Numbered from the stretch's first letter, positions 1-64,000 are shown. The stretch: 64,000 nt of DNA from a virus (IMGVR_UViG_3300019376_000001); one strand, 5' to 3'. The notes: a model not told the origin generated them from the letters alone. Translations and numbers: made by a program.

Positions 1-7040: not shown

Positions 7041-8846
7041 TTACTCCTCCTTTACGCTAAAATATGCTTTTACAATATTATCGTAAATATCACTATTGTA
7101 AAAGGCAGAAGTTGGATAGAAATAACAATCCATCAATGCAATGTCCATATTAGGTACATCTTCAATTTGAGGATAAGTTAATTCTGTACCAAACAAAGTT
7201 TTGAAAATATCTTTAATCTCTTTATTGCTGTATCCATTACACTTATATACCATAATAGAAGCATATAATTTCTGGATGCCATAAAGATAACTCTTTGGAT
7301 TAACAGTTGGAATTTGACCATTATTTCCATTATTTAACATTTGCTCAACAGAGAACATTGGTGAAATACCTTCTCCATTAAACAGACAGCTATCATAAGT
7401 TGACAATAATAAATCGCCAAAATGTTCATAATCATTTGTATTAGCAGATAAGTTTCTAAATAAGTTATACTCATTATAAAGCTTATCATAATACTCTTGG
7501 TCACCAATATGGTCAGTTAAGTCACAAATTAAAGAGGTTAAATTTTGCATTCTTTCAAACATTATAAGCAATGCTTGAACAATAATAGGACTAATGAAAC
7601 GAGCATTCTTTTCACGAATTTGTTCAATAGAACAAAAATCTGGTCCTAAAATATAAACAGCTGCCATCTCATTTGGGATAGGACTGCAATTATAATAAAA
7701 GAATTCATAACCCAAATCTTTGGAGAGCTTTTTATAGTAATCCAATAAATTCACATTTGTACTATCAGGATTTACGAACACTTTACTTTCATATGCCAAA
7801 ACATCATAAGGAACATACTCTACTTTTTCAGTAATAAATTCATCATGAATATAATTAGCTTGAGAATAATTGTTTCCATAGAAATTCAAAACAAAAGATG
7901 CTTTATTTGTTTTTGCAGGAACTTCAAAACCAGAGCAATACATTCTCATATTATCAATACCTTGATATAACTCAGTTAAAATTCTTTCAAATGCGATATC
8001 AAAAACTGGAAAGGCACTGAAGTTTACACGGCAATTACAACCAATTTTATCAATTAACAAACCAGCTAATACTGGCATGCCAAAATTATGGGATAAATCC
8101 ATAACAATAAAATCAAACTCTCGATTAACGATATTACTTACTGCTTCTCTAAAATCTTCTCTTGTAATTGTTTCAAGGTCAACCGCACGATAATGCTCTT
8201 GTGGCTGACTATAAAATAATACAGTTCCCTTGCGCTCAAAAAGCTCGGACAAACCTTGATTCAAAGCTTCTTCTTCTGTATTACCAGCCGCCATACCATT
8301 ACTACCAGTAGCACGCTGCATAATACTTGGGTCTAAATACTTAACCTTTGTGGGGTCAGAAACGCTTGTAAAAGGAACGCCGATTGCGCCATCAGGATAA
8401 TTGATTTCAAAGAACTTCTTCATATTTTCATCAGATTTCAAGAATGTTCTATAATATTGGTCTAAAATATGATTCTCAATAACCATATCATAAGCATCAA
8501 TCTTCTTTTCTTCTGGACAATATACATAGTCTTCTCTCAAGGCTCTAATTTTTCTTTGGAAGTAAGGATTGTTAATATATCCTACTTTATTGGAAAAACG
8601 CTCGAACATTTCACTGTAGCCGCTGGCCAAAGCGAATTCTTGAGTCATACCCTTGCCATTACTACCAAGAACCTCTAAGTTATTGGAAGAAATAGTTACA
8701 TGGCAAGTCCAAGTCCCAATTTCAGTCTGGAACATTGTATGTCCGATTTTAAATCCACTATTCTCGAAAAATGATTTAATTAAATTGACTGTATCCATCG
8801 GACTACGGTCTTTATATTTATTCGATAATAGATTCTCTGACATCAT
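7041..8846 (-). CDS. YcaO-family ATP-dependent peptide-modifying enzyme
   Basis: NGKG...ALASGYSEMFER and GSNGMAAGNTEEEALNQGLSELFER ATP-binding motifs; long C-terminal extension ending SVKEE, with no PxP terminus. Confidence 0.92.
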   Translation of the reverse strand: MMSENLLSNKYKDRSPMDTVNLIKSFFENSGFKIGHTMFQTEIGTWTCHVTISSNNLEVLGSNGKGMTQEFALASGYSEMFERFSNKVGYINNPYFQRKIRALREDYVYCPEEKKIDAYDMVIENHILDQYYRTFLKSDENMKKFFEINYPDGAIGVPFTSVSDPTKVKYLDPSIMQRATGSNGMAAGNTEEEALNQGLSELFERKGTVLFYSQPQEHYRAVDLETITREDFREAVSNIVNREFDFIVMDLSHNFGMPVLAGLLIDKIGCNCRVNFSAFPVFDIAFERILTELYQGIDNMRMYCSGFEVPAKTNKASFVLNFYGNNYSQANYIHDEFITEKVEYVPYDVLAYESKVFVNPDSTNVNLLDYYKKLSKDLGYEFFYYNCSPIPNEMAAVYILGPDFCSIEQIREKNARFISPIIVQALLIMFERMQNLTSLICDLTDHIGDQEYYDKLYNEYNLFRNLSANTNDYEHFGDLLLSTYDSCLFNGEGISPMFSVEQMLNNGNNGQIPTVNPKSYLYGIQKLYASIMVYKCNGYSNKEIKDIFKTLFGTELTYPQIEDVPNMDIALMDCYFYPTSAFYNSDIYDNIVKAYFSVKEE

Positions 8847-8869
8847 AAAACTCCTTCCTTTTTAATTAT

Positions 8870-8898
8870 ATTATAACATAAATTTTATGTTAAGTCAA
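8870..8898 (-). promoter_or_regulatory. Promoter of the YcaO-repeat protein-rSAM operon
   Basis: TTGACT-N17-(TGT)TATAAT about 25 nt upstream of the YcaO ATG; GGAG RBS. Confidence 0.8.
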
Positions 8899-8973
8899 GA
8901 CAAAGCTGAATTGTCTCCTGTATACTATAAAATTCATTATAGATAAATTGTTAACTTCTAACCAAAACTATTA

Positions 8974-9005
8974 AAGAGGTATGTGAATCCCTTCACACAC
9001 CTCTT
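8974..9005 (-). terminator. Hairpin terminator insulating the operon from upstream genes
   Basis: AAGAGG..TGTGAA/TTCACA..CCTCTT inverted repeat just after the stop of 9026-9346. Confidence 0.55.
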
Positions 9006-9025
9006 ATCTTTCGTCCAAATTTCAA

Positions 9026-9346
9026 TTATAGACCAAGTCTCGCCATTAAATCTGCAACAGTCTGCTTTTCTTCATCGGAAATTTCAGCTGGCTCGAAAGA
9101 GGTCTGTGCAACAACCGGCGCACCCATATTTTCAAAATCAAGGTCGCCACCGAAATCTAAAGCTGCAGGATTAACTGCACCTACTGGATTTTTAGGACAG
9201 GTCATAGAAATAGCAATCTGAATTTTCTCGCCGTTCTCTTGTGCCCACACATACACTTTCTTATCATATTCACCAACAAAATCTGCTCCAAAAGCAGCTT
9301 GGATTTTCTTGACTACATTAGCCTTTGCTTCTGCACCCTTTGCCAT
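9026..9346 (-). CDS. Hypothetical phage protein
   Basis: 106-aa ORF (MAKGAEAKANVVKKI...) with AGGAG RBS. Confidence 0.8.
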   Translation of the reverse strand: MAKGAEAKANVVKKIQAAFGADFVGEYDKKVYVWAQENGEKIQIAISMTCPKNPVGAVNPAALDFGGDLDFENMGAPVVAQTSFEPAEISDEEKQTVADLMARLGL

Positions 9347-9361
9347 ATGCTCTTTCTCCTT

Positions 9362-9511
9362 TTACTTTCTCTTGATTATATTAACACCATCAAACTTGAC
9401 TGAGTAAACGGCAAACCAGAACGCCGCAATCAACCAATATGAAGTTTGACGTTGCGCTTCAATTCCTCTATAAGGATAATTGAAGCCGTCAATTATATAT
9501 TTCATACCCAT
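9362..9511 (-). CDS. Small hypothetical protein (49 aa)
   Basis: MGMKYIIDGFNYPYRGIEAQRQTSYWLIAAFWFAVYSVKFDGVNIIKRK fills the gap between two minus-strand genes. Not in the ORF track. Confidence 0.5.
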   Translation of the reverse strand: MGMKYIIDGFNYPYRGIEAQRQTSYWLIAAFWFAVYSVKFDGVNIIKRK

Positions 9512-9513
9512 AT

Positions 9514-10926
9514 TTAGAACGGTAGCAATGAGCTAAAAAACTCTTGCATCCTTTCTTGTCTATCGTCATTATCAGAGTGACAATGCTCACAACGATAGTC
9601 ATGATTTTTCTTGTCATACACTATATCGCTATTCCAATAAAGTTCTCCGCAATTATCACAGGTTCTACATTCTCTATTGGCACATTCTTCACAAACATTT
9701 TCTCCTGAAGATTCGACGTACCAAGAATCATCATATAAAATTCTTCGTCCACAACAAGAGCAGGTGATGTAGGCTTCATCTTCAGAACTCCCATACTCGA
9801 GTTCGCAATCTCGACAAAGCATATCATCTGTCTGAGCGACCGGATATTCGCCGCAGCGCAAACAAGGAATTTCGCCACCAATCAAAAAGTGAATCTCTTT
9901 ATGACCACTGAAATATGATTTATTCCAACAGTAATATGGAATATAACAAGAACTTCTCAACAAATCATTGAAGTGCATCGGATTTTCACAGTCTTCAATC
10001 AGCTCTTCTTTAGGATACAATCTCCCTCGAATTGGAAGATATGGACTCCTGAAGTACATCTCATCTTCATGTTCCTCATCTCCAGCAAAATTGAAGTTGC
10101 GCAATTCATCATTATGCCACTTACTCCACTGTCCGTGGAACTTAAACACATTCATAGAGTGATACAATACTGATTCTAAAGCAGTTTCACTAAAGAATGG
10201 ATATTGCCTGCCCGCAAACATTGCATTCCAAGCATCGCTAAGGAACAATAACATTCTCCATTTCTTAGAGTTCCAAGGAACATCACTTGGGAAATTCGGC
10301 AAATGGTTATCGTCTTTGTCACTCTTTAAGTAACAAATAACAGTAGACTTATCCATCATATAAGATAAATTGCCGCAACGATATTCGCCATCAAGCGCAT
10401 GACAAGAGCGCCAGTTGTATGTGTTTTCACTCGTACTTAAAAAGTCCAAAGGATGAACTGAAAAACACAACCAGCCTTCTACCTTATCCTCTTGGATAAT
10501 CATACTTGCACGATTCTGAATTTCTTCCAAAGTAATCTTGTCATCTTCAAAGAACTTAAAAGCCTTAACGAGCTTCATGCCCTTCGGAATCTTTTCACCC
10601 CTTGGCGCAGTAAAACTCTCAACGACAACATTACTGAAAAAACCGTCTTTATTTTCATCAATGAAACAAGCCAAATCATTGTTTCTCCAAGTCATAGAAA
10701 CAGACTCGATAAACTCATTAACTCGATTCATTTTCTCTTTATAGCTCAGTTCAAAACTGACTTTTTGTGGAATGGTATAAATAAGACGCCCATCCATCGC
10801 TTCAATAATGTCTCTCTTAGCCTCAAGCCATCTGCTAAAAAGCTCGTCAGTTTGGGGTTCATTAATGCCCTGAGAATGTGAAATAACTTTATTAAATTGC
10901 TCTTGGATTTCTTTAATATTAACCAT
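9514..10926 (-). CDS. Conserved phage protein with SxHPxD...WxSC motif and C-terminal CxxC zinc ribbons (paralog of 15235-16836)
   Basis: SVHPLDFLSTSENTYNWRSCHALDGEYRCG; at least 6 CxxC pairs in the C-terminus. Confidence 0.85.
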   Translation of the reverse strand: MVNIKEIQEQFNKVISHSQGINEPQTDELFSRWLEAKRDIIEAMDGRLIYTIPQKVSFELSYKEKMNRVNEFIESVSMTWRNNDLACFIDENKDGFFSNVVVESFTAPRGEKIPKGMKLVKAFKFFEDDKITLEEIQNRASMIIQEDKVEGWLCFSVHPLDFLSTSENTYNWRSCHALDGEYRCGNLSYMMDKSTVICYLKSDKDDNHLPNFPSDVPWNSKKWRMLLFLSDAWNAMFAGRQYPFFSETALESVLYHSMNVFKFHGQWSKWHNDELRNFNFAGDEEHEDEMYFRSPYLPIRGRLYPKEELIEDCENPMHFNDLLRSSCYIPYYCWNKSYFSGHKEIHFLIGGEIPCLRCGEYPVAQTDDMLCRDCELEYGSSEDEAYITCSCCGRRILYDDSWYVESSGENVCEECANRECRTCDNCGELYWNSDIVYDKKNHDYRCEHCHSDNDDRQERMQEFFSSLLPF

Positions 10927-10928
10927 GT

Positions 10929-11984
10929 TTATTTATTCCCCTTGCCTTTTTTCTTTTTATCGGACTTAGGCTTTGGATTCTTTGCGCAGTCGGGGCAAAC
11001 ATCCACAAGACTAATATCAGTACCAGGTTCAACCTCAAATGGCTCTTGACAATATTTACACCAAGATACATTATCAACTAAACAGTCAGGACAATACCAG
11101 CCTGTCTTACCATCTAAGAGTTTAACTGGAAATACTTCTTCTTCGAGGAAGGTCTTATGACACTTCGTACAAACGACTTCATCATCATATGGATAGGAGT
11201 AACAACCGTACCCATACGCTTTAGAGTAGTAGTTTTCTTCCCACCCATCTTTCTTCCAGTTTTTCCAATTCCAAGCGTAGGGACTGGGAATATACTTGAA
11301 GAAAGGAATTTCTTCCTCGTCCAACATCTTTTTAACTTTTTCGATTGTTGCGAACATAGGGCTTACAAACAAAAGTTCTTGATGACTGTGTTCATCACGG
11401 TATCCAATAGACAGATTTACACCAGCAACTCCCCATTCAGGACAAAACTCACAGATGTCAGAAAAGCTACCATAGGCCTCAGTAAAGCCGAACTGCTCAA
11501 CATAATCAACAAACTGAGGGTTCTCACAATCATAGAATACACAGTCATTTGTACCACGTCTATCCAGTTCAATAACATACTTCAAATCCTCAAAAGGACA
11601 GCTTAATTTTGCAAGTTCTCCAGCACCCAAACAACCTTTTTCTTCATCGGTGGTAAGGATTACATGAGGACGGTAACCTGCACGCAGAATCTGAATAATT
11701 GCATACACACCAGCTCTATCATCTGCACCCAATCCTTCAGGACTCCAAATTACATTCTTGCGAGTATCATAAAACATTTCAGAAACTGGCTTGTCAAAGA
11801 CAGTATCCATATGCGCCGTCAAAGCAATCGGAATCTCACCAACCGCAACAATATAATCCTTGGTTTCAATAACCTTGCTATACTTCTTTCTGAGGAAATT
11901 GGACATTACCTTTTTCAAAGCCGGTTGCTTTAAAGATACGATTTGTTCAAAAGTCTTCAATTCATTTTCTCGTAAAATTCTCAT
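10929..11984 (-). CDS. M28/M20-clan zinc peptidase with C-terminal Zn ribbons
   Basis: AHMDTV, GADDRAG, DEEKG, ELDRRG and GYRDEH metal-ligand motifs. Confidence 0.88.
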   Translation of the reverse strand: MRILRENELKTFEQIVSLKQPALKKVMSNFLRKKYSKVIETKDYIVAVGEIPIALTAHMDTVFDKPVSEMFYDTRKNVIWSPEGLGADDRAGVYAIIQILRAGYRPHVILTTDEEKGCLGAGELAKLSCPFEDLKYVIELDRRGTNDCVFYDCENPQFVDYVEQFGFTEAYGSFSDICEFCPEWGVAGVNLSIGYRDEHSHQELLFVSPMFATIEKVKKMLDEEEIPFFKYIPSPYAWNWKNWKKDGWEENYYSKAYGYGCYSYPYDDEVVCTKCHKTFLEEEVFPVKLLDGKTGWYCPDCLVDNVSWCKYCQEPFEVEPGTDISLVDVCPDCAKNPKPKSDKKKKGKGNK

Positions 11985-12047
11985 TCACAACAACCTACCT
12001 CTCTTCATATTCTTATATATATATTATATCAAAAATTTAATAAAAAA

Positions 12048-12824
12048 TCAAGATTGGTCGGTAGCTTCCATATAGTCTCTAATTTTTTCCGGGTCAGCCA
12101 AATCAAAAGCACGATAACATATCTTACAATGCCTATTCATTTGACACTTCTGGCCGCAATTTAAACGACTTCTTGCCATATCTGGAAGAATCATACGATT
12201 CACAGCTGGATATTCTAAGTTTGTAATAACCATTGATAAATCTCCGGGCCAGCTCTTTTGTTCTGCGTATAATCTATATAGAGCTTGTTCTTTGCGATTA
12301 TCACAATCCTCAAACTCAATTGTTTCAACATATGGAGCATATGTATCTACATCTTCCGGACGAATCCATGTGCCGCAAACCCCATCGGGATGAGGAAAGG
12401 TATCTGTAAATGCAATGTTTGGAATTGCTCTAACAGGAATATTAAACAACTTAACTTCATCCATTTGGAAGAATAAAGGTTCGGCCAGGCGCACATAACA
12501 AACGCCCAAATCTCTTAAAGCGTTCAATTCATAAAAAGTTTTAATTGGATAACCAATATAAAACTTTAATTCTTTTTCTTTACATACTTTAGCATCTTCA
12601 AAAGAAGATAAACACATAATAAAATTACCTTTAGCTAAAACATTCCAACGAACGCAATCATTCCAGTTAATCTCTTCTCCAGAGTAACACATTAAAATAA
12701 TTGTTGCGTCTGGATAATTATCAATTAAATCCGGAATAATCTTTCTATCTCTAAATTCAACTTTAATTTCATCTGCCTTTTGGAGATATGCTTTTTCTTG
12801 TCTGCAATTTAAGCAATATTTCAT
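12048..12824 (-). CDS. Divergent U32-peptidase-like protein
   Basis: RAIPN...WIRPEDVDTY and C-terminal CGQKC...CKIC pattern resembling U32-like families. Confidence 0.5.
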   Translation of the reverse strand: MKYCLNCRQEKAYLQKADEIKVEFRDRKIIPDLIDNYPDATIILMCYSGEEINWNDCVRWNVLAKGNFIMCLSSFEDAKVCKEKELKFYIGYPIKTFYELNALRDLGVCYVRLAEPLFFQMDEVKLFNIPVRAIPNIAFTDTFPHPDGVCGTWIRPEDVDTYAPYVETIEFEDCDNRKEQALYRLYAEQKSWPGDLSMVITNLEYPAVNRMILPDMARSRLNCGQKCQMNRHCKICYRAFDLADPEKIRDYMEATDQS

Positions 12825-12957
12825 CTTAAACTCCTCCTTTTACTTATATTGTACCATTTTTTTGTAAGAAAGTCAATAAAAATTACCCAATGGCAATTTT
12901 ATTCTCGCCTTACGATTTGCACGCCCCTCAGCGCCCGGAGCAGCTTTGTGAAACAAA

Positions 12958-12986
12958 AAACCCATCTCAAAATTTGAGATGGGTTT
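12958..12986 (-). terminator. Intrinsic terminator after the chorismate mutase gene
   Basis: AAACCCATCTC-AAAATTT-GAGATGGGTTT followed by a U-tract on the minus strand. Confidence 0.8.
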
Positions 12987-12991
12987 CTATA

Positions 12992-13255
12992 TTATTCAAC
13001 GCTACGAGCGTAACACATAATTACCGGCCAAATTGTTTCGACCAGACCGGGATACTTACAGGCCGCAGCCAAAGCTTCAATTTTTCTTTTCTCTACTTCT
13101 GGGACATAAATAGGAGCATTATATAATTCTTTAATTGCACCAACTTGCTTTACAGCGTCGATGCGCTCCTCCAATAAATGCAAAATATCAGTATCAATTA
13201 ACTGAATTGTCATTCGTAAAGTGTCCAACATAGCTTCATCTTCTGGTTTCATCAT
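12992..13255 (-). CDS. Chorismate mutase type II (AroQ-like)
   Basis: LRMTIQLIDTDILHLLEERIDAVKQVGAIK...PIYVPEVE matches the CM_2 N-terminal helical pattern. Confidence 0.75.
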   Translation of the reverse strand: MMKPEDEAMLDTLRMTIQLIDTDILHLLEERIDAVKQVGAIKELYNAPIYVPEVEKRKIEALAAACKYPGLVETIWPVIMCYARSVE

Positions 13256-14658
13256 ATAATACCTCCAAATATGAATCCAAAACCTACAACGAATACAATC
13301 GAAATAACCGTTGCAATACCACCATATATCAACATATCTTTGGAATCACAATATTCAGACCCTGCCGCAAGTGCTACATGAGCGATAGCTGGTGGAGTTG
13401 CATAAGCCATTGATGCGCACATACCAATCAAGATAGTAGACAAAACAGGCGAAATAACTCCAGTTGCAATTACTATTGGTGTCAGTAAATTATATGAAAC
13501 GGTAGTCGTAACAATATTTGACATTAAATTAGTCATTACTACAGTGAAGCATACTATTGCAAAAATCAAACCTAACATTGAAGGTTGACCAATAATTGCT
13601 CCAAGACCCTCGCCAATCGCCGCGGTAATGCCGAGGTCCGCAGAAGTTAACCATTTACCAACTGCAAGAGTTGATGCACACAAAATAATTGCTGTCCAAG
13701 GCACGCCATTCTTCATTGCATCATTGAATTTCAAAATGCCAAACAAACAAAGAACAATGACGCCCAGCATAGGAGGAACAGTTGTGGTCCAAGTTTTTAA
13801 TATTGGAAGCCAATCTGGGAATAAACCAGAGACCATCCACATTGCCACAACAACCAAGAAAACAATTAAAGCAACAATCTCTTTTCGAGTAATCTTAGTC
13901 GTATTTTCAGAAGCAGCGACTTGAACATGAGCCACTTGTTTCCTAAAACCTAACCATAAAGCGCCAAAGGTTGCCCCCGCCGCACACAATCCAGCTGGAA
14001 TACCAATCAGCATATAATCAATCCAGTTAATAACTTCCTCAGTCGCAGATTCATAAAAGCCAATCGCCATGAGCGGGAAGGTGTGAGCAATAGGAGTCAT
14101 CGCGCAAGATATTGAAGTCATAATAGCCGTACCAATCATTAACATCTTTGCATATGCGTTGCCCTTTTGGAATCCATTAATGTCGTAAATTTCCTTCGCC
14201 AAAGCAAAGAATAAAACGAATAAAACGGTCGGGGAAATGAAGCTTCCGATTACCAAAATGGATACGAAATACATTGCCGCAAATGCCCATTGGGATTTCT
14301 TTGCTATTGGTGTATTAACAAACCATAATGCGATTCGTCTCAAAAGTCCAGTCGTGGAGAGCGCATATGTCAGCGCGCAACTGAAAATGAGGAAGGCAAT
14401 AGTATTATTACCCAATGAATTCGCCATTACTATCGATATGGTCACATCAGTCAACTGCGTCAATGAAAATAGCACCAGTAAGCTCGGCCAGCCTACATCC
14501 ACAAAAAGCCACATAATGATAGCACCAATGAATATGCCAATCATTGTAATTGCATCGCCACTTAACCCAGCGAACGCAATGTCCAAACTTGGGAACAATG
14601 TCGTAAAGAACATGCATATGCACCCAAGCCAAAATGCAAACATCTTTTTACCAGACAT
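13252..14658 (-). CDS. SLC13/DASS-family anion permease
   Basis: ~469-aa polytopic membrane protein with SFISPT, TPIAH, TNLMSN and YATPPA motifs. RBS supports the ATG at 14658. Confidence 0.88.
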   Translation of the reverse strand: MSGKKMFAFWLGCICMFFTTLFPSLDIAFAGLSGDAITMIGIFIGAIIMWLFVDVGWPSLLVLFSLTQLTDVTISIVMANSLGNNTIAFLIFSCALTYALSTTGLLRRIALWFVNTPIAKKSQWAFAAMYFVSILVIGSFISPTVLFVLFFALAKEIYDINGFQKGNAYAKMLMIGTAIMTSISCAMTPIAHTFPLMAIGFYESATEEVINWIDYMLIGIPAGLCAAGATFGALWLGFRKQVAHVQVAASENTTKITRKEIVALIVFLVVVAMWMVSGLFPDWLPILKTWTTTVPPMLGVIVLCLFGILKFNDAMKNGVPWTAIILCASTLAVGKWLTSADLGITAAIGEGLGAIIGQPSMLGLIFAIVCFTVVMTNLMSNIVTTTVSYNLLTPIVIATGVISPVLSTILIGMCASMAYATPPAIAHVALAAGSEYCDSKDMLIYGGIATVISIVFVVGFGFIFGGII

Positions 14659-14678
14659 AATAACCTCCTTATTCAATT

Positions 14679-14710
14679 AAAAAAGAGGGAACAGGTTTCC
14701 CTGTCCCCTC
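14679..14710 (-). terminator. Intrinsic terminator
   Basis: GAGGGGACAG/CAGG..TCCCTC hairpin followed by TTTTTT on the minus strand. Confidence 0.75.
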
Positions 14711-14722
14711 AAATCGCCAATC

Positions 14723-15136
14723 TTACTCAGCGTCAGCAACCTGTGCGATTCTGTAAGACTGAACCTTACGAGCCTTAACGCCCTCGCCGCCAGGGATAGT
14801 CTTCTCAGCCTTTTCAGCCACACCAGCCTTAACGAGTGCGTTCAAGCGATATGCAACCTTAGCAGTAGTCACATCTTCGCCCTCGATGCAGGCAGTAACC
14901 TCGGCGATAGTCTGATACTCATCAGTGAGAACATTCTCAACTGCGATAGTGAGCTCGTCAGCCTCAGCCTTCTTGTTAGCAGCGGCTTCCTTAGCCTTAG
15001 CAGCCTTCTTCTCGAGCAGAGCAATCTCGTTGCCCACGAACTCAGTGAGCATATCAGCATCTGCATGGTCGGAAGTGGCGAGAATGTCGAGAATCATTGC
15101 GAACTTGTCTTTCTTAGTAATCTTAGCGTTAGTCAT
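14723..15136 (-). CDS. Putative winged-HTH DNA-binding protein, distant member of the MANTKKMTK family
   Basis: KITKKDKF...EIALLEKK...YQTIAEV...KVAYRLNALVKAG aligns with 29119, 29980 and 33705. Confidence 0.7.
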   Translation of the reverse strand: MTNAKITKKDKFAMILDILATSDHADADMLTEFVGNEIALLEKKAAKAKEAAANKKAEADELTIAVENVLTDEYQTIAEVTACIEGEDVTTAKVAYRLNALVKAGVAEKAEKTIPGGEGVKARKVQSYRIAQVADAE

Positions 15137-15234
15137 AGTCTTTGTACCTCTTTCTATAATTTTTTTTGATTTTGAGTTAAGGTTTTTTCTTTACCTTACA
15201 TATATATTATAACATTTTTTTTTGAAAAAATCAA

Positions 15235-16836
15235 TTAGTTCTTATGATGCTTTAGGAACCATTCCATATCAGCCTCATCACAGAGGTCGAACAATTCTCG
15301 ACCTCTCTCGGTCAGCTCCCCAAGTCGTACATAGTACAGCTCACGCCAGAAGCTACCATAACGATGGAACTCACGATTTTTAGGGTCAATGGTGAAGAAC
15401 TTGCTGAACTGTTCATCACTCACATTAAAGTCGTCATAGATATCATCCAGACAAACTCGAACGGAGTAAGGACACTCACGGTCATTCAGCTTCTCTTCGG
15501 GGAAGTCGTCCGGAATTACATTCAGAGTCACGAAGTTGGAATCGTGATGTTCCCTGCCGGACACAGGGCACTCTGCGACGTGCTCGTCATAACAGTAGTC
15601 ACAGTAGCAGCTACCATCAACTTCGACTGCATCGTCAGGGTTGATGCGGTTGTCACAGCAGCAGCAGTAGACATAGTCAGAGCAGCTGTTGCAAGTCAGA
15701 GGCTCTTCACCATCGAAGTCCACATCGGAACGGCCGCAGTACATACATACTTCCGGACCGGAGTAGTTGAACTGGTACTTGTGCTCATATACACTCTCCG
15801 GATTAGCAGTCACACGAATCTGGTGAGAGCAAGAGCCGAAGTCATTGTACATAGTGTCGCACCAGAACTGGAACTTCCAATTCTCGCCATCCACCTGGAA
15901 CCAGTTTTCGTGTTCCATAGTGTAAACCTGCTCCTTGTATTCCCAACCGAGGTTCTTCTGAGCCAGAGCGCAGAGCCAGTTGATAACCTCGTTAGCCAGA
16001 CCGTCGTGGCAGTAAGGGTAACCCTTAACACCAACAACGCACTCGGGCTGAACGATGAAGAGCTGACGCCACTTCTTGTTGTTCCAGTACTTGTCGTAGA
16101 AACGCATATCTTCCTTAGCACGGAGATAAGCAACCACGACACACTCGGAGTTCATCATCTCAACAGTACCACGGCGATAGCAACCCGTATTACGCCAAGA
16201 CATACAAGAGTCCCAGTCGCAATCGTTGTCGCTCATGGTCATATAGTCCATAGGATGGATAGAGATGCAGAGTTCGCCTTTCAGCATCTTCTGGTTCAAT
16301 ACACGAGAGTGGCACAGACGGAACTCTTCAAAGCCGTCCACATTCCACGCCTGTGCAATCTTGCCGAGAATCTTAACTGGCTTGCAACCACGCTGAACCT
16401 GAATAGGCTTGCCATCATTAGGCACATTGACAGTGAAGCTGTCGCCCTCATAACTGTTGCGAGCGAGGTAGTAAGAGCTGAACAGGTCCATGATGCACCA
16501 ACGATTGACGCCCATTTCACGCCAGTTGCGGTCAACGCAGTTGCTCAGATTCATATAGAAAGGACGCATGGAAGGACCGTCCTCACGGAAGCTGAGCAGT
16601 TCGCCAATCTCACGCTCCATATCGCCGGCTTCCTTGACAACGGTGATGTCCTTGGAGAGAATGAGATTTTCGCCCATCAGCTTGAACAGACGAGCCTTAT
16701 TGGAGTTCCAATAACGAAGAATGTACTCAAGGGAGGCTTTGGAGCCGCCACAGTTTACTTCGTCGAGTGCGTAGTCAGAAATCCACGCTTCAATCAGTTC
16801 CTTATCGGCCGCAGCCAAAACTTCCTTAAATAACAT
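15235..16836 (-). CDS. Conserved phage protein with SxHPxD...WxSC motif and Zn ribbons (paralog of 9514-10926)
   Basis: SIHPMDYMTMSDNDCDWDSCMSW...GCYRRG; CxxC pairs; GC-rich, strongly biased codons; own promoter and GAGGT-GATACTATG leader. Confidence 0.85.
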   Translation of the reverse strand: MLFKEVLAAADKELIEAWISDYALDEVNCGGSKASLEYILRYWNSNKARLFKLMGENLILSKDITVVKEAGDMEREIGELLSFREDGPSMRPFYMNLSNCVDRNWREMGVNRWCIMDLFSSYYLARNSYEGDSFTVNVPNDGKPIQVQRGCKPVKILGKIAQAWNVDGFEEFRLCHSRVLNQKMLKGELCISIHPMDYMTMSDNDCDWDSCMSWRNTGCYRRGTVEMMNSECVVVAYLRAKEDMRFYDKYWNNKKWRQLFIVQPECVVGVKGYPYCHDGLANEVINWLCALAQKNLGWEYKEQVYTMEHENWFQVDGENWKFQFWCDTMYNDFGSCSHQIRVTANPESVYEHKYQFNYSGPEVCMYCGRSDVDFDGEEPLTCNSCSDYVYCCCCDNRINPDDAVEVDGSCYCDYCYDEHVAECPVSGREHHDSNFVTLNVIPDDFPEEKLNDRECPYSVRVCLDDIYDDFNVSDEQFSKFFTIDPKNREFHRYGSFWRELYYVRLGELTERGRELFDLCDEADMEWFLKHHKN

Positions 16837-17024
16837 AGTATCTACCTCGCTTTATTGTTCTTTCTTTATCTTACATATATATTATAACATATTTTTATAA
16901 AAAAATCAAATAAGCTCTTTGGTGCCCAGTAGGCTTACCTTTTAACGCCTTGAGTACCGCTCGCACTCATTTTGATTTCTTTATCACTTTCTATAAATAT
17001 TATAACATATTTTTTATAAAAAAT

Positions 17025-17058
17025 CAAAAAGGCTCTCTGAAGCGAGTCAGAGAGCCTT
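17025..17058 (-). terminator. Intrinsic terminator whose U-tract merges into the next -35 box
   Basis: AAGGCTCTCTGA/TCAGAGAGCCTT followed by TTTTGATT. Confidence 0.8.
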
Positions 17059-17068
17059 ATGGAATTTA

Positions 17069-18283
17069 TTAGTCGTGATGGCCGCAGTGGCACTCGTGCT
17101 TACCAGTCTGCATATTCATCATCATCATAGGCAGCATCCAGTCGTTAGACTTGCCATCCTTACCCATCATGAAGTAGAGCATCATAGGATTGTTCATATC
17201 GAAGTTACCGTTGCCCTGATTCATCAGGAAGAACATCATCATAGGGTCGATATCCTTACCCTCGCCCATCATAATGAAAGGCAGCATATTACCGAAAGGC
17301 TGGTCGGCAGTAGGAGCGCCAGTGAAGGCGTCGAACATAGACACAATCTTGGTAACGAAGTTGAAACCGAACATATTGGTAGTAGGAATGATAGTCTTAG
17401 CCTCGCCAGCGCGCACATCCACAGCAGAGATGGAACCACCCTCAGTGGAAGTTACGAACATAGGCACACGGTTGTGGATGACGATATCGCCAACCTTAAT
17501 GTCCTTGATAGCAACAGGCATCTTGAACATATACTGGCGACCATCGAAGTTGAACACATCAACATCGACAATCTGACCGTTGTTATAGGACACCCAGATA
17601 CCGGCGTTGTTCTGAACAGCCAGGCCGTAGATGCTCATTCGGATATTATCATTGCTGCAAGGACCGAAATCAAAATTGAAACCCTTCATATCAGTTTTCT
17701 CCTTTTCATTTTTCAGAATTTCGTCAATAGGTTTCTTTAGACTACAGCTCATATCGAGATTTGCATGGTCTAAATCAATCTTATAGTTTTTTACGGGATA
17801 GCAGTTGCTTGAAGTGCATTGCACAGAAACATCTTCGGGACGGACTTCTATCCAATCCCCATCAGGAGCCTTAATACGCATCCCAATCGCATCAGGCATA
17901 ATTCTGCTCATATTTTTGTTTACTTCGCTTGAAGCGATATTGCACTTGACCTTAACTAAGTCTTGACCAAATGCGTGTTCTTTGTCAAATTCGGCGCTCA
18001 TTCCATACTCTGAGTAGTCTTCGCAGAACTCGGACCAAAGGAATGTACCCAATGACTGGTCGCAAGGGTCAAGAGTCATACTCTTTCTGTCATTGGAATG
18101 AATTTCGATTTCATAATCGTCACCCTCAATCTCAATGCACTTGCCCTTAAACTTGCTGACGAATTCCTTCCAGCGGTCATATGGGAATTTCTTGTAGGTT
18201 TTATCCTTGACCAGGTCCGCAAAGTCTGTCAAAGCGAAATCCAGCTCTCGAGAATCAATAGCCGTATACAAGTCGCTTTGCAA
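17069..18283 (-). CDS. Hypothetical protein with Met-rich C-terminus; possible internal start at 17689
   Basis: 404-aa ORF ending in FGNMLPFIMM...DPMMMFFLM...LPMMMMNM; internal GGAG RBS before MKGFNFDF. Confidence 0.8.
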   Translation of the reverse strand: MQSDLYTAIDSRELDFALTDFADLVKDKTYKKFPYDRWKEFVSKFKGKCIEIEGDDYEIEIHSNDRKSMTLDPCDQSLGTFLWSEFCEDYSEYGMSAEFDKEHAFGQDLVKVKCNIASSEVNKNMSRIMPDAIGMRIKAPDGDWIEVRPEDVSVQCTSSNCYPVKNYKIDLDHANLDMSCSLKKPIDEILKNEKEKTDMKGFNFDFGPCSNDNIRMSIYGLAVQNNAGIWVSYNNGQIVDVDVFNFDGRQYMFKMPVAIKDIKVGDIVIHNRVPMFVTSTEGGSISAVDVRAGEAKTIIPTTNMFGFNFVTKIVSMFDAFTGAPTADQPFGNMLPFIMMGEGKDIDPMMMFFLMNQGNGNFDMNNPMMLYFMMGKDGKSNDWMLPMMMMNMQTGKHECHCGHHD

Positions 18284-18542
18284 CCTCGCTTTCTATATAT
18301 TGTACCTCTTGGTCGGTAAAAGTATCACTATCGATGCCGACCTCATCGTATATATCACACTGAGTGGCGAAGTCGTTACACATAGGCCCGGCCGCAACCA
18401 TCAGATTGATAACTTGATTGATTTTACCCTGTCGAGTAGGAAGCATTCCCTCACACTCCATCGCATAAAGGTTGAATGCTTCTCTTTCTATTGGGCTTTC
18501 TCTATACCAAGGCGGGTCAACGCCAAATTTTCCATCAAACAT
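18255..18542 (-). CDS. Hypothetical protein
   Basis: 95-aa ORF with GGAGG RBS in a tightly packed minus-strand run. Confidence 0.75.
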   Translation of the reverse strand: MFDGKFGVDPPWYRESPIEREAFNLYAMECEGMLPTRQGKINQVINLMVAAGPMCNDFATQCDIYDEVGIDSDTFTDQEVQYIESEVAKRLVYGY

Positions 18543-18553
18543 GACACGCCTCC

Positions 18554-18841
18554 TTACTTACTAAACTTAGAAACGCTACCGTCGACCAGATAAGCCAGCA
18601 CATCTACATCATGGTAGCCGCCGTCTTCATCTTCAACTTCAACATCGTAACTCACATAAGGGAACTCAGTTTTCAGAGCCTTGACTGCATCCAGCACACC
18701 AGACGCCAGCTCACGAAAACGGATATCCTTACGCTTTTTCAGTTCATGGCTGATATCCTCAGCCAGAATGGACAGTTCCTCAAGGGACATAGACTTAATA
18801 TCTACCATAAAAATACCAACCTCTTTCTTATAAATCTGCAA
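18554..18841 (-). CDS. Hypothetical protein
   Basis: 95-aa ORF in the run; the true start may be the downstream MVDIK. Confidence 0.7.
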   Translation of the reverse strand: MQIYKKEVGIFMVDIKSMSLEELSILAEDISHELKKRKDIRFRELASGVLDAVKALKTEFPYVSYDVEVEDEDGGYHDVDVLAYLVDGSVSKFSK

Positions 18842-19025
18842 GTACCTTGTTCAGTCTTGCGAGTTCATTTTCCATCAGCTCATTCAGAGCGTTTTTGAAT
18901 TCTGGATTAAAAAGTGCGAAGTCTTCAGCATCCTTAACCGCCTTATCAACTTCGTCCATAAACGCCTGGAAGCCATCAATCGCATCCAGTGCACGGGAAG
19001 CCTCTAACGCCTTAGTTCTTGTCAT
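18828..19025 (-). CDS. Small helical hypothetical protein
   Basis: MTRTKALEASRALD..., with an AAGGAGG RBS before the ATG at 19025. Confidence 0.7.
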   Translation of the reverse strand: MTRTKALEASRALDAIDGFQAFMDEVDKAVKDAEDFALFNPEFKNALNELMENELARLNKVLADL

Positions 19026-19035
19026 ATGAACCTCC

Positions 19036-19347
19036 TTACCACCAGTTACGATTTGCAGATTCCCAGAACAGATTGAAGACATCTTCAGGAACCATATCTT
19101 CGCTATATCTGCAAGTGCCAGCAAGAGCGTCGAACATAGCATTGATTTCTTCTTCCTCATACTTTTCGAGTTCAGTAGACCATTCGTCTACGATAGCGAA
19201 CATCTTAACTTCAACTTCAAACTGATGAGGACGGGACAGGAACTCAACCAGCTCCTTGAAAGTATTGTAGTGACCGTGACCACCTTCGCACACAAACATA
19301 GGAGAATGATTATCGTCGTCCAGACCAAGAATTCTATATTTAGACAT
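19036..19347 (-). CDS. Hypothetical protein
   Basis: 103-aa ORF with GAGGTCGATACTATG leader and promoter 19395-19423. Confidence 0.8.
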   Translation of the reverse strand: MSKYRILGLDDDNHSPMFVCEGGHGHYNTFKELVEFLSRPHQFEVEVKMFAIVDEWSTELEKYEEEEINAMFDALAGTCRYSEDMVPEDVFNLFWESANRNWW

Positions 19348-19420
19348 AGTATCGACCTCTTTCTTTTTTCTTTCTTTCTTTATCTTACATATATATTATA
19401 ACATATTTTTTATAAAAAAT

Positions 19421-19453
19421 CAAAGAAGCCTACTGGTGACCAGCAGGCTTCCT
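19421..19453 (-). terminator. Terminator fused to promoter -35
   Basis: GAAGCCTGCTGG/CCAGTAGGCTTC followed by TTTGATT. Confidence 0.75.
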
Positions 19454-19538
19454 TATATTATCTATCATAAAATATGCCTACAACGAGGCAAACAATGTAT
19501 ATGCCTATGATTAGGCAACTGAAAAACGCTCTCATATG

Positions 19539-19811
19539 TTACTCCTGGTTGCAAAACGGGCAATTCTTACCATACTCAAACAGTGCATATGTGCCCTCGC
19601 TCAGATAAACATTGCCAAACTCTTCGGTATGCAGCTCGATGCCTCGCTCATTATCGTGCCAGCTCTTGATAGTGGCACAATAGCCATCAACGCCGTCGCT
19701 CACATGGACGTGGGTGAAGTTGTAGTTACCGAAACCCCAGTTCTCATTACCGCAGGCCGTCAAACCCAGAACCATCACCAGCACCAAAACAATCGCAAAA
19801 ATTTTCTTCAT
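19539..19811 (-). CDS. Small lipoprotein
   Basis: Signal peptide MKKIFAIVLVLVMVLGLTAC with lipobox LTAC. Confidence 0.85.
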   Translation of the reverse strand: MKKIFAIVLVLVMVLGLTACGNENWGFGNYNFTHVHVSDGVDGYCATIKSWHDNERGIELHTEEFGNVYLSEGTYALFEYGKNCPFCNQE

Positions 19812-19829
19812 ATTCCCTATCTCCTTTTC

Positions 19830-20546
19830 TTAGTTGAGGACCATGCAACGAGTAAGCACGGTCTGCTTTTCGTTTTTATAGACCTTGTGGTCTTTAATCG
19901 TACCTCGCAGAGTATACTCGTTACCCTCTACGAGCTGCTTAGCAGAAGTGGTCCACATGATGACATTACCCTCGTAGTCATGCATCACATGCATCGTGGA
20001 ACGACCATAGTAGCCATTCATTTCGATTGCTTTCTCAACCGTAACAACCACTTCGATTCGGTCGCCGATATTGCCAATGAACTCGGAATCAGAAGGCTCA
20101 TACAGGAACTGAGCACACCATTCCTTAACCGCAGTTTCATTTTTCAGGCAAATCTGATCCTCGGCGCAGACATCAGACCAACGAATTTCGATAGGGTCAA
20201 TGCCAATAGGAATATCCTTAGGCAGCTCTTCAGTAGAAGGGCAATACCAACCGAAAATCTTATTGTATTTGCAAACAGAGGCACGGAACCATTCCAGAGC
20301 CGCATAAGTATCGCCCTTGAAGATATGAATGAAGCCATTGGCAAAGCCGAGAGCTTCCTTTTCAGTCTTAGGCTTAGCACGCTCAGTAGGAGCTTCACCA
20401 TACATCTTGGCATATTCAGCATCGCTATACCAACGAACCTGGCGGGTGCCGCCCTTGACAGTTTCCACTTTTACATACATTTTTCCGTTTACCGCATAAG
20501 GCTGACCCAGCTGTTTCAGACCCTGATAGCTCTTTGCTACTGCCAT
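19830..20546 (-). CDS. Hypothetical protein with C-terminal OB-fold-like region
   Basis: FIGNIGDRIEVVVTV...YTLRGTIKDHKVYKNEKQTVLTRC; own promoter and GATACTATG leader. Confidence 0.75.
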   Translation of the reverse strand: MAVAKSYQGLKQLGQPYAVNGKMYVKVETVKGGTRQVRWYSDAEYAKMYGEAPTERAKPKTEKEALGFANGFIHIFKGDTYAALEWFRASVCKYNKIFGWYCPSTEELPKDIPIGIDPIEIRWSDVCAEDQICLKNETAVKEWCAQFLYEPSDSEFIGNIGDRIEVVVTVEKAIEMNGYYGRSTMHVMHDYEGNVIMWTTSAKQLVEGNEYTLRGTIKDHKVYKNEKQTVLTRCMVLN

Positions 20547-20619
20547 AGTATCGACCTCTCTTTTCTTAATTTCTTTTCTTACTTTATATATATATTATAA
20601 CATATTTTTTTATAAAAAT

Positions 20620-20650
20620 CAAAGAAGCCCTTGTGTCTCCACAGGGCTTC
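20620..20650 (-). terminator. Terminator fused to promoter -35
   Basis: GAAGCCCTGTG/CACAAGGGCTTC followed by TTTGATT. Confidence 0.75.
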
Positions 20651-20655
20651 ATATA

Positions 20656-20922
20656 TTAGTAGCCGCATTCCTCTCGGAAGGTCTCGTACGAAATCTCCTC
20701 GAAGCCATAGCCGCACTCTTCAAGGTATTCCTCTTCATCCATGCCGCAAGAAGTATCCCACCATTCAGCTGCATTATCTTCTGTCAGCTCCTGAGCGAAC
20801 TTGTGCATATTAGCTTCACTTGTGCCGCTGTAATATGCGATTTTATCCTCACCGCAGAACGGCGTATAGGCAGTTATCCTCCAGTATCGCTTAACCGAGG
20901 ATGCCGCAGTCGTGTCGGTCAT
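20656..20922 (-). CDS. Hypothetical acidic protein
   Basis: MTDTTAASSV..., with an AAGGAGG RBS. Confidence 0.7.
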   Translation of the reverse strand: MTDTTAASSVKRYWRITAYTPFCGEDKIAYYSGTSEANMHKFAQELTEDNAAEWWDTSCGMDEEEYLEECGYGFEEISYETFREECGY

Positions 20923-21124
20923 ATCCGAATACCTCCTTGAATGCTTCATCTACGCTGGCCCACATCTTATCATAATCCTCATCTTCATCACCGTGTTCAG
21001 GATACAGCTCGAAGAACAGAGTATCAGAAAAGTAATCCTTATCAATCGCAGTATTCACCGCGTCGGCGAAAGCCAATTTCCATTTTTCAATCGGAATTCC
21101 TCCGACAACTTTACCATGCGACAT
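20891..21124 (-). CDS. Hypothetical acidic protein
   Basis: MSHGKVVGG..., with an AAGGAGG RBS. Confidence 0.7.
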   Translation of the reverse strand: MSHGKVVGGIPIEKWKLAFADAVNTAIDKDYFSDTLFFELYPEHGDEDEDYDKMWASVDEAFKEVFGYDRHDCGILG

Positions 21125-21398
21125 TGACAATTACCTCCTTATATCTGGGGAAAGTATCAGCCAGAAAGCTGATGATGCAGTTTTCCAGACGAATGTGCTC
21201 TTCGTTCTGCCAAGAAGCGCCGGTGTATTCAACGGGACCATCTTCCCAACTGTAACGCTTATACACATCGTTCATATACTGGTCGCCAAACATAATCTGG
21301 CGCAAATCGCAGACACGGAAATCATTTCCATAATGAGAAACCATCGCGTCCTGCAGGTCATAAATATCAATTATCGGCAGAATCTCGTACTTCATCAT
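21111..21398 (-). CDS. Hypothetical protein
   Basis: 95-aa ORF packed in the minus-strand run. Confidence 0.7.
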   Translation of the reverse strand: MMKYEILPIIDIYDLQDAMVSHYGNDFRVCDLRQIMFGDQYMNDVYKRYSWEDGPVEYTGASWQNEEHIRLENCIISFLADTFPRYKEVIVNVAW

Positions 21399-21606
21399 TT
21401 TCCTTCTCCTTCAGTTCGTCGATAGCCTGTTGCAGGAAATAACCTGCGTATCTGCGACCCTCGGGGTCACTATTGCCGTCATATACCAGCTGAACCAACT
21501 CAATGTGTTCGCAGGTATCATATGCGGGGTGGTCGCGCATGAACTTGCAAGCCTTGCGGAAGGCAAGCTCAATTACCTTATTTCTGTCCAATTTTCTTAC
21601 CTCCAC
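21367..21606 (-). CDS. Hypothetical protein
   Basis: GTG start (VEVRKLDRNK) overlapping the end of the phosphoesterase gene. Confidence 0.6.
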   Translation of the reverse strand: MEVRKLDRNKVIELAFRKACKFMRDHPAYDTCEHIELVQLVYDGNSDPEGRRYAGYFLQQAIDELKEKENDEVRDSADN

Positions 21607-22156
21607 GCTTTTTCTTTCTCTTGGTTGCTTGGTCGATAGTCTGGCGGTGGATAGACTCAGTCTTGCTGAGAATACCAGTCTTTGCAAGCAGGTTGTTCAT
21701 ATGAACAGGCTTGTAACCGATAACATCGGCACAGACATTGAGATGACCCTCTCTCTTGGTACCCTTGTGGTCGTGACCGTGAATGTTGAACGCCCAAGGA
21801 ATTTCCACAGGCTCGTGAGAGAGCAACAGCTTCTCACCAATCATCAGAGGACCAGAGTAAACCTCATCGAATACTTCGTTGTAAACAGTATGACCTACAT
21901 CGTGGTTGCCGCAAATGAGAACCTTGTAGCCACGAATCTGACGAGCATATTCAATGTCGCCAATGTCACCGAGGAAGATGATGGTATCCTTACGACCAAC
22001 GCAAGCGTTAATCATCTTTACCATTTCCTCGTCAGAAGGACGGTTAGGCATGCCTGCGCGCAGGTCTTCATCACCGAAGTGAGGGTCAGAATACAGCCAC
22101 ACGGTCTGCTTACACCATCTCTCGTTAAAAATTTCATAAACACCACTCAGAGCCAT
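21578..22156 (-). CDS. Calcineurin-like metallophosphoesterase
   Basis: SDPHFG, LGDIG, GNHD, SHEP and IHGHDH motifs. Confidence 0.92.
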   Translation of the reverse strand: MALSGVYEIFNERWCKQTVWLYSDPHFGDEDLRAGMPNRPSDEEMVKMINACVGRKDTIIFLGDIGDIEYARQIRGYKVLICGNHDVGHTVYNEVFDEVYSGPLMIGEKLLLSHEPVEIPWAFNIHGHDHKGTKREGHLNVCADVIGYKPVHMNNLLAKTGILSKTESIHRQTIDQATKRKKKRGGKKIGQK

Positions 22157-22173
22157 ATTCAGACCCTCCTTTC

Positions 22174-22434
22174 TTAAATCTTAATTCCGTCTCCCTCGTC
22201 CTCTCGCAGTTCATCGAGAACAGACTTAGAAATCTGAATGATACAGCCACTGCAATCCCACTCACTCAGACGAACATCAATTACTGCGTCCTTACCGTAG
22301 TAGTCAATGACCTTGGTGATGGCATCGGGATAGCTGTCGGCGCAGATAACGCCGCAATAAATCATTTTATCGAGCTGGTTCTCAACAACCATAGACTCTT
22401 CGTAAACACGAACTTCATACTCGAAATAACCCAT
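22174..22434 (-). CDS. Hypothetical protein
   Basis: 86-aa ORF with GGAGG RBS. Confidence 0.72.
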   Translation of the reverse strand: MGYFEYEVRVYEESMVVENQLDKMIYCGVICADSYPDAITKVIDYYGKDAVIDVRLSEWDCSGCIIQISKSVLDELREDEGDGIKI

Positions 22435-22730
22435 TATTCAACCTCCTTAGGCTCATAACCCCAGTTCTCACACCATTCAACATACTCTTCATAGGTTGCA
22501 TCGTACCAGTCGAAATCAACATAGTTCTCCAGATAGTCTTCATAGTCCTCATCAGAGTACTCTTCACCCCAACCGAAGTGAACATATGCATAGGATTCTG
22601 CGTTATCGCGAGCCCAGTCGCAAACAGTTTCGTTGATAATCGCTTCGGCGGTTCCATCTTCGAAGAAGAAAACCTCCTCAGAGTCACAGCCGCAGTAACC
22701 ATTTCCACAATGAGCTAAAATAATCATCAT
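22434..22730 (-). CDS. Hypothetical acidic protein
   Basis: 98-aa ORF downstream of promoter 22774-22802. Confidence 0.75.
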   Translation of the reverse strand: MMIILAHCGNGYCGCDSEEVFFFEDGTAEAIINETVCDWARDNAESYAYVHFGWGEEYSDEDYEDYLENYVDFDWYDATYEEYVEWCENWGYEPKEVE

Positions 22731-22799
22731 ATTATCAACCTCGCTTTTATCTCTTTCTTTATCTTACATATATATTATAACATATTTTTATAAAAAAAT

Positions 22800-22834
22800 C
22801 AAAGAAGCTCTCTTGAATTCACCAAGAGAGCTTC
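22800..22834 (-). terminator. Terminator fused to promoter -35
   Basis: GAAGCTCTCTTG/CAAGAGAGCTTC followed by TTTGATT. Confidence 0.8.
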
Positions 22835-22842
22835 CTATATCA

Positions 22843-23637
22843 TCACTTAGACTCTGAAGCCACGAGCTCGCTCGCCTTCTTCGTCATAAGGTAAACCATC
22901 ATATCAGTGCCTACGCCACTGCTTCGCAGACCAAGAGCATAATCGGCAACAACTTTTCCCTTGTGTTTATATTTGAAGTCATCCCAGATTACTCTTGCAA
23001 GTACTTCAGAGATTCCGGCTTGTTCCATCAGCACTTTGTAGCGCTGGAAGTACCACTCATTCATTTCTTTTTTGTCGGCCATCCACTTGATGAAATCCAA
23101 ATACTCTTCATCAGTAGTGACATAGTCCACATCGTAGAAATACTCACGAGCCTCTGCGACAGGAACTTCCTCGATGAACTTTACCGCTTTTGCAGCCATC
23201 TTCATATAGGTCGGGCCCATATGGTACAGACTGTAGCCCCATTCCGGTCCATAGGGGTGTTCGCGCACCCACTCTTCAGCTTTTATCCATTCGCTTTTAC
23301 GAATCAAAACTTCAACTCGGAAAAGGCGTCCATAATGATAAAACTGTCGCACGTACTGGGGTTTAGGGCAGAAATGAAATCCTTTAGAGCAGACATCTGG
23401 TTCTTCACCATCGGCAAGCTCGTAGGTCTGTCCAATCTCGAACTGAAATTCTCCGTATCCACGCATATAATAGTCGGTGGCTTTCCATCCGGGAACCCAA
23501 ATCCATTCGTCCCCTTCATCCTCGATAAGTTTATCAACTTGTTTCTCATAAATCTCCTGTTGGTTCATAGTGCATGCAGCGAGCGCACGTTCTGTGTCGA
23601 TCGCGCCTTGTGCCGCCTTTTTTATAAATCCGAACAT
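22843..23637 (-). CDS. Hypothetical phage protein with WKAT...FQFEIGQTYE...CSKGFHFC domain
   Basis: 264-aa ORF with AGGAGGAG RBS; the motif is common in phage accessory proteins (from memory, unverified). Confidence 0.75.
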   Translation of the reverse strand: MFGFIKKAAQGAIDTERALAACTMNQQEIYEKQVDKLIEDEGDEWIWVPGWKATDYYMRGYGEFQFEIGQTYELADGEEPDVCSKGFHFCPKPQYVRQFYHYGRLFRVEVLIRKSEWIKAEEWVREHPYGPEWGYSLYHMGPTYMKMAAKAVKFIEEVPVAEAREYFYDVDYVTTDEEYLDFIKWMADKKEMNEWYFQRYKVLMEQAGISEVLARVIWDDFKYKHKGKVVADYALGLRSSGVGTDMMVYLMTKKASELVASESK

Positions 23638-23721
23638 CGTGCGCTCCTCCTTGACTTTTTGTCGAAATTTTGGTATAATATATGTAGGAAACTTCAGAAA
23701 GGACTGAAAATCGTGACAATT

Positions 23722-24201
23722 TTACTTTGGTTTCTTTTGGTTATACTTGGCGCAAGTACCGAAATCGCGTCTCGCGCAACCTTCGCCATCCCAGCATTTG
23801 CACTCTGCCTTGCAGATTGCATCAATGCGCTCCGGGTTAACAATCTGCGTGCGGGCTCTCATGTTACCCTGCTGGATAGTCTTGATGACCGTAATCGGAA
23901 TCTGTGGTTTATAAGACTCATCTGTCAGTTTACACTTGGTGAAACCGGTGCACATCACGCAGGTTCCAAACTTTTCGTTACAGGAAGGACACAGTTCAAT
24001 GAACGAACCGTCTTCCGTTTGCTCCAAAATTGCGGGTCCAAGATACATTTGGCCGCAGTACGCGCAAGTCCCAAGCTGGTCCTCAGTTGTGTGTCTTGAG
24101 CAAAAGTCTTTATCAAGGTCGATTCTCATTCGGAGAAGCTGACATACAAGATTCTCAGGGTCGGCCAGGGCGCAAGTTCTACAAAATTTTTGAGTATTCA
24201 T
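23722..24201 (-). CDS. Cys-rich hypothetical protein
   Basis: Multiple CxxC pairs over 159 aa; AGGAG RBS. Confidence 0.75.
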   Translation of the reverse strand: MNTQKFCRTCALADPENLVCQLLRMRIDLDKDFCSRHTTEDQLGTCAYCGQMYLGPAILEQTEDGSFIELCPSCNEKFGTCVMCTGFTKCKLTDESYKPQIPITVIKTIQQGNMRARTQIVNPERIDAICKAECKCWDGEGCARRDFGTCAKYNQKKPK

Positions 24202-24293
24202 AGACTTGTACTCTCCTTTTATTTCTGTTAAAATTTTTCGGCATTTTTAAAGTTTGTCAATTTTTCGTGACGGAACGAAAATTGACGGCACCG

Positions 24294-24593
24294 TTAGGAA
24301 ACTCTGCAATATACATATAGTGACGGATTAGGATATTTTGCTATGATGTCGGGTATTGCAGCGAGGATTTTTGCAAAGTCTTCGAAAGGCAATGCGATTT
24401 CATCGGTATTCATCTCGTCAGACTCGCCGCAATCACAACCATACTGCTTTACACCGACAAAGTAATCTCCGCCGTAACCATAACAGTCGGTCTGAATGCC
24501 GTATTCATCTTTGATTTCGTCGGGGAGTTCATCATATCGTCCCTGCTTCAGTTTCCAACCGTAAACAACACCTGCTGAATAATCTACTGACAT
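24294..24593 (-). CDS. Hypothetical protein
   Basis: MSVDYSAGVVYGWKL..., the first gene after promoter 24625-24653. Confidence 0.75.
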   Translation of the reverse strand: MSVDYSAGVVYGWKLKQGRYDELPDEIKDEYGIQTDCYGYGGDYFVGVKQYGCDCGESDEMNTDEIALPFEDFAKILAAIPDIIAKYPNPSLYVYCRVS

Positions 24594-24666
24594 ATTATCT
24601 ACCATCCTTTTACTTTATATATATATTATAACATATTATTTTGTAAAAATCAACTGCGGAGATTTT

Positions 24667-25590
24667 TGTTAAAATTTTGTACATCTTATTGAGTTGTTAA
24701 AATTTTGTACATCTCTATAATTGTTAAAAAAATGTGTTAAATTTTTAGACACCTTGATATTTTGTTAAAATTTTGTACATCTATATAAATGGGTAGATTC
24801 TGTTAACCCATTAACAACTTTGTTCATATATTATGTATGGCAAAGGAGGAATAGTTGCATGCTTGAAATGAAAAGGGACTCTCGTCAGGTCCCGAAGGTA
24901 AAACAGATTTGTGCTGATAAGAGATATTATGACATTCTCTATGCTCACCTTCAGTGCATTTCTTCTTATGACGAAAAGACTGGTGAGAGAACTGTTGGGA
25001 AGAAAGAGATTAACTTCTCAAAGTTATCTGCCATGTTTAATATGAGCCGTCAGACAGTTTCTAAGAAGTTTAACAATCTCGTAGATTTAGGGCTCGTCAC
25101 GAAGAAAGACGAGAATTCGTTTTTAATTCTACCTTTGGCGAATGATATCGCTTCACTCGTGCCATATAAGACTTTGAAACTGATTACTGATACATTAAGT
25201 GAGCACAGTATTAATACATATGTGTATCTATTTAATAGATACTATGCAACTGGTTGTAAAGCATTCCAGTTCACATTGGCTCAAGTGAAAGAGAATATTG
25301 GAATTTGTTCTACAACAAGAAGTAACGATGATACTATTACGAATATTCTTTATGTATTGGAGAAATTGGGACTGATTAAATACCATATGACTACAAAGGA
25401 ACAGGACGATACTTCATTTAAGAATATCAAGACAATCTATGAATTAGAATGGCTTACGAATGAGATTTGTTAAAAATTTAGACACCTATATAAAAGTGTT
25501 AAAATTTTGTACATCTAAGCAATGTGTTAAAAATTTTCGGCAATAGTTGTTAAAAATTTTCGGCAAAATCGGCATTTTTGTTAAAAAAAT
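24667..25590. repeat. Iteron-like direct repeats flanking an HTH gene; candidate origin or operator array
   Basis: TGTTAAAATTTTGTACATCT exactly at 24667-24686, 24695-24714, 24763-24782 and 25497-25516, plus variants TGTTAAA..TTTAGACACCT (2x) and TGTTAAAAATTTTCGGCAA (2x). Confidence 0.85.
24859..25473 (+). CDS. Winged-HTH DNA-binding protein, putative replication initiator
   Basis: FSKLSAMFNMSRQTVSKKFNNLVDLGLV HTH and a second wHTH-like segment; AAGGAGG RBS; at a strand switch among iterons. Confidence 0.7.
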   Translation: MLEMKRDSRQVPKVKQICADKRYYDILYAHLQCISSYDEKTGERTVGKKEINFSKLSAMFNMSRQTVSKKFNNLVDLGLVTKKDENSFLILPLANDIASLVPYKTLKLITDTLSEHSINTYVYLFNRYYATGCKAFQFTLAQVKENIGICSTTRSNDDTITNILYVLEKLGLIKYHMTTKEQDDTSFKNIKTIYELEWLTNEIC

Positions 25591-25718
25591 AGTATCCTAT
25601 TAAATAATAATAGAGAGTGGCTCAATAGTGGGGAAGGATTAAAAATCCTTCGGACCTTCGGTCCTCAGGCTTTTATAATCCTTCCTTAGCGAGCTCGTTT
25701 CGCGTGGGAGGATCGGCG

Positions 25719-25934
25719 ATGCAAGTTAAGTTTAAATGGGGAACAAAGGAACAGATTTTAGACCTTATGAAAGTAAGACCAAGTATTACTGAAGCCGAGG
25801 TATACTTTGATAAGGAAGATGGTAGCCTTTATGTTGTATCTTTCAAAAGGAAAAATGAAAATCCTGTCGGATTTTCTACAAAAACTTCGTTTGAAGATTA
25901 TATATATCAACAGTTAAATGAAATTGAAAACTGA
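25719..25934 (+). CDS. Small hypothetical protein
   Basis: MQVKFKWG..., with a GGGAGG RBS. Confidence 0.6.
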   Translation: MQVKFKWGTKEQILDLMKVRPSITEAEVYFDKEDGSLYVVSFKRKNENPVGFSTKTSFEDYIYQQLNEIEN

Positions 25935-26059
25935 ATTGAAAAATCGGTTTGATTTTCAAATGAAAATATGATATAATATAAGTAAAGAAATAGAAAAATG
26001 AATTGAAAATTCATTCCCATTTCGAAAAATGAAATGAAAAAAACGAAAGGAAAAATGAG

Positions 26060-26482
26060 ATGGAACATATTGGTAAGTATAAAGGATATAATGTATATAA
26101 GACTCCAAAGAGTGAGATGAAGAAAGACCAGGAAAAAGGAGTGCTTTACGCAGTTGCTGAGACTGGTGAACTGATTCTTAATGGAGAAGTTGTTGGTAAG
26201 GTGGCGTTTGCGTCTGGCTCTGTTACTGAGTATGATGACCATCGTTGTTATGCTTATAAATATCCAGTTGAACGCGAAGCGGTCAAGACTTATAAATATG
26301 AAGATAATGTACCAGTAAGTAAGCCTGGTAGGGGTAAGCGCAGAGAAGTTGCAGTTGATGATGTGTTGAAGAGCACGGTTGTTGACCCTACAGATTTAGA
26401 TAAGATGATTAATGATTTCATCATTGCCGCACGTAATATGGAGATTACCGATTTAGTTGGTGAGTTTAAGGCCGAGGTTTAA
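26060..26482 (+). CDS. Hypothetical protein
   Basis: 140-aa ORF after the plus-strand TTGATT-N17-TATAAT promoter at 25949-25977. Confidence 0.75.
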   Translation: MEHIGKYKGYNVYKTPKSEMKKDQEKGVLYAVAETGELILNGEVVGKVAFASGSVTEYDDHRCYAYKYPVEREAVKTYKYEDNVPVSKPGRGKRREVAVDDVLKSTVVDPTDLDKMINDFIIAARNMEITDLVGEFKAEV

Positions 26483-26500
26483 CCCTCGGCTTTTTCTTTT
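26471..26500 (+). terminator. Intrinsic terminator
   Basis: GCCGAGG-TTTAAC-CCTCGGC-TTTTTCTTTT. Confidence 0.85.
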
Positions 26501-26639
26501 GCTCTTGGTTATGAATGGTGAAAATCCAGTAAAATCCAGTGGAAGTGGTGGCCGATCGGCCCGCGACATGCTGATCAAAATTCCATCGTCACCGTCTTCG
26601 TTACCCTGTGCGTTTAAATTCTTAAACGCACATATAATA

Positions 26640-26682
26640 TAAAAAGGCCCTCTCCATTTCTGGAGAGAGCCTCTTCTTTTTT
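26640..26682 (-). terminator. Intrinsic terminator (possibly bidirectional)
   Basis: AAAAAGGCCCTCTCCA/TGGAGAGAGCCTCTTCTTTTTT. Confidence 0.7.
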
Positions 26683-26749
26683 GCCTCTTGGGCTATGTTC
26701 TTGTTCAGTCTACGGAGCAAATTTTTAGTCCAGTGAGGACGACTTCACC

Positions 26750-27193
26750 TTAAGCCAAACCGTTGGCTTTTAGAAATGCTCCAAGCGCATCTACATTAGG
26801 CTCAATCTTGCCGCCTACAGGTGCCTTAGGAGCGTGATCTGCATGGTCCATGATACCTTTCAGCATCTTCTCAAACTCTTTGAGCTTGCGCACCTCGGCA
26901 TCAAGCTGCTCGAAAGCGGCGTCAATCATTTCAACAATCTCAGCTGCATCGATCTCCTGATCAGCGATTGCCTCGGCGACAGCAGAACCAGCGTGGAACT
27001 CGAGGATGTAATCTTTAATGAGCGCGCCAATTTCCTCAATGTACTCGGCCTTAGCCTTTGCAGTGCTTGCCTTTTCCTGCTCAGCGGCGAACTCGGCATT
27101 AGCTGCGTTGAGTGCGTCTACCAGCTCCTGGGCAATAACATCTGCGCTCTCACCAGCCTGCAGTCTGGCAAGAATATCTTTCTGATTTACCAT
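26750..27193 (-). CDS. Ala/Glu-rich helical hypothetical protein
   Basis: 147-aa ORF with promoter 27228-27256 and GAGGT RBS. Confidence 0.8.
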   Translation of the reverse strand: MVNQKDILARLQAGESADVIAQELVDALNAANAEFAAEQEKASTAKAKAEYIEEIGALIKDYILEFHAGSAVAEAIADQEIDAAEIVEMIDAAFEQLDAEVRKLKEFEKMLKGIMDHADHAPKAPVGGKIEPNVDALGAFLKANGLA

Positions 27194-27664
27194 AGGTAAT
27201 TACCTCTCTTTCATATCTTATGTATATATTATACCATATTTTTTTATAAAAATCAAATGCGGTCGGTGCGCGTCCCGATCGGCAATGACTCCTTTTTTTA
27301 TATTATATCAAATTTAATTCAAAATGTCAAATTTTTCTCGGGCTGAACACAAACTCGTGAGAAGATGTAAACGCGGCGATATGAGCCCGAAACCAGGCAT
27401 TTTGAATTAAGATTTTGCGGCCAGGATGGTCATATGGTGCGAACCGATCGGGAAAACAAGAACCGATCGGCGGCCGGGTTTTACGGGAAATTGAACGCAT
27501 ATGGAAGGGCCGCACTTTCCACCGAAAAAATCGCATATGGGGGTACCGATCGGAAATTCGGTACCTGGCCTCCGTCCAGGGCCCGCTCTACCTACTATTA
27601 TTATACCATACCCGGGCGCACTTGTCAAGTGTTTTTTGAAACAAAAATAAAAAATCCGAGGTTT

Positions 27665-27931
27665 TTACACCTCGGACGCAGGGGAATAAAAGGAATGGTT
27701 TTCACAGCAGTTACAGCAAGCCACCTTGTCGGTCGTATCTTGGTCGGCATTGTGGCAAGTAGAACAACCTCGGCACTCATCGTGACAGATGTAATCATCA
27801 TCGGGGTCCCAGAAGACAGCGAAGTCGTCGCACTCATTCATAGGGTCATCCAGTGTACACTGGCAGGGGATGGGACTGTCGCTGTAGTAAGGACAGTCCC
27901 AACCATTCATAGGGCAGTGGATGTGAGCCAT
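27665..27931 (-). CDS. Small Cys-rich protein
   Basis: 88 aa with about 12 Cys (CPMNGWDC, CRGCSTC, CCNCC). Confidence 0.7.
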   Translation of the reverse strand: MAHIHCPMNGWDCPYYSDSPIPCQCTLDDPMNECDDFAVFWDPDDDYICHDECRGCSTCHNADQDTTDKVACCNCCENHSFYSPASEV

Positions 27932-28179
27932 TACTGCTTACCCCCACAAATCGCCATGATGTTCGCCATCACTTCCATCATAGCCAGACCTGCTTCGATT
28001 TCCTGCTTTTCACCATAGGAAATGTGGTCGATAGTGACAGTACCCTCAACGAGGTCAACAGTCATGCCAGACGCATAGCGAATTTCACCAGTCGCATCAT
28101 TCACAAGGATAACTTCCTTGTCACCATGGTCAGCCATAACCTCAGACAGCATTGCAATCATCTCAGAAATCTTCATCAT
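27931..28179 (-). CDS. Hypothetical protein
   Basis: GAGGTAGATACTATG leader and own promoter. Confidence 0.78.
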   Translation of the reverse strand: MMKISEMIAMLSEVMADHGDKEVILVNDATGEIRYASGMTVDLVEGTVTIDHISYGEKQEIEAGLAMMEVMANIMAICGGKQ

Positions 28180-28237
28180 AGTATCTACCTCTTTCTTTGT
28201 TTTGTTGTATTTATTATAGCATACTTTGTGGGGTTTG

Positions 28238-28438
28238 TCAAGGGGTTTCAGAAATTATTTTCCAAAATGTTTGTTGCCATTCTTCCCACATCGGAATGAG
28301 CATTTCTTCATCTTGGGGGTTCAACTCACAATGGTAAACCAGTGCCCCATAGGCTTGTGCTTCAAACACGCTCGCAGAAACAGGGCGCTGTTCAGCAAGT
28401 TGTAATCGTGATAGTACAAACTTCGTAACTTGTTCCAT
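28238..28438 (-). CDS. Hypothetical protein
   Basis: MEQVTKFVLSRL..., with a GAGGG RBS and promoter near 28462-28490. Confidence 0.7.
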   Translation of the reverse strand: MEQVTKFVLSRLQLAEQRPVSASVFEAQAYGALVYHCELNPQDEEMLIPMWEEWQQTFWKIISETP

Positions 28439-28626
28439 TTTGTTTCCCTCACTTTCTATACATAGTATACACCATTTCGGGAGAAATGTCAACAGGTAAT
28501 TTTGCACAATTTTCGCTCCAAAACTTTGTGGAATCTGCTAATTGACGAAATTCCGGCCCGCCGCAGGCGAAAACGGCCGGTTTTTGTGCAAAATGACGAA
28601 AAAATCGCCCTTTTGGGGCGATTTTT

Positions 28627-28995
28627 CTACTTTTTCGGCTTTCTTTTCTGCACAAGGGTCAATTCATAGTCATTTTCACCAACTTTGAAGGCGATTTGGC
28701 GCTCTTTATTGGTGATTTCGACCATTTCGTAGCCTTTTTCGCTCAAAAATGCCGAAATTTCTGCAATTATCTGCGATTTTGTCGCATTTTCCTTGCGAAC
28801 TGGCGCTTTTCGTGGGGTTTTCACAGTTTTTTCGCCCACATTTGCGTACTTCTTGGCGGCTTTCTCTTCTTCTTTGGAAAGGTCGAAGGACATTCGCTCG
28901 CCCCTGTCGATTGCCTTATCGTCTGCGATGACTTGCAGAGCCTCTTCTTCGCTGATACCCAAATTTTTCATCAGCTTTGCAACCTGTTCTGTCAT
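28627..28995 (-). CDS. Hypothetical protein (paralog of 33236-33616)
   Basis: LGISEEEALQVIADDKAIDRG...EITNKERQIAF versus LGISREEAEQLVADDEAIDKG...EVTNAEREMLF. Confidence 0.85.
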   Translation of the reverse strand: MTEQVAKLMKNLGISEEEALQVIADDKAIDRGERMSFDLSKEEEKAAKKYANVGEKTVKTPRKAPVRKENATKSQIIAEISAFLSEKGYEMVEITNKERQIAFKVGENDYELTLVQKRKPKK

Positions 28996-29118
28996 AGTTA
29001 TCAACTCCTTTACTGTACCCTTATTATAGCACAGTTAAGGCTATCTGTCAAGGGGTTTTGCAAAATTTTTTTCTACCGCCCTTTTAGGGGAGGGGGCATT
29101 TCTGCCCCCTTGGGGGAG

Positions 29119-29478
29119 TTAGGCTACTTTGGAGAAGTAAGCCTTTCTCTTTTCCTCTGTTCTCTCAACAGAGCCATCAGTTACCAACTGTCTGACAAGG
29201 GCAGACACTCTCTGATTGGACAACTCTGCACACGCAGGCACAGACTTCATCAAATCTGTGATAGTGTACTTCTTGCCGACTTCCATACCTTCAAGGATTT
29301 CAGCCTTGATGCCTTCGTTGGCAACCTGTACAGCAGTAGGTTTCTTTTCAGCAGAGTTTTTCTTTGCGAGCAATTCCAACTCGTGGTCGATGAACGCAAT
29401 CTCGTCTGCGTTCAAGGCATAGTTTGCCTTAATCTGTTCAAACATTTCTCTCTTAGTCATCTTCTTAGTATTAGCCAT
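29119..29478 (-). CDS. Winged-HTH DNA-binding protein, MANTKKMTK family copy 1
   Basis: YTITDLMK...LSNQRVSALVRQLVTDG..V.RTEEKRKAYF pattern. Confidence 0.82.
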   Translation of the reverse strand: MANTKKMTKREMFEQIKANYALNADEIAFIDHELELLAKKNSAEKKPTAVQVANEGIKAEILEGMEVGKKYTITDLMKSVPACAELSNQRVSALVRQLVTDGSVERTEEKRKAYFSKVA

Positions 29479-29979
29479 AGTATCAATTCCTTTCTGGTTT
29501 GTTGGGTTTTCCTTCCCTTTGATGATTTAATTATATCATAGGTTGAGCGATTTGTCAAGAGGTTTTTTGAAGTTTTTTTATTTTTTTTCTCAACTCTCTG
29601 TTGACTTCTCTCTCCCTTTGATTTATTCATTATAGCACATCTTGGGGGATTTGTCAAGAGGTTTTTTGAAATTTCTTAAAAACTTTTTTTGACCTCTATC
29701 AATTCGGCTCTCCCTTACTGACAATAATAGTATACCACAGACCAAGAGAAAATACAAGTGTCAAAATGCACAAATTTTAGGAAAATTATTTTTTATTTTT
29801 TGTGCAACTTTTCTCTTGACAAAATTTGCGGCCGGTGGTATAATGGAAAATTCCGGTCACGCTGGCCGTGACCGGGCCGGCGCTTTGTGCAAAATGCACA
29901 AAACCCCCAGGGGAGCGAATCACCCCAGGGGTCAAGTGAAAATTGAGAGAGGGGAGGGAGGGGCTTGCGCCCCTTGCCC

Positions 29980-30339
29980 TTAGTCCACCTTGGAGAAGTA
30001 AGCCTTGCGCTTCTCCTCAGTGCGCTCCACAGAACCCTCAGTAACCAGCTGGCGCACCAGTGCGCTCACTCGCTGATTGGAGAGGTCAGCGCACGCATCG
30101 ACACTCTTCATGAGGTCAGTAATGGTGTACTTCTTGCCACTCTCCATGGCTTCGAGGATGTCAGCCTTGATACCCTCATTTGCGACCTGAACCGCAGTCG
30201 GCTTCTTCTCTGCGGAGTTCTTCTTTGCCAGAAGCTCCAGCTCATGCTCAACGAAAGCCTTTTCGTCAGCAGTGAGGTTGTAGTTTGCCATAATCTGGCG
30301 GAAGTAGTCAGCCTTAGTCATCTTCTTAACATTTGCCAT
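29980..30339 (-). CDS. Winged-HTH DNA-binding protein, MANTKKMTK family copy 2
   Basis: Shares ELELLAKKNSAEKKPTAVQVANEGIK and SNQRVSALVRQLVT exactly with copies 1 and 3. Confidence 0.82.
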   Translation of the reverse strand: MANVKKMTKADYFRQIMANYNLTADEKAFVEHELELLAKKNSAEKKPTAVQVANEGIKADILEAMESGKKYTITDLMKSVDACADLSNQRVSALVRQLVTEGSVERTEEKRKAYFSKVD

Positions 30340-30469
30340 AGTATCGTCTCCATTTCTCGCTATTGGTTGCGACCCTTTTTGAAGTTTCGTTCCTCTCTTG
30401 GAACATCTTAATTATACCACATGGGGTTTGATTTGTCAAGAGGTTTTCGAAAAAAATTCGCGACTTTTT

Positions 30470-30661
30470 TTCTTATCTTCGCTACTCGCCCACTTCTCAG
30501 CCTTGTTGCTGGCCCAGCCCTAAGTCTACCCTCACCACGCAATCGCTTTGCCACGCTCTGTGGGGGCTACTGGGATTCGTGTATCCTTTGGGTTTCAGTT
30601 CGCTTCGTGTCTGTTTCCACTGTCCTTGGTGGCTTTCGCTGTCAAGGTTCCCCTCTTGACT
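30470..30661 (-). ncRNA. Candidate promoter-driven ncRNA
   Basis: Perfect promoter 30668-30696 and no convincing ORF; hairpins CCTTG..GC-GAAA-GC..CAAGG, GGAT-N6-ATCC and CCAC-N5-GTGG. Confidence 0.45.
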
Positions 30662-30744
30662 GTAATCATTATACCACACTTTGCGGTATTTGTCAAGACC
30701 TTTTTTCAAGATTCTTGACTTTTTTGTGTGAGGTATTGTATCGC

Positions 30745-30902
30745 GCATAATCCCCTATTACTTCAACCTCTGGGGCACTGGTTCACACTTGTATACCGCA
30801 AACGCGAACACCTTGCGGTCAGAAGCAAGAGCCTTGGCTCAAGGGGGAAGTCTTACATCGCTCTCGTGGGCTTCCCTCTTCGGGTCGCTTCCCTTAACTT
30901 CT
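30745..30902 (-). ncRNA. Candidate promoter-driven ncRNA
   Basis: Perfect promoter 30909-30937. 5' CAGAAG pairs with CTTCTG and GGGAAG with CTTCCC; hairpins CCC-GAAGA-GGG, GAGCC-AA-GGCTC and ACC-GCAA-GGT; the only ATG near the 5' end is followed by TAA. Confidence 0.5.
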
Positions 30903-31184
30903 GTATTTATTATAGCACACTCGGCGCTATTTGTCAAGAGGTTTTTTAACTTTTTTCAAAGTTTTTTTGAGCTCCTCTTGGGTGCTCCCCTCACCTGACA
31001 TAGATAGTATACCACATCCAGAAGCAGATTGCAATAGACAGAATGCACAAATTACAGGATTTTTATTTCTCGATCTTTGTGCACATTTTCTCTTGACAAA
31101 AATGCCGGGGTATGGTATAATGGTAAATTCCGCGCGCTACGTTCGTGCGCGCGGCGCTGAAATCTCAAACAAAAAAGCGAGGGA

Positions 31185-31343
31185 TTAACCCTCGCATTCC
31201 TCGTTGCGGTCTTCAATTCGTTCCTTGATTGCCTGGATGGTAGTACCAATCAACAGACCAAGCATCTGCACACACAGACAGCCAACAACACCAACGAGCA
31301 CCCAACCGATGTGGTCAGGAATTTGACAAATAAGTTCTAACAT
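31185..31343 (-). CDS. Small membrane protein (52 aa)
   Basis: MLELICQIPDHIGWVLVGVVGCLCVQMLGLLIGTTIQAIKERIEDRNEECEG, with a GAGGTTGATACTATG leader. Not in the ORF track. Confidence 0.7.
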   Translation of the reverse strand: MLELICQIPDHIGWVLVGVVGCLCVQMLGLLIGTTIQAIKERIEDRNEECEG

Positions 31344-31400
31344 AGTATCAACCTCTTTCCTTAATTTCTGTATTCATTATACCATGGGGGAGGGCTTTTG

Positions 31401-32138
31401 TCAAGCCCTTTCCCCACTATTTTTGAAAACTTTTTTCAAGTCCATTTCCTTGCGTGTTCTCTGGGGGATTCTCCAACACGCAGGGGAAATTTTAGTTTCA
31501 AGTTTTCTGTGCATTGCGTAACACTTTGCGAGAATTTCAACTTCAATTCTCACATCCTCAAGTCCTGTGTGGCTTTCCACAAAATCAACTTGCTTTTTCA
31601 GAAACTTGTAACAAGCCTCAGCACTTGTCTGAATGTTGTCGCTTTCGCTAATTAAACCATTCTGTAAAGCAAATTTTACATAGGAAACTTGATTGAGAAC
31701 CACTTGACAAGCCATGTTCCAAATGCAAATGTAATCAGTTCCCCAAGGGAAGAACCAACGCCAGCGAGATTGAGAACAATAGCGAATTGTATTATTCAAT
31801 GCTCTCTTGTCAAAACCCATGTTGTAAGCACCCACCTTGCGAATGGAATACTTTTTCATGTCCTCATGGATTTGCTTGCGAATGTTGAAAATGCTTTTCA
31901 AAGTGCGAGTGCCATTTTTAATGTCATCCCAATACTGGGGAATCTTTTCAGCAAAGTAGGCACTTTGCATCAAGTCTTTGTGGTCGAGGAACATTTCAGA
32001 AACCACAAAACTTCTTTCAAGGTAAATCTTGCCTTGTCTGTCACAGATTGCATAGCCAATGTCATAGCACAAAGGCTGTTCAATGGTGTTTGCTGTTTCA
32101 GTGTCGATGATTAAAAATAATTCTTTCTTGCGAGCCAT
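31401..32138 (-). CDS. DEDDh 3'-5' exonuclease family protein
   Basis: IDTET, AYNMGFD and HTGLED motifs. Confidence 0.9.
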   Translation of the reverse strand: MARKKELFLIIDTETANTIEQPLCYDIGYAICDRQGKIYLERSFVVSEMFLDHKDLMQSAYFAEKIPQYWDDIKNGTRTLKSIFNIRKQIHEDMKKYSIRKVGAYNMGFDKRALNNTIRYCSQSRWRWFFPWGTDYICIWNMACQVVLNQVSYVKFALQNGLISESDNIQTSAEACYKFLKKQVDFVESHTGLEDVRIEVEILAKCYAMHRKLETKISPACWRIPQRTRKEMDLKKVFKNSGERA

Positions 32139-32244
32139 GGGTATCAAATCCTTTCGTATCAACTGTAATTATTATAGCACTTTCATTTTGATTTGTCAAT
32201 AGGTTTTTGAAAAATATTTTGCGCCCGGGCGAAAAGCTGACCCA

Positions 32245-32718
32245 TTAAAGGGTCTTGCTTTCGCTCACAAAATACTTCACTTCATACTGTGCGAGAATGT
32301 CACGCACCTTTGCACTCTCTTTCTGTGTTGCACAGTAGAAATTGAAAAGGGTATATTTTCCAACATTTTCCACATAGTTGTGGGGAATGTCTTTCAAATC
32401 AAAATGTACTGCGTCAGTCCATTCGTGGGGAACAGTTGCTTCAACTTTCCAAAGTTTGTCCTTGCGTGCCTTTTCTTCGCACCACTTAACAACATACACA
32501 CCAACAAGGTTGCACAGAGCCACAATGCCAGCCTTTAAGTAAAGGTCAAGTTCACACATTAAGTAAACAGTGACAATTGTGTAAAGACCAAAAGCAACAG
32601 CATTTACGATTGCGGCGACCCCTTTACCGCACTTCACAGTGGCGATACTTTTCACTGTCTGAATGATAACATTCAGAATGTTAAGAATGATAAATGTAAT
32701 AAGTAACTGTGTATTCAT
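32245..32718 (-). CDS. Membrane protein (DUF2179/DUF5698-like)
   Basis: Three hydrophobic helices followed by a small soluble domain. Confidence 0.7.
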   Translation of the reverse strand: MNTQLLITFIILNILNVIIQTVKSIATVKCGKGVAAIVNAVAFGLYTIVTVYLMCELDLYLKAGIVALCNLVGVYVVKWCEEKARKDKLWKVEATVPHEWTDAVHFDLKDIPHNYVENVGKYTLFNFYCATQKESAKVRDILAQYEVKYFVSESKTL

Positions 32719-32761
32719 AGCGTTTACCTCTTTCGTTTCTTTCTGTAATTATTATAGCACA

Positions 32762-33007
32762 TCAATGCTCGTTTGTCAATACCTTTTTTTCACTTTTTAT
32801 CATATTTTTTGTAAAAGCATCGGAGAACTCATCCCCATACTCATCGCTGACAAGATAGGCGAGGTATTCCATTACAGTGCTCACCCCATACATGAAATGC
32901 TCATTGCCATTCTTTGCATCGTACCGACCGCAGAACAGACCGCATTCTGTCATTCCGTCAACTACCTTTTCGATTACTTTCTTTTCCTCTTGGTTCAGTT
33001 CTAACAT
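32762..33007 (-). CDS. Hypothetical protein
   Basis: MLELNQEEKKVIEKVVDGMTECGLFCGRYDAKNG..., with an AGGAGG RBS. Confidence 0.75.
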   Translation of the reverse strand: MLELNQEEKKVIEKVVDGMTECGLFCGRYDAKNGNEHFMYGVSTVMEYLAYLVSDEYGDEFSDAFTKNMIKSEKKVLTNEH

Positions 33008-33235
33008 CGTTCTATCCCTCCTGACATTATTAGTATACCACGTTTCGGGAGATTTTGCAATAGGCAATTTGCACAAATTTTCGCCCGCATTTTTGTTGAA
33101 ATTAACTATTGACAGGAATACCGGCCCGCGCACTTGTGCACGGGCGGCCATTATACCACAGCCGGCCCGATTTGTCAAGTGGTAAAAATGCACAAAAATT
33201 AGGGCGAAAGTTTGTGACTTTCGCCCATTGACAAG

Positions 33236-33616
33236 TTAGGAACGAGGGGCAGACAGTACCACCTTAAACTTTCGCCCATTGCAGTGGAAAAGCATTTCCC
33301 TCTCGGCGTTCGTAACCTCAATTCCCTCAATGCTTTCCAATCCCTCAAGGGCTTGCTTGATTTCGTCAATCAGCATTGCCTTGTCGTTGTCGGCTTTGCG
33401 TTCTCTCTTGGTTGTGGTCTTGGTTGTGGTGGTGGTCTTTGTTCCAATGGCTCTTGCCTTTTTGCTTGCCTTTTCTTGCTCGGCACTCAACTCAAAGAGT
33501 TTTGCTCCCTTGTCGATTGCTTCATCATCAGCGACCAACTGTTCGGCTTCCTCTCGGCTGATACCTAACAGACCCATGTGCTTGGCAATCAGTTTTTCTC
33601 TCTCGGATGCTGTCAT
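33236..33616 (-). CDS. Hypothetical protein (paralog of 28627-28995)
   Basis: Same motifs as 28627; likewise lies directly downstream of a MANTKKMTK gene. Confidence 0.85.
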   Translation of the reverse strand: MTASEREKLIAKHMGLLGISREEAEQLVADDEAIDKGAKLFELSAEQEKASKKARAIGTKTTTTTKTTTKRERKADNDKAMLIDEIKQALEGLESIEGIEVTNAEREMLFHCNGRKFKVVLSAPRS

Positions 33617-33704
33617 AGGCAATCCCCCTTTCTGTAATTACATTATACCACACATCAAAGGGGTTGTCAAGGGGAAATTTGCATTTCCCCTTGACTTTTT
33701 TCCC

Positions 33705-34064
33705 TTAGTCAGCGAGGGAGAAATAAGCCTTACGCTTTTCCTCAGTTCGCACAACCACGCCATCAGTGACGAGCTGACGAACAAGAGCAGACACACGCTG
33801 GTTGCTCAGTTCGGCACAGGCAGGAATGGTCTTCATCAGGTCAGTGATGGTGTAGGACTTACCCTGCTCCATACCTGCGACAATGTCGCCCTTAATGCCC
33901 TCATTAGCCACCTGCACAGCGGTAGGCTTCTTCTCGGCACTGTTCTTCTTTGCGAGCAGTTCGAGTTCGTGGTCAATGAACTCAACCTCAGCCTCAGTCA
34001 GAGGGTAGGAAGCCTTAATCTGCTCGAACATCTCACGCTTAGTCATCTTCTTAGTGTTTGCCAT
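33705..34064 (-). CDS. Winged-HTH DNA-binding protein, MANTKKMTK family copy 3
   Basis: Near-identical to 29119-29478. Confidence 0.82.
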   Translation of the reverse strand: MANTKKMTKREMFEQIKASYPLTEAEVEFIDHELELLAKKNSAEKKPTAVQVANEGIKGDIVAGMEQGKSYTITDLMKTIPACAELSNQRVSALVRQLVTDGVVVRTEEKRKAYFSLAD

Positions 34065-34621
34065 AGTATCAATCTCCAATCTCGTGGTAGGTCACGACCC
34101 AAGTTTTTATTCTGTAAGAGGTGTCCCTCTTTACATTCTTATTATAGCACATTGGGAGTTGTTTGTCAAGAGGTTTTTTCAACTTTTTTTTTATTTTTTT
34201 TGTTGACCTCTCAGTAGGTTTTCCCTTACCTTGTATAACTATTATAGCATACTCTTTAGGATTTGTCAATACCTTTTTCAAAACTTTTTTAGAAATTTTT
34301 TGGTAATGGCTTTTTCCTTTTTTCTATAATAATTATAACATAATTTTTTTATTTTGTCAATAGGTTTTTTCAAAATCTTTTTGATGGGATTTTGTTCTCT
34401 CCCTTACTGACAATAATAGTATACCACATCAGCCACCAAAATACAAGTGGCAAATTGCACAAAATTACAGGAAAATCTTTGTGCATTTTGCCTATTGACA
34501 AATTGCTCGAAAAATGTTATAATGGAAGGTTAGGCCAAAACACCGGTCCGCGCGCACGTGGACCGGCCGATGCATTTTGGATTTTGAAATGGAAAAAGCG
34601 AGGGTTTCCCCTCGCTCTTCC

Positions 34622-34774
34622 TTATCGCGTTCTCTGCTTCGTTGTCAGCGAATAGGCAACCCCATTCTCAAAAATGACTTCGTCCTTTGTGATGGACGCA
34701 ACCACCATACCTTCGGGGTTGCTCATGTTTGCGCGAATCTCATTCAGTGCATTTGCTACTTCTCGAATACTCAT
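34622..34774 (-). CDS. Small hypothetical protein (50 aa)
   Basis: MSIREVANALNEIRANMSNPEG..., with an AGGAGAATGATACTATG leader and own promoter. Not in the ORF track. Confidence 0.65.
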   Translation of the reverse strand: MSIREVANALNEIRANMSNPEGMVVASITKDEVIFENGVAYSLTTKQRTR

Positions 34775-34848
34775 AGTATCATTCTCCTTTTCTTTTGGTT
34801 TGTACTTGTATTATAGCATAGGTTTGGGGGTTTGTCAACCCCCATTTT

Positions 34849-35094
34849 TTACTTTTTTGCGCTTACGCTCTTGGGACTGTCATTGGTCAAGGGCATCTGC
34901 GGAGTGGGAGCTTGTGCTTTGGTGATGATTGCATCAACCTGCTCATAGAGTTTGTAAGCCTTGCTCGCCTTGCGATAGACTTTCTTCAACTCGGAGTAGG
35001 TAAGAGCATTGAACTGCTCGTCACTCATTGTGACCCCAACCTTTGCCAACTTGTTGCGGATAGATTTCAAACTCATTTCGGAAAACATTTTCAT
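34849..35094 (-). CDS. Hypothetical basic protein
   Basis: 81-aa ORF with GAGG RBS and own promoter. Confidence 0.7.
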   Translation of the reverse strand: MKMFSEMSLKSIRNKLAKVGVTMSDEQFNALTYSELKKVYRKASKAYKLYEQVDAIITKAQAPTPQMPLTNDSPKSVSAKK

Positions 35095-35152
35095 AGTAAC
35101 AACCTCTTTTCTTTATTTTCTATAATTATTATACCACATTTTTATTTAATTG

Positions 35153-35314
35153 TCAATAGTCTTTTTCAATTTTCTTGAACTTTTTTCTATTGTACGAGCC
35201 TTTGCCCTTTTTGTTCTCGACTACCGACCCACGCTTGCGAAAGTGCAAATACTGTTGCAGTTCTTCGCCCTCTTTCTTAAAAATGCGATTGTCAATGGTT
35301 TTCTTCTTTTTCAT
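35153..35314 (-). CDS. ArfA-like alternative ribosome-rescue factor (53 aa)
   Basis: MKKKKTIDNRIFKKEGEELQQYLHFRKRGSVVENKKGKGSYNRKKFKKIEKDY contains FRxR...NKKGKGSYxRK, the ArfA core as recalled from E. coli ArfA. GAGGTGAG RBS and own promoter. Not in the ORF track. Confidence 0.68.
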   Translation of the reverse strand: MKKKKTIDNRIFKKEGEELQQYLHFRKRGSVVENKKGKGSYNRKKFKKIEKDY

Positions 35315-35368
35315 TTATCTCACCTCTTGGTATTATTATAGCATACCTTTGGGGGTTTGTCAACCCCC

Positions 35369-35857
35369 TTAGGCAACTTTTTTCTTTCTGCCACGCTTAG
35401 GCACATAGTTTTTGTAGTCCTTGCCACACTTCTGCAAATTGTGGAGAGTGTCGAAAGTGACAATCTGTGCGCCGTTGAATTTGATTTGATACTCAATGCC
35501 GTTCACATTGACATCACCACCAACCCAAAAGCCGTCATTATCCCAATCTCTTGCGACCTGACCGAAGTATCTCTGTACCCACATTTCAAAGTTTCTGCCG
35601 TTGTTGCCGTTGGTTACTTCGTAGTCGATTTCGATTGCGCCCTTGCGAATGAGCTGTTCCATGTGCTGATTAGTCAGTCGAAGCTGAAGCTTTTCCTTGC
35701 CACCCTTTTTGCTTGCTTCTTTTTCTACTCGAATGAAGCGAGGCATGATTTCATCAACGATTGCCATGTAGTTCTTCTTCTTGTAAGTGAAACCGAGGAT
35801 GTAACCCTGTGCGCCACTAAACTTTCTGTAGTATCTGATTGCGTTTCCCTTAGTCAT
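35369..35857 (-). CDS. Hypothetical protein, possibly PD-(D/E)xK-like
   Basis: MTKGNAIRYY...GRNFE...GGDVNVNGIEYQIK; GGAG RBS. Confidence 0.7.
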   Translation of the reverse strand: MTKGNAIRYYRKFSGAQGYILGFTYKKKNYMAIVDEIMPRFIRVEKEASKKGGKEKLQLRLTNQHMEQLIRKGAIEIDYEVTNGNNGRNFEMWVQRYFGQVARDWDNDGFWVGGDVNVNGIEYQIKFNGAQIVTFDTLHNLQKCGKDYKNYVPKRGRKKKVA

Positions 35858-36211
35858 TGTTCCTGTCTCCTTTTCTGTTCCGTTCTTTGTATCTTTATTA
35901 TAGCACCGCATTGACCGTTTGTCAAGCACTTTTTTTATTTTTTTTGAAAAAGATGAGGGGCTTTTAGGGGCGTCCCCCAAGGGGTTTGAACCCTTTCTGC
36001 TTGAGCGGCTCAGCATTAAACCTCACCCCTCATCTGTAAGTACAGTATAACACACTCCCCAATAGAAGTCAATAGTCAAAATGCACAAATTTCAGGAATT
36101 TGACCTCTCGCAACTTTGTGCAAATTGCCTATTGACAAAATGCTGAGGAAGTGTTATAATGGAAATTCGTGCCGCCTGGGTCGTGGGCGGCGCGCCAAAA
36201 AGGCGAGAGCG

Positions 36212-36430
36212 TCAAATTGCTCTCGCCCTGATTTGGGTGGGCTTGATGTCTGCGTGACCCTTGTAGGCGTAATACTCAACCCATTCATAGGTGTTGCCAC
36301 AGTGGTCACAGCCACCGACCACGCTCATTGCGATTGTGCCTGTGTCGAGGTCTTCAACATCGTAGTGTGAGATAGAAATGAGGGAGCCGCCGCAAGTGGG
36401 GCAAGTGGGTTCATTCGTGTTAATCATCAT
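36212..36430 (-). CDS. Zinc-ribbon protein
   Basis: CPTC...CDHC in 72 aa. Confidence 0.72.
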   Translation of the reverse strand: MMINTNEPTCPTCGGSLISISHYDVEDLDTGTIAMSVVGGCDHCGNTYEWVEYYAYKGHADIKPTQIRARAI

Positions 36431-36503
36431 GGGGTATCAGTTCCTTTCCTCTTGGTGTAATTAAATTATAGCACAACGGTTTGAAAATGTCAAGGGGAAA
36501 TTC

Positions 36504-36953
36504 TCACATTTCTGCGAGAATTTCCAAGATGTTCTGCACATCATAAGCCTTGCCAGTCCAGTTTGTTCTGTTGCGTTCTTCATCATCGAAAAGCACATCG
36601 AGAGGAGTTTTGCAGAAGTTCTGCTTTGGTGTGCCGTAAGGTACAATGTGGATTTCGTTCCAGTTGACACTTGGCAGATGTTTCTTGAGCCAATCCATTT
36701 TGACTTCGGTAACTGCTCTGTTGTATTCTTCTGTGCCACTCTTGCTCAGCCAAGAGATAACTGCGATGTTGTAGCCATTTCTCTGGAGAGTGTTAAGTCT
36801 GCGAGCGAGAGTTGCAAGTCTAAGCAGAGGCTTTGCGTTTGCGTAAGGGAATGTGTCGCCTGCGATGAGGTATTCGAGCCAGTTTTCTACTCCATAGAGG
36901 TCAGCGATTGTGCCGTCCATGTCAAAGTTGATTGTGATGTTCATAGTCTTCAT
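36504..36953 (-). CDS. HAD-superfamily phosphatase (5'(3')-nucleotidase-like)
   Basis: FDMDGTIAD motif I and LFDD motif IV. Confidence 0.88.
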   Translation of the reverse strand: MKTMNITINFDMDGTIADLYGVENWLEYLIAGDTFPYANAKPLLRLATLARRLNTLQRNGYNIAVISWLSKSGTEEYNRAVTEVKMDWLKKHLPSVNWNEIHIVPYGTPKQNFCKTPLDVLFDDEERNRTNWTGKAYDVQNILEILAEM

Positions 36954-37064
36954 TGTGTTTACTTCCTTTCCTTTTTTGTATCTTAATTATAGCATGGATT
37001 TTCGTGTTTGTCAATAGGTTTTTGAAAAGTTTTTTATTTTTTTTGACCGGGGAAAGTGGGGGAC

Positions 37065-37739
37065 TTAGTCCACCCACTTCGGAAAGCACTTGTTGTACTC
37101 TCTGCCCTTTGCGTCCCACTGGTGAATGTTCTTGTTGAATTTCTTGTGCATTTTCAGACAAGCCACAAAGATTTCCATTTCGATGAGTGCGTCAGCCAGT
37201 GCAGTGTGTTCTTCGATGTAGTCAGCATTTCCAGTGATGAAGCCATAGACAGTCTGTGCAGTAGTAGAGCAAGACTTCTTGGAAGAGGACTGGAAGCCAT
37301 TCTCGTGGCAGAAGTTCGCAAAGCCTTTCTTGTGGCAGATGGTCTGCAAAGCCATCAAGTAAATGTCGATGAACTCAAACTCGTCGAGCAGTTCTCTGCA
37401 AATAGTCTTGGTAAAGTCGAAAGCAGAGTTGTAAGCCATTACATAGCGAACACCATAGAACTTGCAAAGGTTGCGAACGATGGAAAGTGCTTCGGCTTCG
37501 GTAGCCACCGCAGACATTTCGCCAGTCATCAGTCTTTCGCGATAGATAGGGAAGTTCTTCTTTGCGTAATCGTCCTGTGCGATTTCGTCATAGTGTTCCA
37601 TTACAAGCAGAGAAGCGGTTGCGAAAATGTTGCCCTCTCTGTCGTGGATAGTGCAACCGAGGTTGTACATTCCAGTAGGATTAGAAGCTCCGCCAACAGT
37701 TTCAGTATCAAGTGTGCAGTAAATAATTTTCTTGTTCAT
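37065..37739 (-). CDS. DEDDh 3'-5' exonuclease family protein (paralog of 31401-32138)
   Basis: LDTET, AYNSAFD and HTALAD motifs. Confidence 0.9.
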   Translation of the reverse strand: MNKKIIYCTLDTETVGGASNPTGMYNLGCTIHDREGNIFATASLLVMEHYDEIAQDDYAKKNFPIYRERLMTGEMSAVATEAEALSIVRNLCKFYGVRYVMAYNSAFDFTKTICRELLDEFEFIDIYLMALQTICHKKGFANFCHENGFQSSSKKSCSTTAQTVYGFITGNADYIEEHTALADALIEMEIFVACLKMHKKFNKNIHQWDAKGREYNKCFPKWVD

Positions 37740-37846
37740 TGTTATCAATTCCTCTCTCAATTTCTGTATTTATTATAACATAGGTTCGTGGGTTTGTCAA
37801 TAGGTTTTTCAAAACTTTTTTAATTTATTTTGTACGGGCGGTTGGC

Positions 37847-38260
37847 TCACATCGAGCCAACCATTGTAATCCCTCTGTCTTTCAACCATTCGCAGAACTG
37901 TTCAGCAGGGAGCAAGTCCGCAAGGTCTTTCATTGTGTACATTCTTGTAACCTCTTCCCATTCCCACCTGACACGAATGGGCTTGAAAGTCTTTTCTGTC
38001 ATTTTGCTTTTGTTTCTGTAGAAGTCGCCCCAACCAATTTCGATGGTCGGACGATTGCGAAATAGAGTGCAACCAGTTTCTGCATTTCTGATTCTGTGGT
38101 CACGAACTGCCGCAAATGCTTCTTCAAAGGTTTCGAGTGTGTATTCTGTCGTGTTACACTCGCCAACTTCCACATAGCGAATGTGATTCCAAATGGAAGT
38201 GTCGCAGTAGTCATCATTGCCGATTGCCGCATAGCATCTAAGGTTTACTAATTTCTTCAT
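37847..38260 (-). CDS. Hypothetical protein
   Basis: 137-aa ORF with GATACTATG leader and own promoter. Confidence 0.78.
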   Translation of the reverse strand: MKKLVNLRCYAAIGNDDYCDTSIWNHIRYVEVGECNTTEYTLETFEEAFAAVRDHRIRNAETGCTLFRNRPTIEIGWGDFYRNKSKMTEKTFKPIRVRWEWEEVTRMYTMKDLADLLPAEQFCEWLKDRGITMVGSM

Positions 38261-38318
38261 AGTATCAATTCCTCTCTCTTGGTTTCTGTAATTATTATAC
38301 CACGGCTTAGGGGTTTTG

Positions 38319-38642
38319 TCAACCCCTAATCGTAAATAATTCTGGATGTCTTTGACAATTTTTCATTACTCGCTTTTCCATTTTAGGTGACATCTGCCCC
38401 TTGCCCGCCATTCTGTAAAGACGATAGCACTGATTGACATTTGCCATAAATGCAGTTATCACAATGTCACGATACAAATTCTTAACAATGATAATTCCAC
38501 TACTGGTTAGCAAGTACCTCTTTTCTTCTTCAATTACTTCAACTTCAAGCACAGGGTTTGTGAAGCCGAGAACTTCTTCCAATGCTTGCAGTCGGTTTGC
38601 TCGTTCCACTCCTGCGTGGAATGTAGTATTCATAGGTTTCAT
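38319..38642 (-). CDS. Hypothetical protein
   Basis: MKPMNTTFHAG..., with a GGGG RBS and own promoter. Confidence 0.7.
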   Translation of the reverse strand: MKPMNTTFHAGVERANRLQALEEVLGFTNPVLEVEVIEEEKRYLLTSSGIIIVKNLYRDIVITAFMANVNQCYRLYRMAGKGQMSPKMEKRVMKNCQRHPELFTIRG

Positions 38643-38658
38643 CTTTAGTATCCCCCTT

Positions 38659-38841
38659 TCATGCTCTAAGTATACCATACTTTGAGATGTTTGTCAATAC
38701 CTTTTCGTACCATTTTTTGCGACTTACCAACTTAATGCCGAGAACCTCAGCAACCTTGTTGTAAGTCTGTTCGTCGATTGCGTTGCGTACTTCCTCAGGC
38801 TGTTCGCTCCAAGGTCTGTCAATAGTAATGTTCATCATCAT
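38659..38841 (-). CDS. Small hypothetical protein
   Basis: 60-aa ORF with RBS and own promoter. Confidence 0.65.
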   Translation of the reverse strand: MMMNITIDRPWSEQPEEVRNAIDEQTYNKVAEVLGIKLVSRKKWYEKVLTNISKYGILRA

Positions 38842-39021
38842 AGTTATTACCCCCTCATCTTTTGTACCTTAAGTATACACCATTTCGGGATGTTTGTCAA
38901 GCACAAAATTGCACAAATTTTCCACGAGATTTTTGTGCAGATTACCTCTTGGCAGAAACACCGCGCGCCACAGCCGACAGCGCGCGGCCGAAAAAATAAA
39001 AAGAGAGGGTTTCCCCTCTCC

Positions 39022-39231
39022 TTAATTGCTCTTGGAACTCGATTTGAAAAAGCCACCTACAAAACTGAGCAGAGCGCAGATGCCGAAAGCCTGCCAAAAT
39101 GTTAGAGCAAACGCACAGCCGAACAGGCTCATCACCCAGTTAAACAGAAGCATCCCAATCCATGCCTCGAAACACACAACGCCGAACACCAGTGCCAGCG
39201 CGAGAATTACCATCAAACAACCTTCACCCAT
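39022..39231 (-). CDS. Small membrane protein
   Basis: Almost wholly hydrophobic 69 aa; AGGAG RBS. Confidence 0.75.
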   Translation of the reverse strand: MGEGCLMVILALALVFGVVCFEAWIGMLLFNWVMSLFGCAFALTFWQAFGICALLSFVGGFFKSSSKSN

Positions 39232-39303
39232 TGTATCTATCTCCTTTTCTTTTCTTTGTATTATTATTATACCATAATTTTAATTGATTGTCAAGGGGAA
39301 TTT

Positions 39304-39636
39304 TTACATTCCCCTCATTGTTGTTATTGCTTCCATTACCCACTCTTGAAAGTGAGATTTAATAAATTCTACTGTATCAAGATCAGCGCAATTAAAATAA
39401 TCTTTGCGAATGCGCCGAGCCTTTTGTGTTTTTAGAATTTTCATTCGCAAAAAACTTTCTACAAATAGCCTTTCGCATTCTCCGCCGCCAATGTCTAATG
39501 ATTGAAGAATTAAATAATCTTCTTGGAGCAACTGATTACTTCTACGCCTTGCATTAGTCGTTTCCCCAATTTTGATTGCCGTTCTAATTTCTAAATGTTC
39601 TGCGTAATACACTTCTGAATAACATCCGTAAGCCAT
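39304..39636 (-). CDS. GIY-YIG/T5orf172-like protein
   Basis: YSEVYYA...IKIGETTNARRR...ERLFVE...KDYF; AT-richer than its neighbours by eye. Confidence 0.6.
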   Translation of the reverse strand: MAYGCYSEVYYAEHLEIRTAIKIGETTNARRRSNQLLQEDYLILQSLDIGGGECERLFVESFLRMKILKTQKARRIRKDYFNCADLDTVEFIKSHFQEWVMEAITTMRGM

Positions 39637-39715
39637 TTTTACCACTTCTTTCTGTTTCTTTCTGTAATTATTATAGCACAAGGGGTTGAGTTTGTCAACC
39701 CCTTTTTGCATTTTT

Positions 39716-40141
39716 TTACTTTACTTCAACAATCAGTTTGTAAGCTCGGCAAGAGCCAAAACCATAGCGATTGTAAGTAGTTTCTTCCCACCTTACAGAC
39801 AGACAATGCTGAGCAAGATACTCTTCAATGAAAGTCTTGTGATAGTTCTTGTCAGTGCAAGGAGAATAACTCCAATCTCCATTTGCATACTTCTTGCCAT
39901 CGAAACGAATAGGACGCAGTACCTCGTTGCCGTAAGCATCGGAAGCCATAGCGAGGTCAATAGAAGTTGAAATCAGTCCACCCTTAGGGTTGAGAGCCTG
40001 CTTCTCAAGGGCAGGTCCAATCTCAGTTTCACAGAATTCAACACTCGCACCCAACAGACGAGCAAGACTTTCTGCCTTTTCTTTTTCCCACTTCATTACG
40101 CTTGCATTTCTCACAATTGCCAGTTCACTTGCACACATCAT
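39716..40141 (-). CDS. Hypothetical protein
   Basis: MMCASELAIVRN..., with an AGGAG RBS and own promoter. Confidence 0.75.
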   Translation of the reverse strand: MMCASELAIVRNASVMKWEKEKAESLARLLGASVEFCETEIGPALEKQALNPKGGLISTSIDLAMASDAYGNEVLRPIRFDGKKYANGDWSYSPCTDKNYHKTFIEEYLAQHCLSVRWEETTYNRYGFGSCRAYKLIVEVK

Positions 40142-40229
40142 AGTTATCAGTCTCCTTTTGTTTTCCTTTTTTGTATCTTTATTATAACATGGAGGGGGCT
40201 TTTTGTCAAGCCCCTTTTTTAATTTTTTT

Positions 40230-40484
40230 TTAGCAATCATAAGTGTAACATCCTTCGTAAGGGTCAAAGCCAAAATCGTCATCAATGTCAGCAGGCTCTT
40301 CGTAGTCCTCTTCCTCAGGGTCGTAGAAGGCTACTACTTCGCCAGTTTCATCCCACACAAGGGAAGCAGTCTGGCAAGTCATCTCTGCGATGGTCTTAGC
40401 TGCTTCGTAGCAAGCATAGCAAGCTTCAGTACCACTAATAGTAGCGATAGCGTTGTTGTTAATGTAGATAGTATAAGTGTTCAT
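40230..40484 (-). CDS. Small acidic protein ending DDDFGFDPYEGCYTYDC
   Basis: MNTYTIYINNN..., with a GAGAGG RBS. Confidence 0.75.
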   Translation of the reverse strand: MNTYTIYINNNAIATISGTEACYACYEAAKTIAEMTCQTASLVWDETGEVVAFYDPEEEDYEEPADIDDDFGFDPYEGCYTYDC

Positions 40485-40714
40485 AGGTTGTACCTCTCTC
40501 TCTTTCTTTGTATCTATAGTATACCATGCGCGCAGGTATTTTGTCAAGGGTTTTGGGAGATTTATTTTACACAAATTTACGCCGATTTTGCAAGCCTTTT
40601 TTGTGCAGGTTTTACAATAGCACCAATCAGGCGCGCCAGGACCGTGCGCGCGCCTATGGCGGTCTTTCTGTATTAGTGTAGTATTAGTAGTAGTGTGTAG
40701 TAGCACACACTGCA

Positions 40715-41005
40715 TTAGTGTGTGCTTACTCCTACTACCTCATCATCATAGATGTATCCATCAGTGTGTGCTGTGTACATGTGTACATCTACCACTGTGC
40801 CTACGCTTGGTGCTGTGCCCTCTACCTCATAGCACCACACATGTCCTTGCTTGTCCTCTACCTCTGCAAGCTGTCCTTCTGTGTGTACTACTACGCAGTC
40901 CTTGCGTGTGTAGTGTGTCTCTACGTAGCCGCACAGCCCCAGCATGCCCATGAACACTACTACTACCAACAGTATAGTCATCATCTCTGTTACTCTCTTA
41001 CTCAT
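40715..41005 (-). CDS. Small membrane-anchored protein
   Basis: N-terminal TM helix; GAGGTAGATACAATG leader; extreme dinucleotide bias. Confidence 0.75.
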   Translation of the reverse strand: MSKRVTEMMTILLVVVVFMGMLGLCGYVETHYTRKDCVVVHTEGQLAEVEDKQGHVWCYEVEGTAPSVGTVVDVHMYTAHTDGYIYDDEVVGVSTH

Positions 41006-41162
41006 TGTATCTACCTCTTTCTTTACTTCTTTCTTTGTATCTTTATTATACCATTACAGGAGGTTTGTGTCAAGCTTTTTTTACACGTTTGTGCAGACTT
41101 TTTTCTGTGCCTCCTGGCTCTGTGGCAGTTAGGGATAGCAGGGCCGCACACGGTAGCTACCC

Positions 41163-41498
41163 TTACAGAGTAGCTATTACCTTAGCCAGTGCCTCAGTAT
41201 CCATTGCCTCATAGTGTGTCATGATAGTAGCAAGCATAGCCTTTCTCTCTGCTTCTCTCTGTCTCTTAGCTGCTTGTGCTTCTTTGTACTGTGCTACCTC
41301 TGTTGCGTCGTAGCTGTAGCTCTTCTCTCCGTACATGTATGCTGTGCGCACTGTGCCATCCTCTTGGTGTACGTTGATAGTCTTGCTTGTGTGGTAAAGC
41401 ATAGGTCTTGCTTCAGCAGGTGCGCATTCCTTAGTATAGTAGGTGTGTCTGTGTGTCTCATTGTTTCTTACTACGTAGATTGTGCTGATGTGTTTCAT
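41163..41498 (-). CDS. Hypothetical protein
   Basis: MKHISTIYVV..., with a GAGAGG RBS and own promoter; first gene left of the putative terminus. Confidence 0.72.
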   Translation of the reverse strand: MKHISTIYVVRNNETHRHTYYTKECAPAEARPMLYHTSKTINVHQEDGTVRTAYMYGEKSYSYDATEVAQYKEAQAAKRQREAERKAMLATIMTHYEAMDTEALAKVIATL

Positions 41499-41654
41499 TG
41501 TGTGTACCTCTCTCTTCCTTTGTTGTACCCTTAGTATAACACGTTTCGGGAGGTTTGTCAATAGGTAGATTTGCACAATTGTTGCGCCCTTTATTTGTGC
41601 AAGATGTATACCATGCCAACCAGGGCCGCGCCATCCATGCACGGCCCAGCGTAT

Positions 41655-41895
41655 GTATTAGTATGTACATCATTGTGTTGTTTATTATTTATTATTATTA
41701 TCTATTGTTGTATGTATAGATAGATGTGTATGTGTTATGTACTCATTACCTCTTGGTCATTGTGTATGTATCTCTTTGTATGTACATGTGCGTAGCTCTG
41801 TAGGGCGTAGAGAGGGGCGTACCTCTCTGTCTGTGTGTGTGCCTGTGCTGTGTATGCCAACATACCCGGGGGGGTGTATTTCGGGAAAATTTTTT
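41655..41895. other. Low-complexity TG/TAT-rich tract ending in CATACCC-G7-TGTAT; candidate genome end or packaging site
   Basis: ORF-free; ATT, TGT and GTAT microrepeats; G7 at 41868-41874; abrupt composition change to the right. Confidence 0.45.
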
Positions 41896-42014
41896 TTTAT
41901 TGTTGATGAAATGTTATTTCCTGGACAAACCTCCCACTAAATCAATTTCAGATTTCGGTTTACGGGAAAAATAAGAAATGGGTCCCATACCGAATGGTAC
42001 GGAACCCAATCTTT

Positions 42015-42353
42015 CTAAACTCTTTCTACGGCGACTCCAAAAATATTGTTTCGCCCAATAGTGCCATTAATGTGTCCATGGTTGTTTCCAATCGTATACC
42101 GATTTCCATTCTTAATAGCTACTATCTTGTGCAGGTAGTAATGCCCACCCACTCTACATAGAACAATATCATTCTTATGCAATTTCGTATCCTCGGTTAC
42201 AGGAATACAAATAACACTATCTCCACTCTCCAAAATGGGAGTCATGCTTTGTCCATACCCAGTTACCAAACAACTGCGACCCTCACGCAATTTCTGCGCG
42301 GTAATCGCATTTTCTTTTCCATGAAATAGTTCTGCTAAATTGCGCCCTGCCAT
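42015..42353 (-). CDS. S24/S26-family peptidase-like protein
   Basis: GQSMTPILESGD, DIVL and LHKI motifs. Confidence 0.8.
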   Translation of the reverse strand: MAGRNLAELFHGKENAITAQKLREGRSCLVTGYGQSMTPILESGDSVICIPVTEDTKLHKNDIVLCRVGGHYYLHKIVAIKNGNRYTIGNNHGHINGTIGRNNIFGVAVERV

Positions 42354-42355
42354 AA

Positions 42356-42619
42356 TTAGTCCTCCAACCCAACCTTGATTGCGAGTTCAGCTGGAACAGC
42401 AATATTCAATTCTTGGAGCAATTCTGCGGCAAGGCGATATTTATCAGCTTCAATGCGGGCTGAGCGCAAACAAATGTACTCGCATCCGCCGCTTTCCATT
42501 GTGAACAATTCCATGTCATCATTTTCATGGAGTCCCATTCGGTCACGCAAGCCCTTAGGAATCGTGACACGTCCGAGCGCATCAATTTTTCTTGTTGTGT
42601 TTTCTGGTCTAATTCTCAT
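42356..42619 (-). CDS. AbrB/MazE/SpoVT-family DNA-binding protein
   Basis: RKIDALGRVTIPKGLRDRMGL is the AbrB N-terminal signature. Confidence 0.9.
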   Translation of the reverse strand: MRIRPENTTRKIDALGRVTIPKGLRDRMGLHENDDMELFTMESGGCEYICLRSARIEADKYRLAAELLQELNIAVPAELAIKVGLED

Positions 42620-42621
42620 TT

Positions 42622-43479
42622 TTATTCTCCTAATTTAATTGGAATTTGCGCCTCGTCAAGCCGAGGATTTTCAAACAACAGCTTGGCTACCGCCATATTT
42701 TCCAAGAGTGCGCATCTGGTTAAAAGACCAACTCCACCCGGAACTGGGGTTACCAGTCTATTCTCGGTATTAATACAGTCTCCAACCATTTTACCTTCTT
42801 CATTAAAATTAATACCTACATCAATAACCGGTACGTAGATCGGATAGCAGTTCAGGAATCCGGCCTTACCCACCGCGCAAATTATCAAGTCTGCGCTATC
42901 AATAAAGGTATGCAAATTCTTTGTTTTACTATGGCACAATGTAACTGTGCAATTCAAATCTACCAACATTTCTGCGACGGGTTTCCCTACAATCTCAGAA
43001 CGTCCAATTACTACCGCATTTGCCCCCTCAAAATTGAAATTGCATGCTTTCAGATATGTGATAATACCAAGAGGAGTGCAAGGGAAATAAGGACTATCAT
43101 TCTTAAATCCATCTACATCCATGCGGCTTGGGATAAGTCTTGTAATTCTATTTTTATCCAAATGAATTGGTAATGGCAACTGCACAATAATGCCAGCTGG
43201 ATTTTCAGCATTAGTCTGAACAATTTGAATAATGGATTGTTCGACAGTCTCTTGGGTTACTGATTCTGGAAAATGAATAACCTGCGCTTCGATGCCCACT
43301 TCCTGTGCGTCCTTCACTTTATTGCGAACATAGCGTGTTGATGCGGGATTGTCACCAACTTGAATAATATGAAGGATTGCGCGCTGCCCGCTCAGCCGAT
43401 CTTTAAGACTGGCTTTCCAATCGGCACAAAACTCTTTAATATTTTTTAGTTCAAAATTAGTATTTGTTGAAGAAATCAT
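42622..43479 (-). CDS. folD: Methylenetetrahydrofolate dehydrogenase/cyclohydrolase
   Basis: VGDNPASTRYVRNK, GIIVQLPLP, DVDG, PCTPLG, VIGRSEIVGKP, TLCHSKT, IDVGIN and TPVPGGVGLLT motifs. Confidence 0.95.
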   Translation of the reverse strand: MISSTNTNFELKNIKEFCADWKASLKDRLSGQRAILHIIQVGDNPASTRYVRNKVKDAQEVGIEAQVIHFPESVTQETVEQSIIQIVQTNAENPAGIIVQLPLPIHLDKNRITRLIPSRMDVDGFKNDSPYFPCTPLGIITYLKACNFNFEGANAVVIGRSEIVGKPVAEMLVDLNCTVTLCHSKTKNLHTFIDSADLIICAVGKAGFLNCYPIYVPVIDVGINFNEEGKMVGDCINTENRLVTPVPGGVGLLTRCALLENMAVAKLLFENPRLDEAQIPIKLGE

Positions 43480-43690
43480 CGTCGTCTCCTCCCCAACCAG
43501 GTGGCATAATGCAATTTAATAATTCTTCAAGAATATTAGATATTGCAAAAAATGGCCCTCCGATTAAAAATATGACCATAACTGTAAATTTATCTGCGCT
43601 GCTAAGCTCTTTGCATGCAGGCATATGTGGAATAAATGTAATTGTGGAAATAACTCCCCACAAGATTATTGCAATCCAAGTTCCCGCCAA
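43457..43690 (-). CDS. Small membrane protein
   Basis: Two hydrophobic helices; GGAG RBS. Confidence 0.7.
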   Translation of the reverse strand: MAGTWIAIILWGVISTITFIPHMPACKELSSADKFTVMVIFLIGGPFFAISNILEELLNCIMPPGWGGDDDDFFNKY

Positions 43691-44013
43691 AAGTATCTCC
43701 CCTCCAACTCAATAACTTGTGCTTTATGTATTTCCCTTGGGACTCCGTCCCAAGGAGATTCTTCTGCGCTCGGCGCCCTCTTGTGGCAAATAACCAATTG
43801 CATTTTTGCATTTAAATGCTCATAGTGATTTTCACAATAAAATAATTCACTATGTTCTGTTTGATTAAAATGTTCAACAAGGGTTAAAGAACCAATCCAC
43901 TTGTCATCGTAAAACTCTTGACCTTTATTTTTACTTACCGCAATACAACAATATATAATTCCAACCAAGAGTGAAAGAAGGAAGAATGCGAGGATATAAA
44001 GTAATACTTTCAT
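43666..44013 (-). CDS. Membrane-anchored hypothetical protein
   Basis: N-terminal TM segment; leftward promoter 44046-44074. Confidence 0.7.
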   Translation of the reverse strand: MKVLLYILAFFLLSLLVGIIYCCIAVSKNKGQEFYDDKWIGSLTLVEHFNQTEHSELFYCENHYEHLNAKMQLVICHKRAPSAEESPWDGVPREIHKAQVIELEGRYFWRELGLQ

Positions 44014-44045
44014 ATCTCCAATATCCTTTCCTCATATTTACTAAT

Positions 44046-44123
44046 ATTATACCAAAAAATTTTTAATTTGTCAACATTCGGTTTCCAGTGCGGGTTGACT
44101 TTTCGAAAATTTTCTGGTATAAT
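44046..44123. promoter_or_regulatory. Divergent promoter pair at the accessory/morphogenesis boundary
   Basis: Leftward TTGACA-N17-TATAAT (44046-44074) and rightward TTGACT-N17-TATAAT (44095-44123). Confidence 0.82.
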
Positions 44124-44148
44124 TATAGTATAAGACTGGAGGTTAAAG

Positions 44149-45201
44149 ATGATTAAATTAGATTACAGTTTAACAACTCCAGAAGAGCGAAAGGCATTGG
44201 TTGAGAAGATTCTCGCAGAGAATCCAGACCCAGGTGATAAATACCTGGAAATTCTCGCTGATTACCTAATCCTCTGCATGGAGAAACAAGAGAAAAAGGA
44301 GCGCAAGATTTTAACTGAAAACCGTATGGCTACAGTTACAAAGCGCGAAACGTCTTTTGAAGGTCTTGTTTCCCAATTTGAAAATGGCGAAGATGGTATT
44401 TATGGATTAATAACAGAAGACAAGAATCAAATTTTTAGACCTAAAGTTTCAATCACAAAGAAAGATTTAGAAGAAATCCCAGAGTTACAGCAAATTAGAG
44501 AGGCCATTCAGGTTTGGGAAAATATCTTGAAGAAAGCGACAGGTCGAGACGCTTTCATTGCCAAAAAGGCTATTATTGAATTGCGTAAGGACCAGTACTT
44601 GGTTAAAGATGCTTTCCGCAAACCAATTGTTTTAAATAAAGTAATGCATGGCAGAAATCCAATTCAATTGGATGGCGAAATTACTTTAGATGAAAATGGG
44701 TATTGCGTTTCTAAAGGAGTTACTTTGGTGGACCCAAAAGTATGCGAAGCCATCCTATGTAACTATTCAAGATTAAAACAAGACAGTTGGGGAGTCTTTG
44801 ATTCGAACACTTGGTATTTAATGGAGGACTTTGACAATATTGCTACAAAAGCATTAGCAGATTATCCACTTTATGAGCGAATTGTTGAATGTAAAATTGA
44901 TGGACTCCAAAATGTTCAGATTCAAGAGATTCTGAAAGATGAATTTGGTATTACTCATTCTCTTGAGTATATTAGTAGCCTCTGGCGCAAGAAGATTCCA
45001 AGTTTGATAGCTTCTGCGGCCGAGGATGAATATTTAGATTGGTATTTCCTCAATGAGGAAAAAGGTAAGTACAAGAGATGCTCTCGATGCGGGCAAATTA
45101 AACTTGCTCATAATAAATACTTCTCTAAGAATAAGACCAGCAAAGATGGTTTTTACTCTATTTGCAAATGTTGCAGAAATTCAAAGGGCAAAAAGTCATA
45201 A
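44149..45201 (+). CDS. Putative DNA-binding protein (HTH plus C-terminal C4 zinc finger)
   Basis: GLQNVQIQEILKDEFGITHSLEYISSLWRKK and CSRC...CKCC. Confidence 0.7.
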   Translation: MIKLDYSLTTPEERKALVEKILAENPDPGDKYLEILADYLILCMEKQEKKERKILTENRMATVTKRETSFEGLVSQFENGEDGIYGLITEDKNQIFRPKVSITKKDLEEIPELQQIREAIQVWENILKKATGRDAFIAKKAIIELRKDQYLVKDAFRKPIVLNKVMHGRNPIQLDGEITLDENGYCVSKGVTLVDPKVCEAILCNYSRLKQDSWGVFDSNTWYLMEDFDNIATKALADYPLYERIVECKIDGLQNVQIQEILKDEFGITHSLEYISSLWRKKIPSLIASAAEDEYLDWYFLNEEKGKYKRCSRCGQIKLAHNKYFSKNKTSKDGFYSICKCCRNSKGKKS

Positions 45202-45247
45202 TTGCGGCCAGGTATTTTTATAATAAATTAGAGAGGAGGTAACGAGC

Positions 45248-46477
45248 ATGGCAGATAACCGTACGTTCTACTGCGAAAAATGTAATAGAACGATGAGTGC
45301 AGAACAATTTTATGGTTCAAATAATTTAGAAAAATATCCAGAAGGAAAATTGAAACAATGCAAGAAATGTATTTCAATGCATGTTGACAATTTTAACCCT
45401 GATACATATTTATGGATTCTGCAGGAATGCGATGTACCTTATGTTCAAGATGAATGGAATAAGCTACTTGCGTCCTACGGAAAAGACAAATCTAAATTAA
45501 CTGGCATGACAATTCTTGGTAGATACTTATCTAAGATGAAGTTAAAACAGTGGCGAGATTATCGTTGGGAACACACTGATTATCTACAAGAAGTCGCTAA
45601 CAAAAAAATTGAAGAAACTATGAAGCGTCAAGGCTATGACGCAATACAAATTAATGAAGCTGTTACGAAGGCGACTTTTACAATCCCGGATGAGATTTTA
45701 AAAGAACCTGAGTACACTCCTTATACTGGACCGACTGGTTATTTTGAAGAAGATGATTACTTCGCACAGCAGTCCGGAGAGGATACTTCTTTTGATGATG
45801 ATTTAACAGAAGAAGATAGAACATACTTGCGATTAAAGTGGGGCAAAACCTATAAACCAGAAGAATGGATTAAGTTGGAACAGTTGTATGAAGAAATGAT
45901 GAGTTCTTACGATATTCAAACTGCGGGACATATTGATACATTGAAATTAGTTTGTAAAACATCTTTGAAAGCTAATCAGCTCTTGGATATTGGTGATGTT
46001 GATGGTGCTCAGAAGATGATTAAAATGTATGACGGACTTATGAAGTCTGGTAAGTTTACTGCGGCTCAGAATAAAGCAGAATCTGGTGAGTATGTAGACT
46101 CCATTTCCGAACTTGTGGCAATTTGCGAAAAGGATGGGTTCATCCCTCGTTATTATACAGACGGGCCACAGGATAAGGTTGATAGAACATTACAAGATTT
46201 ACAAAGTTACACTTATAATCTGGTAACTGAGGAAATGAACCTTGGTAACTTGATTGAAAGTGCTATTAAACAGATTGAAGAAGAAAAACAAAGAGAGGCC
46301 GATGGCGCATCTGAGGCAGCTGATGAGGAAGAACTCATGGAAGCCGCACTATTTGAGGATGGTGCTACTAAGGTTCTCACAGATAGTGATTTCGAAGAAT
46401 TTAGAGAATTTGAAGAGGATGTCGAAGAATACGACACCGCTTACATTGAAAAACTCTTGAATGGAGAGGAAGACTAA
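45248..46477 (+). CDS. Putative terminase small subunit (N-terminal C4 zinc finger)
   Basis: CEKC...CKKC; translationally coupled directly upstream of TerL. Confidence 0.55.
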   Translation: MADNRTFYCEKCNRTMSAEQFYGSNNLEKYPEGKLKQCKKCISMHVDNFNPDTYLWILQECDVPYVQDEWNKLLASYGKDKSKLTGMTILGRYLSKMKLKQWRDYRWEHTDYLQEVANKKIEETMKRQGYDAIQINEAVTKATFTIPDEILKEPEYTPYTGPTGYFEEDDYFAQQSGEDTSFDDDLTEEDRTYLRLKWGKTYKPEEWIKLEQLYEEMMSSYDIQTAGHIDTLKLVCKTSLKANQLLDIGDVDGAQKMIKMYDGLMKSGKFTAAQNKAESGEYVDSISELVAICEKDGFIPRYYTDGPQDKVDRTLQDLQSYTYNLVTEEMNLGNLIESAIKQIEEEKQREADGASEAADEEELMEAALFEDGATKVLTDSDFEEFREFEEDVEEYDTAYIEKLLNGEED

Positions 46478-48216
46478 TGGCTCTTCAAGACCTATTAGAC
46501 CTCTCTACCAAGAGAAAGAAAATTGGACTATCTGAAGAGCGTATCGAAGCTATTAAGCCTGCGGTGCGCCAATATATTGCCTATTGGCGCGAATATCCAG
46601 ACATGTTCATTGATTTTCTCCAAGATGGCGGAGACCCTACAAAGGAAAGGAAATTAAAGTTTTTCTTCTATCAACGAGTATTTTTGCGTGCGGCTATGCG
46701 TTACAAATATGTATACATGGTGTTCCCTCGTGCGTATTCAAAATCATTCTTATCTGTTATGGTACTGATGTGCCGTTGTATCTTATATCCACGTAGTAAA
46801 TTATTCGTTACTTCTGGTGGTAAAGAGCAGGCTGCAGGTATCGTAAAAGAAAAAGTTACAGAAATTTGCACGCTGGTTCCGGCCTTTGACCGAGAACTTG
46901 ACCGCCGACCGGGTAAGACGCGTGAAGGTAAGGACTATGTTTGTTATGTATTCAAAAATGGCTCTTATTTCGATAATATTGCGGCGTCCGAGAAGTCGAG
47001 AGGTAAGCGTCGACATGGCGGTCTCGTAGAGGAGTGCGTTGGTGTTGACGGCGATATTCTTTCTCAGGTTATTATTCCTACCATGAACGTTTCTCGTTTG
47101 TGTATGGATGGCACAACTCAACCTGATGAGACTTTGAATAAGTCGCAGATTTATGTAACTACTGCCGGATTTAAAAACACATTTGCATATGATAAATTGA
47201 TACAGCTCTTGGTTTGGATGATTACTGAGCCTCACAAGGCAATGGTAATGGGCGGAACTTGGAGAATTCCTGTTTTAATGAAGTTGCTGGATAAAAACTT
47301 CCTGCAAGACCTGAAAAAGGACGGAACCTTCAATGAAGCTTCTTTCGACCGTGAGTATGAATCAAAATGGACTGGTACTGTAGCTGACGCTTTCTTCAAT
47401 GGAGAAATCTTTGATAGAAACCGCAACTTACAGAAACCTGAATTGGAACATTCTGGACGCTCAAGTGCGCAGGCTTTCTATGTATTGTCTGTTGACGTTG
47501 GTCGTAAGGGATGTGATTCTGTAGTATGTGTATTTAAAGTAACCCCACAATCAATGGGTGCGGCATACAAATCATTGGTAAATATTTATACATTCTCTGA
47601 TGAACACTTTGAAGACCAAGCGATTCGTATCAAGAAACTGTTCTACAAGTATAAAGCTCGTAGAGTCGTAATCGACGCCAATGGTCTTGGTATTGGTTTG
47701 GTCGACTATATGATTAAATCTCAGATTGACCCAAATACAGGAGATACGTATCCTGACTTTGGTGTTTATAATGATGATGAGTTATACTATAAAAAGTATA
47801 AGACCAACATTACCGAACAAGATGCTATGTATTTGATTAAAGCAAATGCGCCAATCAATACAGAAGCACATGCAAATGCGCAAGCTCAGTTATCTTCTGG
47901 TAAAGTTAAACTTCTTATTGACGAGCGTGTTGCTAAGACTAAGTTGCTTGGCACCAAGGTTGGTCAGAATATGAAACCTGAGGAAAGGGCAGAATATTTA
48001 AAACCATTTACCCTAACTTCCATATTAAAAGAGGAAATGATGAACTTACGAGAAGAAAATGAAGGCGTAAACATTATTTTGAAACAAGCGAACAAAGGTA
48101 TCCGCAAGGATAAATTCTCCGCTTTTGAATATGGATTATACTATATTAAACAAGTAGAAGAAAATAAGAAACGTAAAAAGAAATTCAATGCTAAAGACTG
48201 GTGCTTTATGAATTAA
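46477..48216 (+). CDS. terL: Terminase large subunit
   Basis: Walker A variant PRAYSKS, RGKRRHGGLVEE Walker B region, and nuclease SVDVGR, VIDANG and KDKFSA motifs. Confidence 0.93.
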   Translation: MALQDLLDLSTKRKKIGLSEERIEAIKPAVRQYIAYWREYPDMFIDFLQDGGDPTKERKLKFFFYQRVFLRAAMRYKYVYMVFPRAYSKSFLSVMVLMCRCILYPRSKLFVTSGGKEQAAGIVKEKVTEICTLVPAFDRELDRRPGKTREGKDYVCYVFKNGSYFDNIAASEKSRGKRRHGGLVEECVGVDGDILSQVIIPTMNVSRLCMDGTTQPDETLNKSQIYVTTAGFKNTFAYDKLIQLLVWMITEPHKAMVMGGTWRIPVLMKLLDKNFLQDLKKDGTFNEASFDREYESKWTGTVADAFFNGEIFDRNRNLQKPELEHSGRSSAQAFYVLSVDVGRKGCDSVVCVFKVTPQSMGAAYKSLVNIYTFSDEHFEDQAIRIKKLFYKYKARRVVIDANGLGIGLVDYMIKSQIDPNTGDTYPDFGVYNDDELYYKKYKTNITEQDAMYLIKANAPINTEAHANAQAQLSSGKVKLLIDERVAKTKLLGTKVGQNMKPEERAEYLKPFTLTSILKEEMMNLREENEGVNIILKQANKGIRKDKFSAFEYGLYYIKQVEENKKRKKKFNAKDWCFMN

Positions 48217-48231
48217 GAAAGGAGGGAGCCT

Positions 48232-48588
48232 ATGCGAGCTTCAAGAGGAGAAATCAAGATTGAAGAAGTTTTGACAGAAGCTGGATTACCATTTAGAATG
48301 GAATATAGCTTTCAAGACTTGAGAAGTCCCAATGGCAGACCTCTGCGTTTTGATTTCGTTGTTTTTGATGATGATGGCAAAATTGATTTTATTATTGAGT
48401 ATCAAGGTAGACAACATTATGAACCAAGTCAAAAGTTTGGTGGTAAAAGAGGTTTCTACCAACAGCAGTATAATGATAATAACAAGAGAAGATTTTGCGC
48501 CTTGCATGACTTTAAGTTAATAGAAATTCCATATACTGATGAAAATCTGATTTCTTATGATTATATCATGGAGAAAGCGGGTTATTAA
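48232..48588 (+). CDS. Vsr/DUF2726-like PD-(D/E)xK endonuclease
   Basis: SRGEIKI...LRFDFVV...IEYQGRQHY...LIEIPY. Confidence 0.8.
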   Translation: MRASRGEIKIEEVLTEAGLPFRMEYSFQDLRSPNGRPLRFDFVVFDDDGKIDFIIEYQGRQHYEPSQKFGGKRGFYQQQYNDNNKRRFCALHDFKLIEIPYTDENLISYDYIMEKAGY

Positions 48589-48600
48589 GGAGGTAAGGTT

Positions 48601-50271
48601 TTGGAAGAGATTAGAGAAAATCCTCTCTACGAGCCAAGTAGACAGGACGCTATTCACTCCAAAGGCTTTGATATGGGAGGAACTACTCGTTACGGTAAGA
48701 TGAAGGTCGGAGTAAAATCGCTCGATGATGCCGTATTGAATCTGGGCAGTTTGAAACATGCAACCCGCTTCAGAATTGATAAGGCTGCGATTTATCGTGC
48801 CTTGTACGATAATGACACCGAGCAATTAAGAGAAATCTCAAATTACTTTTATAAAACAAGTGGTATCTATAAACGCGTTTGTGAATATTTCGCAAATATG
48901 TACAGATGGGACTGGTATATTGTTCCAGAGATTTTTGATGATGCTGTCAAGGAAGATAAGATTATTAAGGATTTCCAAAAGATGCTTGACTTCCTTGACT
49001 CCACTCACATCAAGTTGATGTGTGACAATATTGCACTTAGTGTAATCAAAAATGGTTGCTATTATGGTTATATTGTCCCAAGTGGAAATGGTATCATTCT
49101 CCAGGAACTTCCTATTAAGTACTGTCGAGTAAGATACTTTATTGGTAATAAGCCGGCAATTGAATTCAATATGAAATTTTTCGATAATGAATTCCCCGAC
49201 ACTGTTTACCGTATGAAAGTTCTAAAAATGTTCCCAGAAGAGTTTGCTAAGGGTTATATGGCTTACAAACAGGGAAGATTAAAGCCTGATTATAGTGAAA
49301 CAAGAACCATTGACAGTAGATTGCGCACCGATCTTCTCGGCGACACTGGCTGGTATCTTCTTGACCCAGACAGCACTGTCAAATTTAGTTTTGGAAATGG
49401 TGGAAGTGGTAACGGAAATGATATTCCTTTGTTTATCAATGCTATTCCAGCCATCCTTGACTTAGACGCGGCGCAGGATTTAGACCGCCGCAAGCAGATG
49501 CAAAAGTTGTTGAAAATTATTGTTCAGAAACTTCCTATGGATAAAAATGGCGATTTGATTTTCGACGTGGATGAAGCAAGAGATATCCATAATAATGCAG
49601 TACAAATGTTACGTAATGCTATTGGTGTTGACGTTTTGACAACATTTGCGGACATCGACTCCGTGGATACTTCAGACAAGACTACAAGCACTTCTACCGA
49701 TGAACTTGAGCGTGTAGAGCGTGCGGTATATAACTCTTTCGGTGTTTCAAATAACTTATTTAATACTGATGGTAACTTAAGTCTTGAGAAATCAATTTTG
49801 TCAGACGAAGCAAGTATGAGAACATTACTTTTGCAATTCCATATATTTTTCAATGATGTTGTGCAACAGCTCAACACTCAAAGGAAGAAATATAAATTTA
49901 AATTCTATATGTTAGAAACTACTCAATACAACTATAAGGAACTTTCCAAGTTGTATAAAGAGCAAGTTCAAATGGGCTATTCTAAGATGTTGCCTCAGAT
50001 TGCTCTTGGTCATACCCAGAGTGCGATTTTGGCTACTGCTAAGTTTGAGAATGAGATTTTGAAGTTGAGTGAAGTTATGATTCCTCCACTTATGTCTTCT
50101 ACTATGAAAATGGAAGATTTAAAAGGCGGGGGCGAAAATAATAAATCAGTCTCAAACAATTCTCAAAAAGTATCAGAAGGGAATTCTTCAGAAAAGCAAG
50201 CCGGTCGACCAGAAAAGGCAGACGACCAGAAAAGTGAAAAAACCATTCAAAATAAAGAATCTATGAGTTAA
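48601..50271 (+). CDS. Portal protein
   Basis: 556 aa after TerL and before the protease; C-terminal GRPEK tail typical of portals. Confidence 0.82.
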   Translation: MEEIRENPLYEPSRQDAIHSKGFDMGGTTRYGKMKVGVKSLDDAVLNLGSLKHATRFRIDKAAIYRALYDNDTEQLREISNYFYKTSGIYKRVCEYFANMYRWDWYIVPEIFDDAVKEDKIIKDFQKMLDFLDSTHIKLMCDNIALSVIKNGCYYGYIVPSGNGIILQELPIKYCRVRYFIGNKPAIEFNMKFFDNEFPDTVYRMKVLKMFPEEFAKGYMAYKQGRLKPDYSETRTIDSRLRTDLLGDTGWYLLDPDSTVKFSFGNGGSGNGNDIPLFINAIPAILDLDAAQDLDRRKQMQKLLKIIVQKLPMDKNGDLIFDVDEARDIHNNAVQMLRNAIGVDVLTTFADIDSVDTSDKTTSTSTDELERVERAVYNSFGVSNNLFNTDGNLSLEKSILSDEASMRTLLLQFHIFFNDVVQQLNTQRKKYKFKFYMLETTQYNYKELSKLYKEQVQMGYSKMLPQIALGHTQSAILATAKFENEILKLSEVMIPPLMSSTMKMEDLKGGGENNKSVSNNSQKVSEGNSSEKQAGRPEKADDQKSEKTIQNKESMS

Positions 50272-50281
50272 GGAGGATACT

Positions 50282-52003
50282 ATGGCTCAACATACAAGTA
50301 TTAAGTTGGAAACTCCTTGTGAGTTTATTAATGTCACTCCTCTTAACCCACTGATTTCTAAATGTCAAATTAAGGTTTGCTATGTAAGTGACGAGCCTAA
50401 TCGCAACAAAAGTATTATTACTAAAGATGTTGCGCGCGACATGGCTAACTCACTTCCAGGCAGTCCGATTGTTGGTTATTTCAATGAGGCAAAAGGTGAC
50501 TTTGAAGAGCACAATCGAGTTATTGATATTTCCAATGGAAAATTTACTATTAAAGATAAAACACGACCATATGGCTTTGTCGATTTAGGTGCAAAGGTTT
50601 GGTTCCAGAAGTTTTTAGACGATGGACAGATTGAGCGTGAATATCTAATGACCGAAGGCTATATTTGGACAGGTCAGTATCCTGAAGCGCAAAGAATCAT
50701 TGACGAGGGTAATAACCAGTCAATGGAATTAGATGAAGATTTAATTGATGCGTTTTGGACAAAAGATAGTAAAGGAAAGCCTCAGTTTTTCATTATAAAT
50801 GAGGCAATTATTTCAAAACTTTGTGTTTTAGGTGAAGATTGCGAACCTTGTTTCGAGGGGGCCAATATCACTTCGCCACAAATCACATTCTCATTTGAGG
50901 ATGGCTTCAAGGAGCAGCTCTTCTCAATGATGAATGAAATCAAGAAAGTTCTAAATGAAGGAGGAGCGCCTACAGTGTTTACAAGATATGCTGTTGAAAT
51001 TGGCGATTCCTTATGGAGTGCTATCTATTCTTATTTAGAGCATACATATCCACGTGCTAATGACGAGGGTTATGTGTATGATTCTATTTATAGAATTGAA
51101 GGCATTTATGAGGAAGGTAGTCAAAAGTTCGCTATTCTTCAGAATCGTTCTAATAGCAAGTACTTTAGAATGAATTTCTCTTTGGATGACAATACAGGTT
51201 TTGCTGCTTCTGCCGAATTGGTTGAAGTAACTAAGACTTATGTTCCTGCGGCTCAGCCACAGTTCGCTCTTGAGGATGTTGAAGCTTTCGAGCTTGAATA
51301 TGCTAAGAAGAAGAAAAAGGCTGAAGAGGATGAGGACGATGATGAGTCCAAGAAGCCTGGCGAGGAAGGTAAGGAAGACCCAGAAGACAAGAAGAAGTCA
51401 GGCGAAGAGGATGATGAAGATGATTCTGATGACGACGACGCCGATGATGACGAAGATAAGAAGAAGAAAAAGAAGACTAAGTTTGCTAAGTCCGAGGATG
51501 ATGACGAGGACGAAGAGAAGTGTCCTAAGTGCGGCAAGCCTATTTCCGAGTGTGAGTGCGAGGATGAAGAGGATGATGACGAAAACAAGGGCAAGAAAGG
51601 CAAATACAACTTGGATGAAATTGAAGAGTATGTAGAGCTTAGTCAGAAATATTCTGCTCTTGAAACCGACTATAACAACATGAAAGCTGAAATGGCTAAG
51701 TTGGTCGAGTTCAAGAAATCTATTGAAAAGAAAGATAAAGAAGCTATGATTGCAAGTTTCTATATGCTTTCTGATGAAGAGAAGAAAGATGTTATTGACA
51801 ACATTGATACTTATTCTCTTGATGAAATTGAAGCAAAGCTTTCAATTATTTGTGTTCGCAACAAGGTCAATTTCAACCTTGATGAAGATAAAGATGATAA
51901 AAACAACAAGCCTACCACATATAGCTTAGATGGTGGTATGGGGGACGAAAACGTTCCTGCTTGGGTTAAGTCACTTCGCAATGTTGCGAAATCTATGAAC
52001 TAA
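50282..52003 (+). CDS. Prohead protease/scaffold protein
   Basis: NRNKSII, GSPIVG, QSMEL and LCVLG...EPCFEGA protease motifs; long D/E/K tract and coiled-coil C-terminus. Confidence 0.8.
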   Translation: MAQHTSIKLETPCEFINVTPLNPLISKCQIKVCYVSDEPNRNKSIITKDVARDMANSLPGSPIVGYFNEAKGDFEEHNRVIDISNGKFTIKDKTRPYGFVDLGAKVWFQKFLDDGQIEREYLMTEGYIWTGQYPEAQRIIDEGNNQSMELDEDLIDAFWTKDSKGKPQFFIINEAIISKLCVLGEDCEPCFEGANITSPQITFSFEDGFKEQLFSMMNEIKKVLNEGGAPTVFTRYAVEIGDSLWSAIYSYLEHTYPRANDEGYVYDSIYRIEGIYEEGSQKFAILQNRSNSKYFRMNFSLDDNTGFAASAELVEVTKTYVPAAQPQFALEDVEAFELEYAKKKKKAEEDEDDDESKKPGEEGKEDPEDKKKSGEEDDEDDSDDDDADDDEDKKKKKKTKFAKSEDDDEDEEKCPKCGKPISECECEDEEDDDENKGKKGKYNLDEIEEYVELSQKYSALETDYNNMKAEMAKLVEFKKSIEKKDKEAMIASFYMLSDEEKKDVIDNIDTYSLDEIEAKLSIICVRNKVNFNLDEDKDDKNNKPTTYSLDGGMGDENVPAWVKSLRNVAKSMN

Positions 52004-52033
52004 GTGAAAAAATTTTAAGGAGGAAATATAGAA

Positions 52034-52876
52034 ATGCTTAGAGAATTGCTTAAAAAGAGCATTAAGTCTCAGGCTTCCTACGTTGAAGTAGGCTATGGTC
52101 AGGTTGAGCCTAACCACTTGTCTGCACAGCGTACAGCTCAGATTTACGCTCAGCTTCCTGCAGCTTCCGATATTGAAGTTCTCGAGCAGGGACAGTTTGT
52201 TAAGTATGACTATGCAAACGGCCTTGTTAACTTTACCGGTAAGGGCGAATGGATGCTCGTTTATAATGAGACAAAACTTTATCGTGAAGAGCAGTTAGAT
52301 TGCGAGTTCGCACTCGTTAAGGAGCATTATGGTGCTCGTGTATACAGCCCACTTGATGGCGAGAAGGCTCAGGAGATGTACGGTCCTACTCGTTTCTTGC
52401 AGGGTGTAAGAGAAGTTTATGACCCAGTAACCAAGACTTTTAAAGACCTTGGCGATGCTTTCCCTGTTTATGGTAAAGATGGTAAGCCAGTTCTTGATGC
52501 TGACGGTAATCAGGTAGTTGCTGACTTCTCTGTTGCTGCTAAGTATCATGATTATTATGAGCTCTCTGATATTAACAACCCAGATATCGCTGAGGAAGAT
52601 AGAAAGAGATTGTTTATGAAGCTTCGTGAATACGAAGAGAAAATGATGCCTACTGGCACAACTATGGTTCCACGTGTCTTCAAGACTAACGTTGGTGACA
52701 TTATGACTACTAACACAATCAACGCAACTGAATTGGCAGTTGGTGACATTCTTACTCCAGGTGCTAAGGGTATCCTTGAGCCAACTGAGGCTGAAACTGG
52801 TATGCTCTGGCAGGTAGTTAAGGTATATACTATGCCTGACCATCAGCGTGGCGTTAAGATTATGAGAATTCAGTAA
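52034..52876 (+). CDS. Capsid-associated/decoration protein
   Basis: Between scaffold and MCP; VEPNHLSAQRTAQIYAQLPA; highly biased codons. Confidence 0.65.
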   Translation: MLRELLKKSIKSQASYVEVGYGQVEPNHLSAQRTAQIYAQLPAASDIEVLEQGQFVKYDYANGLVNFTGKGEWMLVYNETKLYREEQLDCEFALVKEHYGARVYSPLDGEKAQEMYGPTRFLQGVREVYDPVTKTFKDLGDAFPVYGKDGKPVLDADGNQVVADFSVAAKYHDYYELSDINNPDIAEEDRKRLFMKLREYEEKMMPTGTTMVPRVFKTNVGDIMTTNTINATELAVGDILTPGAKGILEPTEAETGMLWQVVKVYTMPDHQRGVKIMRIQ

Positions 52877-52895
52877 GAAAGGAGAGTATTGAGTA

Positions 52896-54005
52896 ATGGC
52901 TTTAGATAGAAATAACTTAGTACAGTTGATGAAAACTGTAGCAAAAGCTGACCCTTCCGCTCCTGTTTCTTACAGCTTTAATGGCGAGAATTTCAGCTAT
53001 GATGCCCTGAACGAATGCCTTCGTCAGGAGCTTAATGAATATGCTGGTACATATTCACTTTATAGAGAGAACAAGAATTTAATCTTCTCTATTATCGAAG
53101 AGACTTTGGATGAAGTCCTTCCTAAGAAGGTTGAGCAGGCTTATATGCAGTTTGCTGAAACCAAGACCTTTGCACAGGGCGACAAGCCTATGTTCAAGCG
53201 CAAGAGAGATGCACGTCAGCGTGCTAAGCAGTTCGTAACTCGTGTTGGTCTTACTGGTATTTACGAAGTATTCAAGCTTGGTAAGTCCGAAGACGAGAGC
53301 TTCGAAGTTCGTACATCTGCTATCGGTGGAGCAGCTCAGATTGGATTTGAGGAGTTCCTTGATGGTCGTGTAGACTTCGCTGAAGTTACTGCTATTATCA
53401 TGGAGGGTATGGACGAACTCGTATTCAAAGAGGTTGGTCATGCTCTTAAGGCTTCCGTTAACCAGTTGCCACCTGCAAATATTGTAGTTGCTAATGGTTT
53501 CGACGAGAAGGAATTCGATAGACTCCTTGTTATTGCTTCCGCTTATGGTGAGCCTTCTATTTACTGTACTTACGAGTTCGCAGTTAAGATGGTTCCTACT
53601 GAGGGTTGGAGATATACTGAGGCTATGAAGCAACAGTTGTGGGATACTGGTCACCTTGCAACTTACAAGGGACGTAAGGTTATTATCCTTCCTCAGGGTC
53701 TTGAAGATGAGACCAATACTCGCAAGGTAATCGATCCTGGTTACTGCTACATCATCCCAGCTGGTGCTGATAGCAAGCCTGTTAAGATTGCATTCGAGGG
53801 CGGCACAATCGTTGATGAATATGTTAACGCTGATAGAAGCCGTGAGATCCAGGTATACAAGAAGGTTGGCGTAACTGCTATGTTGGCTAACAACATCTGC
53901 GCTTATGCTGATACAAGCTTGATGGGTCAGATGAATATTAAGGGTTCTACTTGGGATAGCTCTTTCTTCGTAAATGAAGTTGCTGCTTATCACAAGGGTG
54001 AATAA
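52896..54005 (+). CDS. Major capsid protein
   Basis: 369 aa, strongly biased codons, expected position, followed by a terminator. Confidence 0.85.
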   Translation: MALDRNNLVQLMKTVAKADPSAPVSYSFNGENFSYDALNECLRQELNEYAGTYSLYRENKNLIFSIIEETLDEVLPKKVEQAYMQFAETKTFAQGDKPMFKRKRDARQRAKQFVTRVGLTGIYEVFKLGKSEDESFEVRTSAIGGAAQIGFEEFLDGRVDFAEVTAIIMEGMDELVFKEVGHALKASVNQLPPANIVVANGFDEKEFDRLLVIASAYGEPSIYCTYEFAVKMVPTEGWRYTEAMKQQLWDTGHLATYKGRKVIILPQGLEDETNTRKVIDPGYCYIIPAGADSKPVKIAFEGGTIVDEYVNADRSREIQVYKKVGVTAMLANNICAYADTSLMGQMNIKGSTWDSSFFVNEVAAYHKGE

Positions 54006-54041
54006 TTCTTGGTTTAACCTAATATAATATAGAAATAGATT

Positions 54042-54081
54042 AGAGGGGGAAATGGGGAAATCCCCACTTCCCCCTTTTTTC
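54042..54081 (+). terminator. Intrinsic terminator after the MCP gene
   Basis: AGGGGGAAATGGGG-AAAT-CCCCACTTCCCCCT-TTTTT. Confidence 0.88.
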
Positions 54082-54110
54082 ACTTTATGAGAAAAAGGAG
54101 ATTAAATTTT

Positions 54111-54692
54111 ATGGAAAAGACTATTACTATTAAGAATAGAAGTGCCGGTCAGGTAACTTATATGATTCCTGAAGATGGCATTCGTCGTTCTTTTGCACCA
54201 GGTGAAGCAAAGAAAATTACTCAGGAAGAACTTGAGCATTTGACTTTCCAACCAGGTGGAAAAGAAATTCTTGCAGGTTTCTTGCAGATTATTGAAGAAG
54301 AAGGTAGACAGATTGCAGGCCTTCAAGTAGAGCCTGAATATAACATGAGCGAAGCTGATGTTGTTAGATTGATTCAGACAGGTTCTCTTGATGAATTTCT
54401 TGATTGTTTGGATTTTGCGCCAGTTGGTGTTATCGATTTAATTAAGAAGCTTTCTATTAGCGTTCCTCTTTATGATATGCAGAAGAGAGTAGCTTTGAAG
54501 AAAAAGACTGGCTTCGATGTTGATGCCGCTTTGAAAAACATTGCTGCTGAGAAAGAAGACGAAGATGGAACAATCTTAAAGCAGGCTGCTCCTGAGCGTC
54601 GTGTGAAGAAAGATGAGGTTCCAGCAGGTCGCAGAACTACTCCAAAGTACAATGTGGTAACACCTAAGGTTGAGGAGAAGTCTGCTGAGTAA
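54111..54692 (+). CDS. Virion morphogenesis protein, unknown function
   Basis: MEKTITIKNRS..., with an AGGAG RBS. Confidence 0.7.
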   Translation: MEKTITIKNRSAGQVTYMIPEDGIRRSFAPGEAKKITQEELEHLTFQPGGKEILAGFLQIIEEEGRQIAGLQVEPEYNMSEADVVRLIQTGSLDEFLDCLDFAPVGVIDLIKKLSISVPLYDMQKRVALKKKTGFDVDAALKNIAAEKEDEDGTILKQAAPERRVKKDEVPAGRRTTPKYNVVTPKVEEKSAE

Positions 54693-54713
54693 TTGTAGAT
54701 AGGAGGATTTAGT

Positions 54714-55310
54714 ATGGCTGAAACAAATCAGACACAATTCTCAGCTATCTATAATCGCTTTCTTGGAAAAATTACTGATGATATGTACATGGAACTGACA
54801 CCAGAAGACACCTTGAAAGATTTGCAAAGTCTTTTGTTAGATGCGATTCCTGGCTTTGAGTTTCCACGAGTTGTGCTTGATGGAAACTACACTATCGAAA
54901 CCGTTGTCCTCCCTGAGAACGAAGTATTGCCAGGTGATTTCATTATTGGTGTTATTTGGAATGAACTTCCAGAAGATGCTGGTATTCAGACTCCAGATGT
55001 AATTGTTGAAAAATCCCATTTCAACACTGAATTAACTTCCGAAGAAATCAACATTCTTGCGCTCTTGATGAAACAAGGTTGGGTTCAACGTCAAGTAGCA
55101 TCCATTGAGAACACTCGTATGAAATACAGTGGCTCAGACTTTAAGTTTACTTCACAGGCTAATCATTTGGCGAAGTTGTTAAACTTATTGGAAGAAGCTC
55201 GTAGAGATTCTTTCCATATGCAACGCTTATATAAGCGTAGAAAGGTCGACGCAGATGGTCGAATTAGTTCGAACTGGTCTGTGTTAATGGAAACAAGTGC
55301 TCTTAAATAA
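54714..55310 (+). CDS. Putative head-tail adaptor
   Basis: Position; TQFSAIYNRFLGKITD and DFKFTSQANHL motifs. Confidence 0.6.
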   Translation: MAETNQTQFSAIYNRFLGKITDDMYMELTPEDTLKDLQSLLLDAIPGFEFPRVVLDGNYTIETVVLPENEVLPGDFIIGVIWNELPEDAGIQTPDVIVEKSHFNTELTSEEINILALLMKQGWVQRQVASIENTRMKYSGSDFKFTSQANHLAKLLNLLEEARRDSFHMQRLYKRRKVDADGRISSNWSVLMETSALK

Positions 55311-55602
55311 ATATAATATTGATTTCAGTCAGGAAGATTTAGTTAAAAATGTTCAACGTTTAACCAACCAATTATGGAAATTAATTCCGATGCGTGAACA
55401 TGAAGAGGATTGGCAAAAACAATTGGATACTGTAATATTAGAAGTAGTAGGACTTAATGAGATTTTCATTGGTCCTATTTTTCTACAAATGCTTAGTAAA
55501 TTAGAAGGATTGCGTGTACAAGAAACCACTTTTGAACTATACCGCAAAACTATTTTTGAATGCATTAGTATTTTGCAGGAGTTAAGCCATGTCAAGTTAT
55601 GA
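55297..55602 (+). CDS. Hypothetical neck-region protein
   Basis: 101-aa ORF overlapping both neighbours. Confidence 0.65.
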   Translation: MLLNKYNIDFSQEDLVKNVQRLTNQLWKLIPMREHEEDWQKQLDTVILEVVGLNEIFIGPIFLQMLSKLEGLRVQETTFELYRKTIFECISILQELSHVKL

Positions 55603-56722
55603 CGATAAGAAACGCAATACTTCTTTAAATTTGATGGCTGGCCGCCTTGGCGTTTTTAACCTGGGTGACAAAAAACCAATTCCCGTTGAGGGAGACGGTA
55701 AGGCTGAGGAAACTTCTCTTGAAGGCTTCCAACATCAATCTACACTATTGAGATACAATGGTGGTCATGCGCAACATGACAGAATGGTCTTTGATAAAAG
55801 ACGTTCTTTAGATAGAGCATTACTGTATTCATATCAAGCCGCAACAGTTAAAAAAGTTAGTGGAAAAGAAAGCGAAGATGGATTCGTAGAGAATTCAGCA
55901 AGCAAAAGAAAAGTTCGAGCTTTGATTAACCCAAATAAATTAAAGCAAGACTATGATGATAAAATTATTTCCATTCCATACGAAGAGGGCTTCGGATGTG
56001 GAGACGTTTTTGAGTGGGAAGGAACACAAACACATTGGTTAATTTATCTACAAGACCTTACTGAACTTGCCTATTTCAGAGGGGATATTAGAAAATGTAC
56101 GTTGAGTATTCAATGGTTAGACGATGGCGTTGTTCACAACACCTTTGCCGCAATCCGAGGTCCAGTAGAAACAAAAGTTAACTATATTCAGAAACATGGT
56201 ATTAGTGTAGACGAACCTAACCACAGTCTGAATATTTTAATGCCTAAGACACCAGAATCTTTGAAATATTTTCAGAGATATTCTAAATTCTATTTATCAA
56301 GAAGTATGGAAGAAGAGCCTAATATTTGTTGGCGAGTTGAAGCCACAGACTGGATTTCTACTCCTGGTATTTTAGAAATTACAGCTGTTGAGTATTATGC
56401 CAACGATGATGAAGATGACTTAGAGAAAGGAATTGCGGGCGGCCTCGTTGTTGTACCGGAGAGTCCAAACCCTGAGCACATTGACACATTGATTAAAGGT
56501 GACGTATTTATTAAGCCAAGAATTGCTTATGAGTATAGATGGATTGGTCCTAATAATGGCAACCTTTGGAAAGTTGATTCTAAATATCCTGTAACCATTG
56601 AGGTTGATAGAAATAGCACAGGTGTTTGTCTTGTTAAGTGGAATAGCTCTTATAGTGGTGAATTTGAGCTGTCTTATGGTAATTATTATACAAAGAAGAT
56701 TGTTGTTCAGTCTTTGTTTTAA
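55589..56722 (+). CDS. Putative head-closure/neck protein with C-terminal Ig-like region
   Basis: Position; beta-rich; GDVFEWEGTQTHWLIY. Confidence 0.6.
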   Translation: MSSYDDKKRNTSLNLMAGRLGVFNLGDKKPIPVEGDGKAEETSLEGFQHQSTLLRYNGGHAQHDRMVFDKRRSLDRALLYSYQAATVKKVSGKESEDGFVENSASKRKVRALINPNKLKQDYDDKIISIPYEEGFGCGDVFEWEGTQTHWLIYLQDLTELAYFRGDIRKCTLSIQWLDDGVVHNTFAAIRGPVETKVNYIQKHGISVDEPNHSLNILMPKTPESLKYFQRYSKFYLSRSMEEEPNICWRVEATDWISTPGILEITAVEYYANDDEDDLEKGIAGGLVVVPESPNPEHIDTLIKGDVFIKPRIAYEYRWIGPNNGNLWKVDSKYPVTIEVDRNSTGVCLVKWNSSYSGEFELSYGNYYTKKIVVQSLF

Positions 56723-56749
56723 ATAGAGAGTTAAAGGAGTTTAAGAGAT

Positions 56750-57349
56750 ATGAAAGTTGAAAGATATAAAGCCCCAAAATCAAGTTTCTTATCTGTTGAA
56801 AAAGACCTTAGCATTATCGTAAAAGAAATGTTTAAGTCCCCTCGCCTTCAGAAGCTTCTGCATTATGAAGTTTCAGATGCTTTAAAAAGAGATAATTTAA
56901 GCGAGGAAGATAAGTTAGCTTTATTTGGTAAGAACATTAAAATCGTTCCGAAATTAAGTGTTGATGGAAAATGTCTTAATTATGTAATTATTAGTTTTGA
57001 TAATTTTACACCAAATGACTCTAATCCGGAATTCAGAGATAATATTATTGAATTTGATGTTATTTGTCACTTTGACCAGTGGCCAATGCGTGATTTCCAG
57101 TTGCGTCCATATCGTATTGCAGCTGAATTAGATTCTTTGTTTGATGGAACTCATCTTACTGGAATCGGCACTTTGCAGTTTGTAGGAGCTAATCAAATTA
57201 TTCTAACAGATGAATTTGCTGGTTTATGTTTAATGTATCAGGCAGTTCATGGTGAAGAGGATAAGAATAGTTATACTCCAGTAGAAGAGGACCAAATCCA
57301 CTTTAAACAACTGTTAGAAGAAATTGCGGCCGAGGCTATTGAGGAGTAA
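56750..57349 (+). CDS. Putative tail terminator/completion protein
   Basis: Position upstream of the tail tube; IEFDVICHFDQW...RPYRIA. Confidence 0.55.
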   Translation: MKVERYKAPKSSFLSVEKDLSIIVKEMFKSPRLQKLLHYEVSDALKRDNLSEEDKLALFGKNIKIVPKLSVDGKCLNYVIISFDNFTPNDSNPEFRDNIIEFDVICHFDQWPMRDFQLRPYRIAAELDSLFDGTHLTGIGTLQFVGANQIILTDEFAGLCLMYQAVHGEEDKNSYTPVEEDQIHFKQLLEEIAAEAIEE

Positions 57350-58074
57350 TGGATGTAAGACTTGCTTTAATGGCGGGTTCTGATATTCCTATTCCAGAGT
57401 GTCAACTTACTCTTCACCAACCCTCCATTAAAGAGATTTCCTTCTTGGGGGAAGATGATTTTTTCATTGGGGTCCAATGCTTATGCTTACATAAGAGTAT
57501 GTTCGTAGAGGACAAAGATGCTCTATCTGATATAAATAATTTTCAAATATTTATGACGATGATGATGGATAAAAGTACGGCAGATAAAAAAGTCTGCGTT
57601 CAACAGTTGTTAACTTTACTTTTTCCTAAATATAAAGTTCTAATGACTCCACGTTCCATACTTTTTCAAAGCGAAGGCGGCTCTCAAATGGTAGACGATT
57701 CCAATTTTGAAGCACTTCAAAATGTTTTGAGAATGGTCTTTTGCGCCAACACTGGCCCTATGGACCAGCAAGCATTCAATCCGGCAAATGATAAGGCTCG
57801 AGAGATAGCGCAAAAGCTTATGAGAGGTCGTCAAAGGGTTGCCGCACAAAAAGATGGTGGCAATCAAAGCTCGTTTAGTAGATATCTTTCAGTTTTGACT
57901 ATTGGTTTAAACTCCATGTCATTGCAAGATTTAACGAATTGTACAATGTTCCAGTTGTATGATTTATTAGAAAGATATATGCTATATATCAATTGGGATA
58001 TCAACATCCGCACTCGTCTTGCGGGTGGTAAGCCAGATTCCCAACCTGAAGATTGGATGAAAAATATCCATTAA
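57349..58074 (+). CDS. Hypothetical tail-region protein
   Basis: 241-aa ORF coupled to the upstream gene. Confidence 0.7.
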   Translation: MDVRLALMAGSDIPIPECQLTLHQPSIKEISFLGEDDFFIGVQCLCLHKSMFVEDKDALSDINNFQIFMTMMMDKSTADKKVCVQQLLTLLFPKYKVLMTPRSILFQSEGGSQMVDDSNFEALQNVLRMVFCANTGPMDQQAFNPANDKAREIAQKLMRGRQRVAAQKDGGNQSSFSRYLSVLTIGLNSMSLQDLTNCTMFQLYDLLERYMLYINWDINIRTRLAGGKPDSQPEDWMKNIH

Positions 58075-58097
58075 ATAAATAAGGAGGAATATGCACT

Positions 58098-59057
58098 ATG
58101 AAATTTGGTGTTCGTGAGATTTGCGACGTTGTTTTAAAGGCTAAAGCAGCGCAGAAGATTGGTAATAAAATGTTCTATGCTAACGAACCTGTAATTTATT
58201 TCGATACCCTTAAGACTTCAAGCATGGAAGGTGCAGCAACAACTGTTTATGCACAGGGTGGTCGTGGTAACTCCCGTTTGGTAGCATGGGAAGGTGAAAG
58301 AACTGTTACTTTCACTATGGAAGACGCTTTAATTTCTCCAGAAGGCTTTATGATTCTTTCTGGTGCCGGATTGGTTGAAGCTTCTACTGATAAGCCTATT
58401 TATCAGCATATGACTGAGACTATCGATGCTAAGGATGTTACTTTGGCAGAAGATGGTGGCAATATTGTTGTTAAGTTGTCTGAGATTCCTTACTTACCAG
58501 CAGACAATGCTGATAACTTTGCATATGTAATGTTCATGAAAGATGGCGAAATCATCTCTGAGCCTTACATTCCTGTTCATGATGGCAATACCAACAATGT
58601 TAAGCAGTTGACTGTTCAGACTGTGGATGACCTTCACGGCGAGGCTGGTGACCATGCTTATACTTTAGGTACTGTTCCTAACAAGAACCAGTTCGATAGC
58701 GTATTGGTTGACTACTATGTAGCTCGTACCGGTGGCGCACAGCAGATTGAAATTACAGCTGATAAGTTCGGTGGTAACTACTACCTCGAAGCTGCTACAT
58801 TGTTCCGTGACCAGAGCGGTGTTGACATGCCTGCAGAATTTATCATTCCTAACTGCAAGATTCAGTCTAACTTCACATTCACTATGGCTTCAAGCGGAGA
58901 CCCAAGTACATTTACTTTCACTATGGATGCGTTCCCTGATTATACCAGATTCGACCGTTCCAAGAAAGTTCTTGCTGCTATCCAGGTAATCCGTGACCTC
59001 GGAGAGGTTTCTGATGACCATCGTCTTGAGACTCAGTTTGCCGCTATTAACGGCTAA
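58098..59057 (+). CDS. Major tail (tube) protein
   Basis: Highly biased codons; VYAQGGRGN...FTMEDAL...FTFTMDA; followed by a terminator. Confidence 0.8.
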   Translation: MKFGVREICDVVLKAKAAQKIGNKMFYANEPVIYFDTLKTSSMEGAATTVYAQGGRGNSRLVAWEGERTVTFTMEDALISPEGFMILSGAGLVEASTDKPIYQHMTETIDAKDVTLAEDGGNIVVKLSEIPYLPADNADNFAYVMFMKDGEIISEPYIPVHDGNTNNVKQLTVQTVDDLHGEAGDHAYTLGTVPNKNQFDSVLVDYYVARTGGAQQIEITADKFGGNYYLEAATLFRDQSGVDMPAEFIIPNCKIQSNFTFTMASSGDPSTFTFTMDAFPDYTRFDRSKKVLAAIQVIRDLGEVSDDHRLETQFAAING

Positions 59058-59076
59058 TTGATACATAAGAATTTTT

Positions 59077-59106
59077 AGGGAGAGGTAGAAATACCTCTCC
59101 CTTTTT
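59077..59106 (+). terminator. Intrinsic terminator
   Basis: AGGGAGAGGTA-GAAA-TACCTCTCCCT-TTTT. Confidence 0.9.
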
Positions 59107-59132
59107 GTTATTTGTGAAAAAGGAGGAGTGTA

Positions 59133-60413
59133 ATGTCTTTATTTAGAAATATTATGTATGCAAATGCTCCAATCTTAAAAAAACAGACTGAATTTTTTGG
59201 AGAATATTCCTATTTAAATCGTTTTAGTGATATCCCAGATGCAAATGCAATACATGATTATCAATTAAAGAAGTTGATGGATTTCCAAGCTTCTGCTATT
59301 AAAGAAGAAAGTAAAACCAGACAATTAAATTGGTTTTTAATGTATAATGGAAATCTTAGTACCAGTTCGGAACCTTATGACCAAATTGTTTATAATAGTG
59401 TTAACGAACTTTTTCAGCGAGTTAATATTTTAATTGGGTCTGGTGTAATGAGTCAAGAATCTCGTGGTAATATTGCTCAAAATGAACAATTAGCAGCAAA
59501 AATTGTAACTCAACTTCAAGGACTTGGTAAAGAATTAAATAAATTGCGCAAACAAGCTAATATGACTATTAGTAGTACGTATATTGACCAATTAGATGCT
59601 CTTATCAAGCAATTGCCACAAGGAAATTTGGATACTGTATTAAGAACTTTGTACCATCTTAAAGGCGATATTTTAGAAGAAGTTGGTGTAGAATGGTTAA
59701 ATAAAAGAATGCCAACTAATATGAGAGTAAATACCAGAGCCTATTCTACTGGCGCAATTAGAGGTCGTGGTGGCCAGATGATTCAAGATATTTTAGTTAT
59801 GGACATGGATAAAGTGAATATTAAATCAGATGTGGAAATTGATTTTACATTAGATGGGAAACCTTATTCCATGCCAATTAAAGATTTTCTCCACATGATT
59901 GAAAAATATAGCGGGCATAAACAAATATCTATTAGTAGTGAAGCAGAAGACATTTTAACAGAAGTTAGTGTCATGGGCATCCAGGCAAAGTCTGGTTATA
60001 ATCAGCTCCCTTGGAATGTCAGCTCAAAGAACACTCATGTTTCTATCGGAGAAGCTCAAAGTGCAGGAGATTCCAGAGTAAGTCGATATATTGATTTTTT
60101 AAATGGTGTACAAGGACTTTATAGGTCCTGGGACGCTGCAGAAAAAAATATTAAAAAACAAACCCAAGAGTACACTGCAATGGCAAATTATTGCTTGGCA
60201 ACTCAATTAAGTAAAGTATTACATTTGTCTCAATTGGGGAATCAATATGTTTTAACTCCAAATGGTTTTATGCCTTTTGTGACTCGTATTATTGAATTAT
60301 ATGAAAAAGCGGGAAGTGGCAAATATTTTTTCTCATTTAAAGGTAGAATCCAAATGGAAAAACAGGGCGATATTGTTACAAAGTCGCGCCCAGTTACGAT
60401 ATCAGGATATTAA
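59133..60413 (+). CDS. Hypothetical protein with possible PD-(D/E)xK (QxK-type) nuclease motifs
   Basis: KGDILEE...IQDILVMD...GIQAKS; AT-rich; between a terminator and a new promoter. Confidence 0.5.
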   Translation: MSLFRNIMYANAPILKKQTEFFGEYSYLNRFSDIPDANAIHDYQLKKLMDFQASAIKEESKTRQLNWFLMYNGNLSTSSEPYDQIVYNSVNELFQRVNILIGSGVMSQESRGNIAQNEQLAAKIVTQLQGLGKELNKLRKQANMTISSTYIDQLDALIKQLPQGNLDTVLRTLYHLKGDILEEVGVEWLNKRMPTNMRVNTRAYSTGAIRGRGGQMIQDILVMDMDKVNIKSDVEIDFTLDGKPYSMPIKDFLHMIEKYSGHKQISISSEAEDILTEVSVMGIQAKSGYNQLPWNVSSKNTHVSIGEAQSAGDSRVSRYIDFLNGVQGLYRSWDAAEKNIKKQTQEYTAMANYCLATQLSKVLHLSQLGNQYVLTPNGFMPFVTRIIELYEKAGSGKYFFSFKGRIQMEKQGDIVTKSRPVTISGY

Positions 60414-60415
60414 AC

Positions 60416-60444
60416 TTGACAAAAGAAAAATTTTCTGGTATAAT
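60416..60444 (+). promoter_or_regulatory. Internal promoter for the chaperone and tape measure genes
   Basis: TTGACA-N17-TATAAT; shares AAAATTTTCTGGTATAAT with 44095-44123. Confidence 0.8.
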
Positions 60445-60475
60445 ATTTATAAAGAGAGTTAAGGGAGGCTATATT

Positions 60476-61000
60476 ATGGCGAAAGTTAGTTTTAATAAAA
60501 TGGCTTTAAAAGTAAATACTGAAACTTGCAATTTTGCTTTTAAAGATATGGAAATTGAAGTTAAACAGTATCTTCCAGTTAATGAAAAATTAGAGTTAAT
60601 TAGTTCTGTTATTAATAATAGTACTGATGATATGAATTTTTATAATGTTGGCAAGCTTGAAATTTTCTTAACTTTGGAGATAATGTATCATTATACAAAT
60701 ATTAATTTTACAGACACTCAAAAGAAAGACGTTTGTAAATTATACGATACAATCGTATCTTCTGGTTTATATCAAGAAGTGATTGAAAGACTTCCTAAAG
60801 GAGAATATGATTATTTAAAGAATACTTTGATGGATACTGTGCAAAGTATTTATACATATCATAATTCTATTATGGGTATCTTGGAAAGAGTTTCTGCAGA
60901 TTATTCTAATTTGAGTTTGGAAGCTTCTGAAATTCAAAAGAATTTAGCAGACCCTGATAATATGACCTTATTAAAGGATGTTTTAACCAAATTAGGCTAA
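60476..61000 (+). CDS. Putative tail assembly chaperone
   Basis: MAKVSFNKMAL..., with a GGGAGG RBS; directly upstream of the tape measure gene. Confidence 0.6.
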   Translation: MAKVSFNKMALKVNTETCNFAFKDMEIEVKQYLPVNEKLELISSVINNSTDDMNFYNVGKLEIFLTLEIMYHYTNINFTDTQKKDVCKLYDTIVSSGLYQEVIERLPKGEYDYLKNTLMDTVQSIYTYHNSIMGILERVSADYSNLSLEASEIQKNLADPDNMTLLKDVLTKLG

Positions 61001-61035
61001 TCCTATTATTATGAGTTTTAAAGATAAATAGGAGT

Positions 61036-61081
61036 AATGGTGGTGGAGTATATTTCCTAATACTCCACCACCATTTTTTTT
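61036..61081 (+). terminator. Long hairpin/terminator before the tape measure gene
   Basis: AATGGTGGTGGAGTA/TACTCCACCACCATT 15-bp stem followed by a T-tract. Confidence 0.8.
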
Positions 61082-61126
61082 ATTTGCAAATAAAAAAAAT
61101 AAGGAGAGAAAGGAGCAAATAAAGAC

Positions 61127-64000: not shown

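Follow-up and report, generated by a model that had tools for sequence, protein, structure and literature searches.

The window, that is the whole stretch of DNA that was analysed, comprises 64,000 nt of the virus IMGVR_UViG_3300019376_000001, whose phage genome measures 191,974 bp. Ten copies of a composite cassette were found within 13 kb of it, all oriented leftward (minus strand), and most of the genes downstream of them have no Pfam family and show a patchy distribution. The copies are composed as follows, N giving the spacer between two arms (TGCACAA and TTGTGCA, or the variant mentioned) and promoters being written as -35 hexamer, spacing and -10 hexamer.

Cassette 1, 28464..28580, minus strand, without rightward promoter: leftward promoter 28492-28464 (minus; TTGACA-17-TATACT); arms 28503-28509 and 28526-28532 (TTGTGGA, N16), with an additional arm at 28584-28590; GC hairpin 28553-28580.
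Cassette 2, 29729..29901, minus strand, with rightward promoter: leftward promoter 29757-29729 (minus; TTGTAT-17-TGnTATACT); arms 29767-29773 and 29800-29806 (N26); rightward 12/12 promoter 29816-29844 (plus); GC hairpin 29853-29875; everted arm pair 29885-29901 (TTGTGCA-N3-TGCACAA); downstream, tandem promoters at 29657 and 29558, then a wHTH gene 29478-29119 (minus).
Cassette 3, 31006..31195, minus strand, with rightward promoter: leftward promoter 31034-31006 (minus; TTGCAA-17-TATACT); arms 31044-31050 and 31077-31083 (N26); rightward 12/12 promoter 31093-31121 (plus); GC hairpin 31130-31154; terminator of the upstream gene 31177-31195; downstream, promoters at 30937, 30696 and 30439, then a wHTH gene 30339-29980 (minus).
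Cassette 4 (degenerate), 33032..33149, minus strand: leftward promoter 33060-33032 (minus; TTGCAA-17-TATACT); arms 33070-33076 and 33093-33099 (TTGTTGA, N16); imperfect GC hairpin ~33121-33149, with TTGTGCA in its loop; driven gene 33007-32762 (minus; 81 aa).
Cassette 5, 33150..33226, minus strand: leftward promoter 33178-33150 (minus), the only perfect leftward promoter with an arm; arm 33189-33195, N10 from the -35; degenerate partner arm 33212-33218 (TTGTGAC, N16) inside the terminator 33202-33226.
Cassette 6, 34418..34616, minus strand, with rightward promoter: leftward promoter 34446-34418 (minus; TTGTAT-17-TATACT); arms 34456-34462 and 34479-34485 (N16); rightward 12/12 promoter 34495-34523 (plus); GC hairpin 34543-34566; terminator 34597-34616; downstream, promoters at 34360, 34269 and 34169, then a wHTH gene 34064-33705 (minus).
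Cassette 7, 36044..36227, minus strand, with rightward promoter: leftward promoter 36072-36044 (minus; TTGACT-17-TATACT); arms 36082-36088 and 36116-36122 (N27); rightward 12/12 promoter 36132-36160 (plus); GC hairpin 36168-36194; terminator 36202-36227; downstream gene 36016/35860-35369 (minus).
Cassette 8, 38872..39023, minus strand, without rightward promoter: leftward promoter 38900-38872 (minus; TTGACA-17-TATACT, with TCCCGAAA within the spacer); arms 38910-38916 and 38933-38939 (N16), followed by a -35 remnant TTGGCA; GC hairpin 38961-38987; terminator 39000-39023; driven gene 38841-38659 (minus; 60 aa).
Cassette 9 (variant), 40518..40655, minus strand: leftward promoter 40547-40518 (minus; TTGACA-18-TATACT); arms 40568-40574 (TACACAA) and 40601-40607 (N26), with 20 nt between arm and -35; GC hairpin 40629-40655; driven gene 40484-40230 (minus; 84 aa).
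Cassette 10, 41533..41647, minus strand, without rightward promoter: leftward promoter 41561-41533 (minus; TTGACA-17-TATACT, with TCCCGAAA within the spacer); arms 41572-41578 and 41595-41601 (N16); GC hairpin 41623-41647; driven gene 41498-41163 (minus; 111 aa).

The exact dyad TGCACAA-N10-32-TTGTGCA was matched six times in the window (cassettes 2, 3, 6, 7, 8 and 10), where shuffled sequence predicts 0.01, and a pattern search of the remainder of the 191,974-bp phage genome gave no further exact match. A seventh pair (40568-40607) carries a single mismatch and the three other copies (cassettes 1, 4 and 5) are degenerate. The arm pairs and spacers of the preliminary description are thereby confirmed, and so is the leftward promoter beside each pair: its -35 is separated from the arm by 9-10 nt (by 20 nt at 40568), and every copy has TATACT as the -10. 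All four rightward promoters reported earlier indeed match the consensus in 12/12 positions and have a TG extension. They were said to fire toward a terminator; stem-loops do lie downstream, but they serve to terminate the leftward genes located upstream, their T-runs being good on the minus strand and weak on the plus strand. With each arm placed 9-10 bp ahead of a -35, what looks like a nested palindrome is merely a set of two back-to-back promoters that have one dyad in common. Only one of the 30 perfect leftward promoters carries an arm, and the other 29 have A-tracts in its place.

In related phage contigs 99 distinct cassettes were recovered, with spacers of 15-17 nt in 47 and of 25-27 nt in 43 of them; spacers of 18-24 nt were absent from this set. 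As in the window, the distance between arm and -35 is 9-10 nt on both sides. In a relative with an 85%-identical wHTH, the 30-bp dyad is identical to that of the window in 30/30 positions, whereas the flanks have diverged. The two spacer classes of 16 and 26 nt and the promoter distances of 9 and 19-20 nt are each one helical turn apart, as is to be expected if a bound protein must face the polymerase. Together with the fixed distance of the arms to both -35 hexamers, this argues for the proposal that the dyad is bound by a protein in a helical-face-dependent manner.

The preliminary description proposed, as one of several readings, a phage-specific regulon. That restriction does not hold, as chromosomal promoters of gut Clostridia carry the dyad at the same promoter distance, which is a new finding of this analysis. 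The chromosomal form has a spacer of N15-16 and precedes Sigma-A promoters at a distance of 9 or 19-20 nt. A pattern of 22 specified bases matched 43 stretches in Clostridia MAGs (around 0.1 expected by chance, by our own estimate), of which around 12 lacked a phage-type promoter array and lay upstream of glnA, LysR/SBP, Mem_trans and DUF1385 genes; the host genomes being MAGs, some of the matches may represent prophage or mis-binned phage DNA. The exact dyad was present in 54 of 301 sampled Clostridia genomes, versus 6 for a control pattern, and a single Ruminococcus MAG contained 10 exact dyads, distributed over 9 contigs (control 0). When up to two mismatches were allowed, five genomes yielded 24, 15, 15, 16 and 4 sites (controls 0, 0, 0, 2 and 1, respectively). 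The genes adjoining the chromosomal dyads are housekeeping genes, including glnA and those for a MalK-type ATPase, EF-G-like and EngB-like GTPases, a MiaB-like protein, DeoR and YlxM; an M23 peptidase gene is a further neighbour, and one site adjoins an HTH_3 + S24 gene that could encode a prophage repressor. The promoter offsets in the hosts cluster at 8-10 nt (19 sites) and 19-20 nt (5 sites). When spacers of 5-35 nt were considered, 30 of 36 host dyads had N15-16 and only 2 of 36 fell in the 26-nt class. Since the latter class is common in the phages and rare in the hosts, the phage form is not a plain copy.

The reading that we prefer, and hold to be somewhat more probable than not, is that the dyad represents an upstream regulator site of host type, with its centre near -60, which was copied by the phage into its early promoters. 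The cassette would then be a modular boundary element of the early region. Read leftward, it starts with the terminator of the preceding unit and the GC-only hairpin, followed in four copies by the perfect backward Sigma-A promoter, with a transcript predicted to start ~8 nt before the hairpin. The third part is the dyad TGCACAA(A)-N16 or N26-(T)TTGTGCA, and the fourth the forward promoter, whose hexamers fall short of the consensus (TATACT, often with a weak -35) and which lacks an A-tract. The dyad would serve as a docking site for a host factor that is itself conserved and binds as a dimer or dimer-of-dimers, working from about -60 in the manner of a class I activator; a contact by RNA polymerase itself seems less likely. 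By copying the site, the phage may have made about 10 of its ~40 early promoters dependent on, or responsive to, this factor, while the remaining 29 perfect A-tract promoters would fire unconditionally. The activating role is suggested solely by the position of the dyad and the weakness of the linked promoters, and a repressor or nucleoid protein could equally use the dyad. More tentatively, and with somewhat less confidence than in the general reading, we propose that gut Clostridia possess an undescribed but widely conserved transcription factor (or polymerase contact) that reads the 30-bp dyad, with core CACAAA-N14-TTTGTG, at ~-60 of some 15-25 promoters per genome, and that a large clade of their phages copied the dyad into a defined subset of early promoters, among them those heading the arrays before the expanded wHTH genes. 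If true, part of the phage early programme would sense the physiological state of the host.

The most probable alternative, although we consider it rather unlikely, has the dyad as an operator for a regulator that the phage itself encodes, either a 119-aa winged-helix paralogue or another small early protein. This protein would turn off or switch some of the early promoters, in the way phi29 p4 switches between divergent promoters, and by way of the chromosomal dyads the phage would reprogram host genes. The wHTH family was put forward earlier as a candidate binder. Its genes are the commonest type downstream of the cassettes: backward-promoter cassettes precede a wHTH gene in 13 of 23 identifiable cases in the relatives and in 3 of 4 in the window. 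The paralogues (119 aa) have expanded to 2-5 copies per locus. Structure prediction (pLDDT 89) gives a winged helix with a helical hairpin at the N terminus, and the best fold matches are MarR/ArsR/TubR-type regulators (E about 2e-3). Nevertheless, a profile search recovered no wHTH homologue in five dyad-bearing bacterial genomes, among which are genomes with 15-24 dyads, and in the relatives L025 and L028 the recognition helix is unchanged although the arms are degenerate, so that the family finds no support as the binder. Among the early proteins of the window, none has a presence pattern that tracks the dyad. A lambda-type repressor operator does not fit for two reasons: between the arms and the -35 hexamers there is a gap of 9-10 nt (once 20 nt) on both sides, so that neither hexamer is overlapped, unlike in classical phage operators, and the dyad is not confined to phages, as it also occurs in bacterial chromosomes that lack the wHTH candidate.

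It appears improbable that the arms are instead a lineage-specific upstream promoter element, read by the alpha C-terminal domains or sigma factor of RNA polymerase, with the phage merely adopting the strongest promoter design of its host. The fixed position directly upstream of the -35 in phage and host, the conservation of the sequence across several Clostridia families and the diversity of the genes served, which are probably highly expressed and do not constitute one metabolic pathway, would all fit such an element. Yet about 4-24 sites per genome is far below the number of promoters, 29 perfect phage promoters have A-tracts and not arms, and known UP elements are not built as strict dyads with a 14-16-nt gap.

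The GC hairpins quoted in the preliminary description (cassettes 2, 3, 6 and 10) are all present, and further ones were found in cassettes 1, 7, 8 and 9. Such a stem-loop, GC-only, occurs in all but one of the window cassettes (9 of 10), and within the phage genome hairpins with GC-only stems are confined to these cassettes. In related contigs 67 of 92 cassettes have the hairpin, versus 22% by chance. The stems differ between orthologues while pairing is kept in both, and the hairpin is selected as a structure. Its distance to the arm is fixed at 20-24 nt, even where a backward promoter is lacking, which counts against a mere terminator, as that would not require such a distance. The eight positions past the stem hold on average 3.6 T in the gene direction, versus 0.9-1.7 antisense, and the U-tract is short. 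The most likely role of the hairpin is that of a back-up terminator or insulator, limiting read-through that originates at the very strong promoters upstream; in cassettes with a backward promoter it most likely also forms the 5' stem-loop of a short antisense RNA.

That this RNA is the main product, the dyad only tuning the backward promoters, we regard as a minor possibility. The four backward promoters would then yield antisense RNAs of 70-135 nt with a 5' GC stem-loop, which would anneal to the upstream mRNAs at their 3' ends (lambda oop-like) or block read-through by collision. In line with this, 12/12 backward promoters occur in the window and in 26 cassettes of the relatives, the stems co-vary, a high degree of structure is predicted for the RNAs (73-135 nt; z -2.6 to -4.6), and the hairpin starts at a constant 6-10 nt past the -10, with a peak at 8 nt (41 cases among 1044 unique perfect promoters). 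However, 5 or 6 of the 10 cassettes have hairpin and dyad but no backward -10, the plus-strand terminators are weak, and an Rfam search gave no family match. Cruciform or Frpo-like structures, also suggested previously, are not supported. The two promoter spacers are not complementary: at 29767 only 9 of 17 positions agree (own count), complementarity is limited to the common promoter and arm motifs, and the long complementary stems that would rebuild the -35 and -10 of a Frpo-type single-strand promoter are lacking. Moreover, pairing of the arms would leave loops of 16-27 nt, and the single-strand folds are weak (-6 to -14.5 kcal/mol, z -1.4 to -4.3).

Finally, it is very improbable that the cassettes are chiefly recombination linkers that shuffle small early genes, with arms and hairpins kept as homology patches or targets of recombination proteins: the duplicated wHTH/partner and exonuclease genes in the region and the composite design repeated between ORFan-like early genes, as in PeSL (promoter-early stem-loop) cassettes (PMC2839356), would agree with it, but homology patches need neither exact 16/26-nt spacers nor a fixed 9 nt to the -35 and are not expected before single-copy housekeeping genes in bacteria.

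Taken as a whole, with terminator, GC hairpin and back-to-back promoters, the cassette is similar to the PeSL elements that T4-type phages carry (Arbiol et al. 2010; PMC2839356). In these, a strong Sigma-70-type promoter with AT-rich sequence upstream is combined with a G+C-rich stem-loop by which adjacent units are insulated. The same components recur in the present cassettes, which are likewise compact and are found repeatedly between the genes of an early region rich in ORFans; every one of them has a forward promoter and four have a 12/12 backward one. Two features go beyond PeSLs: a conserved dyad whose spacers are helically phased and, in many of the copies, a perfect backward promoter. 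The carriers differ as well, siphovirus-like phages of gut Clostridia here and T4-type myoviruses there, and the two kinds of element share no sequence relationship. For the dyad itself other parallels can be drawn. The ComK boxes of Bacillus subtilis are AAAA-N5-TTTT pairs, of which the two half-elements likewise occur in discrete spacing classes that differ by whole helical turns, implying a protein complex that bridges half-elements on one face of the DNA; their sequence and spacer values are unlike those found here. Protein p4 of Bacillus phage phi29 controls the switch between promoters A2b/A2c and A3, and its site is also an inverted repeat with arms around two helical turns apart and an AT-rich, probably bent spacer, located between unequal back-to-back phage promoters. 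The arm sequence differs, however, and above all the present dyad is found in host chromosomes as well, from which p4 sites are not known. The third parallel is with class I activator sites, such as that of CRP at -61.5 of lac. The CRP consensus is absent from the dyad, the arm centres are 23 bp apart where a CRP site spans 22 bp in all, and activation is presumptive here. Nevertheless, the dyad lies near -60 and directly upstream of the -35, it takes alternative positions one helical turn apart (9 versus 19-20 nt) with offsets of 8-10 and 19-20 nt in the hosts and 9-10 and 20 nt in the phages, relative to promoters whose start sites were deduced from sequence, and like a class I site a single copy would be able to serve two divergent promoters.

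The paired arms TGCACAA/TTGTGCA (the dyad) were searched for as exact matches separated by N10-32. Six were found in the window, where shuffles gave an expectation of 0.01, and none elsewhere in the 191,974-bp phage genome outside the window region. With a seventh pair that carries one mismatch, they bear out the pairs and spacers of the preliminary description, and the hairpins and four rightward promoters quoted there were all recovered.

29767, exact dyad, spacer of 26 nt
31044, exact dyad, spacer of 26 nt
34456, exact dyad, spacer of 16 nt
36082, exact dyad, spacer of 27 nt
38910, exact dyad, spacer of 16 nt
41572, exact dyad, spacer of 16 nt
40568-40607, seventh pair, N26, one mismatch
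28503, 33070 and 33189, degenerate N16 copies

Read in gene direction, the cassettes follow a single order: the terminator of the previous unit, a GC-only hairpin, in four copies (29767, 31044, 34456 and 36082) a perfect promoter pointing backward, the distal arm, the spacer, the proximal arm and the forward promoter. The -10 of the forward promoter is always TATACT and its -35 is often weak (TTGTAT, TTGCAA, TTGACT); the proximal arm lies 9-10 nt from this -35, or 20 nt at 40568. The distal arm is separated from the -35 of the backward promoter by the same 9 nt, and the 'nested palindrome' described before, the symmetry of which is real, is therefore a pair of back-to-back promoters that share one dyad. 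Copies without a backward -10 retain a -35 remnant, followed by the hairpin after 5-7 nt. The rightward promoters do point into the hairpin as had been proposed; the stem-loops beyond, however, are terminators of upstream leftward genes, and their plus-strand T-runs are weak. A second motif, TTTCCCGAAA, is found beside the promoter-proximal arm or within the -35/-10 spacer; the CodY, PurR and Noc sites are not convincing matches, and in relatives lacking the arms the motif occupies the position of an UP element. At 36016-35369 (minus strand) a frame that starts with an ATG at 36016 crosses the perfect promoter at 35925-35897 and continues in phase into a 163-aa gene, so that the cassette promoter could yield an N-terminally extended form of 215 aa.

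The window represents the reverse strand of positions 74393-138392 of the viral genome, which has an estimated completeness of 98%. Its portal protein is closest to those of uncultured human-gut phages and, more remotely, of 140-kb Enterococcus siphoviruses; a near-identity search with 8 kb of the region against GenBank phages gave no match. The early region (~27300-44074) consists of small leftward genes, and to the right of 44100 the phage sigma factor, terminase, portal and tape-measure genes are found.

44149-45201, plus strand, sigma factor gene (phrog_5767, E 3e-53)

This gene sits where leftward early genes give way to rightward structural ones and has its own near-consensus promoter at 44095. 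Within the early region, 30 leftward promoters and four rightward ones are perfect matches to TTGACA-17-TGnTATAAT. An arm accompanies one of the 30 (33178), the other 29 having A-rich upstream tracts instead. At 42015-42619 (minus strand) lie genes for an 87-aa AbrB/MazE-type protein and, next after it, a 112-aa S24 peptidase-like protein without HTH; the AbrB-like gene recurs in most relatives. The whole phage genome, including the window, contains no CTAG where base composition predicts ~690, and 43 GATC where ~690 are expected (~15-fold depletion), and ACGT is depleted 4-5-fold, which looks like strong avoidance of restriction sites.

A search with the winged-helix (wHTH) protein of the early region returned 36 loci in viral contigs, and a pattern that required one arm together with a perfect promoter returned more than 116 contigs. 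After duplicate removal and clustering, 99 distinct cassettes were obtained; the spacer measures 15-17 nt in 47 clusters, 25-27 nt in 43 and 18-24 nt in none, and the helical phasing first noticed in the window thus holds in a far larger sample. Between the copy at 34456 and its ortholog in the related locus L006 the 30-bp dyad is identical (30/30), and the hairpin stems differ in sequence and yet both pair perfectly. The distant relatives L013 and L037 have kept the hairpin and both promoters and lack the paired arms, which argues that the arms are an add-on to an older divergent-promoter cassette. In L037, arrays of a GGGTAC/GTACCC repeat follow the wHTH genes (7400-7640, 9480-9600 and 10340-10400), and at 9700-9790 and 10530-10580 the dyad is replaced by tandem ATTTCCCGGG-like boxes, three to four in number, that resemble the Noc-binding site of Bacillus. 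The TATCAA-N10-TTGATA repeats of the related locus L028 were considered as a co-varying operator and rejected, as they form a 5'-leader around the ribosome-binding site and are no equivalent of the dyad.

The dyad is not confined to phages. One prokaryotic genome per species was scanned for 8-nt arms separated by N14 and followed by N8-9-TTGACA (22 specified bases), and 43 stretches were found where ~0.1 would be expected by chance (our own estimate), nearly all of them in MAGs of gut Clostridia. In many of them densely placed perfect promoters give a phage-like picture; about a dozen lack it, and these precede genes for glutamine synthetase, lipoproteins, a membrane transporter and DUF1385 or, in another case, lie where a LysR regulator diverges from a binding-protein gene. 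A single Ruminococcus MAG of 1.8 Mb holds 10 exact dyads on nine contigs (control pattern: 0). With up to two mismatches, five genomes gave 24, 15, 15, 16 and 4 sites against 0, 0, 0, 2 and 1 for the controls, and of 301 evenly sampled genomes from that class (Clostridia) 54 contained the exact dyad and 6 the control. Further copies precede genes for a MalK-type ABC ATPase, an EF-G-family GTPase, an EngB-like GTPase, a MiaB-like enzyme, DeoR, YlxM, an M23 peptidase and secreted proteins. When any spacer of 5-35 nt was allowed, 30 of the 36 bacterial dyads had N15-16. The best promoter lies 8-10 nt from the arm at 19 sites and 19-20 nt at 5, in a sample partly selected by a pattern containing the promoter, and both peaks recur in the unbiased genomes. 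Centred near -60 and with an alternative position one turn further out, the dyad is laid out like an upstream activator site. The bacterial copies, the control counts and the spacing together argue that the dyad is a bacterial cis element. Its occurrence in bacterial chromosomes is apparently new; in the literature searched, the arm and extended arm strings led to no paper on the motif. The preliminary observation is thus confirmed and extended. Its interpretation was partly right, in that the dyad is phased and of the type bound by proteins, and wrong in making it phage-specific. Some dyad-linked chromosomal promoters of a Ruminococcus MAG (loci L199/L208, L213 and L214) carry runs of 7-9 G between -35 and -10, leaving spacers that, as assembled, are too short to work; phase variation of promoters in front of surface-protein genes, or assembly compression, may lie behind this.

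The wHTH family had been put forward as the binder of the dyad. The window encodes three paralogues of 119 aa (83-85% identical) and two copies of a partner gene, and the pair of wHTH and partner is kept in every related locus examined:

29119-29478, 29980-30339 and 33705-34064, wHTH paralogues
28627-28995 and 33236-33622, partner gene (122-128 aa), directly downstream of wHTH

No named family was found for the wHTH protein and no known family for its partner. The confidently predicted fold, an N-terminal helical hairpin plus a winged helix (pLDDT 89), has weak best matches to MarR/ArsR/TubR-type DNA binders, and wHTH genes lie downstream of the backward-promoter cassette in 13 of the 23 identifiable cases, which is in the candidate's favour. 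The homodimer prediction (score 0.15, mark 0.42) counts neither way. No homologue was found in five dyad-bearing bacterial genomes, the recognition helix is unchanged in the related loci L025 and L028, where the arms have decayed, and none of the early proteins compared has a distribution that tracks the dyad. Our reading is therefore that the cassette targets the wHTH genes and that its binder is not their product, although the protein may compete with a host factor at the dyad. Three of the four backward-promoter copies head arrays in which two to three further perfect promoters lead to the three wHTH genes. The arrays (29530-29657, 30411-30937 and 34141-34360) have perfect promoters 91-260 nt apart without a convincing ORF between them, and relatives have similar arrays in front of their wHTH genes; possible roles are gene dosage of transcription, short RNAs and polymerase capture. 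Long open frames antisense to the wHTH and partner genes (28696-29541, 29965-30411 and 33279-34217, plus strand; 148-312 aa) are probably not genes but a side effect of the codon bias of the coding strand.

Of 92 cassettes, 67 have a GC hairpin (22% expected), and among 1044 unique perfect promoters of the related loci the position at which the hairpin begins shows a sharp peak at 8 nt after the -10. In copies without the backward promoter it is still fixed at 20-24 nt from the arm; neither of these fixed distances follows from a terminator role alone. Considering that the stems co-vary, that the genome has GC-only stems nowhere but in these cassettes and that the 8 bases after the stem hold 3.6 T in gene direction against 0.9-1.7 in the opposite one, the hairpin fits a back-up terminator that shields a conditional promoter from read-through of very strong upstream units. 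The stem-loops of the promoter-early stem-loop (PeSL) cassettes insulate likewise in T4-type phages, and for these experiments have demonstrated termination (PMC2839356). Where a backward promoter is present, the hairpin would in addition form the 5' end of a predicted structured antisense RNA of 73-135 nt, a candidate for the small RNAs suggested earlier. Metatranscriptome contigs on 27000-44200 (animal gut runs X1-X4) are short, 90-97% alike and break at repeated promoters; carrying no strand, start or end information, they cannot reveal plus-strand RNAs. A permissive Rfam search gave three sub-threshold chance matches, none on cassettes, and RNAalifold found no consensus structure for 53 promoter-plus-hairpin sequences aligned with MAFFT, as an alignment by sequence does not bring the stems into register; selection on structure was judged instead from the orthologous pair, the enrichment and the offset peak. 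GC tetramers were not specially distributed when the restriction-site content of the hairpins was inspected, and the cruciform or single-strand structures also proposed are weak models.

A PeSL-like boundary cassette with a built-in host-type upstream regulator site is the best-supported reading. To our knowledge, transcription control in uncultured gut Oscillospirales, Ruminococcus-type bacteria and their large lytic phages is almost undescribed. A phased dyad common to host promoters and phage early promoters offers a concrete handle, usable as bait for the factor, and delimits a testable host regulon of surface proteins, sugar-uptake components, glnA and GTPases. A split of the early genes of these phages into an unconditional class, with perfect promoters and A-tracts, and a host-conditioned one is suggested as well. 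Read in this way, the cassette also carries the idea of portable promoter/terminator units, which comes from the PeSLs of T4-type phages, over to phages of Gram-positive anaerobes.
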